From an uncultured Verrucomicrobiae bacterium (GTDB lineage Bacteria > Verrucomicrobiota > Verrucomicrobiia > Limisphaerales > UBA11358): a stretch of 64,000 nt of DNA. Shown in pieces: positions 1 through 64,000 of this stretch (the first letter of the stretch is position 1; each line of letters begins with the position of its first letter). The notes beneath the pieces are model-generated. The model was not told the DNA's origin. It ran no database searches and worked only from the letters and a program-made list of their open reading frames with translations. A program made the translations under genes and the position numbers. Where the stretch lies: contig CAWHAH010000007.1 in the NCBI GenBank assembly GCA_963827205.1, forward strand, positions 66,979 to 130,978, given 5' to 3'.

Positions 1-270
1 AGTGGCCCTTGGGAATTTGTAGCCGTTACAGTGGCGCAACCGTCCCGGATTTCCACCGGGTTCCCTGACGTTTGACTGCGATGGCGGATGAACAACGTTC
101 ATCCATTTCAAAGAACAATTCGTTTCTACGCCCAAAACCAGAGTCTGCCAAGGAATTATTTGTAAAATTTTTCCCGTGCGATGGGAATGTATTTGCGGGC
201 TTTACGTCCCGGCTGTCCGGCTGGTAAGTTGAAGGCGCAGAAACAATGACCAGCAACCCGGCTCCAACGC

Positions 271-1035
271 ATGGTTGAAGTTGAAGCACTCACCAAACTT
301 TACGGCGAGTTCGTCGCCGTGAATGAGCTTTCATTTTCGATTCAGCCCGGCGAAGTGATGGGCCTGGTCGGCCCGAACGGCGCGGGCAAGACCACCACGC
401 TGCGTTGTCTGGCCGGGATCATTCCGCCCTCGCGCGGCACCGTGCGCGTCGGCGGCCACGACATCGTCCGCGAACCGATTGCCGCCAAGCAGCAACTCGC
501 CTTTTTCACCGACGAACCGCGCTTGTTCGATTATCTCACGGTCTGGCAGCATTTGAATTTCGTCGCCCGGATTTACCAGGTGGCCGATTACGAAAAGATT
601 GGCCGTGAGCTGCTGGAGGAGCTCGAAATCGCAAACAAACAGGACGCGCTGCCCGGCGAACTTTCCCGCGGCATGAAACAGAAGCTCGCCATCGCCTGCG
701 GCCTGCTGCACTCGCCGAAGGTGATTTACTTCGACGAACCGTTGACCGGGCTGGATCCCCTCGGCATCCGCCGGATGAAGGATTCCATCCTGAAACGGGC
801 GCGCAACGGCGCGGCCATCATCATCAGTTCGCACCTGCTGCACCTGGTCGAGGAAATCTGCTCGCGCATCCTGATTTTGAAGAACGGGCGGAAGATCGCC
901 GATGGCACGCTCGAGGAAGTGACCCGGAAATTTTCCGAACAGCCCGGCGACGCCAATCTCGAGGAAATATTCTTCCGCGCCACGAGTGAACCCGGCGCCA
1001 CCGCGCCGGCCGTTCCGCCGGTGCTGCCACCTTGA
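271..1035 (+). CDS. ABC transporter ATP-binding protein
   Basis: 254-aa ORF with Walker A GPNGAGKTT, ABC signature LSRGMKQKL, Walker B VIYFDEP and H-loop SSHLL. Its stop overlaps the start of the next ORF (TTGA). Confidence 0.92.
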   Translation: MVEVEALTKLYGEFVAVNELSFSIQPGEVMGLVGPNGAGKTTTLRCLAGIIPPSRGTVRVGGHDIVREPIAAKQQLAFFTDEPRLFDYLTVWQHLNFVARIYQVADYEKIGRELLEELEIANKQDALPGELSRGMKQKLAIACGLLHSPKVIYFDEPLTGLDPLGIRRMKDSILKRARNGAAIIISSHLLHLVEEICSRILILKNGRKIADGTLEEVTRKFSEQPGDANLEEIFFRATSEPGATAPAVPPVLPP

Positions 1036-2783
1036 AACGAACGATGATCGCCGCGCTGCTCTACTTGCAATACCACACAGTCCGCAACCGGCTGGTCACA
1101 CGGTTCAAGCGGCTCAAGAAGCCGAAATACCTCGTCGGCGCCATCGTGGGCGTGCTCTATTTCTACTTTTATTTCTTCCGCTACCTGTTTCGCGGGTTCG
1201 GCGGGCGACCCGGGGTGAACCTGACCTTGCCGCCGGAACATCTGCAGCTTTTTGAATCCGTTGGTGCGCTCGTGCTGTTTGTCATCGTGCTGCTGGCATG
1301 GATTATTCCCCATGAACGCGCCGCGCTGACGTTTACCGAGGCCGAAGTGGCGTTTCTGTTTCCCGCGCCCGTCACCCGGCGGACTCTGATTCACTTCAAG
1401 CTCCTGCGGTCGCAGTTGGGAATTTTTTTTACCACGCTTGTGTTCACCCTGTTTTCCCGGCGGTTCGGCGGCAATGCCTGGATTCACGCTTTTGGCTGGT
1501 GGCTGATTCTCTCAATGTTGAACCTTCACTTCCTCGGCTCCTCTTTTGCCCGGACGATGCTGCTGGATCGCGGCATTTCCAACCGGCTCCGGCGGCTGCT
1601 GGTCTTTGGATTGGCGGCGGTCATGGCCGGTGCCGTTCTGGTTTGGGCCAGACGAACGCTGCCGGAACTGCGTTCTGCCGACGTGACCGGCTTCGATGAG
1701 ATCCTGGCTTACGCGCAGCGGGTTTTGACGGCCGGCCCGGCGCTGTATCTGCTCTATCCGTTCCGGCTGGTGGTGCGGCCATTTCTGGCGCAGGACGCCG
1801 CGGCATTTTTCGTGGCGCTGGTTCCGGTGCTGCTGCTCCTGGCGCTCCACTACCTGTGGGTCATTTATTCCGACGTGGCCTTCGAGGAGGCCTCGGTGGA
1901 AGCTTCGCAGAAACTGGCCGTGCGCGTCGCCGCGGCCCGCGCCGGCAACTGGCAGGGCGCGAAGAAAAATCAAAAGGCCAGACGCCCATGGTTTAAGCTG
2001 GACGCCACCGGGCCTTCCGCCACGGCGTTGCTCTGGAAGAATCTTATCGGCGTACGCCAGGTCTTTTCGATTCGCCTCTGGATTTCCATCGTCGTCGTTG
2101 TGGTTGTTTTCTGCGCTGTGTTTGCCGGGAACGCGCAAAGTCATGGCGTTGCCATCATCCTGGCGTTCCTGATTGCCATTGCTTTGGGTTATTCGTTGTT
2201 GCTGGGCCCGCAACTGTTGCGGCTGGATTTTCGGAACGACCTGCCGCTGGCGGACATCCTGAAAACCTTCCCGCTGCGCGGCTGGCAGATTGCCCTGGGC
2301 GAAATTCTTGCGCCGGTGGCTGTGCTGGCGGTTTTCCAGTGGCTGTTGTTGCTGGTGGGCGCCGGGCTTGTCTTTTCTCTGCCCGTCAAAGTGGAAACCC
2401 TGTTCCTGGCCATTGCCCTCGGCGCGGCGATCCTGCTGCCGGTGCTCGATTTGCTCCTGTTGCTCATTCCCAACGCCGCTGTGCTGCTGTTCCCGTCCTG
2501 GATTCAAACCGGCAAGGACAGTCCGCGCGGCATCGAAGCCACCGGCCAGCGGCTCGTTTTTGCCCTGGGACAACTGCTCGCCTTGCTGTTGGCGCTCCTG
2601 CCCGCTGCCGCCGCGTTCATGGGCGTCTTTTTCCTGTTGTATTTTGCGTTCGGTCCAGCCGCTGCCGTGCCGCCGGCGGCGCTCGCGGCGACCATTGTTC
2701 TGGCGGTGGAAGCCGGCTTGGGCGTGATGGTGCTCGGCAAACTGTTCGAGCGATTTGATGTCACGGAGGAACACACGAGTTGA
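1032..2783 (+). CDS. Multi-pass membrane protein, putative ABC-exporter family partner of the upstream ATPase
   Basis: 583-aa ORF with many hydrophobic segments. The basic N-terminal motif RNRLVTRFKRLKKPKYL is typical of the 'putative ABC exporter' family. It is translationally coupled to the ATPase. The table start is TTG at 1032; ATG at 1044 is an alternative. Confidence 0.78.
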   Translation: MKRTMIAALLYLQYHTVRNRLVTRFKRLKKPKYLVGAIVGVLYFYFYFFRYLFRGFGGRPGVNLTLPPEHLQLFESVGALVLFVIVLLAWIIPHERAALTFTEAEVAFLFPAPVTRRTLIHFKLLRSQLGIFFTTLVFTLFSRRFGGNAWIHAFGWWLILSMLNLHFLGSSFARTMLLDRGISNRLRRLLVFGLAAVMAGAVLVWARRTLPELRSADVTGFDEILAYAQRVLTAGPALYLLYPFRLVVRPFLAQDAAAFFVALVPVLLLLALHYLWVIYSDVAFEEASVEASQKLAVRVAAARAGNWQGAKKNQKARRPWFKLDATGPSATALLWKNLIGVRQVFSIRLWISIVVVVVVFCAVFAGNAQSHGVAIILAFLIAIALGYSLLLGPQLLRLDFRNDLPLADILKTFPLRGWQIALGEILAPVAVLAVFQWLLLLVGAGLVFSLPVKVETLFLAIALGAAILLPVLDLLLLLIPNAAVLLFPSWIQTGKDSPRGIEATGQRLVFALGQLLALLLALLPAAAAFMGVFFLLYFAFGPAAAVPPAALAATIVLAVEAGLGVMVLGKLFERFDVTEEHTS

Positions 2784-2792
2784 AATTTTAAT

Positions 2793-2858
2793 CGTCCTCG
2801 TCTTCCTCCTCGTCCTCGTAATCGAAAACGGACAATCGAGGACGAGGACGAGCACGAG
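2793..2858. repeat. Hairpin with arms made of tandem CGTCCT/GAGGAC hexamers (possible terminator or REP-like element)
   Basis: The 5-prime arm cgtcctcgtcttcctcctcgtcctcg is followed by an 18-nt loop and the 3-prime arm cgaggacgaggacgagcacgag. The core cctcgtcctcg/cgaggacgagg pairs perfectly over 11 bp. It sits 10 nt after the stop at 2783. Confidence 0.7.
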
Positions 2859-2915
2859 ATGTGTTCCGCGCTTGCGCGATGACGAATCCGACAACATACT
2901 TCCGCCCTCAAAATT

Positions 2916-3905
2916 ATGAGCCAGACACCCATTCGCGTTGCGGTCACCGGCGCCGCCGGCCAGATCGGTTACTCACTCCTGTTCCGCATCGCCTCCGGCG
3001 CGATGTTCGGGCCGGACCAGCCTGTCATTCTGCATTTGCTCGAAATCGAACCCGCCTTGCACGCCTTGCACGGCGTCTGCATGGAACTCGATGACTGCGC
3101 ATTCCCGCTGCTGAAGGGCATCGTGCCCACGGCGAACCTCGACGAAGGTTTCCGCGGCGTGAACTGGGCGTTGCTCGTCGGCAGCGTGCCACGCAAGGCC
3201 GGCATGGAACGCAAGGATTTGCTCGGCATCAATGGCAAGATTTTTATCGGGCAGGGCAGGGCGATACAAAAAAGCGCCGCCCGCGATGTGCACATCCACG
3301 TCGTCGGCAATCCGTGCAACACGAACTGCCTGATTTGCATGAACAACGCGCCCGACGTGCCGCGCGACCGGTTTTTTGCCATGACGCGCCTCGACGAAAA
3401 CCGCGCCAAAGCCCAGCTCGCGAAAAAAGCCGGCGTGGACGTGACCGCCGTCAGCAACGTCGTCATCTGGGGCAATCATTCCGCCACGCAATATCCCGAT
3501 TTCTACAATGCCAAAATCAACGGTAAACCCGCCACCAGCGTCATCACCGACGAAGCCTGGCTCAAGGGTGAATTCATTTCGACCGTTCAGCAGCGCGGCG
3601 CGGCCGTCATCAAGGCGCGCGGCTTGTCCAGCGCCGCCAGCGCCGCGAACGCAGTCGTGGACAGCGTCCGCTCGCTCATCGAGCCGACGCCCGCAGGCGA
3701 CTGGCACAGTGTCTGTGTCTGTTCTGACGGCAGCTACGGCATTGAGAAAAATTTGATCTGCTCCTTTCCGGTTCGCAGCAACGGCCGGAAAATCGAGATC
3801 GTTCAAGGTGTTGCAGTGAATGACTTCAGCCGCGCAAAAGTTGACGCGACGGTAAAGGAATTGCAGGAAGAACGCGCCTTGGTCGCCGAACTTTTGCCGA
3901 AATAG
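2916..3905 (+). CDS. mdh: Malate dehydrogenase (NAD-dependent, long 'cytosolic-type' family)
   Basis: 329 aa. It has the N-terminal Rossmann motif [14 protein letters not shown], plus VGNPCNTN and [12 protein letters not shown], which are characteristic of this MDH family. Confidence 0.95.
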
Positions 3906-3920
3906 AATCGGAATTATTTT

Positions 3921-4565
3921 CTACGCCAACTTTCTGCGCCAGAAAACGACCGTGGCCAATCCCATGCCGATCAATGCAGCCGTGGAAGGTTCCGGTACGG
4001 TTGCCGAAATGCCAACTTGAGCGGCGAAATAAGGCGCCGCCTGCCAGCTTGCCATGTCGGTCGAATACATGGGAGTGCCCAGACTCCAACCGGCGATTGA
4101 CGCATAGCTGCTCGTCTGTGAAGCGCCCGCCAGGAAAACCGGGAAGCCATTTTGGACCAGTCCGGACCAGATTAAAATCCAATAGGTTGTCGAAGGATCC
4201 AGGAGGACTCCGGATGCGGTGTAAGTGCAAACGCCGCTGGACGTGGGATCCGAGCCCGTCAGCGGCGCCAGGCCGCTTCCCGGTACGCCGCCGTTGTTGT
4301 TGTAAATTGAAACGTGCAGATTGTTCCCGCTGGACGTCCCCGTCACCAGCATCATCAACTGCACGGAATCCAGCGTGTATGGCGAATTCGTCGGTCCGGT
4401 CACAAAAGGCTGCGCCATCCAGTAGTTGGCTCCCAGGCCAACGAAAATTGGATTGGTTGATCCAAGGCTGGACACAAAAAGCGTGCCTTGTGCATTCACC
4501 ATCGTTGCCGCAGCGAATGCGAACAAACCAAGCACGAATCCAACGATATGAATTTTGCTTTTCAT
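3921..4565 (-). CDS. PEP-CTERM sorting-domain secreted protein
   Basis: The C-terminus VPEPSTAALIGMGLATVVFWRRKLA is PEP, a TM helix and a basic tail. The internal Met at 4565 gives the signal peptide MKSKIHIVGFVLGLFAFAAATMVNAQG. The ORF-table start at 4700 adds an implausible Arg/Ala/Pro-rich leader. Confidence 0.8.
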   Translation of the reverse strand: MKSKIHIVGFVLGLFAFAAATMVNAQGTLFVSSLGSTNPIFVGLGANYWMAQPFVTGPTNSPYTLDSVQLMMLVTGTSSGNNLHVSIYNNNGGVPGSGLAPLTGSDPTSSGVCTYTASGVLLDPSTTYWILIWSGLVQNGFPVFLAGASQTSSYASIAGWSLGTPMYSTDMASWQAAPYFAAQVGISATVPEPSTAALIGMGLATVVFWRRKLA

Positions 4566-4927
4566 GTAAAATACGTCGGTGAAACCAAGTAATAGCAAAT
4601 GAGATGCCAGGGTTCCGCCGGCGGTGCGCTTCTTGCCGGCTGTGCTTGCCGGGCTTGCCGTCCGGGCCGGACATGCCGGTGAAATACGCGAGTGCTTCAT
4701 TTATGTTCACCTGCCCAAATTGTGGAAGCACGCTGAGATGCACACAGGGGCCGAAGGGTTGTAGCGTCGTTGGCGCACCTGGGTGGCACGGCGGTTGGCG
4801 TCGCGCTCTGGTTGGTCTGGCGGAAAATTGAATTGGAACCTGCGGGCGACCCGTAAAGTCGGCGGATTGATTTTGCTTTTTAGCGCCGCATTGCCAGCCG
4901 CGCGATTTTCTGTCAGCTTCGCGGCGT

Positions 4928-6516
4928 ATGGCTTTTGATTCCTTCCGCGATTTTGTCAACGCCCTCGACCAGGCCGGCGAACTGAAACGCATTTCCCAGC
5001 CGGTCGCCACCGAGCTGGAAATCACCGAGCTGGCCGACCGCGAAATGAAATCGCCGAACGGCCCCGACGGAATCGGGGCAGGCGGCAAAGCGTTGTTATT
5101 CGAGAAACCGACCGTGAACGGCCAAGTCTCACCGTTTCCGCTCGCCATCAACACGATGGGTTCCTGGAAGCGGATGGCTATGAGCTTGGGCGTGAATTCC
5201 GTGGACGAAGCGGCCGCCGAACTTGGCTCGCTGATGAAAGCCAGGCCACCGACCAGTTTCCGCGAAGCCATCAAATTACTCGGCCAGGCGCTCGATCTGC
5301 GCCATGCCAAACCGAAAATCGTGAAAGATGGCCCGTGCAAGGAGTTCGTGAAAAAGTTTGACGCGCCACCCACGCGCAAAGAACTGTGGCCGGAAGCGAT
5401 GGACATCAACGTAGCGCAGGCGTCCCGCCTGCACGGGCAAAAGGGAAATGAAACAGAAAGCAGCCGGGACGGCTGCGCCACATTGTTGAATTTTCCCATC
5501 CAAAAATGCTGGCCTTTGGACGGTGGTCGTTTCATCACGCTGCCGTGCGTCGTCACCAAAGACCCCGACACCGGCGAACGCAACGTCGGCATGTATCGCA
5601 TCCAGATTTACGACGACCGCACCACCGGCATGCACTGGCAGCTTCAGAAGGTCGGCGCGCGGCACGGTCGGCGTTACTACGAAACCGGCACGCGCATGCC
5701 CGTCACCATTTTTCTCGGCGGCGACCCCGTCTTCACCTTCGCTGCCACCGCGCCGCTGCCGGACGGCCTGGACGAATTTCTGCTCGCCGGTTATTTCCGC
5801 AAGAAATCCGTTGAACTCGTCAAATGTGAAACCAATGACCTCGAAGTTCCCGCCAACGCCGATTTCGTCATCGAAGGTTACGTAGATCCGAAGGAACCGC
5901 TGCGCGAGGAAGGGCCTTTCGGCGATCATACCGGCTATTACACGCTGCCGGAGCCGTATCCGGTCTTTCACGTCACCGCCATCACGCATCGCAAGGACGC
6001 GGTGTATCCGGCGACGATTGTCGGCATGCCGCCGATGGAGGATTTTTACATCGGCGGCGCGAGCGTGAAACTGTTCCTGCCGGTCTTCAAGATGAACTTC
6101 CCGGAAATCGTGGACATCGCGCTGCCGGCGGAAGGCGTGTTCCATAACCTCGTTTTTGTGAGCATCAGGAAGACCTACCCGATGCAGGCCTACAAAATCA
6201 TGCACGGCCTCTGGGGCATGGGCCAGATGATGTTCACCAAATACATCGTGGTGGTGGACGACGACGTGGACGTTCACAACACCCGCGAAGTCCTGTTCCG
6301 TCTCTGCGCCAACACCGACCCGCAGCGCGACAGCATCTTCACCAAAGGCCCGCCGACGTGCTCGACCATGCCACCAGCGAGATGGCCATCGGCAGCAAAC
6401 TGGGCATTGACGCGACAAAGAAACTGCCCGGCGAAGGCTTCAAACGCGCTTGGCCGCCGTTGATTAAAATGGATGAGGCGGTGAAGGCGAAGATTGACTC
6501 TTTGTTCAATCGCTGA
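4928..6516 (+). pseudogene. UbiD-family (prenyl-FMN-dependent) decarboxylase with an apparent 1-nt deletion near 6350-6354
   Basis: The ORF 4928-6463 matches UbiD-family sequence (WPLDGGRFITLP, TGERNVGMYR, GPFGDHTGYY) up to ...DSIFTKGP, then turns into junk. The conserved continuation ADVLDHATSEMAIGSKLGIDATKKLPGEGFKRAWPPLIKMDE...FNR* is in the -1 frame and ends at 6516. Confidence 0.85.
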
Positions 6517-6537
6517 CGTGTCGCATTCTCTCGTTCT

Positions 6538-7554
6538 ATGAATCAATCCCGCCAATATGCTTACAACCTGCCGTGGCGCGGGGCGGTTACTGGGTCACTC
6601 TTCTATGCTGGCCTATTTGTTCTCATGGTTCACTTGGCCAAAGAATTTGCGGGAGTTCTTTTTGCTGGCTTGGTTGTCTTGAGCGCGATGTTCGTGATTT
6701 TGGCGGTGGCGATGTTGGCTCGCCGCCTGGTGTTTCCACGCGTGCTCGAATTAACTGATGATGCCGTTTTGTTTCCGCACGGATTTCCTCGAACACGCAT
6801 CACTCGCATCCCTTTCACGGAAATCATAAGGATGTCGTGGACGCGAACTGGTCTCTATATGGTTACGGAAAGAGGACATTTTGAAATTACATCTTCACAT
6901 TTCAAAGAAATCGAAAGCTACCGAGACGCCACGGATTTCGTTTGCGCCAAAACATTTTTCGTGATGCCCCGGCAAGACAAACAAGGGCCGATGGATTGGA
7001 TGTCGGGAGGTTTTCCCGAACCCATTCTGCGCTGGAAAGAACCAATAGAATGGCCGCGCTATCGGACACACCTGGTTGAATCAAGACCGCTATTGCCGCG
7101 CCTTGTCAAAGCGCTCTGGTTTTTTGTCCGCTGTTTTGCCATTTTTCTCATCCCTTGGTTGCTCTTGCGCCTTTTTCGCGTGCCCACCGCGCCAGCCGTT
7201 GGCTACGTCTGCCTTGCCGTTGCCGGCGCGTTTCTGATCACTTTGTTCTATCAATGGTTGGCCAACGTTTGGCCCGTTCATTGCACCGAAATCAGCTTTC
7301 GGGATAATGGGATTACCCAATTCTTCGGCAAACAAACTGCGGATTGGAATTACCACCAATTTTCCGGTTGGGGCATAGTCGAGAAGGAGTTTGAAGGGCG
7401 TACCTTTTCCATCCTCCTTTTACAAGGAAGATCCCGAATTGTTGCACTCGCCATTCCAGACACCGACATCCGTGATCGGCTTGTGCAAATACTCCATGAC
7501 AAAAAGATTCCGCAATTGCCGGATCTCAAGCCGCCGTGGGAACTACGTCCGTAA
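6538..7554 (+). CDS. Hypothetical membrane protein
   Basis: 338-aa ORF with two N-terminal and at least two central hydrophobic helices. Codon usage is consistent with neighbouring genes. I recognise no family motif. Confidence 0.6.
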   Translation: MNQSRQYAYNLPWRGAVTGSLFYAGLFVLMVHLAKEFAGVLFAGLVVLSAMFVILAVAMLARRLVFPRVLELTDDAVLFPHGFPRTRITRIPFTEIIRMSWTRTGLYMVTERGHFEITSSHFKEIESYRDATDFVCAKTFFVMPRQDKQGPMDWMSGGFPEPILRWKEPIEWPRYRTHLVESRPLLPRLVKALWFFVRCFAIFLIPWLLLRLFRVPTAPAVGYVCLAVAGAFLITLFYQWLANVWPVHCTEISFRDNGITQFFGKQTADWNYHQFSGWGIVEKEFEGRTFSILLLQGRSRIVALAIPDTDIRDRLVQILHDKKIPQLPDLKPPWELRP

Positions 7555-7592
7555 CCGTCAAGAATCTCATTGGGATTGTTTGACGGTTCAGG

Positions 7593-7677
7593 CCTCGGGC
7601 GGCGGCAGTATTTCCAGCCCGAATTTTTTCGCAATCTCCATCACGCGCGGGATGTCCAGCGGTTGCTGCGGACTGAA
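7593..7677 (-). repeat. About 85-bp coding relic, copy A (second copy at 14784-14867)
   Basis: About 85% identical by eye to 14784-14867. The minus strand reads ..SPQQPLDIPRVMEIAKKFGLEILPPPEA* with a stop at 7588-7590. No credible N-terminal part remains, since only a 62-aa ORF is left and it runs into the AraC start. Confidence 0.6.
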
Positions 7678-7735
7678 GGTTCCAAACGCGCCTGACCGCC
7701 GTTGATCATGTTGAATTTGCAGGGGCTGAAGAAAA

Positions 7736-8686
7736 TTGATGCGCCGTTTGAAAAATAGTAGCCTTGCATCCGACAAAAAAATGGCAATTCCTGAAACAAC
7801 TTCTGCCGAAGCCTTCGAGCGTTATGTTGGCGGGAAATGTCTGGTGGCTTGTCGCGGCAAAGCCTGGCGAGACATCAAAGCCTGGATCATCGCCCCGCCG
7901 CGTAACGTCGAGATGGTGTCGCTTCCCTCCGTCAGCGAACCGTTCCTCGCCTGGACCATTTCGGGTGACGTCGAGTTTCAGGAGCGGGAAGGCAAACGGC
8001 CCTGGGTCACGCATCGGATCAAAAAAGGGTCTTTCTTTCTCACGTCGGGAGGTGCTCCTTACGATTGTCGTTGGAAAGCGGTGACTACCGCGCCGTTTGA
8101 AACCATGGCGGTGTTCATCGAGCTTCCGCTCCTTCAGCGCGCCTTGGAGGAGGTGTTCGGGGCCGATGCGGCTCACGCCCGGCTGCGGGATATTTCAGCG
8201 TTCACGGATGTTACACTGAATTCGTGGATGGAACGCGTGCGCGAGGAGCTGATGCGCCGTCGCGCAAGCCCCATTTTCCTGCAAGGCATCGCGCAGGCCA
8301 TTGCCATTCATCTGGCTAGAAACTATGCCGAAACGGCCAACGAATCGCACAGTGGCAGCCCGTCGCTGCCCGGTTACAAGCTTCGACAAATTACGGACTG
8401 GATGTCGGAACACGTCGCCGAAGAGTTCAACCTTGACCGGCTGGCGGGCCAAGCTGGCTTGAGCAAGTTCTACTTCAATCGCCTCTTCAAGAGCGCGATG
8501 GGCATGTCACCGTCCCGCTACCATATCAATTTGCGGATGGATGAAGCGAAGCGCCTGCTCCGCGAAACGAAGAAAAGCGTGGTGGACGTTGCCCTTGACG
8601 TGGGGTACGCCAATCCCAGCCATTTCGCGCAACTTTTTCGGAGAGAAACGGGCCTTTCCCCAAGCGACTACCGTCGGCAACGTTGA
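7736..8686 (+). CDS. AraC-family transcriptional regulator
   Basis: The C-terminal double HTH reads LAGQAGLSKFYFNRLFKSAMGMSPSRYHINLRMDEAKRLL...VGYANPSHFAQLFRRETGLSPSDYRR. The N-terminal part is cupin-like. ATG at 7781 (MAIPETT) is an alternative start. Confidence 0.9.
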   Translation: MMRRLKNSSLASDKKMAIPETTSAEAFERYVGGKCLVACRGKAWRDIKAWIIAPPRNVEMVSLPSVSEPFLAWTISGDVEFQEREGKRPWVTHRIKKGSFFLTSGGAPYDCRWKAVTTAPFETMAVFIELPLLQRALEEVFGADAAHARLRDISAFTDVTLNSWMERVREELMRRRASPIFLQGIAQAIAIHLARNYAETANESHSGSPSLPGYKLRQITDWMSEHVAEEFNLDRLAGQAGLSKFYFNRLFKSAMGMSPSRYHINLRMDEAKRLLRETKKSVVDVALDVGYANPSHFAQLFRRETGLSPSDYRRQR

Positions 8687-8741
8687 CGCTGATTGGTTTC
8701 AACGCAAAGGCACAGCGCGGCCAAGCCCCAACCAAAGGAGC

Positions 8742-8804
8742 GCGGACAGCTTTGTCCGCACGTTTCTATCCCAATGCAGGCGTCTCGCGGACAAGGCTGT
8801 CCGC
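8742..8804. repeat. Pair of GCGGAC-N6-GTCCGC palindromes in inverted orientation
   Basis: gcggacagctttgtccgc (8742-8759) and gcggacaaggctgtccgc (8787-8804) have reverse-complementary flanks, ggagcg and cgctcc. They lie just 3-prime of the AraC stop. Confidence 0.7.
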
Positions 8805-8896
8805 GCTCCGGGAAGACCTTTGCCGGACGCGACGATGTCATGAGATAGCACCACACGCAGAGATGCAAAGTCGAACCACGAAACGCACAAAGGCTA

Positions 8897-8935
8897 TCCC
8901 TCTCCGCCTCGACCGGGGAGCGGGTCAGGGTGAGG
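8897..8935. repeat. CCCTCTCC/GGTGAGG-type palindromic element
   Basis: The sequence tccctctccgcctcgaccggggagcgggtcagggtgagg has the same motif set as elements at 14141, 19823 and 49545. Confidence 0.6.
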
Positions 8936-8973
8936 TGTCGAATATCAAATTACCGTTCGCTTGGAGTACCGCC

Positions 8974-9528
8974 TCACGGGGCGGGTTCCGCCAGCAATTT
9001 CTGGACGACGGTTTCGACGTATTGAGGTTGCAAGCCGATCGCGCGGACAATGCCTTTACGGTCAATGACGGCGTAGGTCGGATAATAGTGCACGGCCCAC
9101 GCTTGCTCGGTTTTCAATTCAGGATCGCGGGCGGCCGGGTATTCAATGCTGTGTTCCTTGGCGTTGGCTACAAACTGTTCCTGACCATGACTGGAGGTGC
9201 AAACGCCGATGATGACCAGTCCTTTATCCTTGTATTTTTTGAGGAGTTCGTTGTTGTGGGGAATGGCCCTCATGCAGGGGCCGCACCAGGTGGCGTATAA
9301 ATCCACGACGATGACTTTGCCCTTGAGGTCGGTGTTGGTGATGCCGCCATTGATCCAATCGCTGACGTGGAAGGCGGGCATGGGTTTGCCTTCGAGGGCG
9401 GCGTGGCTGGCGCGTTGCTCCAGTCTGTTGTCCCAAGTCCAACTGTCGGGAAATTCACCGGCGGAAGCGGGCAGCATGCCCCAAATGAGTGAACCAAAGG
9501 CGATAAGAAGAATATTCTTCGTGCTCAT
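8974..9528 (-). CDS. TlpA/redoxin-family thiol:disulfide oxidoreductase (thioredoxin fold), exported
   Basis: It carries the WCGPC active site in VIVVDLYATWCGPCMRAIP. The internal Met at 9528 gives the signal peptide MSTKNILLIAFGSLIWGMLPASA. Confidence 0.85.
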   Translation of the reverse strand: MSTKNILLIAFGSLIWGMLPASAGEFPDSWTWDNRLEQRASHAALEGKPMPAFHVSDWINGGITNTDLKGKVIVVDLYATWCGPCMRAIPHNNELLKKYKDKGLVIIGVCTSSHGQEQFVANAKEHSIEYPAARDPELKTEQAWAVHYYPTYAVIDRKGIVRAIGLQPQYVETVVQKLLAEPAP

Positions 9529-9618
9529 GCCGCACGGATTATCACAACCGGCGTTGGCTGACAATAGTGAATCTCTCTGCCGGGCGGAGGAATTGAAGTC
9601 AATCGGAGTCCGGGTTGA

Positions 9619-9798
9619 TCACCGTCCCGCTGCTATATCAATTTACGGGTGAATGAGGCGAAACGCCGGCTCCGCGAGACGAAGAAGAGCGTGGTGGAAA
9701 TCGCGCTGGACGTGGGCTATGCCAATCCCGGCCATTTCGCGCAACTTTGCCTCCGGGAAACCGGCCTTTCTCCAAGCGATTACCGTCGGCAGCGTTGA
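9619..9798 (+). pseudogene. 3-prime relic of a paralogous AraC-family gene (last ~59 codons only)
   Basis: It reads SPSRCYINLRVNEAKRRLRETKKSVVEIALDVGYANPGHFAQLCLRETGLSPSDYRRQR*, colinear with the end of the intact AraC gene (8507-8686). Nucleotide identity is about 80% by eye. No upstream coding part is present. Confidence 0.8.
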
Positions 9799-9834
9799 AG
9801 CGGCCACACGGCAGATGGGCAGAACTTTTCAAAT

Positions 9835-11364
9835 TCAACTTGCAGGACGCTCCATCACCATCTCAACTTGCATTGAAATTGGCTGCTCCGAGTAATGAAC
9901 ACCCCGATTACGCGACGCTGTCCATTCGTCAGTCAAGCCGCAGTCATCGGCGAGCGCGCGGATATTCAAACGCTCAAGTAGTTCAACCGTTATGGGTCGT
10001 TTCGCGTCGGTGAAACTGAGAGCTTCAAGAAACTCCTGACACTCCTGTGAATTGAGAATCTCTGCCACGACGCGCGCTTCAGTTTCGTCGTCAAACGGAA
10101 CGAAGTAACAAGTGTCGTCAAAAAGCACAGGCTTCTCCTTGACCGGGCCGATGAGCGCGAAGCGCGGGATGCGGTGCAGCCCTGACACTGCAACTTTCCA
10201 AGGTGCAAAGGCGTAATCGCCGATGCCGAAAAGCGCGAATGGAACGCGGTTGCTATAAATGGAACTCTTTCGCGCCTCGAACAATTTGCGGTGTGAATTC
10301 AGGTAGTTCCAAGTGTGCGGCGCGGTCTTTGCAATGACACTGGTATCCTCGCCGACTCTGCGCTGCGTCACGATAACGAACCGCTCCGGATCAAGGCGAC
10401 CGTTTGCAAGGTCAGAGCATTTTAACAGTGGAAAAAGGTAATCCGGCTCGATGCTGACGTGTTCGCCAAGTTTGTTTTCCAGTCCGCGCCCATTGGTTCG
10501 GCGTAATTCCATGACCGAGGCGCAATCGTGCTTCACGCCTGAACGCCACTGATACGGGCAAAGCCCCTCAAGATGCTTGAGCCTCCGATATGTGCGAATG
10601 TCAGAAACCAAATCCTGCCCGGCCAGACCGAGAGTAGTTGAGCGTCGTTTTGCGGAGAGGCTATCGAAGACATCCGCCTCGGAAATCCCAGCTTCGCCGG
10701 TGCGAGCAAGTAAAAGGCACGCATCAACAGACGCGCCAAAATATTTTTTGGCGTCAATTCGGCGGAGCGAAGCGGCAGCAATTCGTCCGTCATTCTGCCA
10801 CGCGAAGCGTAACAGCTTTCGAGCCGTTCCTGTCTTGCAAAGCATGGCGATGGTTGCCGAACGCCCCCGCAATGCCTTTACCAAGTGAATCAGCATCCAT
10901 TCTGAAATATCGAAATTAGATTTGCCTGTTCGCGCTTCAATGCCTCGGAATCCCTGAAAGTTCTCTTTCGCAGGCAGGTTCGAACCGTTCATTGCGGAGA
11001 CTGTGGCATTCGTGACCCACGGCAGATTTCCAAGGACAAGGATCGAGCCGTGAATTTCTGCCAACCCTGCTTCCCAATCATGGGCGAAGAAATCCCGCTG
11101 GCCAATGGAGGCGCGCCTCGCTGCCCCCGCCGAAACCAACGCGGATTTGGACTGCGCGACGTAGTCAGTGTTGATGTCCCAGCCAAGCAGTCGTGCTTTT
11201 GGGAAAGTCTCCGCTGCCGCGACAAGAAATGCGCCGACTCCACAGGTAGGCTCTAGGATTGATTCCGCCTTGACTCCCTGCTGGACAAGCAACGCGCAGA
11301 CCTCACGCGCTAACGCCAATGGCGTCTGAAAATCACCAAACTCAATCTTGGCTGTCGCGCTCAT
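9835..11364 (-). CDS. N6-adenine DNA methyltransferase (type II R-M, with a C-terminal recognition region)
   Basis: 509 aa. The SAM-binding motif I is ILEPTCGVGAF and the catalytic motif IV-like sequence is VLGNLPWV (NPPW class). Its start overlaps the upstream ORF's stop by 4 nt. Confidence 0.85.
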   Translation of the reverse strand: MSATAKIEFGDFQTPLALAREVCALLVQQGVKAESILEPTCGVGAFLVAAAETFPKARLLGWDINTDYVAQSKSALVSAGAARRASIGQRDFFAHDWEAGLAEIHGSILVLGNLPWVTNATVSAMNGSNLPAKENFQGFRGIEARTGKSNFDISEWMLIHLVKALRGRSATIAMLCKTGTARKLLRFAWQNDGRIAAASLRRIDAKKYFGASVDACLLLARTGEAGISEADVFDSLSAKRRSTTLGLAGQDLVSDIRTYRRLKHLEGLCPYQWRSGVKHDCASVMELRRTNGRGLENKLGEHVSIEPDYLFPLLKCSDLANGRLDPERFVIVTQRRVGEDTSVIAKTAPHTWNYLNSHRKLFEARKSSIYSNRVPFALFGIGDYAFAPWKVAVSGLHRIPRFALIGPVKEKPVLFDDTCYFVPFDDETEARVVAEILNSQECQEFLEALSFTDAKRPITVELLERLNIRALADDCGLTDEWTASRNRGVHYSEQPISMQVEMVMERPAS

Positions 11365-12014
11365 ACCAAACGTAGAATGCCCTCGACGTTGCCGGCTTGT
11401 TTGATGACGCGTTTATACTGCAACCGCCATTGGCGTGCGTTCGAAATAGTCAGGTAACCGACTTGCGGCGGGTTGCTGATGATTTCCTCAGCCAGTTTCT
11501 CACACTCAAACTCATCAACAGGCAGATTTCGTTCTTCAAAGTAAGCAAGAATGTCATCGCTGTTCGCGCCATCTTCAATCATGCGGCGCAATGCGACAGT
11601 CATCGAGTGGTCAGCGGTTTTCTCTTTCTGGACGAATATCGTGTGCTGAATGTCGAGCAGGCCTGTTTTGTTGGCTGGATCGTCTCTCTTCTCGTAAACG
11701 AAAATCAGCAATGAGTAGCCAAGTCCGTAAATCTTCTGGCGGGCGTTCTTGAACGGGCAGGAGGACTGTGGCTGCCGAATGCTTGTCGTCTTGATGTCCA
11801 CGTCGAGTCCAGGAAAATCAATGCCTTTTGCCGCACTTCCTTGGTCATACTCGTAGCGAGTTTGTAGATACGCCTGAAACTTCTGCTCCAAATATGTGCC
11901 AACAGCTTTTCCGTCAGTGACACCGAACAACGAAGGTTCTGGCCATTTCGACTCAACTTGCGCGAACGAGATAGCTTCTTGTTGAAGGATTTCGACTGTG
12001 AGCTTGGTTGGCAT
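11361..12014 (-). CDS. Putative type II restriction endonuclease (PD-(D/E)xK-like)
   Basis: 217 aa from the Met at 12014. The candidate catalytic segment is GIDFPGLDVDIKTT (D...D-x-K). It lies directly upstream of, and is translationally coupled to, the methyltransferase. Composition is lower in GC than the flanks. Confidence 0.6.
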   Translation of the reverse strand: MPTKLTVEILQQEAISFAQVESKWPEPSLFGVTDGKAVGTYLEQKFQAYLQTRYEYDQGSAAKGIDFPGLDVDIKTTSIRQPQSSCPFKNARQKIYGLGYSLLIFVYEKRDDPANKTGLLDIQHTIFVQKEKTADHSMTVALRRMIEDGANSDDILAYFEERNLPVDEFECEKLAEEIISNPPQVGYLTISNARQWRLQYKRVIKQAGNVEGILRLV

Positions 12015-12170
12015 AACCGCGATTGTGTCAGATTCACGCTTTCGCGTAAAGCTCGCTGTCTTTTTTGCTGAGCTCGCGGGAATTTTCACTTTCGAGCAAT
12101 CTCGCAACAGGTGGAGCAAGAACACGTGCGACAACCGTGCCCGGGTGATGTAAAGTCACTTCAACATTGA

Positions 12171-13190
<1,020 letters not shown>

Positions 13191-13318
13191 CTTTGGGTGG
13201 CGGAGCACCACCGCCCTGCCGTAATCTGATTTGGCAGGGCGAAGCTGCTGCTTCGCCAAGGCGGCGCGGCAACGCCAGCCTGCCAACAACAATGAGGACC
13301 AGGAAAAGAGTGAAAATT

Positions 13319-14065
13319 ATGAGCAACAACATCAAAGGAAAAGTCGTCGTCATCACGGGCGCGAGCAGTGGACTGGGCGAGGCGACCGCCCGGCTTCTCT
13401 CCGCAGAGGGCGCAACGGTTGTGCTGGGCGCACGGCGTGTCGAGCGCCTCAAGTCATTGGCAGATGAGTTAACCGCCAAGGGCGGCAAGGCGCTCGCCGT
13501 CGCCACCGATGTCACCCACTGCGACCAGGTGAAGAGATTGGTGGATGCAGCCGTCCAGAAATTCGGGCGCATTGATGTCATGATCAACAACGCCGGGCTG
13601 ATGCCGCATTCGCCACTGGAGCGCCTCAAGATTGACGACTGGGACCGGACGATTGACGTGAACATCAAGGGTGTGCTGTATGGCATTGCCGCGGCGCTGC
13701 CGTATATGAAGCAGCAGAAAGCCGGGCATATCATCAACGTCTCCTCGGTGGCCGGACACAAGGTCACCCCGAACGGAGCGGTCTATTGCGCGACCAAGCA
13801 CGCCGTGCGGGCGCTAACCGAAGGGCTGCGCACGGAAGTAAAGCCTTACAACATCCGCACGACGATCATTTCACCGGGCGCGGTAGCGACAGAATTGCCG
13901 GACAGCGTCACCGAGCCGGATATTGCCGAGCGCATGCACAAGTTCTACAAGGACGTCGCGATTCCGGCCGATTCATTCGCGCGGGCGGTCGTCTTCGCGA
14001 TGAGCCAGCCGGACGACGTGGACGTGAACGAAATCCTGTTCCGTCCCACGCGCCAGGAGCTGTAA
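13319..14065 (+). CDS. SDR-family oxidoreductase
   Basis: It has TGASSGLG (TGxxxGxG), NNAG and YCATK (YxxxK). The start at Met 13319 ([14 protein letters not shown]) is preferred over the table start at 13193. Confidence 0.9.
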
Positions 14066-14140
14066 GTTCGTAGGGAAAAATGAATGACAAAAATGGAATT
14101 ATGCCGTTGACGGAGGAACAATGGACTACGTGTGAATTTT

Positions 14141-14240
14141 CTCCCTCTCCGCCGCGCAGCGGGGGAGAGGGCCGGGGTGAGGTGGCGCGTTCCTTATTCC
14201 CCTCGCCCTGACTCTCTCCCCGCTTGGGCGGGGCGATGGA
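14141..14240. repeat. CCCTCTCC/GGAGAGGG + GGTGAGG nested palindromic element
   Basis: The sequence is ctccctctccgccgcgcagcgggggagagggccggggtgagg...ttcccctcgccctgactctctccccgcttgggcgggg. It lies between the SDR and cupin genes. Confidence 0.65.
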
Positions 14241-14289
14241 AACTTACATAACTCCGAATAGAAATGTATTAAGAAAAGGAGTTCAAAAT

Positions 14290-14685
14290 ATGGAAATCAA
14301 AAGAAATGGCTCACAGCCATCCAACAAAGGACCGGCCGACTGGTTCACCGGCACGGTGCGCATTGACTCACCGTTCAAGGGCAGCGATCCCGCGCGTGTC
14401 ACCGGCGCAATCGTCACGTTTGAGCCCGGCGCTCGCACCGCCTGGCACACCCACCCATTGGGTCAGACCCTCATCGTGACCGCCGGTTGCGGGCGCGCGC
14501 AGCGCTGGGGCGGCCCGATTGAAGAAATCCGACCGGGCGACGTGGTCTGGTTTCCGCCGGGCGAGAAGCATTGGCACGGTGCTGCACCAACGACGGCCAT
14601 GACGCACATCGCCATTCAGGAACAGCTCGACGGTAAAGTGGTTGAGTGGATGGAAAAGGTCAGCGACGAACAATATCAGCGCTGA
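14290..14685 (+). CDS. Cupin-domain protein
   Basis: It has the cupin motifs [17 protein letters not shown] and [22 protein letters not shown] lies 8 nt upstream of the Met at 14290. Confidence 0.85.
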
Positions 14686-14694
14686 ACAAGGCAA

Positions 14695-14786
14695 AACAGA
14701 AAGGATTCAAAAATACAAAAGCGCAAGCTTGGAAACGGTAAACCGGAAGTCTCGGCTGTCGGGTTGGGCTGCATGGGAATGAGCCT
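14695..14786 (+). pseudogene. 5-prime relic of a paralogous aldo/keto reductase (RBS region plus ~24 codons, start codon ATG mutated to ATA)
   Basis: gaaaggattc..aaaATAcaaaagcgcaagcttgg... aligns to gaaaggattc..attATGcaaaagcgcaaactggg at 12177-12270. It encodes (I)[23 protein letters not shown], and homology then stops abruptly where the 85-bp relic copy B begins. Confidence 0.75.
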
Positions 14787-14867
14787 CGGCAGCGGCGGGG
14801 TTTCCAGTCCGAATTTTTTCGCAATCTCCATCACGCGCGAGATGTCCTGCCGTTGTTGCGGACTAAG
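14784..14867 (-). repeat. About 85-bp coding relic, copy B (see 7593-7677)
   Basis: The minus strand reads ..SPQQRQDISRVMEIAKKFGLETPPLP. It abuts the AKR 5-prime relic. Confidence 0.6.
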
Positions 14868-14928
14868 CACCGATTTCCTCGAAGAATTTTCATCTTGCCC
14901 CAAGGCGCCTTCGCGTAAACTATTGAGA

Positions 14929-16134
14929 ATGAAAACGCACTTTGCCCGAAAAATTCCCGGCGCGGTCACGGCTTTGCTTGCCGCCGGCGTGGCATGGAAC
15001 AGTTTTGCCGCCGAATTGACTTATCCCATCGTTGGCACGGGACAGAAGCTGTGCTACGACAATTTCCGCATCATCGCCGTCCCGTTGCCGGGCCAGGCGT
15101 TTTACGGACAGGACGCGCAGCATCCGGGCAACGCGCCTCATTACCGCGACAACGGTGACGGCACCGTGTCGGATTTGGTCACCGGCCTGATGTGGGTGAA
15201 GGCGCGCGGTGAAAAGATGTCGTGGGACGACGCGATGGCCGGCGCCAAAGCGTGCCGCGTGGGCGGCCATGACGACTGGCGCGTGCCGACGGTCAAGGAA
15301 TTGTACTCGTTGATTCAATTCACCGGTGAATGTTTCGGGCCGATGGCGGGTTCGAAGCCGTTTCTCGACACGAATTATTTCGGTTTTGTCTATGGCGACC
15401 CGGCGCGTGGCGAGCGGGTGATTGATTGCCAGGATTGGAGCGCGACGGAATACGTCGGCACCACCATGAACGGCCAGCCCACGGTGTTCGGCGTGAATTT
15501 CGCGGACGGCCGCATCAAGGGCTATCCGAAATTTGATCCGCGGCTGCGCGGACCGCACAAGCTCTATGTCCGCTACGTGCGCGGCAATCCGGCTTACGGC
15601 AAAAGTGATTTCCACGACAACGGCGATGGCACGGTCAGTGACCGGGCAACGGGTTTGATGTGGTCGAAGGCCGACAGCGGCACAGGCATGAACTGGCCGC
15701 AGGCGCTGGCGTGGGTGCAACAGTTGAACGCAACGAATTACCTTGGCCACCACGACTGGCGGCTGCCCAACGCGAAGGAACTGCAAAGTCTCGCGGACTA
15801 TTCGCGCATACCGGCCATCGCGCCGGTGTTTCAAATCAGCCGGCTGCCGGACGGCGAATACCCATTCTTCTGGTCGAGCACGACTCACTTGGACGGGCCG
15901 CCGGATCGCATGGCGGGCGCAGCAGTTTATTTGAGCTTCGGTCGCGCATTGGGTTGGATGCAATTTCCGCCGGGCCGCGGCGAATTTCAATTGCTGGACG
16001 TCCACGGCGCGGGCGCGCAGCGCAGCGATCCGAAAGTTGGCGATCCCAAAATGTTTCCGCACGGGCGCGGCCCGCAGGGCGACGTGATTCACATCTACAA
16101 TTTCATGCGTTGCGTCCGCGACGAGGCGGACTGA
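14929..16134 (+). CDS. DUF1566 (Lcl C-terminal domain) secreted protein
   Basis: The Met at 14929 gives the signal peptide MKTHFARKIPGAVTALLAAGVAWNSFA. It has two DUF1566 signature segments, HDDWRVPTVKELYSL and HHDWRLPNAKELQSL. The table start at 14764 runs through the relics. Confidence 0.8.
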   Translation: MKTHFARKIPGAVTALLAAGVAWNSFAAELTYPIVGTGQKLCYDNFRIIAVPLPGQAFYGQDAQHPGNAPHYRDNGDGTVSDLVTGLMWVKARGEKMSWDDAMAGAKACRVGGHDDWRVPTVKELYSLIQFTGECFGPMAGSKPFLDTNYFGFVYGDPARGERVIDCQDWSATEYVGTTMNGQPTVFGVNFADGRIKGYPKFDPRLRGPHKLYVRYVRGNPAYGKSDFHDNGDGTVSDRATGLMWSKADSGTGMNWPQALAWVQQLNATNYLGHHDWRLPNAKELQSLADYSRIPAIAPVFQISRLPDGEYPFFWSSTTHLDGPPDRMAGAAVYLSFGRALGWMQFPPGRGEFQLLDVHGAGAQRSDPKVGDPKMFPHGRGPQGDVIHIYNFMRCVRDEAD

Positions 16135-16242
16135 TCGTTTCAACGGTCCGTGAACGGCTTGTCGCTCTGTCTTGTCCGCCATAACCTTGGTGACGGCGGA
16201 AGCCCGGCAAAGGCTGATGCTCGCGAGCCAAAAACCCTGAGT

Positions 16243-16260
16243 GCGCGGACCTGTCCGCGC
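16243..16260. repeat. GCGCGGAC-N2-GTCCGCGC palindrome
   Basis: gcgcggacctgtccgcgc lies 3-prime of the DUF1566 gene. It belongs to the same family as 8742, 43103 and 55885. Confidence 0.6.
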
Positions 16261-16468
16261 TTTCGAGGCGGCGAGATGCCGCTGCAGTCCAAGAATTCAA
16301 ATCGCTTCGTCAGCAGCCTCGCCCCATCCGCTGCGCCTTGCGAAGTCGCGCTCCGGTTTTTCGGCACCTCGCCTCGGCGGGGTGCCGGTATCCGGCCCGG
16401 CAAAAGCTGTATCAAAAAAGCCAAAAAACAGTTTGACACTTATCTTCTGAATCAACAATTGTGATGCC

Positions 16469-16882
16469 ATGATAACTAATTTGAAAAATGCACAGCGATT
16501 ATTCTTCGCGGCCCGCGGCTTCCTGGTGACGGGCGCGGGAACGGTCATGATCGCCGGCTTCATTTGCCTGGCTTCCCTGGACGCGGCGGCTGCCGGAGAT
16601 ACCAATGCCCCCGCGGCGACTGCTTCGATGACCAAGGCGAAGAACACTCAACCTGCGGCCCAACCGGACAAAAAGGCTGAGGCCCGGCCGAAACGGGAAC
16701 TTACCGGTGCCGAGCTTTACGCCATCCACTGCAACCGCTGCCATGCCGAGCGGTATCCCGCCGAATTCACAGACGGCCAGTGGAAAACACTCATGCTGCA
16801 CATGCGGGTGCGAGCCAATCTGCCCGCCAAACAGGCCAGGTTGATTTTGGACTATCTCCAGGACGAGAGCGGCCACTACTGA
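16469..16882 (+). CDS. Small membrane-anchored c-type cytochrome (monoheme)
   Basis: 137 aa with an N-terminal hydrophobic anchor, a single heme motif CNRCH, and downstream Met residues (TLMLHM). Confidence 0.7.
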   Translation: MITNLKNAQRLFFAARGFLVTGAGTVMIAGFICLASLDAAAAGDTNAPAATASMTKAKNTQPAAQPDKKAEARPKRELTGAELYAIHCNRCHAERYPAEFTDGQWKTLMLHMRVRANLPAKQARLILDYLQDESGHY

Positions 16883-16901
16883 ACTGACAGGGACTACCAC
16901 C

Positions 16902-18269
16902 ATGAAGAATCAATCCGTAATTTGGGGAATCGCCGCCGCCGGCTGTGCCATGACCATTGTTTGCCTGCCGCAAGCTTCGGCGGCAGTGAGCGATGAAGAT
17001 TTCAATGCCTTGAAAAAGCTGGTCACTGAGCAAGGCCAGAAGATTGAACAACTGGAAAAGACAAACGCCCTCGACCAGCAGCAAATCCAGCAATTGCAGC
17101 AACAACTGGGACAAACCCAGATCGTGGCAACGAACGCGGCGCAAAAGGTGGAAACCTTGAGCCAAATCCAGCCGACTTATCCGCTGCCTAATCCGATTGC
17201 CGGCGCAACGCACAATTTCATGCTCGTGGGCGACGCCGAGGTGCAATTTGGCAAAACGGCGGGGCAACACAGTGGATTTGCGTTGGCCGATTTCGCGCCG
17301 ATTTTCCTCTTTCGGGCGAACGACAACGTCCTGTTCGAGGCCGGGTTTGACACCACGTTGCAGAACGCCGGCGGCCCTCCGGGCACCGGCGGCGGCGCGA
17401 ACACCTCTTTCAGCATGAGCTTCGGTCAGTTGGATTATCTCCTCAACGACTACGTGACGGTCATAGCCGGCGACATGCTGCTGCCGTTGGGGACCTATAA
17501 CGAACGAAACGCGGGCTGGCTCAACAAAATACCGGACGCGCCGCTGTTGGACGATCAGATCCTGCCGGGCAGCGGTGTTGGCGCTCAATTGCGTGGCGCG
17601 GTGCCGGTCGGTGAAGACGGCCAGATGCTGACCTATTCGGTTTACGGCGTGAACGGACCGGGTTCCGTTACCGGGACGGGGACAGCTTTTCAGACTCCCG
17701 GCGATCCAACTTCGGGCCCCAATCTGGATCTCGGCAGCAATGTCGGCATCCTGGGCGATGGCACGCAGCAAAATCTTCACGGTAATCCCAGTGGCGGCGG
17801 CCGCATCGGATGGTTCTATCCGTGGAAGCTGCATCACGATATCGAGCTGGGAATTTCGGGCCAGTCCGGCGAATGGGACGACGCGGGCAATCACCTCTGG
17901 TCGGCGGCGGTGCTGGACGCCGCGGTGCATCTGGGTCCCTACGTTGAAATCAAGGGCGAGTATGCCAACACCTGGTATGGCACGGATGACGCCGGCACAA
18001 TTCATCCGCACGGATGGTGGGTGCAGGCGGGCTACAAACTGGCTGGTTTGAACCTCAATCTGCCCTTGGTGAACGATGTGGAACTGGTCGGTCGTTACGA
18101 CGGGTTAAACGACGGTTTGGGAACCAAGACCGACCGGTACACGACGGGCTTCGTCTATTACATCAACAACACGTTGTGGTTTGAAGGCGATTACGAATAC
18201 TTGTCCAGCCACGGCCCTGCCGGCCTGCCGCCCAACGACTTTGTTTTGCAACTTTCCTACGGATTTTGA
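16902..18269 (+). CDS. Outer-membrane porin with an N-terminal coiled coil (OprO/P-like)
   Basis: It has the signal peptide ...CLPQASA and a Q/L-rich coiled coil (KIEQLEKTNALDQQQIQQLQQQL). The body has alternating beta-strand character and ends in ...LQLSYGF, with a C-terminal Phe. Confidence 0.75.
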   Translation: MKNQSVIWGIAAAGCAMTIVCLPQASAAVSDEDFNALKKLVTEQGQKIEQLEKTNALDQQQIQQLQQQLGQTQIVATNAAQKVETLSQIQPTYPLPNPIAGATHNFMLVGDAEVQFGKTAGQHSGFALADFAPIFLFRANDNVLFEAGFDTTLQNAGGPPGTGGGANTSFSMSFGQLDYLLNDYVTVIAGDMLLPLGTYNERNAGWLNKIPDAPLLDDQILPGSGVGAQLRGAVPVGEDGQMLTYSVYGVNGPGSVTGTGTAFQTPGDPTSGPNLDLGSNVGILGDGTQQNLHGNPSGGGRIGWFYPWKLHHDIELGISGQSGEWDDAGNHLWSAAVLDAAVHLGPYVEIKGEYANTWYGTDDAGTIHPHGWWVQAGYKLAGLNLNLPLVNDVELVGRYDGLNDGLGTKTDRYTTGFVYYINNTLWFEGDYEYLSSHGPAGLPPNDFVLQLSYGF

Positions 18270-19127
18270 TGAAAGCGCTATTTATGCAGACTCCACCACA
18301 ATCTAAAGCATGGCGTTGGGCACTCGTGCTGGGTTTCCTGGTGCTGAGTGCGGCCACAGTTTACACGCAGTCAACTTCATCCCCAAACGCCGTGGTTAAG
18401 CCGGCGGAAACGGGCGGCATGACTTCCGTTGTTTCCACCAATCCAACTTACCTTCACGACATCCTGCCGCTCTTTCTGGGCAAATGTTCCCGCTGTCATA
18501 ATGATCAGACCACGTTCCTGCCCAACTGGCTGGACTACAAAACGGCTTATGCGCACCGCGCCGAAATCAGAACGTCGTGTGTGGAACAGTTGGAAGGAGC
18601 AATATTTCAAGGAATCCATGCCCGTGGCGAACTGTCCGGAATGCCGGACCATCACCGAGGGCGACCGCGCGCTCATCAAGGATTGGGTGGACACCGGCGC
18701 GGCTTATGGTGTCCCGCCAATAACCAGCGTCGCCAAAAACAAAGGCGAACGTATTGAGTATGGGAAGCGCCTTTACACCATCACGTGCGTGCCTTGCCAT
18801 CAGGCCAACGCTCAGGGAATTCCCTATCGGTATCCGCCCCTGGCGGAGTCTGACTACCTGAACGCGGATAAAGACCGTGCGATCAAAGTTCTGGTCAACG
18901 GGCGGCAAGGTCCCCTCATGGTCAATGGGCTGGGTTTCACCAACAGCATGCCAAAATTCCCTTTGACCGACGAACAAATCGCCAACGTGCTGACCTATGT
19001 CTATAATTCTTTCGGCAATTCAGGAAATGAAGTGACTCCTGCGGAGGTTAAAACTGCCCGCGCGGAGAAAGTGGAAACCACCGCGCCGCCAGCGATAAAC
19101 AATGCCGCCCCGAGTAAATTTGAATAA
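18269..19127 (+). pseudogene. Two-domain c-type cytochrome (planctomycete-type PSCyt1-like domain plus class I cytochrome c) with a 1-nt frameshift near 18570
   Basis: Frame A (18269-18757) gives a signal peptide and CSRCHNDQ...AHRAEIR, then junk. Frame B (to 19127) continues RRVWNSWKEQYFKESMP...LIKDWVDTGAAYG and a second heme site, CVPCH. The conserved domain is split across the two frames. The ATG overlaps the porin stop (TGATG). Confidence 0.75.
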
Positions 19128-19250
19128 GCGGAAGAAATTCTTTATCGGCGAACCGCCAGAGTTTGCGTCTTGACTTGAGCGTAAAGCCGGGACGCATTAG
19201 TCTTTCCGGCATTGAAACAAATTCACGTTCCCGGGATTAAAGGACCATTT

Positions 19251-19676
19251 ATGAAACGCAAAGCATCGGCAGTCTGGCGCGGCAGTTTGAAGGACGGCAA
19301 GGGCAGCCTCTCCACCGACAGCGGTGTGCTCAAGGAGACGCAATACTCGTTCAGCACGCGCTTCGAGAACGGCATCGGCACGAATCCCGAGGAACTCATC
19401 GCCGCCGCCCATGCGGGCTGCTTCGCGATGGCGTTCTCGGCGGAACTGGGCAAGGCCGGCTTCACGCTCGAATCCATCTCCGCCACGGCGACAGTCACGC
19501 TGGACAAGACCGACGCGGGCTGGACGGTCACGGCGTCGCATCTGGACGTGTCGGTAAAAATTCCCGGCGCGGACCGGGCAAAGGTTCTCGGGGTGGCCAA
19601 CGTGGCCAAGCTCGGTTGCCCGATTTCGCGTCTGCTCAAGGCAAATGTCACAATGGACGCAAGGCTGGAAGGGTGA
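19251..19676 (+). CDS. OsmC-family peroxiredoxin
   Basis: The sequence runs MKRKASAVWRGSLKDGKGSL...HAGCFAMAF...LGCPISRLL, with both conserved Cys present. The Met at 19251 is preferred. Confidence 0.9.
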   Translation: MKRKASAVWRGSLKDGKGSLSTDSGVLKETQYSFSTRFENGIGTNPEELIAAAHAGCFAMAFSAELGKAGFTLESISATATVTLDKTDAGWTVTASHLDVSVKIPGADRAKVLGVANVAKLGCPISRLLKANVTMDARLEG

Positions 19677-19822
19677 GTTTTCTCACGGCGGCTCCGGGTT
19701 TGAACGGAGAATCCGCCTTTGCCATGGCTTCCTCTTCCGTCAGCGTCTGAACGCGGCGAGTTGGTAGTTCGATCCGTGTTCAGCCGGTGTAATACCAAAG
19801 TGCGTTCAATATGCTACGAACT

Positions 19823-19887
19823 GCCCCTCACCGTGGCCCCTCTCCCCGCCTGGCGGGGAGAGGGTGTCCGCAGGACGGGTGAGGGGC
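19823..19887. repeat. Nested palindromic element (GCCCCTCACC...CCCTCTCCCC..GGGGAGAGGG...GGGTGAGGGGC)
   Basis: The outer arms gcccctcacc/gggtgaggggc enclose the inner arms ccctctcccc/ggggagaggg. Confidence 0.7.
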
Positions 19888-19999
19888 ATTTGTGTCCGAT
19901 TGAAGGCAAATCAGTATAAAATCACCGGCCACGCACATTATGGTCTTGCGTTACCGCGCGCGTTGACCATGCTTCTGGAAACCTGACTTTTTAACCATC

Positions 20000-21244
20000 A
20001 TGAAAAAAATCCTCTTCTTCTTCTGTCTGGCTTGCGTCAGTGCCTATGGCCAGAAATTTCCCGATCTGGCGTTGACGCCGCCGATGGGCTGGAACAGTTG
20101 GAACAAGTTCGCGGATAAAGTGAACGAGGACCTGATCCGGCAAACCGCCGACGCGATGGTTTCCTCGGGCATGAAGGACGCGGGATATGAATACATCAAC
20201 ATTGACGACACCTGGGAAGGGGAACGCGACAGTCAGGGTTTCATTCAGCCTGATCCCAGGAAATTCCCCTCGGGGATGAAAGCGCTGGCCGATTACGTTC
20301 ATTCCAAAGGACTCAAGCTCGGAATTTATTCGGACGCCGGCGCAAAGACTTGCGGCGGAAAGCCCGCCAGCCGGGGGCACGAATACCAGGATGCGCTGAC
20401 CTACGCCCAATGGGGCATTGATTACCTGAAATATGACTGGTGCGGTTGCGAAGATTTGAATGCCAAAGGCGCCTACACCACCATGCGCGATGCGTTGCAT
20501 GCGGCCGGGCGGCCGATTGTTTTCAGCATCTGCGAATGGGGCAGCAACAAACCCTGGGAGTGGGCCGGAGCGGTGGGCAATCTGTGGCGCACGACCGGTG
20601 ATATTCATCCCTGTTTCGATTGCAAGGAAGATCACGGCACGTGGTATTCCTGGGGAGTTCTGCAAATTCTGGATCAGCAGGAAGGGTTGCGCAAGTTTGC
20701 CGGCCCTGGACACTGGAACGATCCGGACATGCTGGAAGTCGGCAATGGCATGACGGTGAATGAGGATCGCGCGCATTTTTCAATGTGGTGCATGCTGGCG
20801 GCCCCGTTGATTTCGGGAAACGATCTGCGAAACATGTCAAAGGAAACCTCGGAGATTTTGCTGAACAAAGACGTCATCGCGGTTGACCAGGACAAGCTGG
20901 GGATTGAGGGGTTCCGGTATTCGTCAGACAGCATCCTGGAGGTCTGGTTCAAGCCGCTGGCTGATGGAGACTGGGCGATGTGTGTGCTCAACCGGAGCAC
21001 CCGGCCGCAAAAGGTCAGGTTCGATTGGAAAAACAAAAAAGTCAGCGATGATCTTTCCAAAAGGGAAGCTGGGTTTGACACAACCGTGTACCGTGTCCGT
21101 GACTTGTGGACAAAGAAGGACCTGGGAACCACGGAAGAAACTTTGAACGCCGAGTTGCCGGGCCATGATGTCCTGATGTTATCCATTTTAACAACAAACT
21201 CCCATTTTGGCAGGGCTGAAAGCAGTCAGATGCCCGCGCACTAG
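20000..21244 (+). CDS. Alpha-galactosidase, glycoside hydrolase family 27
   Basis: It has a signal peptide plus PPMGWNSWN, YEYINIDDTW, KLGIYSDAG and DYLKYDWC (nucleophile region), and MLEVGNG. Confidence 0.9.
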   Translation: MKKILFFFCLACVSAYGQKFPDLALTPPMGWNSWNKFADKVNEDLIRQTADAMVSSGMKDAGYEYINIDDTWEGERDSQGFIQPDPRKFPSGMKALADYVHSKGLKLGIYSDAGAKTCGGKPASRGHEYQDALTYAQWGIDYLKYDWCGCEDLNAKGAYTTMRDALHAAGRPIVFSICEWGSNKPWEWAGAVGNLWRTTGDIHPCFDCKEDHGTWYSWGVLQILDQQEGLRKFAGPGHWNDPDMLEVGNGMTVNEDRAHFSMWCMLAAPLISGNDLRNMSKETSEILLNKDVIAVDQDKLGIEGFRYSSDSILEVWFKPLADGDWAMCVLNRSTRPQKVRFDWKNKKVSDDLSKREAGFDTTVYRVRDLWTKKDLGTTEETLNAELPGHDVLMLSILTTNSHFGRAESSQMPAH

Positions 21245-21456
21245 CCTGTCTTTGCTGCCTTGCGCAGCCCCGGCGCGTCCTGCGCAGCCCTACGCGCAAG
21301 GCCGGGCTTGTGGTGGGCCTGCGCGAAGTCGAAAAACGAAAGCGGTCAGAAGTTTGCTGCGAACAACACACTGATTTGAAAAGCCTACCATTGACCACAG
21401 AGGATATTCCGCCAGACTGAACTTTTAACTTGACTTCCAAAAGGTAAAACCCGACC

Positions 21457-22182
21457 TTGAAATTTGTGCAAAGTTCAACTGTTCAAACTGCGCAGCGCCG
21501 GCCAATCCCAGTAGGGGTGAAGGCAGCTCGGATAATCGCGCTTGGTACGATAATTGCCGCAATAGTTGGTGGGATAATTACCTACATAATCCAAAGTCAA
21601 CATTCCCCCACCGTCACAAAAACCACAGCGGCAACAACCGCACCGGCAAGCGACCCCAATCCGACCAGTGGCAAAAGTCCTAGCTTATGGAACCAGCAGT
21701 GGTATTTAAAAGTCACTAAAATTGAGGTTGTTCCAGACCAAAATGTTTCCTCGCCCTTAAAAGCAACCGACATTCCCTACAGGCTAAATGCCGAAGTTAA
21801 TGGCTCCATAGTATTCTCGTGGCCAACCCTCTCAGCCTACTGCATTGGACCTGATACAGGCCCCATCGTCGAAAACATTGCCTTACCCGTTAATCAAAGC
21901 AGCTATACCGTCAGCTTTTACACCTACTCCGCGCGCGCCTTATTAAGCAGTCTCAACGCTTATCTGGCCACTAGCAATGGATTTACTAGACAAGCAGCAG
22001 CTTTCACCGCTACCAATCCAATTTTTGGACAACCATCAACTCCCGTCATCATCAACTCAGCTAATTTGCCTTTTCACAGTAACGCTCAAGCTCCACTACC
22101 ACTATTCTCGCAACAAGACCCGAATCAATCCGATATTGGCCACGTGACAATATATTACGAAATCACGACCAACACACCTTGA
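21457..22182 (+). CDS. Hypothetical membrane-anchored protein (ORFan, AT-richer)
   Basis: 241-aa ORF with a TTG start, one TM helix (IIALGTIIAAIVGGIITYII) and a Thr/Pro-rich linker, followed by a beta-rich domain. GC is visibly lower than the flanks. Confidence 0.5.
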   Translation: MKFVQSSTVQTAQRRPIPVGVKAARIIALGTIIAAIVGGIITYIIQSQHSPTVTKTTAATTAPASDPNPTSGKSPSLWNQQWYLKVTKIEVVPDQNVSSPLKATDIPYRLNAEVNGSIVFSWPTLSAYCIGPDTGPIVENIALPVNQSSYTVSFYTYSARALLSSLNAYLATSNGFTRQAAAFTATNPIFGQPSTPVIINSANLPFHSNAQAPLPLFSQQDPNQSDIGHVTIYYEITTNTP

Positions 22183-22272
22183 CCAACTGTTCTTTCATCA
22201 TACAGATGTTCCATTAGATGAATCAAGACTACGCCCAGGCGCGGCGGCGCGGGCCTGTGGCAGGCCAACACG

Positions 22273-22291
22273 AAGCCGAAAAATTCGGCTT
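22273..22291. terminator. Candidate bidirectional hairpin terminator between convergent genes
   Basis: aagccgaa-aaa-ttcggctt forms an 8-bp stem. The flanks are T/A-rich but the U-tract is weak. Confidence 0.35.
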
Positions 22292-22372
22292 GTGATTTCA
22301 CCGGGTGCGGTTGGCCAATCCCGAAATGAAGCGAGCCAATTTTGCTCTGGCTTCTTTGAGGTGCATAATGAT

Positions 22373-23317
22373 TTATTGACTGAAAACCAACCCAGCAAAA
22401 TAGACTTGTAGTTTAGAGGTACTTGAATAGACCGAAATTTGAGAAATCAAAAATGGGGCATGGAAATTGGTTGATACACTCAATGTAGTAGCACTGAACC
22501 CTGAACCGCACGCAGTAAGGTCTTGCGATACAATTTCCCAGGCATTCCATCCGTTGCTCGCTTTTTGTTCTAAAGTCCAACCGCTGGCATTCAAATTCGT
22601 TTCCGCCAAATCCGCAAAAAAAACTATGGTTAATTTTTCAGCAGTTTCTCCGCCGCCAACATTTGTCACTTGTAAAAAAATATCCCGTGATTTTTGAAGG
22701 GTAACAAGTGAGCGGTCAGAAAGATTTGATCCGTTTAAGGCAACCGAAAATCTTGGTCTTTCGGAATCTAGGCCGTAAAGAGCATTTGTGAACTGTGTGA
22801 GCATCACGCCGAATTGTTCCAAATTTGTCGGCGTGCTGGCTAAAACATTGCTGATTAAAAAAGACATTTTTTCTGGTGCCGACTCAAAAGAACTCAATCG
22901 CTGGTCAGCAGAGATTTTTTCGGCGGTCAATTTCGCAATCTCTGCATCTTTTTCACGTTTGACCTCATTGAAATCAGTTTTATTGTCATCAATTGTTTTC
23001 CGCAACTTGCGAACGTCATCTCCAATTTGGTCTATCCTTCCAAGTAAAAATGAATTGGAACTGGAAAATCCGATTTGAATGTCTGATATTTTCTTGTTGG
23101 CTTGGTGGTCTGCCGCCAGCCAGCTAGCCACCGCTACAAGAGTGGCGATAACAAAGAATAAAGCCCAACCCCTTCTCATGCCCTTGCCCTCCTCGACAAA
23201 AAACTGGACGATGTGTTTAACGGCTGGACGTTCCTCGTAAAGAATTTTCTGAGCAAGCAAAAACAACTTTTTAAGTTGTGAAGGCGCTTGTGGTTTTTCT
23301 GGCAAGCCGTCTGGCAT
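22373..23317 (-). CDS. Hypothetical membrane-anchored coiled-coil protein (ORFan, AT-richer)
   Basis: 314 aa with a TM helix (WALFFVIATLVAVASWLA), a charged coiled-coil segment (VRKLRKTIDDNKTDFNEVKREKDAEIAKLTAEK) and a beta-rich C-terminal domain. Confidence 0.55.
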   Translation of the reverse strand: MPDGLPEKPQAPSQLKKLFLLAQKILYEERPAVKHIVQFFVEEGKGMRRGWALFFVIATLVAVASWLAADHQANKKISDIQIGFSSSNSFLLGRIDQIGDDVRKLRKTIDDNKTDFNEVKREKDAEIAKLTAEKISADQRLSSFESAPEKMSFLISNVLASTPTNLEQFGVMLTQFTNALYGLDSERPRFSVALNGSNLSDRSLVTLQKSRDIFLQVTNVGGGETAEKLTIVFFADLAETNLNASGWTLEQKASNGWNAWEIVSQDLTACGSGFSATTLSVSTNFHAPFLISQISVYSSTSKLQVYFAGLVFSQ

Positions 23318-23744
23318 ACGATTAGAGCATCCCCAAAAACTTGAAACCCGTCAATTCAGCTCTCACCGTATGCGAAGGGGATAATTCCGTTTTGCTTTGA
23401 TCGTTCAATCATAATCTAACAACCGGCGCGCAGTCAGGGTCATCTCGTCAGCATGGCCATGCTTCCAGGAACAAACCCGATGGCAAAGAATCCGCGCGTG
23501 CCGTCCGATTTTTACCCGCGTGCCCGCCAGCGCAATCGGCAAGGTGGCGGAAAAGCACTTGTCCGTTAAAGCTCGATTACTATAAAGTAAACAACATTCT
23601 GATGTTGCGGCTTGACAAACAGTAATGGCACAGGCGGGAAATCGAGAGTTCACTCCGGAAACGTTTTTTTGCTTGTCGTTGCCCGGCGGACGTTGCAGCA
23701 TCCGCGCAACCGGTTGCAAACTCCAAATCAAAACCAAGAATACT

Positions 23745-24380
23745 ATGAACCATACCAAACGTTTAACTCTGTGGTCGTGCGGATCGTTGATGTCGGCGCT
23801 CGCGCTGTTTCTGCTCGTCGGCTGCCAATCCAGCAAAGAACAGTCCGAACCGTCCGGCGGCAAAATGACAACCGCCACCGCCCCGGCGCCGGCACCCGCC
23901 GTGACGGCCGAATCCTCGTCCACACCGAAGGCCATCCGCATTGATGCCGGTGCTGCCAATCCATACACGGATTCCGAAGGCAACGTCTGGCTGCCCGATC
24001 AGGGCTTTGCAGACGGAGACACGGTGGATCGGGGAGACGATGTGAAAATTGCCAACACAAAAGATCCGGCGATTTACCGCACCGAACATTACGGCATGAC
24101 CTCATTTTCCCAGAAAGTTCCCAACGCCAAGTACATCGTGAAACTTCATTTTGCCGAGACTTATGAGGATATCACCGGTGCGGGACAATGCGTCTTTTCC
24201 TTCAATGTCGGCGGGCACGAAATCAAGGATTTTGATGTCTATGCCAAGGCCGGCGGCGCCCTGCGCGCCTACGTTGAAACCGTGAATGCGAATGTCACGG
24301 ACGGCAAACTCGACATCACCTTCACGCCCGACGTTCAAAGCCCCGAGATCAACGGGATCGAAATCATTCCGGCACCATAA
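23745..24380 (+). CDS. Malectin-domain lipoprotein
   Basis: It has a lipobox (LLVGC) after the Met at 23745. Malectin-like segments are YTDSEGNVWLPDQGFADGD, YRTEHYGMTSFS, YIVKLHFAE and EINGIEIIP. Confidence 0.8.
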   Translation: MNHTKRLTLWSCGSLMSALALFLLVGCQSSKEQSEPSGGKMTTATAPAPAPAVTAESSSTPKAIRIDAGAANPYTDSEGNVWLPDQGFADGDTVDRGDDVKIANTKDPAIYRTEHYGMTSFSQKVPNAKYIVKLHFAETYEDITGAGQCVFSFNVGGHEIKDFDVYAKAGGALRAYVETVNANVTDGKLDITFTPDVQSPEINGIEIIPAP

Positions 24381-24587
24381 CATTCGGCGTCGGGAATTTT
24401 TGCATGAATCCAGGGCGGTTCATGTTTCTGGCTGTTTCCGTTTCTGCCGGAGTGTTGCGCTTCGTGCCGAATTCCAAAGGCCAGGTCAGAACCGCCACTG
24501 TTCCATGAATTTGGGTTTGTGTTGAGCGGTGCGTTGCAGCATTTTGGGTGAAACCCAATTGCGAATTACAGAACCCAAAGGGAATTT

Positions 24588-25211
24588 ATGCAAAATGCAA
24601 AATGTTTGATGCGCAGTTTACCCGGTTGTTTTGTTGCCGTGCTGGCCCTCGGCTTGTTTGCCGGCTGCAAAACAGAACCTTCCTCCAGCCAGGCGACGTC
24701 CGCGCCGCCCGCCACCGCCGTTGCGCCGGCTGCCGCCTCAGTGCCTGCGCCCATGGCGCCACCCGTCCGCATCAAAGCCGGCCTGACCAGTTCGTACACG
24801 GACTCCGAGGGCAACGTCTGGCTTCCCGATCAGGGTTTTGCCGACGGCGACACTACCGATCGCTCTGAAGACCTGCAAATCGCCAACACGAAAGACCCGG
24901 CACTCTACCGTACTGAACGCTACGGCATGACTTCGTTTTCGTATCCGGTTCCCAACGGCAAGTACATCGTGAAACTTCATTTTGCCGAAACCTTTGACGG
25001 AATCAGCGGACCGGGCGATCGCGTGTTTTCGTTCAATGTCCAGGGCCATCCCTTCAACGATTTCGATGTCTGGGCCAAGGCCGGCGGTCCCAATCGCGCC
25101 TACATCGAAACCGTCAACGTGGAAGTCACCGGCGGCAAACTGGACATTACCTTCACGCCCAAGGTGGAAAATCCCGAGATCAACGGAATCGAGATACTTC
25201 CAGCATCCTGA
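24588..25211 (+). CDS. Malectin-domain lipoprotein (tandem paralog)
   Basis: It has a lipobox (LFAGC) and is colinear with 23745-24380 (YTDSEGNVWLPDQGFADGD, YIVKLHFAE, EINGIEILP). Confidence 0.8.
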   Translation: MQNAKCLMRSLPGCFVAVLALGLFAGCKTEPSSSQATSAPPATAVAPAAASVPAPMAPPVRIKAGLTSSYTDSEGNVWLPDQGFADGDTTDRSEDLQIANTKDPALYRTERYGMTSFSYPVPNGKYIVKLHFAETFDGISGPGDRVFSFNVQGHPFNDFDVWAKAGGPNRAYIETVNVEVTGGKLDITFTPKVENPEINGIEILPAS

Positions 25212-25299
25212 GCGGGCGCCCTCGGGGCGGTGTTTTGCCGTGGCGCATCAAGGGTTGACGCTGGCCGGCGGACGTTCTATTTGATGTCCGCTGAAAGCC

Positions 25300-26193
25300 A
25301 TGAAAAATGCGCTGGTGGATAAGAAGACGTTGCCGGGCGAAGGGCAACTGGCTCCGCGGCTTGACCGGACGTTCAAGTCGGCCTGGCGTTCCTACCGGCG
25401 GGCGTTCAAACGGTGCCAGAAAAAATTATCCAGGGCGACCGTTCACCAGTTACGCGTGGAAACACGGCGGCTGCTGGCGTTGGTGGACCTGTTTGAACCG
25501 CTGGTGGCCGGCCAGGCCGCGGATGAACTTTCCCGGCTTGCCATACAGCCGTTCAAAACCTCCGGCCGATTGCGTGATGCGCAGGTGATGTTGTGCGACG
25601 TGGAGCGGCGGCTGCGCCGGTTTCCGGATGCAAAACGTTTCAAAAAGGAACTGCTGCGCCGGGAAAAGCGTCTCGGCCGGCAACTGGGGCGAGAACTCCG
25701 GCGCACGCGGCTGAAACCGTTGAAGAGCCGGATGGACGCCCTCCGCCAAGAGTTGCGCGCCGCCGTGAAGCCGGCGGCGGGGTGTCACCGCGCAAGGGTT
25801 CGTTTGTTAAAAGGCGTGGACCGGGCGTTTGCGAACGTGGTGGCGCGCCGACGGAGCATTGTCCCGACGGAACCGCACGCCACCCATCGCACGCGCATTG
25901 CCTTCAAGAAATTCCGCTACATGGTCGAGCAGTTGCGGCCGTTGATACCCGGTCTGGCCGCCGGTTTGCCCGGCAAACTGCGCGGCCACCAAAAGTTGAT
26001 GGGCGACATCCAGGATTGCGAGACGCTGCTGGCGGCGCTGGACAAGTTCATGCGCGAGGAAAAGGCCGAGGCCCGCCGGCTCCGCGAATTCCGCGCTGCG
26101 GTCAAACGCGACCACGCCATGCTTATGGCGCGGTACCTGCGCCGTGCGGATGAGCTTCTTTCTTTCTGGAACCCCACCGCCAAACTCCGGTGA
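25300..26193 (+). CDS. CHAD-domain protein
   Basis: 297 aa, Arg/Leu-rich and helical, with VHQLRVETRRLLALVDLF and IAFKKFRYMVEQL motifs typical of CHAD. Confidence 0.8.
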   Translation: MKNALVDKKTLPGEGQLAPRLDRTFKSAWRSYRRAFKRCQKKLSRATVHQLRVETRRLLALVDLFEPLVAGQAADELSRLAIQPFKTSGRLRDAQVMLCDVERRLRRFPDAKRFKKELLRREKRLGRQLGRELRRTRLKPLKSRMDALRQELRAAVKPAAGCHRARVRLLKGVDRAFANVVARRRSIVPTEPHATHRTRIAFKKFRYMVEQLRPLIPGLAAGLPGKLRGHQKLMGDIQDCETLLAALDKFMREEKAEARRLREFRAAVKRDHAMLMARYLRRADELLSFWNPTAKLR

Positions 26194-26342
26194 CGAGCGG
26201 GCGGGCTTATCCGGGTTCTTCGATCCGCTCAAAATCGCGGGCCGGTGCGGTGCCCGCCTTTTCGGAAACTCTTAAGCAAACGCGCCCGCCGGTTTGTCGG
26301 AGGGCGCGTGTGAGAATGATCGTTTTGCCAGGGCAAGGCGGT

Positions 26343-27041
26343 TCAAAGCACTTTCTTTGCCCCCTCCGGCACATCCACTTTCGTCGTGCCAACGTCCTTG
26401 ATTTCAACGGTGGTAGCGCGGTCAAGGTCTATTTCATTGCCGTTGAAGTCCACCTTGCCTTGCACCCTGTATTCATATTTCGCGAGCAGGCCGTCTTTGA
26501 GCCAGAACTTCGCGGAGCCTTTGGGATTGGTAACGGTCCCGAACCTGAATTGCGCCTTGGCGCCGGCTTCGGTCAGGTCGCCGGAATAAACGTCGCCATC
26601 CTTCGTGAGTTCCTTTACCAAGGCTACCATGTTTGTGGCTTGTGCGGCCGGGACCTTGAAATTGCGCACCATGCCGACGATAAACCGGGTGGGACCTTCA
26701 GTGCCAATGCCGTTAGCGTCAATTTCCATATTGGTCAGCGACTGCCAGTTGCCATCGGGGTCGGTGACCGCAGTCTTGCCGCCTTTCATCACGATCTCGG
26801 TGGTGATGTCACCGAAGGACATTTTGACGTAAGTGGCGCCGTCCTTTTCGGTTTTGCCTTCGGTTGGCCCCGGTTTGAATTGGGCGCTTTCCGGGACGAC
26901 CACGGTCTGTTCCCAACTATAACTGGCGGTGGCGGCGAGTTTTTGGGCCGCAGCCAGGATGTCATCCTTGGGACTGGAATCCGCCGCGAAGAGCGGACCC
27001 GCCAGCAAGGCCAATGCGCCGAACAAAATATTTTTCTTCAT
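26343..27041 (-). CDS. Hypothetical secreted protein
   Basis: It has a clear signal peptide, MKKNILFGALALLAGPLFAADS. The overlapping plus-strand ORF (26190-27065) has no such features. Confidence 0.7.
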   Translation of the reverse strand: MKKNILFGALALLAGPLFAADSSPKDDILAAAQKLAATASYSWEQTVVVPESAQFKPGPTEGKTEKDGATYVKMSFGDITTEIVMKGGKTAVTDPDGNWQSLTNMEIDANGIGTEGPTRFIVGMVRNFKVPAAQATNMVALVKELTKDGDVYSGDLTEAGAKAQFRFGTVTNPKGSAKFWLKDGLLAKYEYRVQGKVDFNGNEIDLDRATTVEIKDVGTTKVDVPEGAKKVL

Positions 27042-27183
27042 GGAAATGCCTTTGGTCTGGTTTGATGCAAAGTTACCTTTGGAACGGGGGGCAACCTACG
27101 CCCAACGGGCTTTTGAGGCAAGACCGATTCGGCGACGGCAAAGAAGTTGCTCACTGCATGTTCCTGCGGCAAACTTTATCGGT

Positions 27184-28131
27184 ATGACCGTTGCCGGAAC
27201 ACAACTGAATTCGCTGCGCTTGAGCGGCGGGGAAAGCCGACGGCTGGCGCTGGTGCTCGCCCTGTCGCTGGCGGCGCATTTGTTGACGTGGGGCGGTTAC
27301 GAAGCCGGAAAGGATTTCGGCTGGTGGCGGGTTTGGCACTGGCCAACGTGGCTCCAGCACTTGACCCAAAGACTGGAAACGGTCCCGGTGCCGGTTGTGA
27401 ATTACGAACCGCCGCTGGAATTTGTGACGGTTGAACATCCGTCAACCGAAGCGCCCCAGGAGGCAAAGTATTTTTCAGACAAGAATTCGCGCGCGGCGAA
27501 CCCGGACGCGGACAAGGACACCGACATTCCCAAATTGACGGGGAAACAAACCGACATGCCGAAGGCGGAGGATGTGCCGCGCCCGGATTTCAACAAACCC
27601 CAACCGGCCCCGGCAACGCAGCCGGAAACACAACCGCAACTGGCGATGAACGCCGGCGATTTGACCCTGGGCAAACCGCCAGACTTGCAACCACAAACGC
27701 AATCGCAGGAGCGCCCGCGCACGCTCCGGCAGGCGCTCGCGCAACAGGCGAACCGTCTGCCCGGTGTGCAAATGAAGCAGGAAGGCGGGGTGCATCGCCA
27801 TGCGTTCGTGCCGTCGTACGACGTGAAATTAACCGGCTTCGGCGAATATGACGCGCGTTTTTATGAAGCGGTGTGCCAACGGTGGTTTGATTTGCTGGAC
27901 AGCCAAAGCTTCGCGCAGGACCGCACCGGCAAGGTGATGCTGCGATTTCACCTGAATTACGACGGCAGCATCTCGGATATGAGATTCGCGGAAAACACGG
28001 TCGGCGATTTGCTGGGGTATGTTTGTGAAAAGGCCGTGACCGACGCCGAGCCATTTGAGCGCTTTCCGAGCGATATGCGGCTCAAGCTCGGCAATTACGC
28101 TGACGTTCAGTTCACATTCTATTATTATTGA
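27184..28131 (+). CDS. TonB-like energy transducer
   Basis: The Met at 27184 is followed by a TM helix (LALVLALSLAAHLL), a Pro/Gln-rich spacer (PRPDFNKPQPAPATQPETQPQ) and a TonB-C-like end (VMLRFHLNYDGSISDMRF). It lies upstream of exbB and exbD. Confidence 0.65.
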   Translation: MTVAGTQLNSLRLSGGESRRLALVLALSLAAHLLTWGGYEAGKDFGWWRVWHWPTWLQHLTQRLETVPVPVVNYEPPLEFVTVEHPSTEAPQEAKYFSDKNSRAANPDADKDTDIPKLTGKQTDMPKAEDVPRPDFNKPQPAPATQPETQPQLAMNAGDLTLGKPPDLQPQTQSQERPRTLRQALAQQANRLPGVQMKQEGGVHRHAFVPSYDVKLTGFGEYDARFYEAVCQRWFDLLDSQSFAQDRTGKVMLRFHLNYDGSISDMRFAENTVGDLLGYVCEKAVTDAEPFERFPSDMRLKLGNYADVQFTFYYY

Positions 28132-28159
28132 ATTAAACCGCGCTGCGGCCGAAGAATTT

Positions 28160-28750
28160 ATGGATACACTTGTTTACCTCCTGCTGGGACTGACCTCGGT
28201 GGTCGGGCTGGCGTTCATCGTGGAACGCGCCTTGAGGTTGCGCTGGCAAAAGGTCGTGCCGGCGGAAATCACCGCGTCGCTCGCGGCCTGCAATTCGCGC
28301 GACGACGTGAAAGCCCTCTGCCGCGTGTGCGAACAAAAACCGTCGCCCCTCGGCCGCCTGCTGCTGCTCGCGTCGGATCATCTCGACTGGCCCAAGGACG
28401 AAAACGTGGATGCGTTGCAAACGGCCGCCCGCCACGAAATCGTCCGGCTCGAACGCGGCCTCGTCGTGCTGGAAATCATCGTCGGCATCGCCCCGTTGCT
28501 GGGGTTGGTCGGCACGATCATCGGCATGATGGCGGTGTTCGGCGACATCGGCCAAGCCGGACTCAACGACGCGGCCAAGCTGGCTCACGGCATCGCGTTG
28601 ATTCTGCGGGCCACGCTCATCGGCCTGCTCATTTGCATCCCGTCCCTTATTTTCTGGAGTTACTTCAGCAAAAAAGTCGAGGTGTTCGCCGTCGAGATGG
28701 AGGCGCTTTGCGACGACTTCATCCGGCGGCAATATGCGGAGGCGAAATGA
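28160..28750 (+). CDS. exbB: MotA/TolQ/ExbB proton-channel protein
   Basis: The start is MDTLVYLLLGLTSVVGLAFIVERA, with LLGLVGTIIGMMAVF and IALILRATLIGLLICIPSLIFWSYF. Confidence 0.9.
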   Translation: MDTLVYLLLGLTSVVGLAFIVERALRLRWQKVVPAEITASLAACNSRDDVKALCRVCEQKPSPLGRLLLLASDHLDWPKDENVDALQTAARHEIVRLERGLVVLEIIVGIAPLLGLVGTIIGMMAVFGDIGQAGLNDAAKLAHGIALILRATLIGLLICIPSLIFWSYFSKKVEVFAVEMEALCDDFIRRQYAEAK

Positions 28751-28835
28751 GTTCAAAGTTCCAAGTTCAAAGTTCAAGGTTGCCGGGGAAACTTCAGCGT
28801 CTGAAACCTGGAACCTTGAACCTTGAACCCTGAAC
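28751..28835. repeat. Hairpin with arms made of tandem GTTCAAAG/GTTCAAGG octamers, filling the exbB-exbD spacer
   Basis: The 5-prime arm is gttcaaagttccaagttcaaagttcaaggttgcc and the 3-prime arm is ggaaccttgaaccttgaaccctgaac. An inner mini-hairpin is ttcag-cgt-ctgaa. Confidence 0.75.
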
Positions 28836-28841
28836 TGATTT

Positions 28842-29276
28842 ATGCGCTTCCTTGTCCGCAAACGTCGCACCACGCCCGCCGTCATCATCGTCGCGCTGAT
28901 TGACGTGTTGATCGTGCTGGTGATTTTTCTGCTGGTGACGACGACGTTCAAGCAACAGGCGGCGTTGAAGCTCGCGTTGCCCGAATCGTCGCAGGCCAAA
29001 AAGGCCGGAGCGAATGAAAAACCGCCGTTCGTTGTGGACATTGATACAAATGGTCTCTATTCCGTCGAAGTGGGGGGAAAACCACCGCTGCCCGTAACGT
29101 TTGCACAATTCCGGAGCGAATTGATTGTGCAGGCATCAATGCATCCCGATCTCGTGCTGGCTATCCGCGCCGACGAAAAGGCGCCGTGGGGCAAAGTCGT
29201 GAAGGTGCGCGACGCCGCCGCCGAGGCGAAAATCAAATCCCTCGTCGCTTACACCAAGGAACCCGGCAAGCAGTAG
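28842..29276 (+). CDS. exbD: ExbD/TolR biopolymer transport protein
   Basis: The TM helix carries the conserved Asp (PAVIIVALIDVLIVLVIFLL). A periplasmic domain follows, for 144 aa in total. Confidence 0.9.
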   Translation: MRFLVRKRRTTPAVIIVALIDVLIVLVIFLLVTTTFKQQAALKLALPESSQAKKAGANEKPPFVVDIDTNGLYSVEVGGKPPLPVTFAQFRSELIVQASMHPDLVLAIRADEKAPWGKVVKVRDAAAEAKIKSLVAYTKEPGKQ

Positions 29277-29297
29277 AAAAACAGACGAGTTCCGGGT

Positions 29298-31601
29298 TTA
29301 TCCGGCGATTGTTTGCTTTATCGGATTTTCCGCGCCCGTCGCCGGTCGGAAGCGTCGGAAGCAATAGAAAATCCCGCAACCCGCCAGCGTGACCAGCGAA
29401 ATAATGACGCCCAGATGGAACCGGCGGTCTTCGTAAACAAGTTTTACCTGGTGTGAGCCGGCGGGAACTTCCAGCGCCTGAAAAGCGTAATTGGCCCGCC
29501 AGAGCCGCGTCGGCCGGCCATCCACATACGCTTGCCAGGGATGATAATACGTTTGCGCCACCACCAACAAGGTTGGCGCCGCAGCCTCGACGCCGGCTTC
29601 GATTTGCTGCGCGGCGTATTTGACCGGTGACAGGTTTGCCGCAACAACGTTGCTCGCGGTGACGAGCGATTTTGCTGCCAGCGGCAGATAAACTTCCTGG
29701 CGCGGGTGGAAATCCGCGTTGGTGAGCATCTGCAGGGTGGTCAGGTCGTCGGCAAACCGCGGCTGTTGTCCGGCAGTGAGCAGCGGCAGGAACGTCGTGC
29801 GCGCCACCCAGTCGTAGCGATTGGTTTGCAGCATGAGGGTCTGCGACACGCCGAGAAAATCCAGGAACGGGCCGGCGGGCCGGCTGTCGTCGTAAAAATT
29901 GTAAAACAGCAGGGCGTAATCGCTCAGGTAGAGCGGGTAAAAACCGTCGCACTTGGGAATGCCGTCGAGCAGATTGCAATCAGAAGTAAGGGCAAACCGC
30001 CGGACCAGGTAGTCCGCCGTGACGTCGGGAAGGAACGAATGGATAAGCGCGTCACCCGCGACGGACGGAACCTCTGCGCGCGCCGCACCCAATTGCGGCG
30101 CGGACCAGTGGCGCGGAAGATCGGGTTTATAAACCGCGCGGTTGACGGTTGGCGGCATCGGCATTTGCCGGAACAGATCCAACCAGACCAGCAACAGGAA
30201 CAGCACCTGCCACCACCGGCGTGATTTGAACGTCGGAAGTCTGTTCATGAAAAACCAGATTGCGGCGATGGCCGTGAAGAAAACCGCGCGCATTGCACCG
30301 TTGACCAACACAATCCTTCGATCACCGTCCAGTGGCGAAGACCGCCACTGCCAGGCGGTGAGGCCGAGGATCAACGCGACGGTGGCAAACCAGATCCAAC
30401 CCCAGGCCCAGCCGACGGATTTGCCGCCGGCATCAGACGATTTTCCCGACAGGGCGCTGGCCGCCAGCAAGGGCAGCACAAAAACCACCAGGATTACAAA
30501 TTTGATCGGAAAACGCATCAGACTGATGGCGCTGACGTGTCCCGACAACCAGCCATAAACCGGCGTCGCCTCGCCCAGCGCTAGGACCAGGGCAAGCGAC
30601 GCGAGCGCTGCCAGTAGCCAGACCCGTCCACACCGCGCCCGCCACAGCGCGCCCAAGGCCAGCACCGCCGTGGCCGCGCCGGTGTAGTAGGAATTGGTCC
30701 AGAACTGGTTGTTCTGCATGAAAACGCCCTGATAGGAACGACAATGAAACAGCGGCACGAAGAAATTGGCCCAGCCGGTCGCCGGCATCGGCCACATCCC
30801 GGCGGAAATATCCTGCTGCCGCCGCGAATAATCCAGCAGGTCGAAGAATGGCAGCAATTGCGCGGCGGAGAGGCCGCTGATCAACAGCACGACCAGCCCG
30901 GCCCGCAGAACGATTTTGCCGCGCGGAAATTCGCCGTGGATGAGTTCCGCCAGGTGCAACACCCCGAGCAACACCCACGTCAGCAACACGGCCTCCGTCC
31001 CGCCGGAAAGCATTTGCAGTGCGCCAACACAGGCGGCCAGCGCGATGGTTCTTCCGCCCTCGCGCCAGGCGCGTTCGGTGAGCCACACCACCCACGGCAT
31101 CCAGCCCAAACCCGCAATCGTCGCCGGCCAGATGAGACTGTTGAGCATGAGTCCGTTGAAGGCAAAGACGATGCCGGCAAAGGCGGCGGCCAACCGGTTG
31201 TGCGTCCAGCGTTGCGCGAGGACAAACATTCCCAGACCGCCCCAAAACAAATGCAGCAGACAGAACACACCCAGCGACCAGGACAGCGGCAGCAGCAGGT
31301 AAAATAACGCCGGAGGATACAGGACCTGTGTGTTCCATTGCGCCAGAAACGGCGTGCCACAATTGTTCAGCGGATTCCACAATGGGATTTCACCGTGCCA
31401 GAAGCTTTCGCGGAAATGATATGCCGTCGGGTAGGAAAAAATGCCGAAATCCCGGTAAATGAACGTTTGAAATCCGAACCAGACCTGCGGGTACGACGCC
31501 AGCGTCAGCAACGCCAGCAACAAAGCAAACCGGCGCAGGGTCAGCCAATCGTCGCGGTCCGCGCCTTCTGTGCCTGTCACCGGGTTGCTGGAAATCGGCA
31601 T
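29298..31601 (-). CDS. YfhO-family integral membrane protein
   Basis: About 767 aa from the Met at 31601. It is polytopic. The N-terminal region FGFQTFIYRDFGIFSYPTAYHFRESFWHGEIPLWNPLNNCGTPFLAQW is typical of YfhO. Confidence 0.75.
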   Translation of the reverse strand: MPISSNPVTGTEGADRDDWLTLRRFALLLALLTLASYPQVWFGFQTFIYRDFGIFSYPTAYHFRESFWHGEIPLWNPLNNCGTPFLAQWNTQVLYPPALFYLLLPLSWSLGVFCLLHLFWGGLGMFVLAQRWTHNRLAAAFAGIVFAFNGLMLNSLIWPATIAGLGWMPWVVWLTERAWREGGRTIALAACVGALQMLSGGTEAVLLTWVLLGVLHLAELIHGEFPRGKIVLRAGLVVLLISGLSAAQLLPFFDLLDYSRRQQDISAGMWPMPATGWANFFVPLFHCRSYQGVFMQNNQFWTNSYYTGAATAVLALGALWRARCGRVWLLAALASLALVLALGEATPVYGWLSGHVSAISLMRFPIKFVILVVFVLPLLAASALSGKSSDAGGKSVGWAWGWIWFATVALILGLTAWQWRSSPLDGDRRIVLVNGAMRAVFFTAIAAIWFFMNRLPTFKSRRWWQVLFLLLVWLDLFRQMPMPPTVNRAVYKPDLPRHWSAPQLGAARAEVPSVAGDALIHSFLPDVTADYLVRRFALTSDCNLLDGIPKCDGFYPLYLSDYALLFYNFYDDSRPAGPFLDFLGVSQTLMLQTNRYDWVARTTFLPLLTAGQQPRFADDLTTLQMLTNADFHPRQEVYLPLAAKSLVTASNVVAANLSPVKYAAQQIEAGVEAAAPTLLVVAQTYYHPWQAYVDGRPTRLWRANYAFQALEVPAGSHQVKLVYEDRRFHLGVIISLVTLAGCGIFYCFRRFRPATGAENPIKQTIAG

Positions 31602-31709
31602 GGCCAACTTTATGCGGGAATGAACTTCCAGCCCAAGCCAAAAATCCGCGTGACCGCTTCCGACCACGGCAGCGGCTTCTACCGGCTCGAAACGCCGTGA
31701 AGATTATTT

Positions 31710-31770
31710 GTAGCAGCGGACGTGAGTCCGCTCCATCTTGCAATTTGAGCCGACTCACGTCGGCTGCTAC
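31710..31770. repeat. GTAGCAGC-type inverted repeat (two 24-nt arms, each with its own palindrome)
   Basis: The arms gtagcagcggacgtgagtccgctc and gagccgactcacgtcggctgctac are separated by 12 nt. The element lies immediately 3-prime of asd. Confidence 0.75.
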
Positions 31771-31775
31771 GGAAA

Positions 31776-32780
31776 TTATTTCATCAACTCTTCCGCGATT
31801 TGCACCGCATTAAGCGCCGCGCCTTTGAGCAGTTGATCGCCGCTCACCCAGAAACACAAACCGTTGTCGAGCGCGCAATCCTTGCGGATGCGGCCGACTT
31901 CGCAGTTGTATTTCTCCGAGGTGAACAGCGGCATCGGATATTTCTTGTTCTCCGGCTCGTCCACGAGATCGAGTCCGGGCGCTTTTTTCAAAACGGCGCG
32001 CGCGGCTTCCGCGCTCACCGGCTTTTCAAATTCCGCGCTCACGGCAATCGAATGTGAACGATAGACCGGCACGCGCACGCAAGTGACGCTCGCCTTGAAC
32101 GTCGGGTGATGCATGATTTTGCGGCCTTCGTTTTCCATTTTCATTTCCTCCTTCGTGTAGCCGGTCGGCAGAAAAACGTCCACCTGCGGCATCACGTTGA
32201 AGGCAATTTGATGCGGAAAAGCCTGCTTCGTCACCGGTTTGCCGGCGACGATTTCGCCCACCTGCCGTTTCAATTCTTCCATCGCTTTGGCACCAGCACC
32301 GCTGACGGCCTGGTAACTCGAAGCAAAAATGCGTTTACAGCCGAACGCGGCGTGTAACGGGTAGAGCGCCATAAGCGTGATGGCCGTCGTGCAATTCGGA
32401 TTGGCGATGATGTTCTTGTGCCATTTCACGTCGTCGGCGTTGATTTCGGGAATCACCAGCGGCACGTTGGCGTCCTGCCGGAACGCGCTGGAGTTGTCCA
32501 CCACCACGCAGCCGGCCTTGGCTGCGATGGGCGCGAATTCCTTCGAGATGCTGCCGCCGGCGCTGAACAGCGCGATGTCAATGCCGTTGAACGAATCCTT
32601 CGTCAGTTCCTTGACCGCGAGGTCGGTGCCGCGAAATTTGAGTTTTTTGCCGACCGAGCGCGCCGAAGCGAGCAGGGTCAGTTGGCCCGCCGGAAAATTC
32701 CTCTTTTCCAGCGTCTTGATCATTTCGATGCCGACGGCGCCGGTCGCGCCGACCACGGCCACGTGCGGATTTCGGTTCAT
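31776..32780 (-). CDS. asd: Aspartate-semialdehyde dehydrogenase
   Basis: 334 aa with VAVVGATGAVG, the active-site segment IIANPNCTT, and SGAG. Confidence 0.95.
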   Translation of the reverse strand: MNRNPHVAVVGATGAVGIEMIKTLEKRNFPAGQLTLLASARSVGKKLKFRGTDLAVKELTKDSFNGIDIALFSAGGSISKEFAPIAAKAGCVVVDNSSAFRQDANVPLVIPEINADDVKWHKNIIANPNCTTAITLMALYPLHAAFGCKRIFASSYQAVSGAGAKAMEELKRQVGEIVAGKPVTKQAFPHQIAFNVMPQVDVFLPTGYTKEEMKMENEGRKIMHHPTFKASVTCVRVPVYRSHSIAVSAEFEKPVSAEAARAVLKKAPGLDLVDEPENKKYPMPLFTSEKYNCEVGRIRKDCALDNGLCFWVSGDQLLKGAALNAVQIAEELMK

Positions 32781-32909
32781 AAAGGGAATGGATTATACCA
32801 GAAATTGCGCGCGCGTCAATCACACGTCGCCGGTTGTGCATAATTATTTTCGATTTCTCATTGACCCCAGCCGGCACTTCTGACGAGATGATAGGCCATA
32901 GTTGTTTGA

Positions 32910-35900
32910 ATGCCTAAAGTTGCAATCAGAAACGGGAACGGCTCGCGGGCGGGCACGACGAAGTACGACGCGCACCATAAGGTGCTGTCGCAAACCTACG
33001 GCGCGTTCGCCGACCTGCGCCGCGAACTCTCCGACTCGAAGGAAACCGTCGGCGGGCGCGAAGACATTTTGAAAAGCTTCGCGATCTGTCCGGATTCGCA
33101 GCGTTCCTGGCTGTTGCTGGAGGATTATTTTGAAAAGTTGTCGCTCTCGCGCCGCGATTTTCCCGACACGAACTGGTGGCCGCGCCTGCTGAACATCCAG
33201 GGCAAGGCGCGGCTCGAGGAACTGGCGTTTCTCTTTCTTCGCGCCAAACGTCCCGTGCCGCCGGAATTGCAGCCGTACGCCAGCCCCGACCGTTTTGCCC
33301 GGGCCGAGGAGGCCGAGCAGGAGCAAAACCTCATCCGCGAGCTTGAAAACTGGCTGTCGCCGCCCGCCCTGCCGCTGCTCGAAACGCCCCGCGCCACGCT
33401 CCGGGTCGTCTGCCGGCCACAGCCGGACCAGGAGGAGCCGTCGCGGTATCGCCTTGCCGTGCAGTTCCTCCTGCTGCGTCCGCGCACGGGCGAAAAGGCG
33501 CGTCCGCTGCGCGACCTGATTGATCTGGTCGTCCGCGCCACGCACGAGCAGGAGCTTTTTCCACCCGCCGACTGGGAATTCATCCAATGGATTGCCGACA
33601 CCTATCGCCATCATCCCGACGGCGCGGACACGCTGGTTTTGTCCGACGCCGAATTGCTGCAATGGCTCACGCGCTGGGGCCACACGCCGCGCCTCGAATG
33701 CGACGGCCGGCCGCTCCGGTTTCAGGGACAAATCGCCGTGCTCACGCCGTATCTCGACAACGGCGACAAGGAACTTTCGTTCACACACCAGATTGAACTG
33801 CCCGGCGGCAAAAATCATTCCATCGCCGACGTAAAATTTTTCAACCGCCAGTCGCCGCTCGTGCTCCTCGACAACACCTTTTACCTGGTGCGCAATGCGC
33901 CGCCGCCCAGGGTGCTGAAATATCTGGCCCGGATGCCGTCGGTGCCCGTGCGCAAGCTCAGTCATCGCCTGCTGCTGCACCTGCGCAAAACGCAGTCCAG
34001 CCACGGCGTGGACTGGGAGCGGCTGTGCGTGGCGCATCCGGCCAAACCGCAGTTCATCTTTGAGCTGCTCGACGACACAGTGCGGTTGCGTTTGCTCGCC
34101 CGGAGTCAGCGCGATCAAAGCGTCTGGTCCTGGAACGGCCATGAATGGCAGCGCAACAGCACGGGCGTCCCGCCGGTTCGTCCCGACAAGACCCGGCCGG
34201 AAACCCACGGGCAGGATGCCCGCGCCACCAAACCGGAAATTCTCGACGACCCGCGCCTCGAACCGGCGATGCAATGGCTGCAAAAACTGGATTGGTTCAT
34301 GCAGGAACCGGGATTGTGGGTCGGTGACGCGAACGAAAATTTCCTCGGCGCGCTGGCCGGCGCATGGGCCGAACGCCCGGGCGAAGCGGAATTTCTCGGC
34401 AACCCGGCGTTTCACCGCTTGTTCCTGCAACCGCGCCAGCTCAAGCCGCGGCTCATCGTCAAAGGCAGCGGCATTGACTGGCTGGCCGTTTCCGCCGAAT
34501 GGGAGGCGGAAGGACTCAAACTTTCCAAAGCCGACCTCGAGCGGCTCGCTGCGGCCACCAGCCGCTTCGTCAAGCTGCCGAATTCCGGCTGGGTGGAATT
34601 GGACACCGCCGCCGTGCAGGGCGCGCACGAGGCGATGGCCGAGATGGGCGTGGACGGCCTCATCGCCGTGCCGCAAAAGGTCGGCCTGGAGCACGTCGCG
34701 CATCTGGACGAAAGCGAGTTAAAGCGGTTCGCCGATTCCCCGGAAGCCAAGGCCTTGCGCGAGCGTGTCCGCGATTTCAAAGGCGTTCCGTCCGTGGACC
34801 TGCCCAAAAACTTGCAGGCCGAACTGCGGCCGTATCAAAAAGACGGCTACGACTTTCTCTGCCACCTCACGCAAATCAAGCTGGGCGGCATTCTCGCCGA
34901 CGACATGGGCCTGGGCAAAACGCTGCAGGCGTTGGCCTGGCTGGCGTGGCTCAAGGAGCGCCACACGAAAAATCCCAAGCCGTCGCTGGTCATCTGTCCG
35001 GCTTCCGTGCTGCACAACTGGCAGCGTGAGGCCAACCGGTTTACGCCCAATTTGAAGGTGCTCGTGCTTGAAAGCGGCGCGGCGCGGCACAATTTGCGCA
35101 AACAGATTCCGCAGCACGATTTGATTGTAACGAATTACGCGCTGCTGCGGCGCGATCTGGAGGAACTGCAAAAATTCGCGTTCCGCGCGGCGATTTTGGA
35201 CGAGGCGCAGTTCATCAAAAATCCCGGCGCGCAGGTCACGCAATCGGTCAAGCAGCTCAAATCCGAGCATCGCCTCGCGCTCACCGGCACGCCGCTCGAA
35301 AACCGGCTGCTGGATTTGTGGAGCATTGTGGATTTCATCCAGCCAAACTACCTCGGCAATCAGGAACAATTCGCCGAAACCTACGAACCGCGCGCCCAGG
35401 TTGCCGACGAAACCACACCGGTGGAACCGCCCGCGCGCGGCGAAAAGACCGAATCCGTCCAGCGCATCGCGCGCAAACGGCTCTCGGCCCGGCTGCGCCC
35501 GTTGCTGCTGCGCCGCTTGAAGAAACACGTCGCCAAGGATTTGCCCGACCGCATCGAACAGCGGCGCGATTGTCCGCTCGGCGACGAGCAACGAAAACTG
35601 TACCTGGCCGAGTTGCGCCGCAGCCGCGACCAGATCATGACCGCCGTCAAGGAGCAGGGCCTCAACAAGAGCAAGATGCACGTGCTGGCCGCGCTCACGC
35701 GGTTGCGCCAGGTCTGCTGCCACCCGCGGCTCGTCGGTAGCGACACCGCATCGGGCAAAACCGAGACGCTCTTCGAGTTGCTCGACCCGCTGATTGCGGA
35801 AGGCCAGAAAGTTCTGGTCTTCAGCCAGTTCGTGCAAATGTTGAATCTGCTCGAAAAGGAATGCCGCGAGCGGCAAATCACCACGCACGTGCTCACCGGC

Positions 35901-36260
35901 CAGACGAAAGACCGGCAGCAGGTCGTCAGCGCGTTCCAAAGCGACACAACGCCCGGCGTGTTTCTGTTGAGCCTGCGCGCGGCGGGCACGGGTTTGAACC
36001 TGACCAACGCCAGCTACGTGGTGCTGTACGACCCGTGGTGGAACCCGGCGGTGGAGGCGCAGGCCATTGACCGTTCGCATCGCATCGGCCAGACGCAGAC
36101 CGTGAACGCCTACCGGCTGATTGCGCCGGGGACGGTCGAGGAAAAAATCTGGGAATTGCAGCAGAGCAAGGCGCAGACGATTGCCGACGTGCTGGGCGAG
36201 GAAGGTTTTGCCCGCAGCCTCACGACAACGGATTTGGAATATCTGTTCGCGGAAGACTGA
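32910..36260 (+). CDS. SNF2-family helicase with a long N-terminal region
   Basis: 1116 aa. Helicase motifs are LADDMGLGKTLQ (I), DEAQFIKN (II), ALTGTPLENRL (III), LLSLRAAGTGLNLT (V) and QAIDRSHRIGQ (VI). Confidence 0.9.
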   Translation: MPKVAIRNGNGSRAGTTKYDAHHKVLSQTYGAFADLRRELSDSKETVGGREDILKSFAICPDSQRSWLLLEDYFEKLSLSRRDFPDTNWWPRLLNIQGKARLEELAFLFLRAKRPVPPELQPYASPDRFARAEEAEQEQNLIRELENWLSPPALPLLETPRATLRVVCRPQPDQEEPSRYRLAVQFLLLRPRTGEKARPLRDLIDLVVRATHEQELFPPADWEFIQWIADTYRHHPDGADTLVLSDAELLQWLTRWGHTPRLECDGRPLRFQGQIAVLTPYLDNGDKELSFTHQIELPGGKNHSIADVKFFNRQSPLVLLDNTFYLVRNAPPPRVLKYLARMPSVPVRKLSHRLLLHLRKTQSSHGVDWERLCVAHPAKPQFIFELLDDTVRLRLLARSQRDQSVWSWNGHEWQRNSTGVPPVRPDKTRPETHGQDARATKPEILDDPRLEPAMQWLQKLDWFMQEPGLWVGDANENFLGALAGAWAERPGEAEFLGNPAFHRLFLQPRQLKPRLIVKGSGIDWLAVSAEWEAEGLKLSKADLERLAAATSRFVKLPNSGWVELDTAAVQGAHEAMAEMGVDGLIAVPQKVGLEHVAHLDESELKRFADSPEAKALRERVRDFKGVPSVDLPKNLQAELRPYQKDGYDFLCHLTQIKLGGILADDMGLGKTLQALAWLAWLKERHTKNPKPSLVICPASVLHNWQREANRFTPNLKVLVLESGAARHNLRKQIPQHDLIVTNYALLRRDLEELQKFAFRAAILDEAQFIKNPGAQVTQSVKQLKSEHRLALTGTPLENRLLDLWSIVDFIQPNYLGNQEQFAETYEPRAQVADETTPVEPPARGEKTESVQRIARKRLSARLRPLLLRRLKKHVAKDLPDRIEQRRDCPLGDEQRKLYLAELRRSRDQIMTAVKEQGLNKSKMHVLAALTRLRQVCCHPRLVGSDTASGKTETLFELLDPLIAEGQKVLVFSQFVQMLNLLEKECRERQITTHVLTGQTKDRQQVVSAFQSDTTPGVFLLSLRAAGTGLNLTNASYVVLYDPWWNPAVEAQAIDRSHRIGQTQTVNAYRLIAPGTVEEKIWELQQSKAQTIADVLGEEGFARSLTTTDLEYLFAED

Positions 36261-36365
36261 GCCAAATTGTTGAACCACGGATGGACGTGGATGAACCTAA
36301 CGCGGCTTTCGCCGCAACCACAACGATGAGCAGACAGGCCGCCGCCAGTGCGATAGAACATTGGT

Positions 36366-37967
36366 GTGAAAATCAAAGTCACTACCAAAACCAGCGACGC
36401 CCCGTCGCCCTTTGTAACCCAACACGCTGCCGATGTCATCGGCGTTCTTTCCGGCTTTGACCGACTGCGTCTCATGGCCACCTTGCGCCCACTGTATCAG
36501 CCCAGCCTCATGATGAGGTATCTGAGCCGCACTGGCATCCTGCTTAAGCATTTCGCCACCTTTGCTGCCGGTTGGACCGAGCGGGTGCGTGCTGCCGCCC
36601 ATCAACTGGCGGAGCAATCGGGCCGCCCACTGACCTGCCTGCATGGCAGTTCCCAGCGCAAGGAACTGTTGGCGCGCGCGTTGGCGCGCCGCGACGGTCT
36701 GAGCAGCGGACTCATCGGTATTTGGAGCGTGGTCGAACCTTGCTTGACTTATTTCGTGCGGCGGGATCGGGCACAAAAGCAACTGGTGCTGCGCCTGGAA
36801 CCGGGCAAGTGTCTGCACTATTACTTCTATTTTCTGCACGAACAACTGGGCCTGTCGCACCTGCGTCTGCAAACCTGGTTTCCCTTTGCCCTCCACGCCT
36901 GTATCAACGGCCGCCATTGGCTGGCCAGCCAACTCGACCAGGCGGGCATCGGTTACGTGCAGCGAGAGAACTGTTTCACTTGGATTGAAGACGTGGCCAA
37001 AGCCCAAGCTTTGGCCCGTGCTCAACTCCAAAGTCGCTGGCCGACTCTGCTGCAACCCTTGGTGGAGCAGTGCCATCCTCACGCGGCAGAGCTTTGCCAA
37101 CCGCTGGCCCTGACCTACTACTGGAGCGTGACCGAAAGCGAATACGCCACCGACGTGATGTTCAAAAGCCCCGCCACGCTGGCCCGGCTCTATCCGGCGC
37201 TGATCCAGCAAGGCATCCGGCACTTCGGCAGCACCGACGTGTTGCGCTTTCTGGGCCACAAGACCCAAGCCAACGGACGGGTGCATGGCAATCATCAAGG
37301 CGAAGTGTTGAGCAGCCTCAAGCATCGGCCCGAAGGGTTGCGCCTCAAACACCAAGCCGGCGGCAACTCGATCAAACTCTACGACAAACAAGGCAGCGTG
37401 CTGCGCGTCGAAACCACGCTCAATCAGCCCCATCAATTTCGCGTCTTTCGTGCCAGTGAGCGTGACCCCGAAGGCAAAAAACGTTGGCAAGTGTTGCGCA
37501 AGAGCATCGGCGACCTGCACCGGCGGGCTGAAATCTGCGAAGCGATCAACGGCCGCTACTTGGAAGCCCTGGCTAGCGTTCGGGCCGGACAGAGCGCGGG
37601 CGAAGTGGCGCGAACGGTGTGCCAGCCGGTGGAGAAGGCCGGGCGGCGACATCGCGCGCTCAACCCGTGGTCGGAGCCGGACGCAGCGCTGTTGGAGGTC
37701 CTCAGCCGGGGCGAATGGACGGTGAGTGGTTTTCGCAACCGGGACGTGCGAGCAGCGTTGTATCCAGGCCAGGCCGATGCGACTGAGGCCCATCGCCAAA
37801 GCGGACGAGTTACGCGGGCGCTGGCACGTCTGCGGGCACACGGGATTATCAAAAAAGTCAGCGGCAGCTACCGGTACCAACTCACCCGACAGGGTCGGCA
37901 GATCGTGACCGCGCTCTTGGCTGCGCGCCAAGCAGATGTGGAAAAACTGATGGCTTTGGCCGCCTAA
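36366..37967 (+). CDS. Large hypothetical protein with a C-terminal winged-helix-like segment
   Basis: 533-aa ORF with a GTG start and non-biased composition. The C-terminus VTRALARLRAHGIIKKVSGSYRYQLTRQGRQIVTALL resembles a MarR-type wHTH. The antisense 591-aa ORF is Arg/Ala/Pro-biased and is treated as a shadow ORF. Confidence 0.7.
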   Translation: MKIKVTTKTSDAPSPFVTQHAADVIGVLSGFDRLRLMATLRPLYQPSLMMRYLSRTGILLKHFATFAAGWTERVRAAAHQLAEQSGRPLTCLHGSSQRKELLARALARRDGLSSGLIGIWSVVEPCLTYFVRRDRAQKQLVLRLEPGKCLHYYFYFLHEQLGLSHLRLQTWFPFALHACINGRHWLASQLDQAGIGYVQRENCFTWIEDVAKAQALARAQLQSRWPTLLQPLVEQCHPHAAELCQPLALTYYWSVTESEYATDVMFKSPATLARLYPALIQQGIRHFGSTDVLRFLGHKTQANGRVHGNHQGEVLSSLKHRPEGLRLKHQAGGNSIKLYDKQGSVLRVETTLNQPHQFRVFRASERDPEGKKRWQVLRKSIGDLHRRAEICEAINGRYLEALASVRAGQSAGEVARTVCQPVEKAGRRHRALNPWSEPDAALLEVLSRGEWTVSGFRNRDVRAALYPGQADATEAHRQSGRVTRALARLRAHGIIKKVSGSYRYQLTRQGRQIVTALLAARQADVEKLMALAA

Positions 37968-38169
37968 ACTCTTTGTCAAAAATGCGTGAACTTTCGTCAT
38001 TGTATTACAGATTTCCTTGACGCGAATTTTCTGCAAGCCCGTCAGGGCTGGCATCTTTGTAGAATATCGCAATTAAAAAAATCTCAAGCTGCGTAGCAGC
38101 GACATTATCGGAAGATGCCGCTCCTGACGGAGCTTGATTTGATCTTGGATTGGGTTCTACAAAGATGTC

Positions 38170-38445
38170 GCGCCCACGGCGCTGGGGAGTGCGGCAACAT
38201 GTTGCGGCTTTCTTTGACGCGATCCCGCCTCGGCGGGACGTTGAACCAACTGGTCTCGCCGGAATCTGATGAAGGCGGAAGCGCGGACGTGCCTGCCCGC
38301 CAAAGTGAAACGACGGCGGGTCCGCGCACTCCAAATCCGCATTCCGCATTCCGCATGGGCAACTTGTCGCGCCGAAATCAAATGCAGGCGGACGGGAACT
38401 CTTTTCCTGAATTCATTTTGGGATGGACGACGGGGGGCAAGGAGC
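38170..38445. repeat. Mosaic intergenic repeat, copy 1
   Basis: It shares blocks with 39060-39430 and 43000-43185: gagtgcggcaacatgttgcgg, gacgcga...gaaccaactggtc.cgccgga, gcactcc.aa.tccgcatgggcaact and atgcaggcggac. It also has the terminal block ttcc.g.attcattttgggatggacga..gggg just upstream of the next gene. Confidence 0.7.
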
Positions 38446-38478
38446 GTTTGAATGTCTCCACTGCATGAAGGTGAAACC

Positions 38479-38829
38479 ATGAAGCTGCCATTCGCCGACG
38501 AAGCCGATGTTCCACAGGCAAAGATCGTGCTTTATTTGTTGAACCCGGAGCATCGGCGAGGCAAAGGCAAAGCGCGTTTCTTTGCGAGCCGAGGATTCAG
38601 CACGAACAACTGGCAGGTAATGGCTGCTGCGTTGCGGCAACATGCCGCCGAAAATGAAATCGCCAGGGAGGAAACCACGCCACTTGGGGTTCGCCTGGTC
38701 GTGGAAGGCGCGATGGCCATGCCCAACGGCACAGTTGCCGAAATCCGTTCAATATGGTTTATTGAGCATGGCGAACGGACGCCGCGGTTTGTAACCGCTT
38801 ATCCGCTGAAAAAGAAAGAAACTGTATGA
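38479..38829 (+). CDS. DUF6883-like protein (first gene of a two-gene module)
   Basis: MKLPFADEADVPQAKIVLYLLNPEHRRGKGKARFFASRGF resembles the DUF6883 N-terminal signature (YLL..H..G..KA.FF...GF). The stop overlaps the next start (ATGA). The table start at 38452 is an alternative. Confidence 0.6.
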   Translation: MKLPFADEADVPQAKIVLYLLNPEHRRGKGKARFFASRGFSTNNWQVMAAALRQHAAENEIAREETTPLGVRLVVEGAMAMPNGTVAEIRSIWFIEHGERTPRFVTAYPLKKKETV

Positions 38830-39056
38830 TCAGAGAATTGGACGACGTGATACTGGCGTGCGACCTGCCCGAACACGGTTTGAATGCTGGCGACATTGGC
38901 ACGGTGGTGCTGGTGCATCGCAAAGCGGCGGGTTACGAAGTCGAATTCACCTCTCTGGACGGCGAGACGATTGCGGTCGTCACGCTGTTGCCCCATCAGC
39001 TTCGGCCGGTCCACCCAGGCGCAATCGCCCACGCGCGCGAGCTGGTCGTGCGCTGA
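38826..39056 (+). CDS. DUF4926-domain protein
   Basis: 76 aa. MIRELDDVILACDLPEHGLNAGDIGTVVLVH...YEVEFTSLDGETIAVVTLLPHQLRPV matches the DUF4926 pattern. Confidence 0.75.
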   Translation: MIRELDDVILACDLPEHGLNAGDIGTVVLVHRKAAGYEVEFTSLDGETIAVVTLLPHQLRPVHPGAIAHARELVVR

Positions 39057-39059
39057 TCC

Positions 39060-39430
39060 TGGTTCGCAAAGCGTCTTGGAGGTGTGGTGGCATGACATCG
39101 CTTTCCTCGACGCGACATATCGCGTCGAACCAACTGGTCCCGCCGGAGTCCGACGAAGGTGGAAACAACGGCAGATCAGCGTACTCCGCACTCCGTCCAC
39201 CCTCCGTAGCAGAGCTACTGCGGAGGACGGGCACTCCGAATTCCGCATGGGCAACTCCTCGCGCCGACTCTTCGCACGAAGCTTGGCGATGACGGAAATC
39301 AGACTGGTCGCGCTGAAATCACATGAAAGCGGATGCAGGCGGACTTGTCGCGCACTCCGCAATTCGCAATTCGCAATTCGAAATTGTCATAGCTCTTTTC
39401 CGGTATTCATTTTGGGATGGACGATTGGGG
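39060..39430. repeat. Mosaic intergenic repeat, copy 2 (expanded)
   Basis: It has the same blocks as copy 1, plus ccctccgtagcagagctactgcggaggacggg and a triple aattcgc heptamer. It ends with ttccggtattcattttgggatggacgattgggg. Confidence 0.7.
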
Positions 39431-39504
39431 CAATTGGCGTTTCAATTCCACTATGCTCTTTCGATCGTTTCGTAGATGAAGATAAAATATTTAGGACAGG
39501 TTTA

Positions 39505-39942
39505 ATGGACGACGAACTCGACACTCTGGATTTTGAGAAGTGCTTTTTAGCAGAGTTGCTCACCATGATCGGTGATCGGCTCGTCAGGCTGCAAACTTTT
39601 ATGGACCCAAGAGATCCCGAAGGCACCTCCGATGTTTTTGACCCAATGGAACATCTTGCGGGCGTCGGAATGGTTGCCGCGCAACGCTATCTCGCTTCAA
39701 TCTGCAATTGGCTTTCCGTTCCGAAGGACGATGCGATGAGTTGGGGGCCACAGAAGAAGGGCGTTGCTGTGGCGTCCATCGTGAACGCGGCAGCAAATTA
39801 TTGGAAACATGTAGAAGATGGAGATGGTGCTATTCGCCAACCGACGCGAGATACCCTTAAGCAGATAGGCGTCAACCTTGAATCCGGATATTGTGTCTCG
39901 AACGCGCTTTATGAATGCGGATACAAACATCTTTCAGAGCTT
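39505..39942 (+). pseudogene. Hypothetical gene interrupted by an IS5-family insertion (5-prime part; the 3-prime part is 41105-41167)
   Basis: The reading frame MDDELDTLDFEK...YECGYKHLSEL runs exactly to the IS boundary. After the IS and target duplication it continues in frame as MKDLLAWRDAVIEEAKIKNA*. Confidence 0.7.
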
Positions 39943-41099
39943 GAGACCTCTGAAAAAGGCCATGTTGGTTGTTTGATTTGATGTCATTGCCCCTGATCAA
40001 CGGAATATTTGTTCGGCGAGACTCCGCCATCGGCGGTTCCATCCCCCACGATCGGCGGTTTTGTCCGCTGGACTGCCGTTCTGAGTTGTTTGATTCATGC
40101 TCCGGTCAAAGTCGCCAGCCGTTTGAGGTTCCAACAGACGCATTTAAACTCCAGTTCCAACCGGTTGGGGTCCCGCCCTACATACCGCACCCGCCGGTAA
40201 CCCGTGCAGCGTTTCCACCAGCCAAAGATTCTTTCGATCCCGCACCGCAGTCGGCTCAACAGCTGGTTGACCCGCACCGTCGCGTCCCGCAGTTTTTCCC
40301 CACGGCTGGGCTTGCGCAAAATCCCGTTGGCGATGCCGTGCTCACCGCACCATTGGCTGCGGGCTTCACTCCAGTAAGCCTTGTCCGCCACCACCATTTC
40401 CTCGTCGCCTTGGACCACCGTTTCAAACTCCCGGCTGTCATGCACGTTGGCGGCCGTCAGCGTGACCTGTCGGATCAGTGTGTGCGTTTCATCCGCCGCG
40501 ACATGTGCTTTGTAGCCATAGTGCGGCTGGCCTCGCTTCACGGTGTAGCCCGCATCGCTATCACCGCCAGCTTTGTCCTCCTTGGTCGGGGCGCGACGAG
40601 CCGCCTGCAACAGCGTCGCGTCCACCAGCGTGCAGGTTTTGAGGAGGAAGCCCTTTTGTTCCAGTTGCCGGTTGACCAGCACCAGCAGCTCTTCCTGCAA
40701 GCCATGTTCGACCAGCCGTTGCCGGAAGCGGACCAGCGTTGTTTCGTCGGGCACCTTGTCCTGCAAACCCAAACCCACAAACCGCCGCCAACTCAACCGG
40801 TCGGCCACCAGTTCCTCGCACTGCGGGTCCGAGAGGCCATAGCAATGTTGCAGCAAACTCATTTTGAAGAGGGCCAGCGGCGGACAGGGTGGGCGTCCGG
40901 TCGTCGCCGGATACATCGCCTGCAATGCCTTTTCGATGGGCTGCCAATCCAGCGTGCGGTCGAGCCGTTCGAGAAAATCGTTGCCAGGAGTCGTGATCAT
41001 CAAGCTGTCCAGCAGCCCCATTTGTGCGTTGGTCGTCGTTTGCATATTCCTCTGACGCACAGTCAAATCGTCCGTTCAAAAGAGTTTTGCAGAGGTCTC
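39943..41099 (-). mobile_element. IS5-family insertion sequence (~1.16 kb)
   Basis: The terminal inverted repeats are GAGACCTCTGAAAAA (39943-39957) and TTTTGCAGAGGTCTC (41085-41099), matching at 14/15 positions. AGCTT occurs directly on both flanks (39938-39942 and 41100-41104). The alternative reading is a 16-bp IR with a 3-bp GCT duplication. The element carries one DDE transposase ORF. Confidence 0.85.
40095..41066 (-). CDS. IS5-family DDE transposase
   Basis: 323 aa. It has GRPPCPPLALFKMSLLQHCYGLSD, TLVDATLL, HYGYKAHV, VVADKAYWS and IERIFGWWKR, a typical IS5/IS4-superfamily DDE layout. Confidence 0.9.
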   Translation of the reverse strand: MTVRQRNMQTTTNAQMGLLDSLMITTPGNDFLERLDRTLDWQPIEKALQAMYPATTGRPPCPPLALFKMSLLQHCYGLSDPQCEELVADRLSWRRFVGLGLQDKVPDETTLVRFRQRLVEHGLQEELLVLVNRQLEQKGFLLKTCTLVDATLLQAARRAPTKEDKAGGDSDAGYTVKRGQPHYGYKAHVAADETHTLIRQVTLTAANVHDSREFETVVQGDEEMVVADKAYWSEARSQWCGEHGIANGILRKPSRGEKLRDATVRVNQLLSRLRCGIERIFGWWKRCTGYRRVRYVGRDPNRLELEFKCVCWNLKRLATLTGA

Positions 41100-41104
41100 A
41101 GCTT

Positions 41105-41167
41105 ATGAAGGATCTGCTCGCTTGGCGTGATGCCGTTATCGAAGAGGCGAAGATAAAAAATGCATAA
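41105..41167 (+). pseudogene. 3-prime remainder of the IS-interrupted gene
   Basis: atg aag gat ctg ... aat gca taa joins in frame to codon CTT at 39940-39942 once the IS and one AGCTT copy are removed. Confidence 0.65.
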
Positions 41168-41213
41168 CTGGGCTGCAATAATTCGTATTACGGACTAACA
41201 TTTTGAAGACAAC

Positions 41214-42902
41214 ATGAAAGCGAAATTGTTCGGCTGGACACTTTTATTTCTGTTGATGCTGCCAATCACTCCATTGTTTGGGCAAGCGCAGGAAACTAAT
41301 CACCCCGCCGATAAATCCAACTCGGTGCAATCAAGTGCGGTGCCGGTTGATGAAGCCACAGCGCAATTCGAGGCAACCAAAGTGAAGGCCGAGACGGGGG
41401 ATGCTCAGGCCCAATACAATCTGGCCGACTGCTACGCCAGTGGCCGAGGCGTGGCGAAGGATAATGTGGAGGCGCTAAAGTGGTATCGCAAAGCCGCCGA
41501 TGGGAACAACGCCGAGGCCCAATTGACTCTGGGCTCTTGCTGCGCCAATGGCTTCGGCGTGGCACAGGATTATGTCCAGGCTTACAAGTGGTTTACCCTC
41601 GCTGCCGCGCAAGGTGAACCATTGGCTAGAGTCGCTCGAAATAACATTGCCCCTTCTATGACGCCTGACCAAATCGCTCAAGGGGAACGGCTTCCGGCTG
41701 AATTTCATCCAAGAAAAGAAACGCCAGGTTCAACTTCTGAGTTCGAAGCAACTAAAGCGAAGGCCGAGACGGGAGATGCTCAAGCCCAATATAATCTGGG
41801 CATCTATTACGACCAAGGCCAAGGCGTCGCGCAGGACCATGCCGAGGCGGTCAAGTTGTATCGGGAAGCAGCAGACCAAGGTTTTGCCGAGGCACAAAAC
41901 GAGCTCGGCTTGTGTTACATCTCGAGTGGAGAAGGTCTAAGCTTGGCGCGGGGCTTTGTTGAGGCGGTGAAATGGTTTCGGGAGGCAGCAAATCAAGGTT
42001 ATGCCGAGGCTCAATGTAATCTTGGCCGTTGCTACCTCTTCGGTCGCGGCGTGTCACAGGATTATGTCCAGGCTTACAAGTGGTTTAATCTCGCTGCGGC
42101 GCAGGGAAACACCAATGCCAGTTTGTTTCTACCTGCTATTGCCTTACGCATGTCTCCAGAAGCTATTACCGAAGCAGAGAGATTATCCAGTGAGTTTAAG
42201 CCAAGCCAGGCAGCAGAGTCAGATTCTACGGTTTCTGGCGGAAAGGCTCCTGCTTCCATGCCAACTGCCAGAGGCACGGGATTTTTCATCACGGACGATG
42301 GTTATTTGATTTCCAATTATCATGTGGTCAAGGATGCGACGAAGGTTCGTTTGCTCACGGGCGCGGGTTTGATTGACGCCAAGGTGGTTCAGGTGGATGC
42401 GGCCAATGATCTGGCTTTGCTCAAAAAGAAGGCAGAGAAGAATGGAGAAGTTTGCAAGCCGCTGCCCATTGCGGCCAGTCGCACGGTGGCTCTGGGCGGC
42501 ACGGTAGCGACGGTCGGTTTTCCCGACATCGGTTTGCAGGGGTTCGCGCCCAAGCTGGCCAAGGGGGAAATCGCATCGCTGTCCGGGGCGGGGGATGACC
42601 CGCGGTATTTTCAAATCAGCGCGCCGGTGCAGCCGGGCAATTCGGGCGGGGCGCTGGTGGATGAGCGGGGCAACGTGATCGGCATCGTGTCGGCCAAGCT
42701 GGATGCGGGGGCGGCGCTGGCGGCGAGCGGGGCGTTGCCGGAGAATGTGAATTACGCGGTCAAGAGCAGTCTGCTGTTGAGCTTCCTGGAATCTGTCCCC
42801 GATGTTTCAGCCAAGCTCAAAGCGCCGGTCACGGCTGACCGGAAGTTTGAGGATGTGGTGAGGTCGGCGCAGGATGCGGCGGTGCTCGTCCTCGTTTATT
42901 GA
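41214..42902 (+). CDS. Secreted Sel1-repeat protein fused to a trypsin-like (S1C/DegP-type) serine protease domain
   Basis: It has a signal peptide and at least six Sel1 repeats (GDAQAQYNLADCYASGRGVAKDNVEALKWYRKAA...). The protease domain has His (LISNYHVV), Asp (ANDLALLK) and Ser (QPGNSGGALV). Confidence 0.85.
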   Translation: MKAKLFGWTLLFLLMLPITPLFGQAQETNHPADKSNSVQSSAVPVDEATAQFEATKVKAETGDAQAQYNLADCYASGRGVAKDNVEALKWYRKAADGNNAEAQLTLGSCCANGFGVAQDYVQAYKWFTLAAAQGEPLARVARNNIAPSMTPDQIAQGERLPAEFHPRKETPGSTSEFEATKAKAETGDAQAQYNLGIYYDQGQGVAQDHAEAVKLYREAADQGFAEAQNELGLCYISSGEGLSLARGFVEAVKWFREAANQGYAEAQCNLGRCYLFGRGVSQDYVQAYKWFNLAAAQGNTNASLFLPAIALRMSPEAITEAERLSSEFKPSQAAESDSTVSGGKAPASMPTARGTGFFITDDGYLISNYHVVKDATKVRLLTGAGLIDAKVVQVDAANDLALLKKKAEKNGEVCKPLPIAASRTVALGGTVATVGFPDIGLQGFAPKLAKGEIASLSGAGDDPRYFQISAPVQPGNSGGALVDERGNVIGIVSAKLDAGAALAASGALPENVNYAVKSSLLLSFLESVPDVSAKLKAPVTADRKFEDVVRSAQDAAVLVLVY

Positions 42903-42978
42903 GTAGCAGCCGACGTGAGGAGGCTCATTCTTTTGGCCGGAAGAAATTTGGATGGAGCGAACTGACGTTCGCTGCTAC
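42903..42978. repeat. GTAGCAGC-type inverted repeat
   Basis: The arms are gtagcagccgacgtgaggaggctc and gagcgaactgacgttcgctgctac. The element starts at the first base after the stop codon at 42902. Confidence 0.7.
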
Positions 42979-42999
42979 AAGCGGCGGTGCTGGTGCTGG

Positions 43000-43185
43000 T
43001 GTATTGAACTTGGAGTGCGGCAACATGTTACCGTTTTCCTCGACGCGACATGTCCACCCTCCGCAGTTCTGCTACGGAGGACGGGTCGCGTCGAACCAAA
43101 TCGCGGACATGTCCGCGCAGTCCAAGATTTTCGGCTCGCGAGGACGCTCGCCCTACCGGGCGCCGACATGTCTGCGCACTCCAAA
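43000..43185. repeat. Mosaic intergenic repeat, copy 3
   Basis: It contains gagtgcggcaacatgttaccg, gacgcgacatgtccaccctccgcagttctgctacggaggacggg, gcggacatgtccgc and gcgccgacatgtctgcgcactccaaagg. Confidence 0.65.
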
Positions 43186-43187
43186 GG

Positions 43188-44555
43188 TTACTGCAACCGC
43201 ATCGGCAACTGGAAGATGTTGAAATAAAGTTCCGAAAGGGTTGACCCGGTGTGTTCGCTCCGCACGTCCGGCCCGAATTGCAGGGTCGCCGCGGCGGCGA
43301 AGTTGTGAATCACCAGACAGTAGGTGCTGTTGACCATGATGCCCAGCAATTCGCCGGTACGGCTGAAAACCAGATCGCCGCGCGAAGGATTGAATTTCCC
43401 GAACAACGGGCGCCACAGGCTGTGATCCACTTTGACGTATTGCGGCGTGTTCAAATCAATCTGAAAGTTGCATTCACCGTAAGAACTTTCGTCCGTGGCC
43501 ACCGGCACCGTGTCCTGAAATTTGTAGGGGTCAGACGAAATGCGATAAACCTTGCCGCCGAGCCGGCGGACATCTTCCGGGCTGACCGGCATCATCACCA
43601 CGCGCGGGTCTGCCTTATGAAAGGACAATGAATGAATGGCCACCTGCGCGCCATTGCCGGCCAGTGTGCCGGTGAGCGAGTCCCAATCCGTGCCAGGGTC
43701 CCACAACTTCAGCGGCGTGTCCTGCACGTGGCACAAGGCATAAGTATTGGTGCCATCGGTCACCAGCACCGTTTTGGTTTCCCTGTTGTCGCTTGAATTC
43801 ATGCCTAGAAAGCCGGAACGCGAGGCCAGAATGTTTGCCTCGATCCGGTTGGAAACAAATTGGCTGAAAATGGCGTTCGGCGCCAGGGGCGTGTTCGCGC
43901 GGATTTCCTGGGTCAACTGGCTGGAGTTGGTCGCCAACGATTTGAAGCCCTCTGCCAGTTTGGCATTTTCCGTTCGTTGGGCCTGGACCTCCTGTTGCAT
44001 CAGGGCGGCGCGTTCGGCGGCGGCGCGCTTCTCCGTTTCGGACAACTGGAGTTGCTGGGCCAGTCGCTGTTGCTCGGCCTGGGCCAGCAGGTTGCTCTGG
44101 GTCAATTGATCGAGTTGCCGGCGCAGGGCGGCGGCGAGTTCCGATTGCCGTTGGGCCTCAGCCTGGGTCGCCGCGAGCTTTTGTTGTGACTGCGCGGAAG
44201 TATCCTGCAACTGGCGGTTCAGGCTTTCGAGGTTGGTTTGGGCGGCGGCGAATTGTTGCTGCAATTGCTGGTATTCCTGCTGGCGCGCGTTCAGTTGCGC
44301 CTGCTGCCGGTTCGCGGCTTCGTGCGCCGCCGCGAGCTGCTGCTGCAATTGCACGTGCCCCCGGCGTTCCTCTTCGAGGGCCAGTTTCATGACGGCGGCA
44401 AGGTCCCTGCCGGTGTCCGCCACCTCGTTGGTCGCCACCGTCACGTTGACCGGCGGGCGGGTGTTTTCGTCGGCCATCCGGTTGATGTCCGTCGAGAACG
44501 TCAGCAGGCTCAACAGCAGAAAATCGCAGATGACGATGAGGATGCTGCGGTTCAT
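43188..44555 (-). CDS. ExbD/TolR-like TM anchor + long coiled coil + trypsin-fold C-terminal domain protein
   Basis: 455 aa. The N-terminal TM helix has an embedded Asp (RSILIVICDFLLLSLLTF; compare ExbD in this window, VALIDVLIVLVIFL). A Q/A/L-rich coiled coil of about 170 aa follows. The C-terminal domain aligns by eye to the neighbouring protease: VLVTDGTNTYALCHV vs FFITDDGYLISNYHV, and NPSRGDLVFSRTGELLGIMV vs GNSGGALVDERGNVIGIV. Confidence 0.7.
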   Translation of the reverse strand: MNRSILIVICDFLLLSLLTFSTDINRMADENTRPPVNVTVATNEVADTGRDLAAVMKLALEEERRGHVQLQQQLAAAHEAANRQQAQLNARQQEYQQLQQQFAAAQTNLESLNRQLQDTSAQSQQKLAATQAEAQRQSELAAALRRQLDQLTQSNLLAQAEQQRLAQQLQLSETEKRAAAERAALMQQEVQAQRTENAKLAEGFKSLATNSSQLTQEIRANTPLAPNAIFSQFVSNRIEANILASRSGFLGMNSSDNRETKTVLVTDGTNTYALCHVQDTPLKLWDPGTDWDSLTGTLAGNGAQVAIHSLSFHKADPRVVMMPVSPEDVRRLGGKVYRISSDPYKFQDTVPVATDESSYGECNFQIDLNTPQYVKVDHSLWRPLFGKFNPSRGDLVFSRTGELLGIMVNSTYCLVIHNFAAAATLQFGPDVRSEHTGSTLSELYFNIFQLPMRLQ

Positions 44556-46267
44556 GACGGCAGGACGGGCGTTGGCATGGAAGCCGGGGCACCAGCAGTA
44601 TCAGCGGCGCCGGCTTCGGCTTCGAGCAGCAATTTCCGGCGCGCCGGGCGCAGGTTGAAAATTTTGAAGATGACCACGAAGATGATGCCGAACGACGTGG
44701 AGGAATAGGCCGCCATCAGGCTGAATTTAACCAGCCCCATGGAAAAGATGATGAGCGAAATGATGGTGCCGACGAAGCCGAGATAAAGGCCGGCGTCGAA
44801 CAGATGGTCTTCGTTTTCAAGGAGCTTGAGTTTCATGCGTGGCGGCACCCGTTGCCGGCGGATTTCCGCCAACTTCACGAGGCACGCCATGTACAGCAGC
44901 GCCTGCAGCACGAAAAACACCAGCAACGTCAGTATAATGGTCGGGTTCATAATGGTTTGTTTAATGCCAGCGATTCCGACAGGGACCGCGCCGCCCGCCA
45001 TGGGCAGTTGCAGTCGAAAGGAGAATCCCCCTTTCTGGCTCTCTCGCGCGAGAAACGGCTCGCTCAAGAGCAAGACCACGAGCAGAAAACCCAGCGAAAA
45101 TAAAAACTCACGGACCAGGTGGAATCCGCGCACCTGCAACGGTCGTTCCAAAAAGGATACGGCAGGCCGCGCAAAATGGAAAGCCCCGGCCAGGAAAAAT
45201 CCGCCGAGCAGGTAGCAGAGCCATTTCAGCGTCAGGGCCAGCCACGGCGTTTGAAAAGCACAACCCGCGGCAAAGTAAAAAAACGCTCCGAACGGATCGA
45301 ATGCAGTCACGCGCCGTTCCAGATCCGAATTGAAAAGCCGCTGGCCGCGTTGCGCCAGCTCGCTCACTCCGCCCGCGCCGTCATGCAGGCTCGCGCGCAG
45401 GTCCTCCAGCCCGCTCTGGCTGAATTTGGCGAGATATTTGGCGACCGCGGCGGGTTTGCCCGACAGTTGCACCGCCGCAAACAGCACGGGCAATTGTTCG
45501 CCGGCGTTGCGGACCTGGCCGGCCAGTTGGTGCAGCGTCCCGGTATCCTGAATTTGCGCGACAAACGCCACGAGCTGGTCCCAGTTGAGCCGATCGCCCA
45601 ACGACAGGAAATCCATGAGCACCTGCTCCAGCGGCTCCGAATTGCCGCCGCGGTTGGCCGCCGAAGCCGACAGGAAAATGGCGTCACTCATGCCCGCCGT
45701 CAAATGCCCGCCATCCAGCAACAATCCGCATTCCAACAGCGCCACATCAAAGGCCTGCCCCGAAGCCGATGACGACGGCGGAAAAAGAATGGTGTTGTTC
45801 AAGGCACGCGTTCGCAACAACTCCATCACCACGGAAGATGACGAAACGCGCAGATGGGCCAGGGCCGCCTCGCGGTTTTCCTGATGGATGATGAAATCGG
45901 TGAATGGTTCCGCGCCGGCCTCCGGAGCCTTGGCATTGCCGCCGAAAAGATTTTCCATGGGCGAGTCATCGCCCCACGCCAGCGCGTCCGGATACTGTCG
46001 CGCCTGATTGGTCACCGTCTCGCCGAGCCGGTCCCAGCCGGGAATTCCCGCGGCCCGCGCCGCCCGCATGAGCATTTTGGCCGCGCCCAATTTCTTCGCG
46101 CCCGCCAGGGCCTGTCCTTGCTCAAGCAGAGCGGGACCGTTCCTGCCGGCCTTTTGGATGACGCTGGCGTCCACTGCCCGCAGATACGCGGGTATCAACA
46201 GGCCGCCAACGAGCATCACCAGACCGAGGATGGCACAAATTAAAAAGCCTGGCCATCGGACCTTCAT
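44552..46267 (-). CDS. Polytopic membrane protein with a MotA/ExbB-like C-terminal channel module and a large N-terminal domain
   Basis: 571 aa. The C-terminal helical hairpin LYLGFVGTIISLIIFSMGLVKFSLMAAYSSTSFGIIFVVIFKIFN resembles the MotA/TolQ/ExbB signature (compare LLGLVGTIIGMMAVF...RATLIGLLICIPSLIF in ExbB here). Its stop overlaps the downstream start (ATGA). Confidence 0.7.
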   Translation of the reverse strand: MKVRWPGFLICAILGLVMLVGGLLIPAYLRAVDASVIQKAGRNGPALLEQGQALAGAKKLGAAKMLMRAARAAGIPGWDRLGETVTNQARQYPDALAWGDDSPMENLFGGNAKAPEAGAEPFTDFIIHQENREAALAHLRVSSSSVVMELLRTRALNNTILFPPSSSASGQAFDVALLECGLLLDGGHLTAGMSDAIFLSASAANRGGNSEPLEQVLMDFLSLGDRLNWDQLVAFVAQIQDTGTLHQLAGQVRNAGEQLPVLFAAVQLSGKPAAVAKYLAKFSQSGLEDLRASLHDGAGGVSELAQRGQRLFNSDLERRVTAFDPFGAFFYFAAGCAFQTPWLALTLKWLCYLLGGFFLAGAFHFARPAVSFLERPLQVRGFHLVREFLFSLGFLLVVLLLSEPFLARESQKGGFSFRLQLPMAGGAVPVGIAGIKQTIMNPTIILTLLVFFVLQALLYMACLVKLAEIRRQRVPPRMKLKLLENEDHLFDAGLYLGFVGTIISLIIFSMGLVKFSLMAAYSSTSFGIIFVVIFKIFNLRPARRKLLLEAEAGAADTAGAPASMPTPVLPS

Positions 46268-46380
46268 TACATCACCTGGAACAACTTACCTTGTGGCGTT
46301 TTAGACTACATATCAAAAGACCCTGTTCAAGGCGAAAAAAACGGGTGATTGATTTGCCGAAAGATTGAGGCGGCGGCGAT

Positions 46381-47646
46381 TTATTCGTATCGCAACGATT
46401 CAATCGGGTCGAGGTTCGCCGCCTTGTAAGCCGGATAAGTTCCGAACACGACTCCCACGATGGAACAAATCACCAAGCCCAGCACAATCCAGTCAACCGG
46501 GATGGCCGGTGGCACTTTCATAAACCAGGCGAGGACGTTGCCGCCGAGGATGCCGAGCACGACCCCAATGACGCCGCCGACTTCGCACAGGACGATCGCT
46601 TCCATGATGAATTGCGTCATGATGTTCCGTTTCTTGGCGCCGACGGCGCGGCGGACGCCGATCTCGCGCGTCCGCTCCGTGACCGAGACGAGCATGATGT
46701 TCATGATGCCGATGCCCGCCGCGATGAGCGCGATGGAGCTGACGACGGTCACGCCAATGCGCACAGCCCGGGTAAACGAATCGAATTGTTCGATGAGCGA
46801 GTTGTTGGAAAAGAGTTCGAAATCATCCGGCGCGCCAGGTGGGACCTTGCGAACGGCGCGCAGGATGCCGCGCACCTGCTCGACACAATCGTCATAGCTG
46901 GCCGCATCACGCGCCTGCACCAGGATGGTCAGGTCGTCCCACCAGCGTCCGTAGCGGTTGAGCGCCGTGGTGACGGGGATGATGGCAAAATTGTCCTGAT
47001 TGCCTTCCAGCGACCCGCCCTTGGGGGCGAGCACACCCACCACCGCGTATTTGTAACCGTTGATTTTGATCTCTTCGCCCATCGCCGAGCCAAACGGGAA
47101 CGCCGTTTTGGCCAGGGCGCTGCCGAGCACACAAACTTCCCGGGCGTTCTCCACGTCGTCTTCGGAAAGGATGCGGCCGTCCTCGACGTCCCAGTTGCGC
47201 GCCGGGAAACTGCCGGGAGTTTCACCGTACAATTCGGTGGTGGGCGCTGTCTGGGCAAAGCGGGTCGAAATCTGTCCGCGCCAGAAATCGCCTTCGATGC
47301 CCACACCGGCGGCCAGTGTGGCCCTCTCCTCCACCCGCCGTCCCTGTTCCAGCGTGACATAGGGACGCCGCCAGTATTTCTGCCAGTCGCTCGAATCACC
47401 AAACTGGGCCTCGGGCCAGCGCTGAATGGCAAAAGTCTGGCTGCCCAACTGGCTGAGTCCCGTTTCCGCGGTGCGCTTCAACACGCGCATGGCGGTCATG
47501 ACGACGATGATGGAGAACACGCCGATCAACACGCCGAGCAACGTGAGTGCCGAGCGCAGCTTATGCGCCGCCAGCGCGTTCATGGCCATGAGAAAACTCT
47601 CGCGTACCTCGGCAATAATCAGCGTGGTTGCGGGTTTGGTCTTCAT
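46381..47646 (-). CDS. ABC transporter permease, MacB/FtsX type
   Basis: 421 aa. It has an N-terminal TM helix (LRSALTLLGVLIGVFSIIVVMTAM), a large periplasmic domain, and a C-terminal FtsX-type 3-TM bundle with REIGVRRAVGAKKRNI. Confidence 0.88.
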   Translation of the reverse strand: MKTKPATTLIIAEVRESFLMAMNALAAHKLRSALTLLGVLIGVFSIIVVMTAMRVLKRTAETGLSQLGSQTFAIQRWPEAQFGDSSDWQKYWRRPYVTLEQGRRVEERATLAAGVGIEGDFWRGQISTRFAQTAPTTELYGETPGSFPARNWDVEDGRILSEDDVENAREVCVLGSALAKTAFPFGSAMGEEIKINGYKYAVVGVLAPKGGSLEGNQDNFAIIPVTTALNRYGRWWDDLTILVQARDAASYDDCVEQVRGILRAVRKVPPGAPDDFELFSNNSLIEQFDSFTRAVRIGVTVVSSIALIAAGIGIMNIMLVSVTERTREIGVRRAVGAKKRNIMTQFIMEAIVLCEVGGVIGVVLGILGGNVLAWFMKVPPAIPVDWIVLGLVICSIVGVVFGTYPAYKAANLDPIESLRYE

Positions 47647-47659
47647 CGGTTTGCCGGGC

Positions 47660-47693
47660 GTGATGCGTGAAACGTGAAACGTGAAACGTGATG
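47660..47693. repeat. GTGAAAC heptamer-repeat arm (downstream arm of the stem enclosing the four-helix-bundle gene)
   Basis: The sequence is gtgatgcgtgaaacgtgaaacgtgaaacgtgatg. Its first 32 nt are identical to 50428-50459. Confidence 0.8.
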
Positions 47694-47713
47694 GGTGGTG
47701 CGTGAATGCATGG

Positions 47714-48223
47714 TTAAGCCAGTGGAATGTTCTGGAACAATTGCGTCAGCTCATCGCGATCGAAAGGAGATGCCGTGTCCGGCGTTGTCAAAGAAGTTTG
47801 GTAAGGGGGGCTGTCTTCGCGGAGGAGCGAACCGCGCTGATCCGGAACCATCGTGAGTAGCAGGCGGATGATTTGGGTCGAAAGACGAATCCGATGTTCT
47901 GCGACTCTCTCGCCGAGCACATGACGGCCATCGTAATACCAACCACGGCTCTCGCGTGCTGAACCCAAACCATATTCGTAAAACCGGGCGCGGTCTTTGC
48001 CTGTGCCTCGTGAATAGCCCTCGGCCACGTTCGCTCCAATCGACCTGAGAGCCCGATAAAGCTGATCCGAAAGTCCGAGCGTGCGTTTGTCTTTCATCAA
48101 TTTGCTCACGTCATGCCAGCCCAAGTCCGCAGCGAACAATGCCAGCCGATAAACCTCGACTTTCCAAAGTGAATCGCCCGCTATTTCCACCGGCACCGAC
48201 TTTAACCATTCATCATAACTCAT
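47714..48223 (-). CDS. Four-helix-bundle protein (23S rRNA intervening-sequence protein family)
   Basis: 169 aa. The segments YRLALFAADLGWHDVSKL, DQLYRALRSIGANVAEGYSRGTGKDRARFYEYGLGSARESRGWY are typical of the TIGR02436/PF05635 family. It is inserted between two MacB-type permease genes. Confidence 0.85.
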   Translation of the reverse strand: MSYDEWLKSVPVEIAGDSLWKVEVYRLALFAADLGWHDVSKLMKDKRTLGLSDQLYRALRSIGANVAEGYSRGTGKDRARFYEYGLGSARESRGWYYDGRHVLGERVAEHRIRLSTQIIRLLLTMVPDQRGSLLREDSPPYQTSLTTPDTASPFDRDELTQLFQNIPLA

Positions 48224-48242
48224 AACCGGCCTCTTTCTCGCA

Positions 48243-48279
48243 CCTCACGTTTCACGTTTCACTCGTCACGTTTCACGCC
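48243..48279. repeat. GTTTCAC heptamer-repeat arm (upstream arm in transcript orientation)
   Basis: cctcacgtttcacgtttcactcgtcacgtttcacgcc starts immediately after the permease stop at 48280-48282. It is complementary to 47660-47699, with an 18-bp perfect core. Confidence 0.8.
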
Positions 48280-49515
48280 TCATTCGCTTCTCAAGGCCTC
48301 CACCGGGTCCATCCGCGCCGCGCGCCAGGCCGGCAGGAAACCGGAAATCACCCCCGTCAACAACGACACGAGCAAGGCAATGATGACGATATTTACGGAC
48401 AGAGTGGCCGGGAAGAGCAGGTGGGTGACCGCCAGCGTTACCAGCCAGGCAATGCCCAGTCCGATGATTCCGCCCATCAGACAGATGCAAGCGGCCTCGA
48501 TCAGAAATTGCAGCAAAATGTTGCGACGCTTGGCGCCGATGGCCTTGCGCACGCCAATCTCGCGTGTCCGTTCAACCACCGAAACGAACATGATGTTCAT
48601 GATGCCGATGCCGCCGACGAACAGCGCCAGGCTGGTGACGAACAGGCCAACGATGGCGATGGTGCGGGTCTGCTGATGGAACCATTGCACGATCTGGTCC
48701 TGCTGGTTGATGCCGAAGTCATCCCCCTCGTCGGGCGCCAGGTGCCGGATGTGGCGCATGGTCTGGCGCAATTCCTCCCGGGTTTCATCCAGTTGCGTCA
48801 GTTCATTGACCTTCACCTCCACCCGATCAATGGTGGGACGATTCCAGATGTCCGCCAGAAATTCCCGGATCGGAATGATCACCCGCTCGTCCAGGCTCCA
48901 ACCCAACATCTTCCCCTGTTTTTCCAGCACCCCGACGACTTGAAAGGACTGGTTATTAATTTTAATCCGGGCGCCCAAGGGTGAATCCCCACGAAACAGG
49001 TTGGTGGCCACGTCGCTGCCGATCACACAAACCGGTTGCCCGCCTTCGGCATCCGCGGCGGTCAGGAAGCGGCCTTGGGCCACATTCACACCGCTGGTTT
49101 GCAAATAGGGATCCGTGGTGCCGATGACGAGGACGAGGGTGGCGCTCCTGGTTTTGTATTGCAACGTCTCCCGGTCATATACCGTGGGGGCGACGGTCGC
49201 GATGGGGGCGAGCTGCCGGGCCAGGGCCTCGGCTTCCCTCAGCGAAATAGGCCGGCGTCGCTTCTGGGCTTTGAGCCAGTCGTCATAGGAGCCGCTGAAC
49301 CAGCTGTATTGTTGCACGTAAAAAACATCCGCGCCGATCGAGGAAATGCTTTTGATGAACGCCTGGTCCAGTCCGTTAATAGCCGCGCCCATGAGGGTGA
49401 CGGTGACGATGCCGATGACGATGCCGATGGTGGCAAGCGCTGAACGCATCTTGTTCGCGCGGACGGCGTCCCACGAAATGCCGAGACCTTCGCGGATTTC
49501 GGCGAAAAATTTCAT
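48280..49515 (-). CDS. ABC transporter permease, MacB/FtsX type
   Basis: The Met at 49515 gives MKFFAEIREGLGISWDAVRANKMRSALATIGIVIGIVTVTLM. The FtsX motif is REIGVRKAIGAKRRNI. The table start at 49587 runs into a repeat element. Confidence 0.88.
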   Translation of the reverse strand: MKFFAEIREGLGISWDAVRANKMRSALATIGIVIGIVTVTLMGAAINGLDQAFIKSISSIGADVFYVQQYSWFSGSYDDWLKAQKRRRPISLREAEALARQLAPIATVAPTVYDRETLQYKTRSATLVLVIGTTDPYLQTSGVNVAQGRFLTAADAEGGQPVCVIGSDVATNLFRGDSPLGARIKINNQSFQVVGVLEKQGKMLGWSLDERVIIPIREFLADIWNRPTIDRVEVKVNELTQLDETREELRQTMRHIRHLAPDEGDDFGINQQDQIVQWFHQQTRTIAIVGLFVTSLALFVGGIGIMNIMFVSVVERTREIGVRKAIGAKRRNILLQFLIEAACICLMGGIIGLGIAWLVTLAVTHLLFPATLSVNIVIIALLVSLLTGVISGFLPAWRAARMDPVEALRSE

Positions 49516-49544
49516 GGTGGCGTGAGAATTTTCAACGACGATTT

Positions 49545-49680
49545 TCCCCTCACCCGGACCCTCTCCCTCAGGGAGAGGGAACAGCAAAGTTCGTCACCTG
49601 AAAAGTTCGACACCGCCCGATTCGCCGACCGGCTGGCGACCATTCCCCCTCTGCCGGGGGAGAGGGCCGGGGTGAGGGTG
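49545..49680. repeat. Pair of CCCTCTCC/GGAGAGGG hairpins with outer CCCCTCACCC/GGGGTGAGGG inverted arms
   Basis: The sequence is cccctcacccggaccctctccctcagggagaggg ... ccccctctgccgggggagagggccggggtgagggtg. It fills the ATPase-permease spacer. Confidence 0.7.
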
Positions 49681-49708
49681 GCAGTAATATTTGTTTTCAC
49701 AAAACTGT

Positions 49709-50422
49709 TTAGCCGTGGGTTGTCGCAGTAACCTTGGTTTCATGCTGCTTCTCGTCACTGGCAATCAGCCCATCGCGAATGCGGATGATGCGGCGGGCTT
49801 GTTTGGCGATGTCCTCCTCGTGCGTGACCACGATGATGGTGTTGCCTTTCCGGGAAAGCTCCTCGATCAAGGCCATGATTTCCGCGCCGGTTTTGGAATC
49901 GAGATTGCCCGTCGGTTCATCGGCCAGCAACAGGGACGGCCGGTTGACGAGGGCGCGGGCGACGGCGACGCGCTGGCGCTGGCCGCCGGAAAGTTCGTTG
50001 GGCTTGTGATGAACGCGGTCCGCCAGGCCGACCTGCGTGAGTGCGTCGAGGGCGATCTGGCGGCGGGTTTCCGCCGGCACACCGGCGTAAATGAGCGGCA
50101 GCTCGACGTTATGCAACGCGTTCGAGCGCGCCAGCAGGTTGAAGGTCTGGAAGATGAAACCAATTTCACGGTTGCGGATTTCCGCGAGTTGATTGTCGTC
50201 CATGTCGCTGACGCTGACGCCATTCAATTCGTAATGGCCGGAAGTGGGCGTGTCGAGGCAGCCGATGAGGTTCATCAGCGTGGATTTGCCGGACCCGGAC
50301 GGGCCCATGATGGCGACGTATTCGCCGCGCTGGATTTCGAGCGACACATCGCGCAGCGCGTGGACGGTTTCCGCGCCCATCTGGTAACGCCGCGAAATAT
50401 TCTGGAACCGGATCAGGCTCAT
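49709..50422 (-). CDS. ABC transporter ATP-binding protein (MacB/LolD-type)
   Basis: The Met at 50422 gives [13 protein letters not shown]. It has Walker [10 protein letters not shown], signature [15 protein letters not shown] and Walker [13 protein letters not shown]. Confidence 0.92.
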
Positions 50423-50427
50423 GTTCA

Positions 50428-50511
50428 GTGATGCGTGAAACGTGAAACGTGAAACGTGAGGTCGGTTGGCACACCGCGCTTTTTCACGCATCACGTTTCA
50501 CGTTTCATGAC
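50428..50511. repeat. Gene-less hairpin made of the same GTGAAAC heptamer arms
   Basis: The left arm is gtgatgcgtgaaacgtgaaacgtgaaacgtgagg and the right arm is tttttcacgcatcacgtttcacgtttcatgac, about 20 nt apart. Alternative pairings of 17 bp and 13 bp are possible. Confidence 0.8.
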
Positions 50512-50518
50512 AACTTTG

Positions 50519-51871
50519 TTATTTTGTCTCCGCGGTCGCGAGTCCCTTTTTAATTTTGGAGCCGTCCTTTAAATCGCGGCTGATGGCGCGGTAACCGCCG
50601 GAGACAATTTCCTCGCCATTGGTGAGGCCGTCGGTGATCTCCCAGTAATTGTCGTCGCAAATGCCGATTTTCACCGGCACGGCCTTTACGTGATTGCCTT
50701 CCACAACAAAAACAACGTCCAATGGTTTGGTGGATTCCTTGGTCTTCGAGGCTGAGGCGGCATTCGTGCCCGACGACACGGTATTGGTGCCCGAAGTATT
50801 GGCGGCCGCGAGATTGGTGGCGGCGGCATTGGTTCTGCCGGCTTTCGGCGGATCCATTTTCTTCGGCGTTGGCGGGCGGGTGGTGACGCTGGCCAGCGGA
50901 ACGGTGAGCACGTTGGTGCAATACTTGGTCTCGATGTCGGCGCTGACAGACATTCCGGGGCGGAAATCTTCCTTGTCGGTCAAACGGATGCGCACTTGGA
51001 ACTTGGTGGCTTCCTGCGACTGGCTGCTGCCGGAAGAGCCGCCGGCCTGGTTGCTGTCTTTCGATGAACTGGCCACATCCGTCACCACGCCGGCGAACTT
51101 GCGGTCCTTGAACGCGTCCACATCCAGCCGCGCCTTCTGGCCGGGCTTGATGCCCACCACGTCCATCTCACCGATGTCCACCCGCGCCTCCATCTGGTTC
51201 AAATCCGAGATGACCAGGATTTCAGTCCCGGCAAATTGCATGGTGCCCAAGACACGCTCGCCGAGCTGCGAGTTCAATTTGGTGATGGTGCCGTCGAGCG
51301 GGGAAACAACCGTCGTTTTGTTCAGCGAATCCTGCGCGCTGTCCACGAGCGCCTTGGCGACGTTCACCTGGTCGTCGGCGCTGTCGAGTTGCGCCTTGGC
51401 CACGTCCCGGGCGGATTTGAAGCCGATGAAATCCGATTCCGAAAGCAGCTTCTGGTGGAACAATTCCAGATTGCGGTCGTAGTCCGCCTGGGCTTTTTCC
51501 AGGTTCGCCACCGCCGAGGCCTTGGCGGCGAGCGAGGATTCGTAGCCGGCCTTCGCCTGGTTGACCGCGGCGATATAAATGTCCGGGTTGATCTTCACCA
51601 GCAGATCGCCTTTCTTGACCTGCTGGCCTTCCTTGACCGGCAATTCGATGATTTCGCCGCTGACTTCCGGGCTGATGGTGACCTGCACGACGGGCTGGAT
51701 TTTGCCGTTGGCCACCACGATGTTGGTGAGACTGTGGCGGGCGACCAGTTCCGTCTGGACTGTGATGGCCGGCTCGCGCTTTTTGAAAACGGCCAACAAC
51801 ACCAGCGCCACCAGCACCAGTCCGATGACTGAAAAGATGATGATCTTCCGGCGTTTTTTAGGCTTTGCCAT
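50519..51871 (-). CDS. Efflux periplasmic adaptor (HlyD/MacA family)
   Basis: The Met at 51871 gives MAKPKKRRKIIIFSVIGLVLVALVLLAVF. It has a lipoyl-like VKKGDLLVKI, a coiled-coil hairpin, a beta-barrel, and a Thr/Ala/Ser-rich insert. Confidence 0.88.
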   Translation of the reverse strand: MAKPKKRRKIIIFSVIGLVLVALVLLAVFKKREPAITVQTELVARHSLTNIVVANGKIQPVVQVTISPEVSGEIIELPVKEGQQVKKGDLLVKINPDIYIAAVNQAKAGYESSLAAKASAVANLEKAQADYDRNLELFHQKLLSESDFIGFKSARDVAKAQLDSADDQVNVAKALVDSAQDSLNKTTVVSPLDGTITKLNSQLGERVLGTMQFAGTEILVISDLNQMEARVDIGEMDVVGIKPGQKARLDVDAFKDRKFAGVVTDVASSSKDSNQAGGSSGSSQSQEATKFQVRIRLTDKEDFRPGMSVSADIETKYCTNVLTVPLASVTTRPPTPKKMDPPKAGRTNAAATNLAAANTSGTNTVSSGTNAASASKTKESTKPLDVVFVVEGNHVKAVPVKIGICDDNYWEITDGLTNGEEIVSGGYRAISRDLKDGSKIKKGLATAETK

Positions 51872-51936
51872 GATCTCTGCTATTAAGACAAGGTGAACGG
51901 AAATTTGTTTCGGGGAATTATATTTTAAGGCCGCTT

Positions 51937-52722
51937 TTACAATGCCCACTGTCCCAAACCGATGGCGATGAGCAGCAATTCAATCAACACCCAAAAGCCG
52001 AAAACAACCGCAAAGACCCTGGCCGTGGGCGCGCCCGAAACTTTGGCCAACCCGATGGCCAGCACCCCCGTGTGCCAGAGATAAATGATGTTGGCCGCGC
52101 CGAGCAGGAGGTGAACGCGATTTTTCGGATCAAAATCATTTGCCAACAAGGCGAGGCTCGGTCCTGCATAAAGCCGGCCGAGGATTACGGCCAGCAGCGT
52201 GCCGACGACCATTCCGAGGACAATGATGACGGAAGACAACCCGGCGAGTTCCACGGCTTTCAAATAATCAAACCGCGCCTTGAGGAGCCAGCGTCCGAGC
52301 AGCCACAACACCAAGGCCCACCCGAACAGCGAGACGAAACTATAGATGACAATGCCAACGCTTCCGAAAACGGCCAGCATCGTCGGGCCCATAAACTTCT
52401 CCATCACCTGCAACGCCTGGTCTTCCTGGGCTTGGGTCAATTTGCCTTGTTGCACCAGCTTGTCCATGGCCTTGACCTGTTGGTCGTGAACGGTCTGTTG
52501 AATGGCCGGCTGGGCGAACATGATGCACACGGAAATCGCCCCCACCATGGCGTAGATAATCACCGGCACGAGCCAGTTGGCCACAGACGGCGGAGTTGCC
52601 TTGACCTCCTCAAAGACTTCACCGGGAGCGGCAAAGACATTCAGCAGCCGCCCGGCCAGCGAAGTCGTTGGCGCTGGCGTTCCGAGGGGTGGCGGTTCGG
52701 GCATGGATGGGACTGGTTCCAC
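51937..52722 (-). CDS. Yip1-domain membrane protein
   Basis: 261 aa. The N-terminal region LLNVFAAPGEVFEEVKATPPSVANWLVPVIIYAMVG is followed by five hydrophobic helices. Confidence 0.7.
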   Translation of the reverse strand: MEPVPSMPEPPPLGTPAPTTSLAGRLLNVFAAPGEVFEEVKATPPSVANWLVPVIIYAMVGAISVCIMFAQPAIQQTVHDQQVKAMDKLVQQGKLTQAQEDQALQVMEKFMGPTMLAVFGSVGIVIYSFVSLFGWALVLWLLGRWLLKARFDYLKAVELAGLSSVIIVLGMVVGTLLAVILGRLYAGPSLALLANDFDPKNRVHLLLGAANIIYLWHTGVLAIGLAKVSGAPTARVFAVVFGFWVLIELLLIAIGLGQWAL

Positions 52723-52921
52723 AGATTTAGTCTGGTTTATCCATTACTTAGGCAAAATCCAGCCGAAGTTACAAGAAAAGTCGGCAATTTTTTTGATTGA
52801 ACAGCATTACCGGGAGGGATTTTCCCCATTAGTCGGGCCGTGCCGAGCCTCGTTGAACCGCAGCATTGAGAACGCAACCATCGCAGCGCGGCTCCTGATG
52901 ATTTCACTTTCCATCGCCTTC

Positions 52922-52990
52922 GTTGCAGCCGTTGTGAGCCGGCTCAAATCTCTACCCGGCCATAATGAGCGGACTGACGTCCGCTGCTAC
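52922..52990. repeat. GTAGCAGC-type inverted repeat
   Basis: The arms are gttgcagccgttgtgagccggctc and gagcggactgacgtccgctgctac. The element lies 3-prime of the phosphoesterase gene. Confidence 0.65.
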
Positions 52991-53072
52991 AAAACCATTT
53001 CCTGAAGATACGAGTCCTGACGGCCCTTGAAATTGGTGTTAATTCACACAATTTGTGGCAAAGAGTCCGTTT

Positions 53073-55820
53073 TCAATCATCGTCCGTCGCTTTCACTGCC
53101 CAGACCGGATACGGCACTTGCGAGCCTTTCATCGCGCGCCACAAAATGCGGTTGAACAAATCTTCCGGACATTGATCTTCCTTTTCCAGCGGCAACTTTG
53201 CGGAAACGTACGCGTCTTTGCGCAATTGCGAATCGGAGATTTCCCGTGGCGATTTGTTCATTTCATCCAGTGGCACCTTGTTAGTCACCGCGTCGAACGG
53301 TGTGAAATCCGGAGTACCGGTAAAACAATCGAACATCGGCGTGGCCGTCGCGTCCATCTGGTTCATCGGCGGCAGGCCGAGCATCAATTCCATCGTGCGC
53401 AACACGCTGGTCTGGTTGTATTGCGTGTGGACAACCGCGCCGCGTTTGGTGTAGGCGCTGGCGACGTAGGCGGTCGTGCGGTAACCGCTCACGTGGTCCC
53501 AACCACTCTGCGGATCGTCCTCGATGGCGAAGAGGCAGGTGTTCGTCCAGAATTTCGAATGGCTGACGGCCTCGACGATTCGGCCGAACGCGAGGTCGTT
53601 GTCGGCCACCTGCGCTTCGGGTGTGGGCGAACCGAATCTCGTGCCGCTGGTGTGGTCATTGGGCAGCCACATGATGACGAGGTTCGGCAGATTGTCCGCC
53701 GCTTCAAACCGATTCAGCTCCTTGATGAATTGCGCGGCGCGCCATACGTCCGGCACATCCAGGTCCCAGCCGATGGTATTCGTCAGGGTGTAAGGCCGCA
53801 ACGCCTCGATGTCCGGCTCGCTCGTCAACGCGATTTCGTCCGTGCCGTTCACAAAATTGCGGTAACAATCGAGGAAGCCTGGCTTGCCTTTGCGCGCGGG
53901 GTCCTTCCAATGTTTTTTGTCGGAGGTGAACTCGCCCAGGTCGCAGACCGTCCGGCCGTGTGCGAGGGCGTCGTTCCAGATGAACCCCGCCGGCGAATAG
54001 GCCAGCGCGTCCCGGGTGGTGTCGCCGTCGCCGCCGCTCGGATAACTGCGCGGCCAGCCGGCGAACTCGCGCTCCAGGTAATCCGTCCCGATGCCGCTGT
54101 CGGTCCAGTTGTGGCCGTCGGCGCTCAAGATGCTGCAGCAATACGTGTTGTCCAGTAGCGCAAAATCGTGGACGAGCTTGTGTTCGTTCGGCGTAACGCG
54201 TTCGCCGAACGCGCACAGATCGGCATTGCCATTGCCCGCCTTCACGTCGCCGAGCACCTGATCGTAACTGCGGTTTTCCTTGATGATGTAAATGACGTGC
54301 TGGAACACGCTGGGTTCGCCGACGCGTTCAGGCACGGCCCGGGCGGGCTGGTTTTCGCGCGGCGGCAATTTCGCCTGCGCCAAAAGCGGGTACCGCAAAT
54401 CCGCCAGCGCGGTCGGCGTGAAGGCGGCCAGTTCTTTGGCCGAGGGAACAGGCACCAGCGAGAGCGAGCCGGCGTATTGCTTGGTGTTGAACCCCGCACC
54501 CTTGCCGAATCCCCTTCGCGGCCTTTCCATTTTCGCGCCGAGGTTCTTGATGTTCGCGACATAAATTTTGTCCTGGTTTGCATCGAACGCAATCGCGCCG
54601 GGAAACCAGCCGGCGGGAATCAGGCCGAGCAATTTCGATTTGCCGGGTTTGAAACGAAACACCGCGACCGCGTTCTGGGTGCCGTTGCAAACAAAGAGTT
54701 TTTTCCCGGATTTGTTGAATGCGAGCGCGTTGGGCTGCGCGCCGAACAAATCGGCGGGATTCTGCCGCGCGCAAATCGTCTCGACGATTTTGTCCGTGCG
54801 TGTGTCAATAACGCTCAACGTGTCGCTGCCGGAGTTGGCGACGACGAGGAATTTTCCGTTCGGCGAAAGCGCCATCGCGCCGGCGCGCGGGCCGGTCACA
54901 ATTTCCTGAATTGGGTGGGGCGAGGCTACTGACGAGCCGGTGTTGTCGCGGCTCGCGAGGACGCTCGCCCCACCTGCTTCTGCAAGATCAATCACCGACA
55001 CCGAGCCTTCATTCGCAATGGAGCGATCATCCACGCGAACCTTTGTTCCTTGTCCCGCCGGGCCGGTGACGCTGTTCGCGTCGGGCCGGCGGCCGCCCGG
55101 GTTGCTCACGTAAATTTTTTTGCCGGCCAGCACCACGTCAAATGGAGCGACGCCCACGTCCCATGTCCGCAAAACTTTCCCGGTCACGGCGTCGAGTTCA
55201 ACGAGATGATTGGAAAGGTTGCCCGCGACGTAGAGTCGCCTGCCGTCGCGTGAAACGGCGATGCCGGCGGGAATTTCCGCTGCGCGCAGGGGCGCATTGG
55301 CCGGCGGCAGCGCGATGGAAAACAGCGGCGAAACTTTCTGGTCCTTGCCGACGCCGAAAACCTTGATGTCACCGTTGACGTTCGCCATGTAAATCCGCGA
55401 GCCGTCCGGCGAAAACGCCAGGCCGGTGAAACTCAACTGCGCCTTTTCGTCCGGGTTGAGAATTTCCATGGCTGTCGGCGTCTGTTCCTGTGCTCCTCCG
55501 GACGGGAGAGCAACGCGCTGAAAAATCTTTCCAGTGGCCGGATCCACCACGATCAATTCATGCGTCAGCCCGGCGGTCACGAGAATCTTGCCGTCGGGAC
55601 TCAACGCCAGCGCGTTTGGCCGGATGCCCGGCAGTTCGACCTGCGTTCCAGCGGGCGTGACGAGTTGGTTGGCCGGCGTGACCAGGCCGTTCGTGTCGCG
55701 GCCGACGGTTTCAGTCGTGGCGTCAAAATCCTCCCCGCGCAACCCGCTGACGGAGAAAATGAGATTGAATCCGACAAATGCGCAAAGCCCGAGGCAACGG
55801 ATGAATAATTTCAGTTTCAT
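53073..55820 (-). CDS. Secreted beta-propeller (YncE-like) + phosphoesterase-family (PLC/acid phosphatase-type) fusion protein
   Basis: The Met at 55820 gives the signal peptide MKLKLFIRCLGLCAFVGF. The N-terminal half has repeated propeller blades (..GDIKVF.., ..KIYVSNPG.., ..KLFVCNG.., ..KIYVANI..). The C-terminal half carries VIYIIKENRSYDQVLGD. Confidence 0.85.
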   Translation of the reverse strand: MKLKLFIRCLGLCAFVGFNLIFSVSGLRGEDFDATTETVGRDTNGLVTPANQLVTPAGTQVELPGIRPNALALSPDGKILVTAGLTHELIVVDPATGKIFQRVALPSGGAQEQTPTAMEILNPDEKAQLSFTGLAFSPDGSRIYMANVNGDIKVFGVGKDQKVSPLFSIALPPANAPLRAAEIPAGIAVSRDGRRLYVAGNLSNHLVELDAVTGKVLRTWDVGVAPFDVVLAGKKIYVSNPGGRRPDANSVTGPAGQGTKVRVDDRSIANEGSVSVIDLAEAGGASVLASRDNTGSSVASPHPIQEIVTGPRAGAMALSPNGKFLVVANSGSDTLSVIDTRTDKIVETICARQNPADLFGAQPNALAFNKSGKKLFVCNGTQNAVAVFRFKPGKSKLLGLIPAGWFPGAIAFDANQDKIYVANIKNLGAKMERPRRGFGKGAGFNTKQYAGSLSLVPVPSAKELAAFTPTALADLRYPLLAQAKLPPRENQPARAVPERVGEPSVFQHVIYIIKENRSYDQVLGDVKAGNGNADLCAFGERVTPNEHKLVHDFALLDNTYCCSILSADGHNWTDSGIGTDYLEREFAGWPRSYPSGGDGDTTRDALAYSPAGFIWNDALAHGRTVCDLGEFTSDKKHWKDPARKGKPGFLDCYRNFVNGTDEIALTSEPDIEALRPYTLTNTIGWDLDVPDVWRAAQFIKELNRFEAADNLPNLVIMWLPNDHTSGTRFGSPTPEAQVADNDLAFGRIVEAVSHSKFWTNTCLFAIEDDPQSGWDHVSGYRTTAYVASAYTKRGAVVHTQYNQTSVLRTMELMLGLPPMNQMDATATPMFDCFTGTPDFTPFDAVTNKVPLDEMNKSPREISDSQLRKDAYVSAKLPLEKEDQCPEDLFNRILWRAMKGSQVPYPVWAVKATDDD

Positions 55821-55884
55821 TCCGGCGAATAATGACAGCAACGTCCGGTCGTCGGCAAGTTACATGACGGCAAAATTTCGGAGC

Positions 55885-55943
55885 GCGGACGGCCCGTCCG
55901 CGAGTTGCAATCACAAGGATGAACGGGCGGACAAGCTGTCCGC
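55885..55943. repeat. Two GCGGAC-N5-GTCCGC palindromes
   Basis: gcggacggcccgtccgc (55885-55901) and gcggacaagctgtccgc (55927-55943) lie 3-prime of hldD. Confidence 0.7.
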
Positions 55944-55954
55944 GCTCCTGAAAA

Positions 55955-56977
55955 TCACGCCACCGCCGGGTCGAGCCGTTTGTCCGGCAGGAGATAATTG
56001 CGGATGTAGTCGCTCACGGCATCTTCGAGCGGAGTGACGCGCGCGGTGTAACCGGTGGCGCGCAGCCGGGCCAGATTTGCCTGGGTGAAATACTGATATT
56101 TATCGCGAATCGCTTCCGGCATTTCAATGAACTGGATGTTTGGCTTCCGGTTCAGGGCGGCAAAAACCGCGTTTGCCAGATCATTCCATGTCCGCGTCTG
56201 GCCGCTGCCGATGTTGAACAGGCCGTTCGCCTTCGGCGTCGCCGCCAGATGCAACGTCATGGCCACGGCGTCCTTGACGTAAAGGAAGTCGCGCTTCTGT
56301 TCGCCGTCGCGATAGTCGGAGCGGTGACTCTTGAAAAGACGAATGGCGCCGGTCTCACGCACTTGCCCGAAACTTTTGTGGACGAGCGAACGCATATCGC
56401 CCTTGTGATCTTCGTTCGGGCCGAAGACGTTGAAATATTTCAATCCGACGATGCGGTCCAAAAATCCGGCGCGCCGGGCGTGCAAATCAAAAAGGTGCTT
56501 CGAGCAACCGTACATGTTCAGCGGGCGCAGCCGGTCGAGTTGCGAATCGTCGTCTTCCATGCCCGCCGAACCGTCGCCGTAAGTCGCGGCGGACGACGCA
56601 TAGACGAAGCGCGGTTTTTGGCGGTGGGCGGTCCGGGTGAGCGTCCACCCCGCGAGGGCCTTGGTGAATTCGTAATTGTTGCGGATGAGAAAACCCGCGT
56701 CGCGCTCAGTGGTGGACGAACAGGCGCCCAGGTGCAGCACCAAATCGAACTTTCCCAGCGCGCCGCTTTGCAGCCGTGGCAGCAGGTCGTCGGCCTCGAC
56801 GTAATCGGCGAATCGGAGCGGCGTGAGATTGCGCCATTTTTCGTCCGTGCCGAGCCGGTCGCAAACGACGATGCGTTCGCAGCCGCGCCGGTTCAGCGCC
56901 CAGACCAGCGCGCTGCCAATAAAGCCCGCGCCGCCGGTGACGAGCACCCGCGCATCGGAAAATTCATTCGGCTTCAT
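55955..56977 (-). CDS. hldD: ADP-L-glycero-D-manno-heptose 6-epimerase
   Basis: 340 aa with VLVTGGAGFIGS and a YxxxK site in MYGCSKHLFD. The overall layout is that of the extended SDR HldD/RfaD family. Confidence 0.85.
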   Translation of the reverse strand: MKPNEFSDARVLVTGGAGFIGSALVWALNRRGCERIVVCDRLGTDEKWRNLTPLRFADYVEADDLLPRLQSGALGKFDLVLHLGACSSTTERDAGFLIRNNYEFTKALAGWTLTRTAHRQKPRFVYASSAATYGDGSAGMEDDDSQLDRLRPLNMYGCSKHLFDLHARRAGFLDRIVGLKYFNVFGPNEDHKGDMRSLVHKSFGQVRETGAIRLFKSHRSDYRDGEQKRDFLYVKDAVAMTLHLAATPKANGLFNIGSGQTRTWNDLANAVFAALNRKPNIQFIEMPEAIRDKYQYFTQANLARLRATGYTARVTPLEDAVSDYIRNYLLPDKRLDPAVA

Positions 56978-57212
56978 ATTTCACCCACGGAGCGCGTCAA
57001 GCATGACGCGAACCAATCTGGAATTCAAGTTAATGCTGTGTCTGCCGGTGAGGTGGCGGGACTCCCGGCGTGCCGCGGCTTCGGCACTGCCGGGCCAATC
57101 TGTTTTTAACTTTCGAGCTTTGGGCGATATGATTAGCGAGCTACAGGGTCCGCTTCGCACAAGAAACAAACAGGTTGACGGCTTCCTCCCCTTTTGCGAA
57201 CACTTTCATTGC

Positions 57213-58211
57213 ATGGCATCAGATTTCCTCAAATTCTGGGCTGGGTGTTTTCTCGCCGGGTGGAAGTTTGCAGATGGTATTATCAATATCATTGGAACGC
57301 TTGCATTGCTGGCTTGCGGTTATTTGTTATGGAGAAAACGAAACGCGCTTCGCCACGCCCTGGAGGAATGGTCTGTGAGATGGGCGATCGGAATTTTCGC
57401 CGTGGCGTTTGCAATTTCTACAATCTGCATTGCCCCATTTCTAAAGTTCCAAGAAGCGGACAAGCGTAAAACGACACAGGAAAAATTCGATTTTATTAAC
57501 CAAAACCGGCCATATTTAGAAACAGAACTTGTTGTTGAAGGATTTGATTCCACCGCGATTCATTATCATTTTGATGTTCAGAACACTGGCAATCTTCCGG
57601 CTTATTTGAACACCCAAGAACAAAAATCAGAATACATAATATTTCCGGATTTTCAGGTTACAAATAGATTTTTAGCACCCCACGGACACATGCAGATTCC
57701 TTCTGTGCCGGCATTTATTACAAATGATACGCCGCTTGATTTGTACGTTTCCTATCAAGCGAATTACCAAGGAACGAATTTAACCTTCAATGATCTTTTT
57801 CATTTCCGACTCACGAGAAAGGTGGGCAACCAATATCCGCAAACGGACTTTCCTCAATTGGTTGGCGACCCGGTGCGCGGGACAAATACAGCAATAAGTT
57901 ATCTCAAAAGCATTTTGAACCTTCCATTTGCGGGGTTTCTATTACAGGTCAAAGATGGAAAAATCCTCATAGCATCAACCAATCGCTTGTTTTTATACAA
58001 TTCAGAGTCAAGAATCGTCATATTCAAATCCATATCAGCAAACGGAAGCGCAATTGTGCTTACCAGTGAAATTAATACGAATTCAGGCCAGCATGGTTGG
58101 CACTCGGTCACGGTTGATTGGGATACAAATGGAGCGGAGTTGTATGTTGATGCCAACCACGTTTCGGCCCCCGCCCATTGGCCAAAACCTACACCAGCAG
58201 GAAACGATTGA
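57213..58211 (+). CDS. Hypothetical membrane-anchored protein with a LamG/concanavalin-like C-terminal segment (AT-richer ORFan)
   Basis: The Met at 57213 is followed by two or three TM helices and then beta-rich sequence. The C-terminus GWHSVTVDWDTNGAELYVDANHV resembles LamG-type lectin folds. GC is visibly lower than the flanks. Confidence 0.55.
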   Translation: MASDFLKFWAGCFLAGWKFADGIINIIGTLALLACGYLLWRKRNALRHALEEWSVRWAIGIFAVAFAISTICIAPFLKFQEADKRKTTQEKFDFINQNRPYLETELVVEGFDSTAIHYHFDVQNTGNLPAYLNTQEQKSEYIIFPDFQVTNRFLAPHGHMQIPSVPAFITNDTPLDLYVSYQANYQGTNLTFNDLFHFRLTRKVGNQYPQTDFPQLVGDPVRGTNTAISYLKSILNLPFAGFLLQVKDGKILIASTNRLFLYNSESRIVIFKSISANGSAIVLTSEINTNSGQHGWHSVTVDWDTNGAELYVDANHVSAPAHWPKPTPAGND

Positions 58212-58333
58212 GATAATGAAACAAACACTGGCTCGTTTCGCAGCCCGCACGATCTGTGGCACCATCACCGAACTTTGGTATAAATTCTGCTAACCCTGTT
58301 AAATGTTTGCGTTCAGCACTGCGCCAAGTCCGA

Positions 58334-60425
58334 ATGAACTTTATGCCATCTGCAAAAATCTTTGGGCTTATCACGATCGTCAGTTCGGCGATCCTGATTG
58401 CACCGCCTGCTTTTTCTCAAACCGCACCGGCGACCAGTTCGGTGCCACCGCCGGATTTAGGCAAAGCGCCCGGGGCGCCGGTGGATGTTTCCGGTTTGCC
58501 GGGCGGCGGTCCACGCCCACTGGAGGTTACCGGCGGATTCAACGTCAATGCGGATTCGCGCGAGCAGGTGCGTGAATTTTATAACGCCGTTTACACCTCG
58601 TCGGAGGGCGTGGCCATCAATTCCACGGCAGTCACGACCAACTGTTTTCCGGGCACCAATGCCACTACGTTTCAAAACGCAACGTTGTGCCGCATCAACT
58701 GGCTCCGCGCCATGGGCGGCGTTCCGGCGGCCATAACCTTCAATTCGAACGAGTCCACGCAAGACCAGGCGGGCGCGCTCATGATGTCGGCCAACAATAC
58801 CCTCCAGCACGTTGGCATACCGCCCTCGTGGAGCTGTTTCACCATTGCCGGCACCAATGCCGCGGCCAACTCGAATCTCGCCCTCGGCTCCGATGGCGCG
58901 GACGCGATCACCGGCTACATCTGGGATTTTGGCGCGAACAATTACGAGGTCGGCCACCGGCGCTGGATTTTGTATCCGCAAACCCAAATAATGGCCGCGG
59001 GCGACGTTCCCGCGGAAAGCAGCTTTGAAGCGGCGAATGCAACCTGGGTTTTTGACGCCAACTTTGGTGGCCCGCGCCCGGCCACGACCAAACCGTACGT
59101 CGCCTGGCCGCCGGAAGGTTTTGTGCCGTACTCGCTCGCTTTTCCCCAATGGTCGTTCGCGCTGTCGAATGCGGATTTCAGTGCGGCAACCGTCAGCATG
59201 ACCAGCAACGGCGTGAGCGTGGTCGTGACCAATCAGCCGTATTTGACCGGTTATGGCGAAAACACCATCGTCTGGGTGCCGATGGGATTGGATCGCGACG
59301 AGCTCGTCCACGACCTTTCCGTTCAGCGGCACGGACACGGTCTATAGTGTCACCGTAACCAACATTACCGTGCCCGGTGGCAGCAACGTCGGCTTCACTT
59401 ACAACGTGACGTTGTTTGATCCTTCCGTGCCGGGGACGGATTATGTCGCCACCGTCGTCGTCGGCACGAACACGCCTTATCTCAACACCGGCAATCTTTA
59501 CGTCTGCGTGCCCAGTTCCAACCCCAACACCACCGGTTACCAGTGGCTCACGGCACAAACCACCAACGGAAATCTGACGGACAACGCCACCAACGGCTTG
59601 GCGAATTTTACGATTTCACCAACGCCGATTTATTCGGTCATTACCAATCCGCCGACCGGCTCCGGCAAATGTTTTCATCTGTGCCACACCAATCCCGTGT
59701 CCCAATATTTGCAGCTTAACGAAGTGCTCCTGCCGGCGACCAATACGACGTTTTCGTTCAAGAGTTACCTGGGTTATGCAACGACCGACGAATCCGCGCA
59801 CGTGCAGGCTTCCACGGACGGCGGAGCCAACTGGCAGGACCTTTTCGTCGAGGTCGGCAATAACGGGCAAACTGATACCGTGTTCACGAATCGCTCGCTG
59901 TCATTGTCTAATTTTGTCGGTCAATTGACGCTGCTGCGCTTTAACTATGCCTTTACCAGCGGCAGTTACTATACTGGAAACGATCCCTATATTGGCTGGT
60001 GCCTTGAAAACATCGTGGTGACAAACGTGCAGCAAATCGTCGGCATGGTCACCAATTCCACCGCCTCGACGAATTTCACCTTCACGCCCACGCAGGCCGG
60101 CAATTACGGCCTCGCCGCCGCGCCAGTGTTGTTCACGCAATTCCCAGTGGGTTGGGGACCGTTCAAACTGGTGACCGCCATTACCAATCCCACCCCGACC
60201 ATTGTTCTGGGCCAGCCGGTGTTGACCAACAACCAGGTGTTGCTCAACTTCACTGTCAATGGCGGTTCGGCCACCACCTTCCACCTGCTGCAAACGACGA
60301 ACTTGATGGTGCCGTGGATTACGAATTCGACGGCGACGTTCACGACAAACATCCCGGGCAGTTCATATCGCTTCACCGTGACCAATAACGCGCCCATCCG
60401 GTTCTACCTGATCCAGACGCCGTAA
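58334..60425 (+). pseudogene. Secreted CAP/SCP-domain protein with a large C-terminal beta-rich region, split by a 1-nt frameshift near 59291-59297
   Basis: ORF 1 (signal peptide, RINWLRAMGG, VGHRRWILYP) ends in junk after ...IVWVPMGLD. ORF 2 becomes sensible from ...ATSSSTTFPFSGTDTVYSVTVTNITV. The two overlap by 95 nt in different frames. Confidence 0.7.
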
Positions 60426-60443
60426 CGCGCCAGAGCGCGAAAT

Positions 60444-61607
60444 TTACTGGTTGACGTGCACCACGGTCGCGGGCGGGAAACCGTTGAACCAGGTCGAAGA
60501 CGCATGACTGTAGGCGCCGATTTGTTCGCTGTAAAGCAGGTCGCCCAATTGCAGGTCGTCCGGCAGGTTCTCCGCCATTGAAACCACGTCCAGCGCGTCA
60601 CAGGTCGGGCCGAACACCGAGCAAATCTGTGTCGGGCCGCGCTTGAACGATTTCAGATGGTACTGGCAATGGTCGAAGATGACGCCGGAGAAGGTGTGAT
60701 AGACACCGTCGTCAATGTAGTAGCAGAGTTTGCCGTCGCGCACGGCCTTGCCGATGATTTTGGAGACGGCGGTGCCGGCGGTGGCGCAAAGAAAACGGCC
60801 AGGCTCGGCCAGAATCTCGAATTTTTTCGGCAACGCCGGATCCTTTTTCGGGAACAGCCGGTCAAGCTCGCGGTTAATGACCTTGGCCAGTTCGCGGAAC
60901 GGCTTGACACTCGCGTCGTAAGGCGCCGGAAAACCGCCGCCGATATCGAGCAGGTTCATCTTGGTATAACCGCGGTCGCGCGCCTCCTTGAAAATGTTCG
61001 CAGCGAGGTTGATGGCGGCGACATAGTTCTTGAAGTTCGTCGTCTGGCTGCCGACGTGAAAGCTGATGCCCTCAACCGTCAATCCGACCTTGTCCGCCGC
61101 GAGGATCAAATCCACGGCTTCGCCGGGCGCGGCGCCGAACTTGGACGATAGCTCGACCATTGCGCCGGTGTTGGGCACTTTCAGCCGCAACGCGAGACCG
61201 GCTTGCGGCGCGTTCTTTTTGATTTTGCGGATTTCCTCGTAATTATCGTAAGTGACGAGCGGTTTGTATTGGTTCAACTCCTGCAACGTCTCGTTCGCCT
61301 TGGTGGGATTGGCGTAGATGATTTTATCCCAAATCCAAGCCTGCCGTTCCTTGTCGGGCATGTCCTTGATGTACTCATGGACGATGTGGAATTCCGGCAT
61401 CGAGGCCACGTCGAAACTCGCTCCGGCGTCGAACAGCGTCTTGACGATGGCCCTGTCGGGATTGGCCTTGACGGCGTAATAGGCCTGGATACGCGGCAGG
61501 TATTTTTTGAACATCGCGTAGTTGCGCCGCAACTCATCGTGGTCCACCACGAACAACGGCGTGCCGTTTTGCTCGGCCAGCTTTTTTAGCGTGGTGGGAG
61601 TAAGCAT
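60444..61607 (-). CDS. Type III PLP-dependent decarboxylase (ornithine/lysine decarboxylase-like)
   Basis: 387 aa. The PLP-Lys motif is AYYAVKAN and the Gly-rich loop is DIGGGFP. The fold is that of the alanine-racemase-type ODC family. Confidence 0.85.
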   Translation of the reverse strand: MLTPTTLKKLAEQNGTPLFVVDHDELRRNYAMFKKYLPRIQAYYAVKANPDRAIVKTLFDAGASFDVASMPEFHIVHEYIKDMPDKERQAWIWDKIIYANPTKANETLQELNQYKPLVTYDNYEEIRKIKKNAPQAGLALRLKVPNTGAMVELSSKFGAAPGEAVDLILAADKVGLTVEGISFHVGSQTTNFKNYVAAINLAANIFKEARDRGYTKMNLLDIGGGFPAPYDASVKPFRELAKVINRELDRLFPKKDPALPKKFEILAEPGRFLCATAGTAVSKIIGKAVRDGKLCYYIDDGVYHTFSGVIFDHCQYHLKSFKRGPTQICSVFGPTCDALDVVSMAENLPDDLQLGDLLYSEQIGAYSHASSTWFNGFPPATVVHVNQ

Positions 61608-61639
61608 TTTTTGAATTTGGCGATTAAAGCCATAAAATC

Positions 61640-61772
61640 AATGACTAATGACTAAATCCTGATGACTAAAGAATAACGAAGCTCAAATGACAAATCCAAT
61701 CTTGCGGCGTCCCCGGTTTTGGAATTCGCTATTGGGATTTCTTTCGTCATTCGGATTCAGGAATTAGTCATT
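61640..61772. repeat. Imperfect inverted repeat with ATGACTA-type tandem arms
   Basis: aatgactaatgactaaatcctgatgactaa ... ttcgtcattcggattcaggaattagtcatt. The terminal 9 bp, aatgactaa/ttagtcatt, pair perfectly. Confidence 0.6.
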
Positions 61773-61782
61773 TTCTCCGGGT

Positions 61783-63240
61783 TCAGTCTCCGTCGGTGAT
61801 CAGAAAATTTTTGAACTGCCAAGGGTCGTTCCGGTCAATCTGCGGCTGGTTGTGTCCGTTGAACGCGTTGGTGTAATGCTTCAACGGCGTCCAATCGGAC
61901 GGCTTGGAAATCCATTTGCCCAGATACGGCTTGGAAATCTTCAAGATGTAATCGTGCGGCAGGTCGTCAGGCACACAGACGCCCCTGGCCGGGTTCTCAA
62001 TCATCCACATGACCGCCGCGATGACCGAGATGGCGACCTGCATGGTGGTGGCGTTCTGGTGCGGCACCAGCCGGCGGGATTCCTCGATGCTGAGGTCGCT
62101 GCCGATCCACCACGAGTTGTAGGCGTGCCCCATCAACAGGGCGCCGAGGATGTCGGAGCCGCTGATGATTTCGTCGTTGAGGATGCGCTGGTTTTTCTGA
62201 AGCTGGTAGTTGTAACCGCGGAGTTCGTTCAACGACGCGATGGCCACGTCGGCTGGGCAGTAGGCGTAATGCACCGTGGGCCGGTAGAGGGCCTTGCCGT
62301 TTTCCCACACCGTCAGCCGGTCGGAAATGGTGAACGCCTCGCCGTGACGCACGACCATGCCGAGGATGCAATAATCAGGCACCCACGACGAAACCCAGGT
62401 GTTGATACCCATGCGGGCGAGGCAAATCTGGTTGCGCGGGCCATCGGTGTGCTCGTAGGCCAGCGGCGGCAATTCCTTCTCGTGCGTGCCCCAACCCATC
62501 TCAGCGGTGGTCGTGCCTTCCTCGCGGAAACCTTCGACGCTCCAGGTGTTGACAAATTCGTCCACCTGTTTGGGTTGGTTGGTGATTTGCGTGTCGCGTT
62601 CGCTGCAATGAATCACTTTCACGCCGAGTTTCATCGCCAGGTGATTGAACTTTTGTTCCGCGATGAGCTGGCGGATTTCGTCGGCGGCCGGGCCGGTGAC
62701 CTTTTTGTTCTTGATGGCACGGTGGCCAATGTCAATCAGGCCCTGTTTGGTGAAATGCGAGATGAGCCCCGGATTCGCGCCGTGTTCGAGCACCGCCGAT
62801 GGGCCGGGTTTGCTCCATTTAGAAATCATGCGGCGGATGTTCATGTGCCGCCAGTACAGCGTCATTTTCTGCGGCGTGGCGGCCCAGGCATTCTCGTAAG
62901 GGTCCCACAACTCAACCGACGTGTTGACGTAGAGCACACCGCGGTCGTGGCACCACTGGAGGATTTCGCAACAATCAATGTTCCACGCCAGGTCAATCAG
63001 GACGTCGCCCGCCTCCAGATATTTGCCCAGCAACGCACCCAGGTTCTCGCGCGTAACGCGTTTGTGGACGAATTTCACGCCGCGCTTCAACCACGGCGCC
63101 AGCACGTCGCGCCGGTCCTCGAAGTCCATGACGGAGATGCGGTGGAGTGGCAGTTTGAGGTGCTTGACGAGGATGGGCAGGGCGCATTGCGCGACGGCCC
63201 CGTAACCGACGAATAAAATTTTGTTCCTGAATTCCAGCAT
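61783..63240 (-). CDS. hss: Homospermidine synthase
   Basis: The Met at 63240 gives MLEFRNKILFVGYGAVAQCALPIL (Rossmann). The length of about 485 aa and segments such as VLYVNTSVELWDPY and LEHGANPGLISHF fit bacterial homospermidine synthase. It is adjacent to an ODC-like gene. Confidence 0.8.
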   Translation of the reverse strand: MLEFRNKILFVGYGAVAQCALPILVKHLKLPLHRISVMDFEDRRDVLAPWLKRGVKFVHKRVTRENLGALLGKYLEAGDVLIDLAWNIDCCEILQWCHDRGVLYVNTSVELWDPYENAWAATPQKMTLYWRHMNIRRMISKWSKPGPSAVLEHGANPGLISHFTKQGLIDIGHRAIKNKKVTGPAADEIRQLIAEQKFNHLAMKLGVKVIHCSERDTQITNQPKQVDEFVNTWSVEGFREEGTTTAEMGWGTHEKELPPLAYEHTDGPRNQICLARMGINTWVSSWVPDYCILGMVVRHGEAFTISDRLTVWENGKALYRPTVHYAYCPADVAIASLNELRGYNYQLQKNQRILNDEIISGSDILGALLMGHAYNSWWIGSDLSIEESRRLVPHQNATTMQVAISVIAAVMWMIENPARGVCVPDDLPHDYILKISKPYLGKWISKPSDWTPLKHYTNAFNGHNQPQIDRNDPWQFKNFLITDGD

Positions 63241-63417
63241 GGCAAAATTGTTTTGGCGCGGCACTTTGTCCGAAAATTTTTCGCGATACAAGAGTTTATT
63301 GAAGAAAGGCGGTTTGCAATTTCCGCTCTCATTTTCGTATCTGTCCGCGTCCTCGAAATTCCCCCGGCCAAAAGCGGGACCAGGAGCAGAACAAAGCGAT
63401 GGAGAAAAAAGATTGAT

Positions 63418-64000
63418 TCAGCGGACCGTTACCAAATCCGGCTTCGCCAGTGAAAGATCGCCCCGGGCATCGCCGTCGAACCTGGCGCGGACGATGACAT
63501 TGTTGGTGCAGGTGGTGTTGTTGACCCGGAAGGCCGCGCCGCCGCAGTTGCTGGCAATCAGGTTGGTGAACGAATTATCCACACACGCGGTCCGGGGGGC
63601 GGGTTGCCAGCCGCGTGAAGTCAGTTTCCCGTCGTCTGCCATGTACACGCCGTAATGGCGGCTGTTAAAAATGGCAATGTCGTGAAATTGATTGTCGCGA
63701 CTCGCACGCATGAAAATGCCCAGGCCGTTCGCGGTCAAAACGGCGTTGCTGATGACGTTGTGATTGAAAGCGAGGTCAAGCGAGATGCCGGCCCCGGGAT
63801 TGTCGTGGAGGCAAAGCTTCGCGAACAGGCAATCCACCGTCTGGTAACAGGCCAGACCGTCGAACTCGTTGTCGTACGCGGTCAAATCCCGCACCGTCAG
63901 CCCCCGCACGCCCCGCGTGGTGACGAGACCACCGGAACGGCAGCGGACGCAAGTCACATGCTCCACGACTGAGTTGCTCACGCTCTGCACCGTGATTCCG
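63418..64000 (-). CDS. Right-handed parallel beta-helix repeat protein (partial; N-terminus beyond the window end)
   Basis: It has repeating ~22-aa beta-helix turns (..NVISNAVL.., ..HDIAIFNS.., ..NSFTNLIAS.., ..CTNNVIV..). The frame stays open to position 64000, and the table start is an internal GTG. Confidence 0.7.
   Translation of the reverse strand, partial: GITVQSVSNSVVEHVTCVRCRSGGLVTTRGVRGLTVRDLTAYDNEFDGLACYQTVDCLFAKLCLHDNPGAGISLDLAFNHNVISNAVLTANGLGIFMRASRDNQFHDIAIFNSRHYGVYMADDGKLTSRGWQPAPRTACVDNSFTNLIASNCGGAAFRVNNTTCTNNVIVRARFDGDARGDLSLAKPDLVTVR

Follow-up and report, generated by a model that had tools for sequence, protein, structure and literature searches.

Are two adjacent, unannotated genes of an uncultured Verrucomicrobiae bacterium the channel and axle subunits of an ion-driven motor, or do they only resemble them? 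The window considered here is the whole stretch of DNA that was analysed, 64,000 nucleotides long (GCA_963827205.1 CAWHAH010000007.1:66979-130978). The initial annotation had described the pair as a divergent relative of MotA/ExbB and ExbD, whose anchor subunit carries a coiled coil and a trypsin-fold domain. We suggest that the pair probably encodes a new stator-type module, ion-driven and highly divergent, whose output is periplasmic; it seems rather likely to be a member or a close analogue of the 5:2 motors (MotAB, ExbBD, TolQR, ZorAB, and GldLM).

Results

Organisation and distribution of the gene pair

The reading frames, the overlap, and the peptides quoted in the initial annotation are all present in the sequence (Table 1), and the pair proved to be conserved and translationally coupled. 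At the junction, ...CCG TCA TGA of gene 1 runs over ATG AAC CGC of gene 2, giving a 4-nt ATGA overlap at 44552-44555, and 64 of the 74 orthologous pairs have an overlap of this kind. The expected co-occurrence of the two genes outside this genome is borne out by 79/80 genomic and 76/80 metagenomic loci, in which gene 2 lies directly downstream of gene 1 (155/160 sampled loci overall).

Table 1. Features of the gene pair and its surroundings (positions counted from the first nucleotide of the window)
Feature	Position	Strand	Description
Gene 1	44552..46267	(-)	571 aa; candidate A (channel/rotor-ring) subunit, polytopic inner-membrane protein
Gene 1 TM1	46184..46255	(-)	residues ~5-28; N-in signal-anchor helix
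Gene 1 all-alpha domain	45263..46180	(-)	residues ~30-335; predicted to be periplasmic
Gene 1 TM2-TM4	44870..45247	(-)	residues ~341-466; AF2 helices 341-365, 384-406, 442-471
Gene 1 cytoplasmic linker	44792..44869	(-)	residues 467-492; near-invariant acidic motif LLENE(D/E)xLFDxG
Gene 1 C-terminal TM hairpin	44654..44791	(-)	residues 493-538; MotA/TolQ/ExbB-like pore hairpin
Gene 2	43188..44555	(-)	455 aa; candidate B (anchor/axle) subunit, bitopic N-in/C-out
Gene 2 N-terminal TM helix	44493..44546	(-)	residues 4-21; invariant Asp11-Phe12
Gene 2 coiled-coil stalk	43851..44402	(-)	residues ~52-235; rich in Q, A, L
Gene 2 C-terminal domain	43191..43850	(-)	residues ~236-455; trypsin/HtrA-fold double beta-barrel
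Terminator-like hairpin	43102..43117	(-)	~70 nt past the gene 2 stop; consensus match only

In Verrucomicrobiota, the family of this pair comprises 446 clusters (at 50% identity) and at least 558 species genomes, with 1,425 homologs of gene 1, whose architecture is common to all 446 clusters, and 2,266 homologs of gene 2. Since the homologs are numerous (more than 1,000 for each protein) and both proteins are strongly constrained, the reading frames are not a product of chance. The identity of gene 1 to the window protein falls to 22-30% in pairs that still keep the Asp of gene 2, and both proteins keep near-invariant TM segments throughout the phylum-wide family. In at least one clade (P0496), an lpxA-like gene follows gene 1, and gene 2 is absent within 10 kb. 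No third gene recurs beside the pair in 161 loci; the two behave as core, phylum-wide genes with no defence-island context. No Pfam, NCBIfam, PADLOC, or PDB-sequence model matches either protein.

The window also holds an ExbB (28160-28750), the assignment of which was confirmed, and an ExbD (28842-29276, ExbD HMM score 5.6e-22), both bona fide members of their families. The convergent neighbour at 41214-42902(+), noted earlier as a Sel1-repeat protease next to the pair, is genuine: its protein combines five Sel1 repeats with a Trypsin_2 domain. It is not syntenic, being found beside the pair in 1/80 loci. Terminator-like hairpins in the region do not exceed the number expected from shuffled sequences.

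Gene 1 and its C-terminal hairpin

The hairpin that ends gene 1, LYLGFVGTIISLII...LMAAYSSTSFGIIFVVIFKIF, is preceded by about 490 residues with four more TM helices and a helical domain of about 300 residues. TM1 was placed from the AF2 helix 4-42, the hydrophobic stretch after K2/R4, and the charge distribution across the family. The all-alpha domain, entirely helical in the AF2 model (pLDDT ~90), matched no known fold and gave no significant Foldseek or PDB match; positive-inside counts place it in the periplasm. The predicted topology is N-in and C-in, with cytoplasmic loops of only about 20 and 26 residues and an in-out-in hairpin followed by a positively charged C-terminal tail, which is the orientation of the MotA/ExbB hairpin. 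The TM part of the AF2 model is of low confidence (pLDDT 50-67).

E403-P404, F451, and Q455 of TM2-TM4 are invariant across the family, as are N485, E486, and F490 of the linker in the 72 divergent members. The hairpin follows the pattern GLY-x-G-x-x-G-T(501) ... AY-S-S-T(524)-x-F-G ... K535, in which G497, G500, Y521, S523, F526, G527, and K535 are invariant, and T501 and T524 are conserved in at least 90%. Its consensus, GLYvGLgGTV...AY.ST.FGI, is to be compared with PYIGLFGTV...A.ATAIGL of TolQ/ExbB. The penultimate helix carries G-x-x-G-T, and the last helix has T-x-x-G. The last helix reads FGIIFVVIFKIF and lacks the conserved Pro that MotA, ExbB, and TolQ have there; gene 1 also has no large cytoplasmic domain of the kind that A subunits typically carry.

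The likeness of this hairpin to MotA/TolQ/ExbB, proposed in the initial annotation, was upheld by profile comparison (hhalign), although the expected Pfam match and a fold match were not obtained. Gene 1 aligned with the MotA/TolQ/ExbB core at P=1.5e-4 (51% probability) over 37 columns only, a similarity that was first noticed by eye, so that hhalign is not an independent test of it; the hairpin alone gave P=4.6e-5 (69% probability). The expected hairpin register was chosen every time, and the signal rose with profile diversity, from a P of about 0.003 (17 columns) to the value given for 37 columns. In three sets of 200 shuffles each (by column, local, and with the broader core), none reached the observed score; the reversed template scored 10.5 against 23.6. 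Other parts of gene 1 gave P=0.3 (TM1), P=0.77 (TM2-4), and P=0.8 (periplasmic domain), while MacB/FtsX gave P=0.07 against the core and the hairpin P=0.2-0.3 against MacB. Independent matches were obtained with a MotA-only profile (P=7e-4, 41 columns) and with an ExbB/TolQ-only profile (P=2e-3); the positive control, MotA against ExbB/TolQ, reached 96% and P=1e-9. Judged on these profiles, the hairpin resembles that of MotA/TolQ/ExbB beyond what composition or unrelated TM proteins produce.

Searches with family models were negative. Pfam MotA_ExbB (PF01618) matched neither gene 1 at E<=1 nor the 72 divergent members at E<=10; the NCBIfam models of TolQ, ExbB, MotA, and GldL and the PADLOC models of ZorA/ZorB gave no match either, and HMM searches of PDB with gene 1 returned no ExbB, MotA, or TolQ. 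In Foldseek, the gene 1 monomer found ExbB within the noise (5sv0_B, E=1.6; 9ddo_E, E=4.6), at the low TM confidence given above. Since the Pfam and fold searches fail, the membership of gene 1 in the MotA/TolQ/ExbB family stays putative.

Gene 2: helix, stalk and head

Gene 2 begins with MNRSILIVICDFLLLSLLTF. The Asp embedded in its TM helix (Asp11, codon 44523-44525), which had been pointed out as the hallmark of ExbD, TolR, and MotB, is indeed conserved, being kept in 120/120, 72/72, and 64/64 orthologs and invariant in more than 250 orthologs altogether. Gene 2 has what marks a B subunit: it comes immediately after the A gene, and its lone N-in TM helix carries an invariant Asp close to the cytoplasmic side. 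Against ExbD, hhalign aligned the TM segment Asp on Asp at P=0.027, which is not significant alone and is reached by 9/150 shuffles. No ExbD (PF02472), MotB_plug, or OmpA HMM matches gene 2, which has no such periplasmic domain; at E<=10, Pfam ExbD and MotB matched neither the window proteins nor the 72 divergent members.

The long coiled coil described earlier was recovered as a single AF2 helix (52-187) followed by helices at 203-235, with heptad harmonics (periods near 7.2, 3.5, and 2.3). HMM libraries gave only SMC-like coiled-coil noise for it. Across the family, the segment between the TM helix and the head (a linker of about 30 residues plus the stalk) is 207 to 297 residues long.

The suggestion of a trypsin-like domain held at the level of fold; a Pfam match to Trypsin or Trypsin_2 was absent, and a scan of the 72 divergent members at E<=10 gave no trypsin match either. 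According to the AF2 model (pLDDT 75-92), the C-terminal domain is a double beta-barrel of the chymotrypsin/HtrA type, for which Foldseek found Deg2, DegS, DegQ, and HtrA1 in PDB (E from 3.5e-6 to 1e-3, probability 1.0). By hhalign, it gave no signal against DegP, DegQ, DegS, and the neighbouring protease (P=0.15). Its landmark residues are H276, D316-P-R, and N-P-S391-R-G-D, the last of which replaces the oxyanion-hole motif GDSGG/GNSGG.

The candidate triad of His, Asp, and Ser is kept in the clade of the window (H 71/72, D 72/72, S 68/72) and is partly lost elsewhere. Among close homologs, His is retained in 113/121 and replaced by Asp or Tyr in 8/121; among divergent orthologs, the figures are S 38/64, H 56/64, and D 63/64, with Lys (9), Thr (8), His (3), Arg (2), Ala (2), Gly (1), or Val (1) at the nucleophile position, while D316, R318, G393, and D394 are near-invariant. 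Although the window protein carries all three triad residues, the family as a whole is not constrained to keep them, and since Ser is found in only 38/64 divergent orthologs, proteolysis is unlikely to be the conserved function of the family.

Discussion

A putative motor with periplasmic output

We suggest that, in the inner membrane, several copies of gene 1 may encircle the paired N-terminal helices of a gene 2 dimer, in a putative 5:2 stoichiometry. Protons would pass between Thr501/Thr524 of the gene 1 hairpin and Asp11 of gene 2; counted along the helices, Asp11 would lie at a distance of about 7-8 residues from the cytoplasmic face, as deep as Thr501. This arrangement would match the geometry of T145/T178 of TolQ and the Asp of TolR. 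By analogy, cycles of protonation would shift the ring relative to the axle.

Judging from the topology and the coiled coil, nearly all the extramembrane mass of this assembly would be periplasmic, unlike that of all characterised relatives. The helical domain of gene 1 would sit in the periplasm, and the gene 2 dimer would form a coiled-coil shaft of about 20-27 nm (at about 0.15 nm per helical residue), which could cross the periplasm and would end in the double beta-barrel. Since the Ser position is variable while D316-x-R318 and G393-D394 are invariant, this head is most likely a ligand- or peptide-binding module that would engage an envelope partner; perhaps it retains proteolytic activity in the clade of the window, a clade that keeps His, Asp, and Ser alike. 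Like Ton, Tol, and GldLM, the motor would pass the energy of the PMF to the outer envelope.

In our estimate, it is evenly balanced whether Verrucomicrobiota possess a phylum-wide family of unrecognised ion-driven 5:2-type motors with an inverted layout. If they do, the large domain of the ring subunit lies in the periplasm and not in the cytoplasm, and the axle is a periplasm-spanning coiled-coil shaft with a trypsin-fold head that is catalytic in part of the clades and degenerate in the rest. With its two proteins alone, such a pair would act as a functional analogue of Ton/Tol or GldLM and deliver PMF energy, perhaps as rotation, to a target at the peptidoglycan or the outer membrane.

Alternative explanations

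A less probable reading, though one to be taken seriously, is that the pair forms a static envelope tether or scaffold without ion-driven movement and that the MotA/ExbB likeness is convergent or coincidental. Gene 2 would then be a membrane-anchored coiled coil that spans the periplasm and bears a pseudo-protease head for binding, gene 1 an unrelated polytopic partner holding it in the membrane, and Asp11 an assembly contact only, for example, in a salt bridge to the invariant Lys535 in TM6. The failure of all HMM- and fold-level tests of MotA/ExbB membership and the lack of the cytoplasmic domain of known A subunits are consistent with such a role, as are the invariant K535 (in the last TM helix), E403, and Q455, which have no MotA/ExbB counterpart and could pair with Asp11. 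Moreover, the stalk varies in length by steps of 3, 4, 7, and 11 residues, which keep the helical phase, as would matter for a strut of fixed orientation. However, the hairpin likeness is specific, in register, and extends over both helices, and it is reproduced neither by shuffles nor by other TM helices or MacB. An invariant Asp near the cytoplasmic end of a lone TM helix, downstream of a protein with a G-x-x-G-T / T-x-x-G hairpin, is the signature of a stator, and K535 would, from its place in the sequence, be close to the cytoplasmic interface and not as deep as Asp11.

We regard it as improbable that gene 2 is an active membrane-tethered HtrA-like serine protease, using H276, D316, and S391 for quality control or processing of periplasmic or outer-membrane proteins, with gene 1 regulating it or delivering substrates. 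The HtrA/DegS fold and the strong conservation of the triad in the clade of the window speak for it, and the three residues are at the canonical topological positions (H276 at the end of beta3, D316 just before beta6, and S391 before the LVF and LLGIMV strands). The erosion of Ser and His among the orthologs, the N-P-S-R-G-D motif, and the lack of profile similarity to trypsins or HtrA argue against it, and it would leave the TM Asp and the hairpin unaccounted for. That two unrelated hypothetical membrane proteins, without a joint function, bear chance resemblances is hardly credible: no curated family recognises either protein, but the adjacency, the recurrent 4-nt overlap, and the TM segments that stay near-invariant while gene 1 identity falls to 22% effectively refute this idea.

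Comparison with known systems

Of the known systems closest to the pair, ExbB-ExbD and TolQ-TolR (PF01618 + PF02472) share with it the order of A and B genes, translational coupling, and, in the motor proposed here, an output directed towards the periplasm. Their A subunits have a TM hairpin with G-x-x-G-T-V and then (A/S)-T-x-x-G and a basic cytoplasmic tail, as gene 1 has, and their B subunits are N-in bitopic proteins with an essential Asp near the cytoplasmic side of a single TM helix, as gene 2 is. They differ in that no HMM- or fold-level match to the pair exists. Gene 1 has six TM helices instead of the three of ExbB/TolQ, a periplasmic domain, and almost no cytoplasmic one, and it lacks, besides the conserved Pro, the Glu of their last helix. 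Gene 2 itself would span the periplasm by its coiled coil and head, whereas the small ExbD-type domain acts via a separate TonB or TolA.

MotA-MotB and PomA-PomB are alike in gene order and overlap, in the hairpin that matches the MotA-only profile, and in the A-D-F of MotB, which corresponds to C-D-F in gene 2. However, the pair lacks the cytoplasmic torque-generating interface, the plug, the OmpA-like peptidoglycan-binding domain, and the flagellar context. ZorA-ZorB of the Zorya anti-phage defence is likewise a divergent, non-flagellar 5:2 motor with a very long coiled-coil appendage, but that tail is cytoplasmic and belongs to ZorA, and ZorB binds peptidoglycan, whereas the gene 2 stalk is predicted to be periplasmic. 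Assignment to Zorya was rejected, as the PADLOC ZorA/ZorB models gave coiled-coil noise only, the pair has no ZorC/ZorD-like neighbours, and no third gene recurred in the 161 loci.

In GldL-GldM and PorL-PorM (gliding and type IX secretion), the dimeric axle is also a long rigid periplasmic shaft, through which an inner-membrane 5:2 motor passes motion or energy on to the outer membrane. Globular domains make up the GldM shaft, with no coiled coil or protease fold, the key acidic residue belongs to GldL, and no NCBIfam or Pfam model of this system matches the pair. HtrA, DegP, and DegS share with the gene 2 head the double beta-barrel, the C-terminal helix, and the positions of the triad. The head differs from them in lacking a PDZ domain and profile similarity, in having NPSRGD in place of GNSGG, and in a Ser that is not conserved across the family, and its domain is joined to a coiled-coil stalk and an Asp-bearing TM helix.

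Distribution and coupling of the gene pair

Gene 1 (the candidate channel subunit) and gene 2 (the candidate anchor subunit) were found exactly at the coordinates of the initial annotation, and reading of the junction (CCG TCA TGA over ATG AAC CGC) revealed that the stop of gene 1 and the start of gene 2 have ATGA in common. A terminator-like hairpin, recognised by consensus match only, lies ~70 nt 3' of gene 2.

Features of the window related to the gene pair
Feature	Position	Strand	Remarks
Gene 1	44552-46267	-	571-aa ORF
Gene 2	43188-44555	-	455-aa ORF
Gene 2 stalk	43851-44402	-	site of the indels
Gene 1 E403-P404, Q455, K535	about 45056-45061, 44903-44905, 44663-44665		polar or charged; within or bordering TM3, TM4 and TM6; family-invariant
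Sel1(x5)/Trypsin_2 protease	41214-42902	+	HtrA-like enzyme by its sequence; GNSGG motif
IS5-type transposase	40095-41066	-	DDE_Tnp_1 + DUF772, E=1.6e-26
DUF6883 protein gene	38452-38829	+	between repeat copies
Repeated intergenic element, ~250 nt	38186-38440, 39079-39430, 43012-43081		two fuller copies and one partial
23S-rRNA-intervening-sequence-family gene	47714-48223	-	four-helix-bundle protein

The 90%-clustered database contains 1,425 homologs of gene 1 and 2,266 of gene 2, every one annotated as hypothetical. With residues 440-556 of gene 1 as the query, exhaustive searching gave 446 clusters at the 50% identity level, of which 312 had E<=1e-10, and the ~540-600-aa architecture is common to all 150 matches listed in the 50%-identity cluster search. 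At least 558 species-representative genomes encode a relative, as do at least 554 metagenome contigs. The named sources are all Verrucomicrobiota (Limisphaerales or Pedosphaera-type, Opitutales and others), and the pair-bearing samples come from soil, peat, marine and freshwater habitats, compost and bioreactors.

The suggestion that the coupled pair is conserved outside this genome is borne out: a gene 2 homolog lies directly 3' of gene 1 in 79 of 80 genomic loci (the lone exception being a contig that ends 78 bp past gene 1), the downstream partner was recovered in 76 of 80 divergent metagenomic loci, and the ATGA overlap occurs in 64 of 74 pairs, the remainder being mostly <=6 nt apart. An exception to the pairing is the clade of protein P0496 (L170 10001-12425, and L171), where the gene next to a gene 1 homolog with an intact hairpin motif codes instead for an LpxA-like acyltransferase (Hexapep + Acetyltransf_11; 14-nt overlap), pdxA comes after it, and no gene 2 homolog was found within 10 kb. 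Since the P0496 cluster comprises 36 near-identical members on many contigs, it represents a frequently sequenced organism. In P0074 (776 aa, one metagenome contig) the two genes are read as one fused ORF, ...LLLEAEARRDP...IIMNRSILIVICDFLL..., a reading probably produced by a frameshift or a misassembly where the genes overlap at ATGA, although the fusion may be real.

A systematic search of 161 loci revealed no recurrent third gene. Of the real neighbours, a peptide deformylase gene transcribed divergently is the most frequent (49/161), and its recurrence, like that of other housekeeping genes, reflects local synteny. In the window, two MacB-type permease genes, a 23S-rRNA-IVP-family protein gene and an ABC ATPase gene lie upstream on the same strand; this operon accompanies the pair in 13-14 of 80 loci, which rules it out as a general functional partner. 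The 23S-rRNA-IVP gene is placed between the two MacB permease genes of the ABC efflux operon, and the same arrangement occurs in an 86%-identical relative (L001 3605-4114). In L001, the closest complete-genome relative, two more unannotated genes (690 aa and 432 aa; 6494-9861) separate the MacB operon from the pair; neither has a Pfam match, and the window lacks both.

Convergent with the pair and downstream of it is the Sel1-protease gene, whose product has five Sel1 repeats plus a Trypsin_2 domain and is judged from its sequence to be a genuine HtrA-like enzyme. Its proposed synteny with the pair was not upheld: it is near the pair in 1 of 80 loci, so that its position in the window is coincidental and it is ruled out as a third component. 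The IS5-type transposase gene is directly upstream of it, and copies of the intergenic repeat (the fuller ones ~0.9 kb apart, the partial one, with segments 86% and 77% identical, just 3' of the protease gene) flank this region; the block may therefore have been inserted or rearranged.

Relation to curated families

Searches of Pfam, NCBIfam and PADLOC with both proteins gave no MotA_ExbB, ExbD, MotB, GldL/M, ZorA/B or trypsin match; thus, the Pfam matches anticipated by the initial annotation, MotA_ExbB for gene 1 and trypsin for gene 2, did not appear. The sole matches in these three libraries were of the SMC/JetC type on gene 2 residues ~55-220 and were dismissed as coiled-coil noise. Profile searches of PDB sequences with three alignments of the pair (A1, A2 and the diverse gene 1 set A3) gave nothing relevant, Vipp1/PspA matches on the gene 2 stalk being dismissed as coiled-coil bias. 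When 72 divergent homologs of gene 1 were scanned against Pfam, no bridging MotA_ExbB match appeared (weak DUF2231 and Vpu matches are TM noise), and the best 150 matches of a hairpin-region representative search for non-family relatives were all family members, with no bridge; the more diverse set thus obtained improved the gene 1 profile. The window's own ExbB, already named as bona fide, and its ExbD (28.1-29.3 kb) were readily recognised, which indicates that the tools are able to detect ordinary members. An anti-phage defence reading was ruled out by the lack of a PADLOC match to defence systems and of an island context, and by the core-like, phylum-wide distribution. We found no description of the family in the literature, including a 2025 survey of MotAB homologs, which was based on detectable homologs; the gene 1/gene 2 family is not detectable as such.

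The gene 1 protein and its hairpin

The AlphaFold2 model of gene 1 (mean pLDDT 72) has an N-terminal TM helix, an all-alpha domain (residues ~45-310, pLDDT about 90), TM helices 2-4 (341-365, 384-406, 442-471), and a C-terminal hairpin of two long helices (476-509 and 517-556); a short linker carries the near-invariant LLENE(D/E)xLFDxG. Foldseek with the whole model gave no significant match, and the all-alpha domain had no known structural relative. A six-TM, N-in/C-in topology, in which the 300-aa domain would be periplasmic, is supported by K+R counts from 115 members of the family: the means are 4.4 in the ~18-aa C-terminal tail, 4.2 in the ~26-aa TM4-5 loop and 2.3 in the ~20-aa TM2-3 loop, all predicted to be cytoplasmic, and 2.5 in the ~35-aa TM3-4 loop, which is net negative and predicted to be periplasmic.

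Among 72 members with 22-40% overall identity, E403, F451, Q455, N485, E486, F490, L494, G497, G500, Y521, S523, F526, G527, K535 and R540 are invariant, while T501 and T524 are conserved at >=90%. The hairpin consensus, GLYvGLgGTV.SLI...AY.ST.FGI, may be compared with PYIGLFGTVWGIM...ALIATAIGL in TolQ/ExbB. In hhalign the hairpin aligned in the same register every time, and the signal rose as both profiles were diversified: from P 0.003-0.02 (probability 3-10%) for close homologs against narrow ExbB/TolQ to P 1.5e-4 (51%; 37 columns, both helices) for the diverse family and P 4.6e-5 (69%; 37 columns) for the hairpin alone, both against a core of E. coli and Acinetobacter TolQ, E. coli and window ExbB, and four MotA. 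Shuffled templates (column or local) reached the observed score in 0/200 cases in each of three tests (means 11-12, SD 2.2-2.6, versus 23.6 and 29.1 observed), and a reversed template scored 10.5. Against the same core, TM1, TM2-4 and the periplasmic domain of gene 1 gave P=0.3, 0.77 and 0.8, and a MacB/FtsX alignment gave P=0.07; the hairpin gave P=0.2-0.3 against MacB. It separately matched a MotA-only profile at P=7e-4 and an ExbB/TolQ-only profile at P=2e-3.

The positive control, MotA versus ExbB/TolQ, was far stronger (P=1e-9, probability 96%), and hence the gene 1 family is much further out than the known branches are from one another. In addition, Foldseek placed ExbB only within noise. 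Therefore, of the proposed resemblance to MotA/TolQ/ExbB the in-register similarity stands, although HMM and structural matches do not accompany it; remote homology or close mechanistic analogy is plausible but unproven.

The gene 2 protein

Conservation in gene 2 is highest at the N-terminus, MN(K/R)(S/T)(L/I)L(L/I)xx(C/V/S/I)DF(L/M)(L/F)L. Asp11-Phe12, which includes the previously noted TM Asp, is kept without exception in the close homologs (120/120), the species-level orthologs (72/72) and the divergent orthologs (64/64). Alignment with ExbD places Asp on Asp over 12 columns (P=0.027), a score reached by 9 of 150 shuffles and, taken alone, not significant. Asp11 would lie ~7-8 residues from the cytoplasmic end, at the depth of gene 1 Thr501, and Thr524 ~8 residues from the periplasmic end, which would be the same geometry as that of TolQ T145/T178 and the TolR Asp.

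The coiled coil noted earlier is evident in the model as a single continuous helix (residues 52-187), followed by helices 203-235, and in harmonics of alignment-averaged hydrophobicity at periods of about 7.2-7.5, 3.5 and 2.3. At ~0.15 nm per residue the stalk would measure ~20-27 nm, enough to cross the periplasm. Family members have between 207 and 297 residues separating the TM helix from the head, a span made up of a linker of ~30 aa and the stalk. Close homologs cluster at lengths of 444, 455, 458 and 465 aa, so the stalk indels comprise 3, 4, 7 or 11 residues. These sizes approximate whole helical turns, suggesting that the phase of the coiled coil is under selection while its length may vary freely.

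The C-terminal "head" (residues 236-455, pLDDT 75-92) matched Deg2, DegS, DegQ, HtrA1 and other trypsin-fold proteases in Foldseek (E 3.5e-6 to 1e-3, probability 1.0, TM-score about 0.5 on ~200-residue targets). Thus, the predicted trypsin-type domain is supported as a fold but not by sequence profiles: the curated HMMs gave no trypsin signal, and hhalign against HtrA was not significant and mis-registered. For this reason the triad was mapped by secondary-structure topology: H276 ends beta3, D316 precedes beta6, and S391 lies ahead of the strands LVF and LLGIMV, after which comes a C-terminal helix, so that in the model they appear to occupy the canonical positions of His57, Asp102 and Ser195.

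Conservation of head-domain residues in gene 2 homologs
Residue	Close homologs	Species-level orthologs	Divergent orthologs
H276	113/121 (6 Asp, 2 Tyr)	71/72	56/64
D316	121/121	72/72	63/64
R318	121/121	72/72	64/64
S391	120/121	68/72 (4 Thr)	38/64 (K 9, T 8, H 3, R 2, A 2, G 1, V 1)
G393	121/121	72/72	62/64
D394	121/121	72/72	63/64

The suggested His/Asp/Ser triad is therefore largely kept in close homologs and species-level orthologs, but its Ser and His are eroded in divergent ones. Since S391 varies while D316, R318, G393 and D394 are retained, the constraint on the family concerns the fold and a D-x-R / G-D surface rather than a Ser nucleophile. Proteolysis may be retained in the window's clade but is unlikely to be the function that the family conserves.

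Discussion

We suggest that the pair is probably a stator-type, ion-driven module. An oligomer of gene 1 would encircle a gene 2 TM-helix dimer, and Asp11 would undergo protonation cycles beside Thr501 and Thr524. The resulting movement would be carried to a periplasm-spanning coiled-coil shaft, around which the periplasmic domain of gene 1 may form a collar, and the trypsin-fold head would bind an envelope partner and, in some clades, perhaps cleave it. Of this picture, the analysis supports directly the coupling of the genes, their conservation, the topology, the coiled coil and the fold of the head, and the stoichiometry, ion conduction, movement, reach and ligand are inferred.

The chief alternative is a static tether. 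On that view the invariance of Asp11 would reflect no more than a contact needed for assembly, such as one with K535, itself invariant. This lysine could indeed pair with Asp11, or it could help to gate an ion path; together with E403-P404 and Q455, it has no counterpart in MotA/ExbB/TolQ. We regard the tether as rather unlikely. Still less probable is a conventional tethered HtrA-like protease with its regulator: the head fold and the triad of close homologs agree with it, but S391 is replaced in divergent orthologs.

Motor or not, the pair represents a large, phylum-wide, strongly constrained and unannotated envelope module that merits family definition. Its head would exemplify how, in nature, a trypsin-fold domain can drift from catalytic to non-catalytic and back while the mechanical scaffold that bears it is conserved, and the pair as a whole is a testable candidate for how Verrucomicrobiota energise an envelope process.

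To our knowledge, 5:2 ion-driven motors fall into just a few families: Mot/Pom, Exb, Tol, Agl, GldLM/PorLM and Zorya. Every new one showed another coupling of the proton gradient to work outside the cytoplasm. The pair would add a family that is invisible to current HMM libraries and present in hundreds of Verrucomicrobiota species. Gene 1 lacks the conserved Pro of the last helix and has no cytoplasmic domain, both of which speak against membership of the MotA/TolQ/ExbB family. If the motor reading is true, the pair represents a known type of machine in a new and very divergent branch. Its output architecture, which combines a ring domain in the periplasm with a coiled-coil shaft bearing a protease-fold head, would then be without precedent.

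Follow-up and report, generated by a model that had tools for sequence, protein, structure and literature searches.

The small four-helix-bundle gene that separates two permease genes of a MacAB-like efflux operon in an uncultured Verrucomicrobiae bacterium is probably one copy of a widespread and long-lived insertion cassette, the operon-resident counterpart of those intervening sequences (IVSs) in 23S rRNA that carry an open reading frame (ORF). The gene and the two inverted arms around it form a unit that recurs at dozens of operon junctions across many phyla and therefore looks like a widespread insertion cassette. We regard it as a genuine IVS-type cassette that resides in an mRNA; its mechanism we mostly infer. 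The arrangement appears to be undescribed in the literature searched (coverage incomplete; family database descriptions outside its scope).

The analysed window comprises 64,000 nt, and all features described here lie on its minus strand. The gene-plus-arms unit occupies the stop/start junction of two genes for MacB-type permeases, both recognised by MacB_PCD and FtsX profile matches, one upstream at 48280-49587 (maximal ORF, with the likely ATG near 49515) and one downstream at 46381-47646; an ABC ATPase and an HlyD-type adaptor, also identified by profile matches, are the other neighbours in the operon. The coordinates agree with the gene order of the original prediction, i.e. permease-2 stop codon (TGA, 48282-48280), 5' arm, AGAGG, ATG, ORF, TAA, 3' arm and permease-1 ATG. 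In transcript orientation, the 5' arm (48239-48279) reads GGCGTGAAACGTGACGAGTGAAACGTGAAACGTGAGGTGCG, a heptamer array of GGCGTGA, AACGTGA, CGAGTGA, AACGTGA, AACGTGA and GGTGCG, which begins immediately behind the abutting stop codon of the upstream permease gene and contains TGA in all three frames. The Shine-Dalgarno-like AGAGG (48230-48234), a motif also kept in syntenic relatives, is located on the stem's loop side with a 6-nt spacing to the ATG, and the gene itself (47714-48223) extends from the ATG at 48223 to the TAA at 47716-47714. The 3' arm (47657-47702), complementary to the 5' arm, consists of CGCACCACCCAT followed by (CACGTTT)x3, CACGCAT and CACGCC, and 10 nt separate its end from the permease-1 ATG (47646). 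A repeat search returned the inverted repeat 47657-47691/48245-48279 with a length of 35 nt, 86% complementarity and 553 nt between the two copies. The arms are built of GTGAAAC-type heptamers. GTGAAACGTGAAAC, with two mismatches at most, occurs 11 times in the 64-kb window vs 0.67 times expected, and nine of these 11 occurrences fall at two places, both within this efflux operon. Consensus scans of the cassette yielded 0 sigma-70-like promoters and no intrinsic-terminator-like site. The host is an mRNA and not a 23S rRNA: the flanks are permease genes, and 46000-52000 gave no Rfam match at E <= 1. The exact window was matched in DNA metagenomes only.

Assignment of the 169-aa product to the four-helix-bundle (rRNA-IVS) protein family was confirmed by matches above cut-off to PF05635 (52.5 bits vs 33.8) and TIGR02436 (55.4 bits vs 24); there were no profile matches beyond these two and no HUH or tyrosine motifs. 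The family is abundant, with about 5,400 matching clusters for the single subfamily query. PDB entry 2GSC matches the protein with E = 9e-4, and residues 57-68 (RALRSIGANVAE) fit the RxxxSxxxNxxE portion of the reported family motif GxxRxxxSxxxNxxE (PMC3936711), with the leading G absent. The bundle domain (residues 1-125) is basic with a pI of 9.4, and the protein also has an acidic tail, part of which is of low confidence in the structure model. This AlphaFold2 model shows four long helices but is weak (pLDDT 58.6), and thus its top Foldseek matches, 2RLD and 2GSC at weak E-values, are consistent with the family without being independent evidence. Among the syntenic orthologs, the ORF has 169 codons in all cases and a dN/dS of 0.06-0.15; the cassette protein is under purifying selection. 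To our knowledge, structures of the 23S rRNA IVS protein family have been solved and no function is known for it outside the retroelement protein Avd.

The pairing of the arms had been predicted to include 7-bp and 5-bp helices next to a longer one, and both the MFE and the centroid fold of 47640-48295 pair the arms as 7 bp, 5 bp and a long helix. Fold and arm coordinates also agree that the whole ORF, including its AGAGG, lies in the loop of the stem. The fold has a z of -3.4 for the whole 656 nt, and the two arms, connected through a short linker, reach a folding energy of -59.6 kcal/mol compared to -27.4 +/- 3.4 kcal/mol in shuffles (z = -9.6).

In order to assess how general the unit is, we collected relatives at 79 loci with 59-94% amino acid identity, labelled as at least eight phyla (Verrucomicrobiota, Chloroflexota, Acidobacteriota, Poribacteria and others), a count that is weakened by the partly unreliable taxon labels of MAGs. 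Inverted repeats were scored between the 90 nt on each side of the gene, and pseudo-genes elsewhere in the same loci served as controls. The median score was 41 at the real genes vs 16 at the controls (99th percentile 27). For 65 of the 79 relatives the inverted repeat was stronger than every control of its own locus, and the same was true for 43 of 56 loci of a distant subfamily (B) that was seeded from a Picosynechococcus plasmid and is found mostly in Bacteroidota but also in Omnitrophota and CPR; the check set beforehand, on arms at other genes of the family, thus came out in favour of the prediction. The arms of subfamily A, to which the locus belongs, are made of units such as GTGAAAC, GTGATGC and GTAAAAC with a period of 7, detected by a strict test in 42-44 of 80 flanks vs any tandem period in 3% of the control windows, and those of subfamily B are made of 8-10-nt units. 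The orientation of the arms is inverted at all loci, and the unit variants differ from locus to locus but match between the arms within a locus. Counted from where the upstream stop codon ends, the 5' arm starts at -3 nt (median), a median of 12 nt lies between the 3' arm and the downstream start, and stop codons in all three frames are provided by the 5' arm at 54 of 79 loci and by the antisense of the 3' arm at 63 of 79. The cassette keeps its arm type across phyla. About 15-25% of the family loci are without clear arms, and none were visible by eye in one Pseudanabaena plasmid copy. A chance by-product of abundant heptamers, i.e. two independent tandem arrays around a small gene, would be conceivable in genomes where such arrays are common and often solitary; it is contradicted by the own-locus control scores of both subfamilies, as well as by the invariably inverted arms with matching unit variants and by their travelling with the gene across phyla, and we consider it hardly credible.

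The gene contexts of the cassette are at least 31 and unrelated. They include gas-vesicle, thiolase, xanthine-dehydrogenase-like and CRISPR Cmr operons, and some adjoin other ABC-transporter genes. Where the flanking frames are unambiguous, the neighbours are co-oriented with the cassette in 32 vs 2 cases upstream and in 40 vs 5 cases downstream; ten relatives without a clear co-oriented flanking reading frame gave no Rfam match. None of the relatives turned up in viral contigs in a scan of these. Assembled contigs from RNA runs, which carry no read ends, cover the ORF of relatives.

Isolated mismatches in the arms show no excess of G·U over A·C, with 34 vs 45 in subfamily A and 21 vs 26 in subfamily B, and thus no signature of selection for a stem in the sense RNA. 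This result neither supports nor excludes an RNA role for the arms, and their complementarity could be maintained in the DNA, through conversion between the arms or through recombination, instead of by selection on the sense RNA. RNAalifold applied to 13 syntenic orthologs found just one compensatory pair because the tandem repeat units shift register.

The original prediction had also called for an inspection of orthologous MacAB operons, and a survey of 80 of them found the junction without the cassette. Most orthologous operons are empty at this position, including operons with 95% permease identity, and in these empty-site relatives the ATG of the downstream permease gene overlaps the TGA of the upstream one as ATGA. 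Empty-site alleles are also present among assembled contigs from RNA runs. The other junction states are the four-helix-bundle cassette, a remnant (L221), hairpins of the heptamers CGAAATC, TGGATNA and GTTGCGG that contain neither an ORF nor a four-helix-bundle gene, and a RAYT gene with inverted REPs, which L209 and L227 have at precisely this junction. The junction ORF of L209 was recognised as a RAYT relative by matches to NF047646 (E = 2.7e-19) and PDB 4ER8, and a Pfam scan of it gave no match. Operons with these different states are intermixed in the permease tree. The gene plus its arms is a discrete presence/absence unit. ATGA flanks the insert on both sides and is single in empty sites, as would be expected of a target-site duplication; selection would produce this pattern as well, because the ATGA is also needed to preserve the stop and start codons.

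The distribution of the unit bears on a non-mobile alternative, in which the stem acts as a host regulatory device, a processing or stability element inside the operon that adjusts how strongly one permease is expressed relative to the other, and in which the small gene is a functional accessory of the efflux pump. Such a device would account for the retention of the cassette at the junction down to about 76% permease identity, with a divergence of the four-helix-bundle protein that tracks that of the permeases, for the purifying selection on the protein and for those relatives that adjoin other ABC-transporter genes. The pump-accessory role was nevertheless rejected on the grounds of the many unrelated contexts of the gene and its arms, and of orthologous junctions that are mostly empty in operons that work without the cassette at 95% permease identity. 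This renders a host device improbable.

Of the proposal that the cassette is mobile, the part concerning a discrete unit of insertion and deletion is supported by the empty orthologs, but the part concerning present-day movement is not. All pairs of coding sequences with at least 89% nucleotide identity share one context, and identical proteins found on 19 and 25 contigs, respectively, have one context each. We saw no sign of recent transposition, as the best pair from different contexts reaches 81% nucleotide identity in a sample that holds one genome per species and under-samples copies within genomes. The cassette encodes no transposase or integrase. Inverted arms are present, but near-identical copies at different sites, as known from classical transposons and MITEs, were not found.

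As an insertion cassette, the unit would have no promoter of its own and would be transcribed together with the host operon. The arms would then pair into a stem of roughly 40 bp, with the cassette looped out. The upstream gene would obtain stop codons in all three frames from the 5' arm, and the distance between the upstream stop and the downstream start would shrink to about 10-15 nt across the base of the stem. This would make the insertion tolerable, much as the stem of an IVS does no more than lengthen an rRNA helix. Duplexes this long are generic substrates of RNase III; cleavage is therefore likely, and would free a monocistronic mRNA for the four-helix-bundle protein and separate the permease cistrons. 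Loss of the cassette is apparently precise, with restoration of the ATGA overlap.

The closest known counterparts are the ORF-bearing 23S rRNA IVSs of Coxiella, Leptospira, Brucella and Haemophilus, which encode the same protein family (S23p). The IVS of Coxiella has a 28-bp stem of terminal repeats with the S23p ORF in its loop, is excised by RNase III, and contains tandem GACAGAT heptamers of variable copy number just upstream of the ORF; that IVSs are elements has long been suspected (PMC4990558). The likeness to IVS architecture that had been pointed out at our locus holds for the long stem formed by terminal inverted repeats and for the ORF in the loop. Tandem heptamers, of variable copy number and just 5' of the ORF in Coxiella, are a further common feature, and both kinds of unit need transcription by the host. 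The IVSs are, however, located in helix 45 or 25 of 23S rRNA and the cassette at an operon junction in mRNA, and the cassette arms consist almost wholly of tandem 7-nt units. Moreover, the Coxiella ORF is decaying and probably untranslated, whereas that of the cassette follows a good ribosome-binding site and evolves under purifying selection. Excision by RNase III has been shown for IVSs but is only inferred for the cassette.

Genes annotated as 23S_rRNA_IVP inside cas operons, which belong to the same protein family as the cassette gene, have been treated as candidate cas accessories (PMC3936711; PMC10910872). On the Picosynechococcus plasmid, the gene is located between cas10 and cmr3 and is flanked by repeat-built inverted arms; judging from such arms in the sequence, IVP genes in cas operons may be inserted cassettes as in other operons. 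The origin of ORF-bearing rRNA IVSs has been open since the early 1990s. If operon-junction cassettes are the general form, IVSs would be one special case within a broader kind of element, the stem could be tested as a device that makes insertions into transcribed units harmless, and reports of the family as 'CRISPR-associated' would need to be re-read.

PF05635 is described as a family resembling Avd (PMC10053308), the accessory protein of diversity-generating retroelements, and the fold is homologous. An Avd role of the gene is contradicted at the locus, which has permease genes on both sides, neither an adjoining reverse transcriptase nor a template/variable repeat pair, and no long repeats in 42700-53200 other than the heptamer arms and the paralogous permeases; the inspected relatives likewise have no reverse transcriptase and no template/variable repeat pair beside them. 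We thus regard such a role as extremely unlikely. The STRR/TAACTGA heptamers of cyanobacteria and Beggiatoaceae resemble the arms as tandem intergenic 7-nt units beside start or stop codons, with three-frame stops in one orientation and a patchy cross-phylum spread for which horizontal transfer is suspected, but they are described as direct arrays, with one inverted case in 170 sets (PMC4679880). A term search of that paper gave no mention of a four-helix-bundle gene.

A second hairpin of the same heptamers, without an ORF, is present in the operon at 50428-50509 (minus strand), between the stop codon of the HlyD-type adaptor gene (50519-50521) and the ATG of the ABC ATPase gene (50422-50420). 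The 3' arm of this hairpin shares a 32-nt stretch without any difference with 47660-47691, and a 14-nt segment of the hairpin loop agrees at 13 of 14 positions with the 5' leader of the L130 cassette; the leader in L133 aligns with a 1-nt gap. These non-repeat bases shared between a hairpin and a cassette leader are one of several points in favour of a further, less likely reading, which resembles the REPIN/RAYT partnership: the four-helix-bundle protein would be the dedicated partner of tandem-repeat hairpins, a candidate binder of 7-9-nt units, possibly with one unit per subunit of a pentameric ring, that promotes their maintenance or spread. The gene-flanking copy would act as master element, with ORF-less hairpins, among them 50428-50509, as its non-autonomous relatives. 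The architecture is indeed that of RAYT genes with inverted REPs, a small gene bracketed by an inverted hairpin-forming repeat that also occurs gene-free at other intergenic junctions, and a RAYT-REP unit occupies the same junction in L209 and L227. RAYTs are reported to reside long at one place with vertical inheritance and under purifying selection; the cassette, too, is long resident with a protein under such selection. Also in favour are the basic bundle domain, the pentameric toroid formed by the related 2GSC protein and the homologue Avd, which comes from a retroelement system (PMC4990558, PMC10053308). On the other hand, RAYT is a tyrosine transposase of the HUH/Y1 type and the cassette protein a helical bundle, a fold not known to have a catalytic motif. 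The arms consist of tandem 7-10-mers instead of REP palindromes, and the cassette gene and its arms have spread across phyla, whereas the pairs of REPIN and RAYT are reportedly mostly vertical.

The distribution of solo arrays can be read in both directions. Solo arrays found together with a subfamily have the unit type of that subfamily, with 118 A-type and no B-type arrays per Mb near A loci and 46 B-type and no A-type arrays per Mb near B loci, a co-occurrence that is confounded by phylogeny, the counts being from the flanking DNA of the loci. Arrays of (GTGAAAC)x3 are found in the same phyla as subfamily A, but a four-helix-bundle gene is nearby in only 2 of 120 such loci sampled, and hairpins of quite different heptamers occupy the same junctions without the gene. 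On balance, PF05635/TIGR02436 proteins may possibly, though with less than even chances, be non-enzymatic, ring-forming partners of an unrecognised cross-phylum class of tandem-repeat hairpins, a second system of the REPIN/RAYT kind. As parts of the same doubtful whole, the protein would recognise 7-10-nt units, cassettes would be masters with ORF-less hairpins as derivatives, and both 23S rRNA IVSs and 'CRISPR-associated' IVP genes would be cassettes that landed in rRNA and cas operons. Our results suggest that tandem-repeat hairpins form a large intercistronic population in Verrucomicrobiota, Chloroflexota and Bacteroidota, with a likely influence on the processing of operon mRNAs. Heptamer arrays as such are common in these genomes and often stand alone.

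In transcript orientation (minus strand), the stop codon TGA of the upstream MacB-type permease gene (48282-48280) is directly followed by the 5' arm, a 41-nt array of GTGAAAC-type heptamers (48279-48239), an AGAGG motif (48234-48230) and the four-helix-bundle (4HB) gene, an ORF of 169 codons from ATG (48223) to TAA (47716-47714). The 3' arm, an array complementary to the 5' arm (47702-47657), precedes the start of the downstream permease gene (47646). The original prediction had described this order, the enclosure of the whole ORF and AGAGG by complementary, heptamer-built arms, and the protein family; all three proved accurate, the minus-strand coordinates agreeing and profile matches placing the ORF in PF05635/TIGR02436. 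A repeat search recovered the arms as an inverted repeat of 35 nt, 86% complementary, with 553 nt in between. In the fold check suggested at that stage, the arms were paired in both the minimum free energy and the centroid structure predicted for a 656-nt stretch; the arms alone gave a predicted fold of -59.6 kcal/mol compared to -27.4 kcal/mol for shuffles (z = -9.6). Across the whole window, 11 copies of the heptamer dimer were counted versus 0.67 expected. The genes neighbouring the cassette encode two permeases (MacB_PCD+FtsX), one ABC ATPase and one HlyD-type adaptor. Downstream of the operon, two long minus-strand ORFs lack a Pfam match: 43188-44555 (455 aa) has many Q/A coiled-coil-like repeats and 44552-46267 (571 aa) is membrane-protein-like. 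ORF translations on either side of the region, at about 42950-43230 and 52580-53005, have the peptide ERTDVRCYK in common, a hint of another dispersed repeat around the operon; with the seed length chosen, the repeat search did not pick it up.

The observation holds and reaches further than the window alone could show, and its structural and evolutionary parts are well supported. Searching one genome for each species gave 249 relatives; the best 80 (59-94% identical) carried labels of Verrucomicrobiota, Anaerolineae and other Chloroflexota, Acidobacteriota, Poribacteria, Lentisphaerota, Latescibacterota, Calditrichota, Rhodothermales and others. Phylum counts from MAG titles need care, since MAGs labelled Bifidobacteriaceae, Limnocylindrales, Sulfopaludibacter or Acidoferrum (record titles of loci L132, L212, L214, L229, L233, L268 and L273) carry the Verrucomicrobia-type operon in full synteny, and these labels look unreliable. 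In nearly all close relatives, a heptamer array lies upstream of the gene and its complement downstream. For each gene, we took the score of the strongest local inverted repeat linking its two 90-nt flanks, using same-length pseudo-genes placed elsewhere in the same locus as controls. The median score was 41 at real genes versus 16 at controls (control 99th percentile, 27), and 65 of 79 loci beat all their own controls. The check on other 4HB genes called for by the original prediction, made here in relatives, came out in its favour. The arms have a tandem period of 7, with units such as GTGAAAC, GTGATGC and GTAAAAC that vary from locus to locus, while both arms within one locus match. Measured as medians, the 5' arm starts 3 nt before the upstream stop codon ends, and the 3' arm stops 12 nt ahead of the downstream start. 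Close relatives occupy at least 31 unrelated gene contexts and, where the flanking frame was unambiguous, neighbours were co-oriented in 32 versus 2 cases upstream and 40 versus 5 downstream. One such context is a gas-vesicle cluster, where the cassette lies directly upstream of a GvpL/GvpF gene (L340, 1940-2577); this protein is identical on 19 metagenome contigs, in the same context each time.

The 4HB ORF is, judged from its sequence evolution, a working gene: it has 169 codons in all 13 syntenic orthologs, among which dN/dS is 0.06-0.15, except for 0.34 in the closest pair, where divergence is low. The protein carries the family motif RxxxSxxxNxxE (PMC3936711); among solved structures, its nearest relative is the pentameric XCC0516 (PDB 2GSC). 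A basic bundle domain (pI 9.4) is followed by an acidic C-terminal tail. In a weak AlphaFold2 model (pLDDT 58.6), there are four long helices and a short C-terminal one, with low confidence at about 127-153; its best fold matches are 2RLD and 2GSC.

Of the known systems, the ORF-bearing 23S rRNA intervening sequence (IVS) comes closest. The Coxiella IVS has a 28-bp terminal-repeat stem with an S23p ORF in the loop, is excised by RNase III and carries copy-number-variable tandem heptamers directly upstream of the ORF, which, in contrast to the 4HB gene, is decaying (PMC4990558). Since residence in 23S rRNA is one defining feature of an IVS and our cassette lies elsewhere, we treat the locus as a variant of the IVS kind and not as a member. 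REPIN-RAYT is the closest analogue in logic, and a RAYT-REP unit occurs at the same site in relatives, but the cassette protein is not a transposase. TAACTGA repeats (PMC4679880) are likewise tandem heptamers, with stops in three frames and a patchy cross-phylum distribution; only 1 of the 170 repeat sets described is an inverted pair, and a term search of the paper gave no mention of the 4HB family.

The plan extends to a distant subfamily. Searching plasmids with tblastn turned up a 4HB gene in Picosynechococcus sp. PCC 7003 (L282, 1408-1837; plasmid NZ_CP016476.1) with just 42% identity across 62 residues. This gene has cas10 and cmr3 of a type III-B operon on its two sides, shares their orientation, and has inverted arms built from GGAGATAA-type octamers. 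Its relatives, mainly Bacteroidota with some Omnitrophota and CPR, share the gene-plus-arms plan with units of 8-10 nt (e.g. GGAGTTAA, GAAGTTAA) and arm-to-gene distances of +3 and 11 nt; 43 of 56 loci beat all own-locus controls. Arms are not universal in the family, none being seen by eye around one Pseudanabaena plasmid copy. 23S_rRNA_IVP genes have been reported as cas-associated (PMC3936711; PMC10910872), which, as in Picosynechococcus, may reflect cassette insertion into cas operons.

We compared 80 orthologous operons at the permease-permease junction and found five states. The commonest, the cassette-free junction that the original prediction had proposed to look for, has an ATGA stop/start overlap and includes relatives at 95% permease identity. 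The others are the 4HB cassette; ORF-less hairpins of other heptamers (CGAAATC, TGGATNA, GTTGCGG); a remnant of 5' arm and leader only (L221); and another small gene, co-oriented with the operon, between inverted GGGGCGAGACTCCGTCGAGCCC repeats (L209, about 2440-2980; L227 likewise), which is a relative of REP-associated tyrosine transposases, or RAYTs (NF047646, E = 2.7e-19; PDB 4ER8, E = 8e-8). Neighbour-joining of the downstream permease places operons with a cassette in one half of the tree only, where they are interleaved with empty, hairpin and RAYT states, and divergence of the 4HB gene follows that of the permease. Recent transposition left no trace: every pair of coding sequences with at least 89% nucleotide identity shares its context, the best different-context pair reaching 81%; proteins identical on 19 and on 25 contigs had one context each, with no second site seen; and the viral contigs scanned held no close relative of the gene. 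As the simplest reading, we infer that the cassette inserted long ago and has since been lost precisely, time and again, or been removed by allelic replacement.

The adaptor-ATPase junction is as variable. Hairpins of different heptamers occur there (L123, L125, L129, L131, L203, L210) and at the permease junction (L206, L213, L214, L219, L226, L238, L244, L248), with CGAAATC/GAATGAC, TGGATNA, GTTGCGG or AACATCC arms depending on lineage; repeat-built hairpins at operon junctions look like a general class in Limisphaerales-like genomes. In the window, the gap from the adaptor stop to the ATPase start holds an ORF-less hairpin of GTGAAAC heptamers (50428-50509; predicted fold -41.7 kcal/mol, z = -5.5), conserved together with its loop in a number of relatives (L122, L124, L126, L133, L219, L222). 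The 3' arm of this hairpin (50428-50459) repeats 32 nt of the cassette 3' arm (47660-47691) without a mismatch, in direct orientation and at a distance of 2.7 kb, and the cassette 5' arm (48242-48276) is also 86% complementary to 50428-50462. Moreover, 14 nt of its loop, AAAAAGCGCGGTGT, match the leader after the heptamer array of the L130 cassette at 13 of 14 positions and align to the L133 leader with a 1-nt gap. These matches suggest a relationship between the two forms, the hairpin with no ORF and the cassette with its gene. The four copies of the arm within the operon show mutual complementarity, so they could recombine or pair over long range in other combinations, spanning the ATPase and permease genes. 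Isolated arm mismatches showed no excess of G·U over A·C (34 vs 45; 21 vs 26), so that arm complementarity may be maintained at the DNA level.

We put forward both the RNA mechanism and the protein's role as hypotheses. RNase III favours duplexes at least about two helical turns long; from this preference and the IVS precedent we infer that it would cleave the stem and split the operon mRNA. Contigs from RNA runs lend further support to the insertion/deletion behaviour: they cover the 4HB ORF of relatives and include empty-site alleles of the window's junction in relatives and of a Segatella copri cassette. In soil and wetland metatranscriptome contigs, arm k-mers were 30- to 100-fold above flanking genes; heptamer-array contigs (query 47652-47695; runs X46, X49, X50 and X51) had summed depths of 450-4250 versus about 20-80 for flanking genes. 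These contigs have many different flanks and include ORF-less hairpin joints, so that the arrays are transcribed at many loci in these communities.
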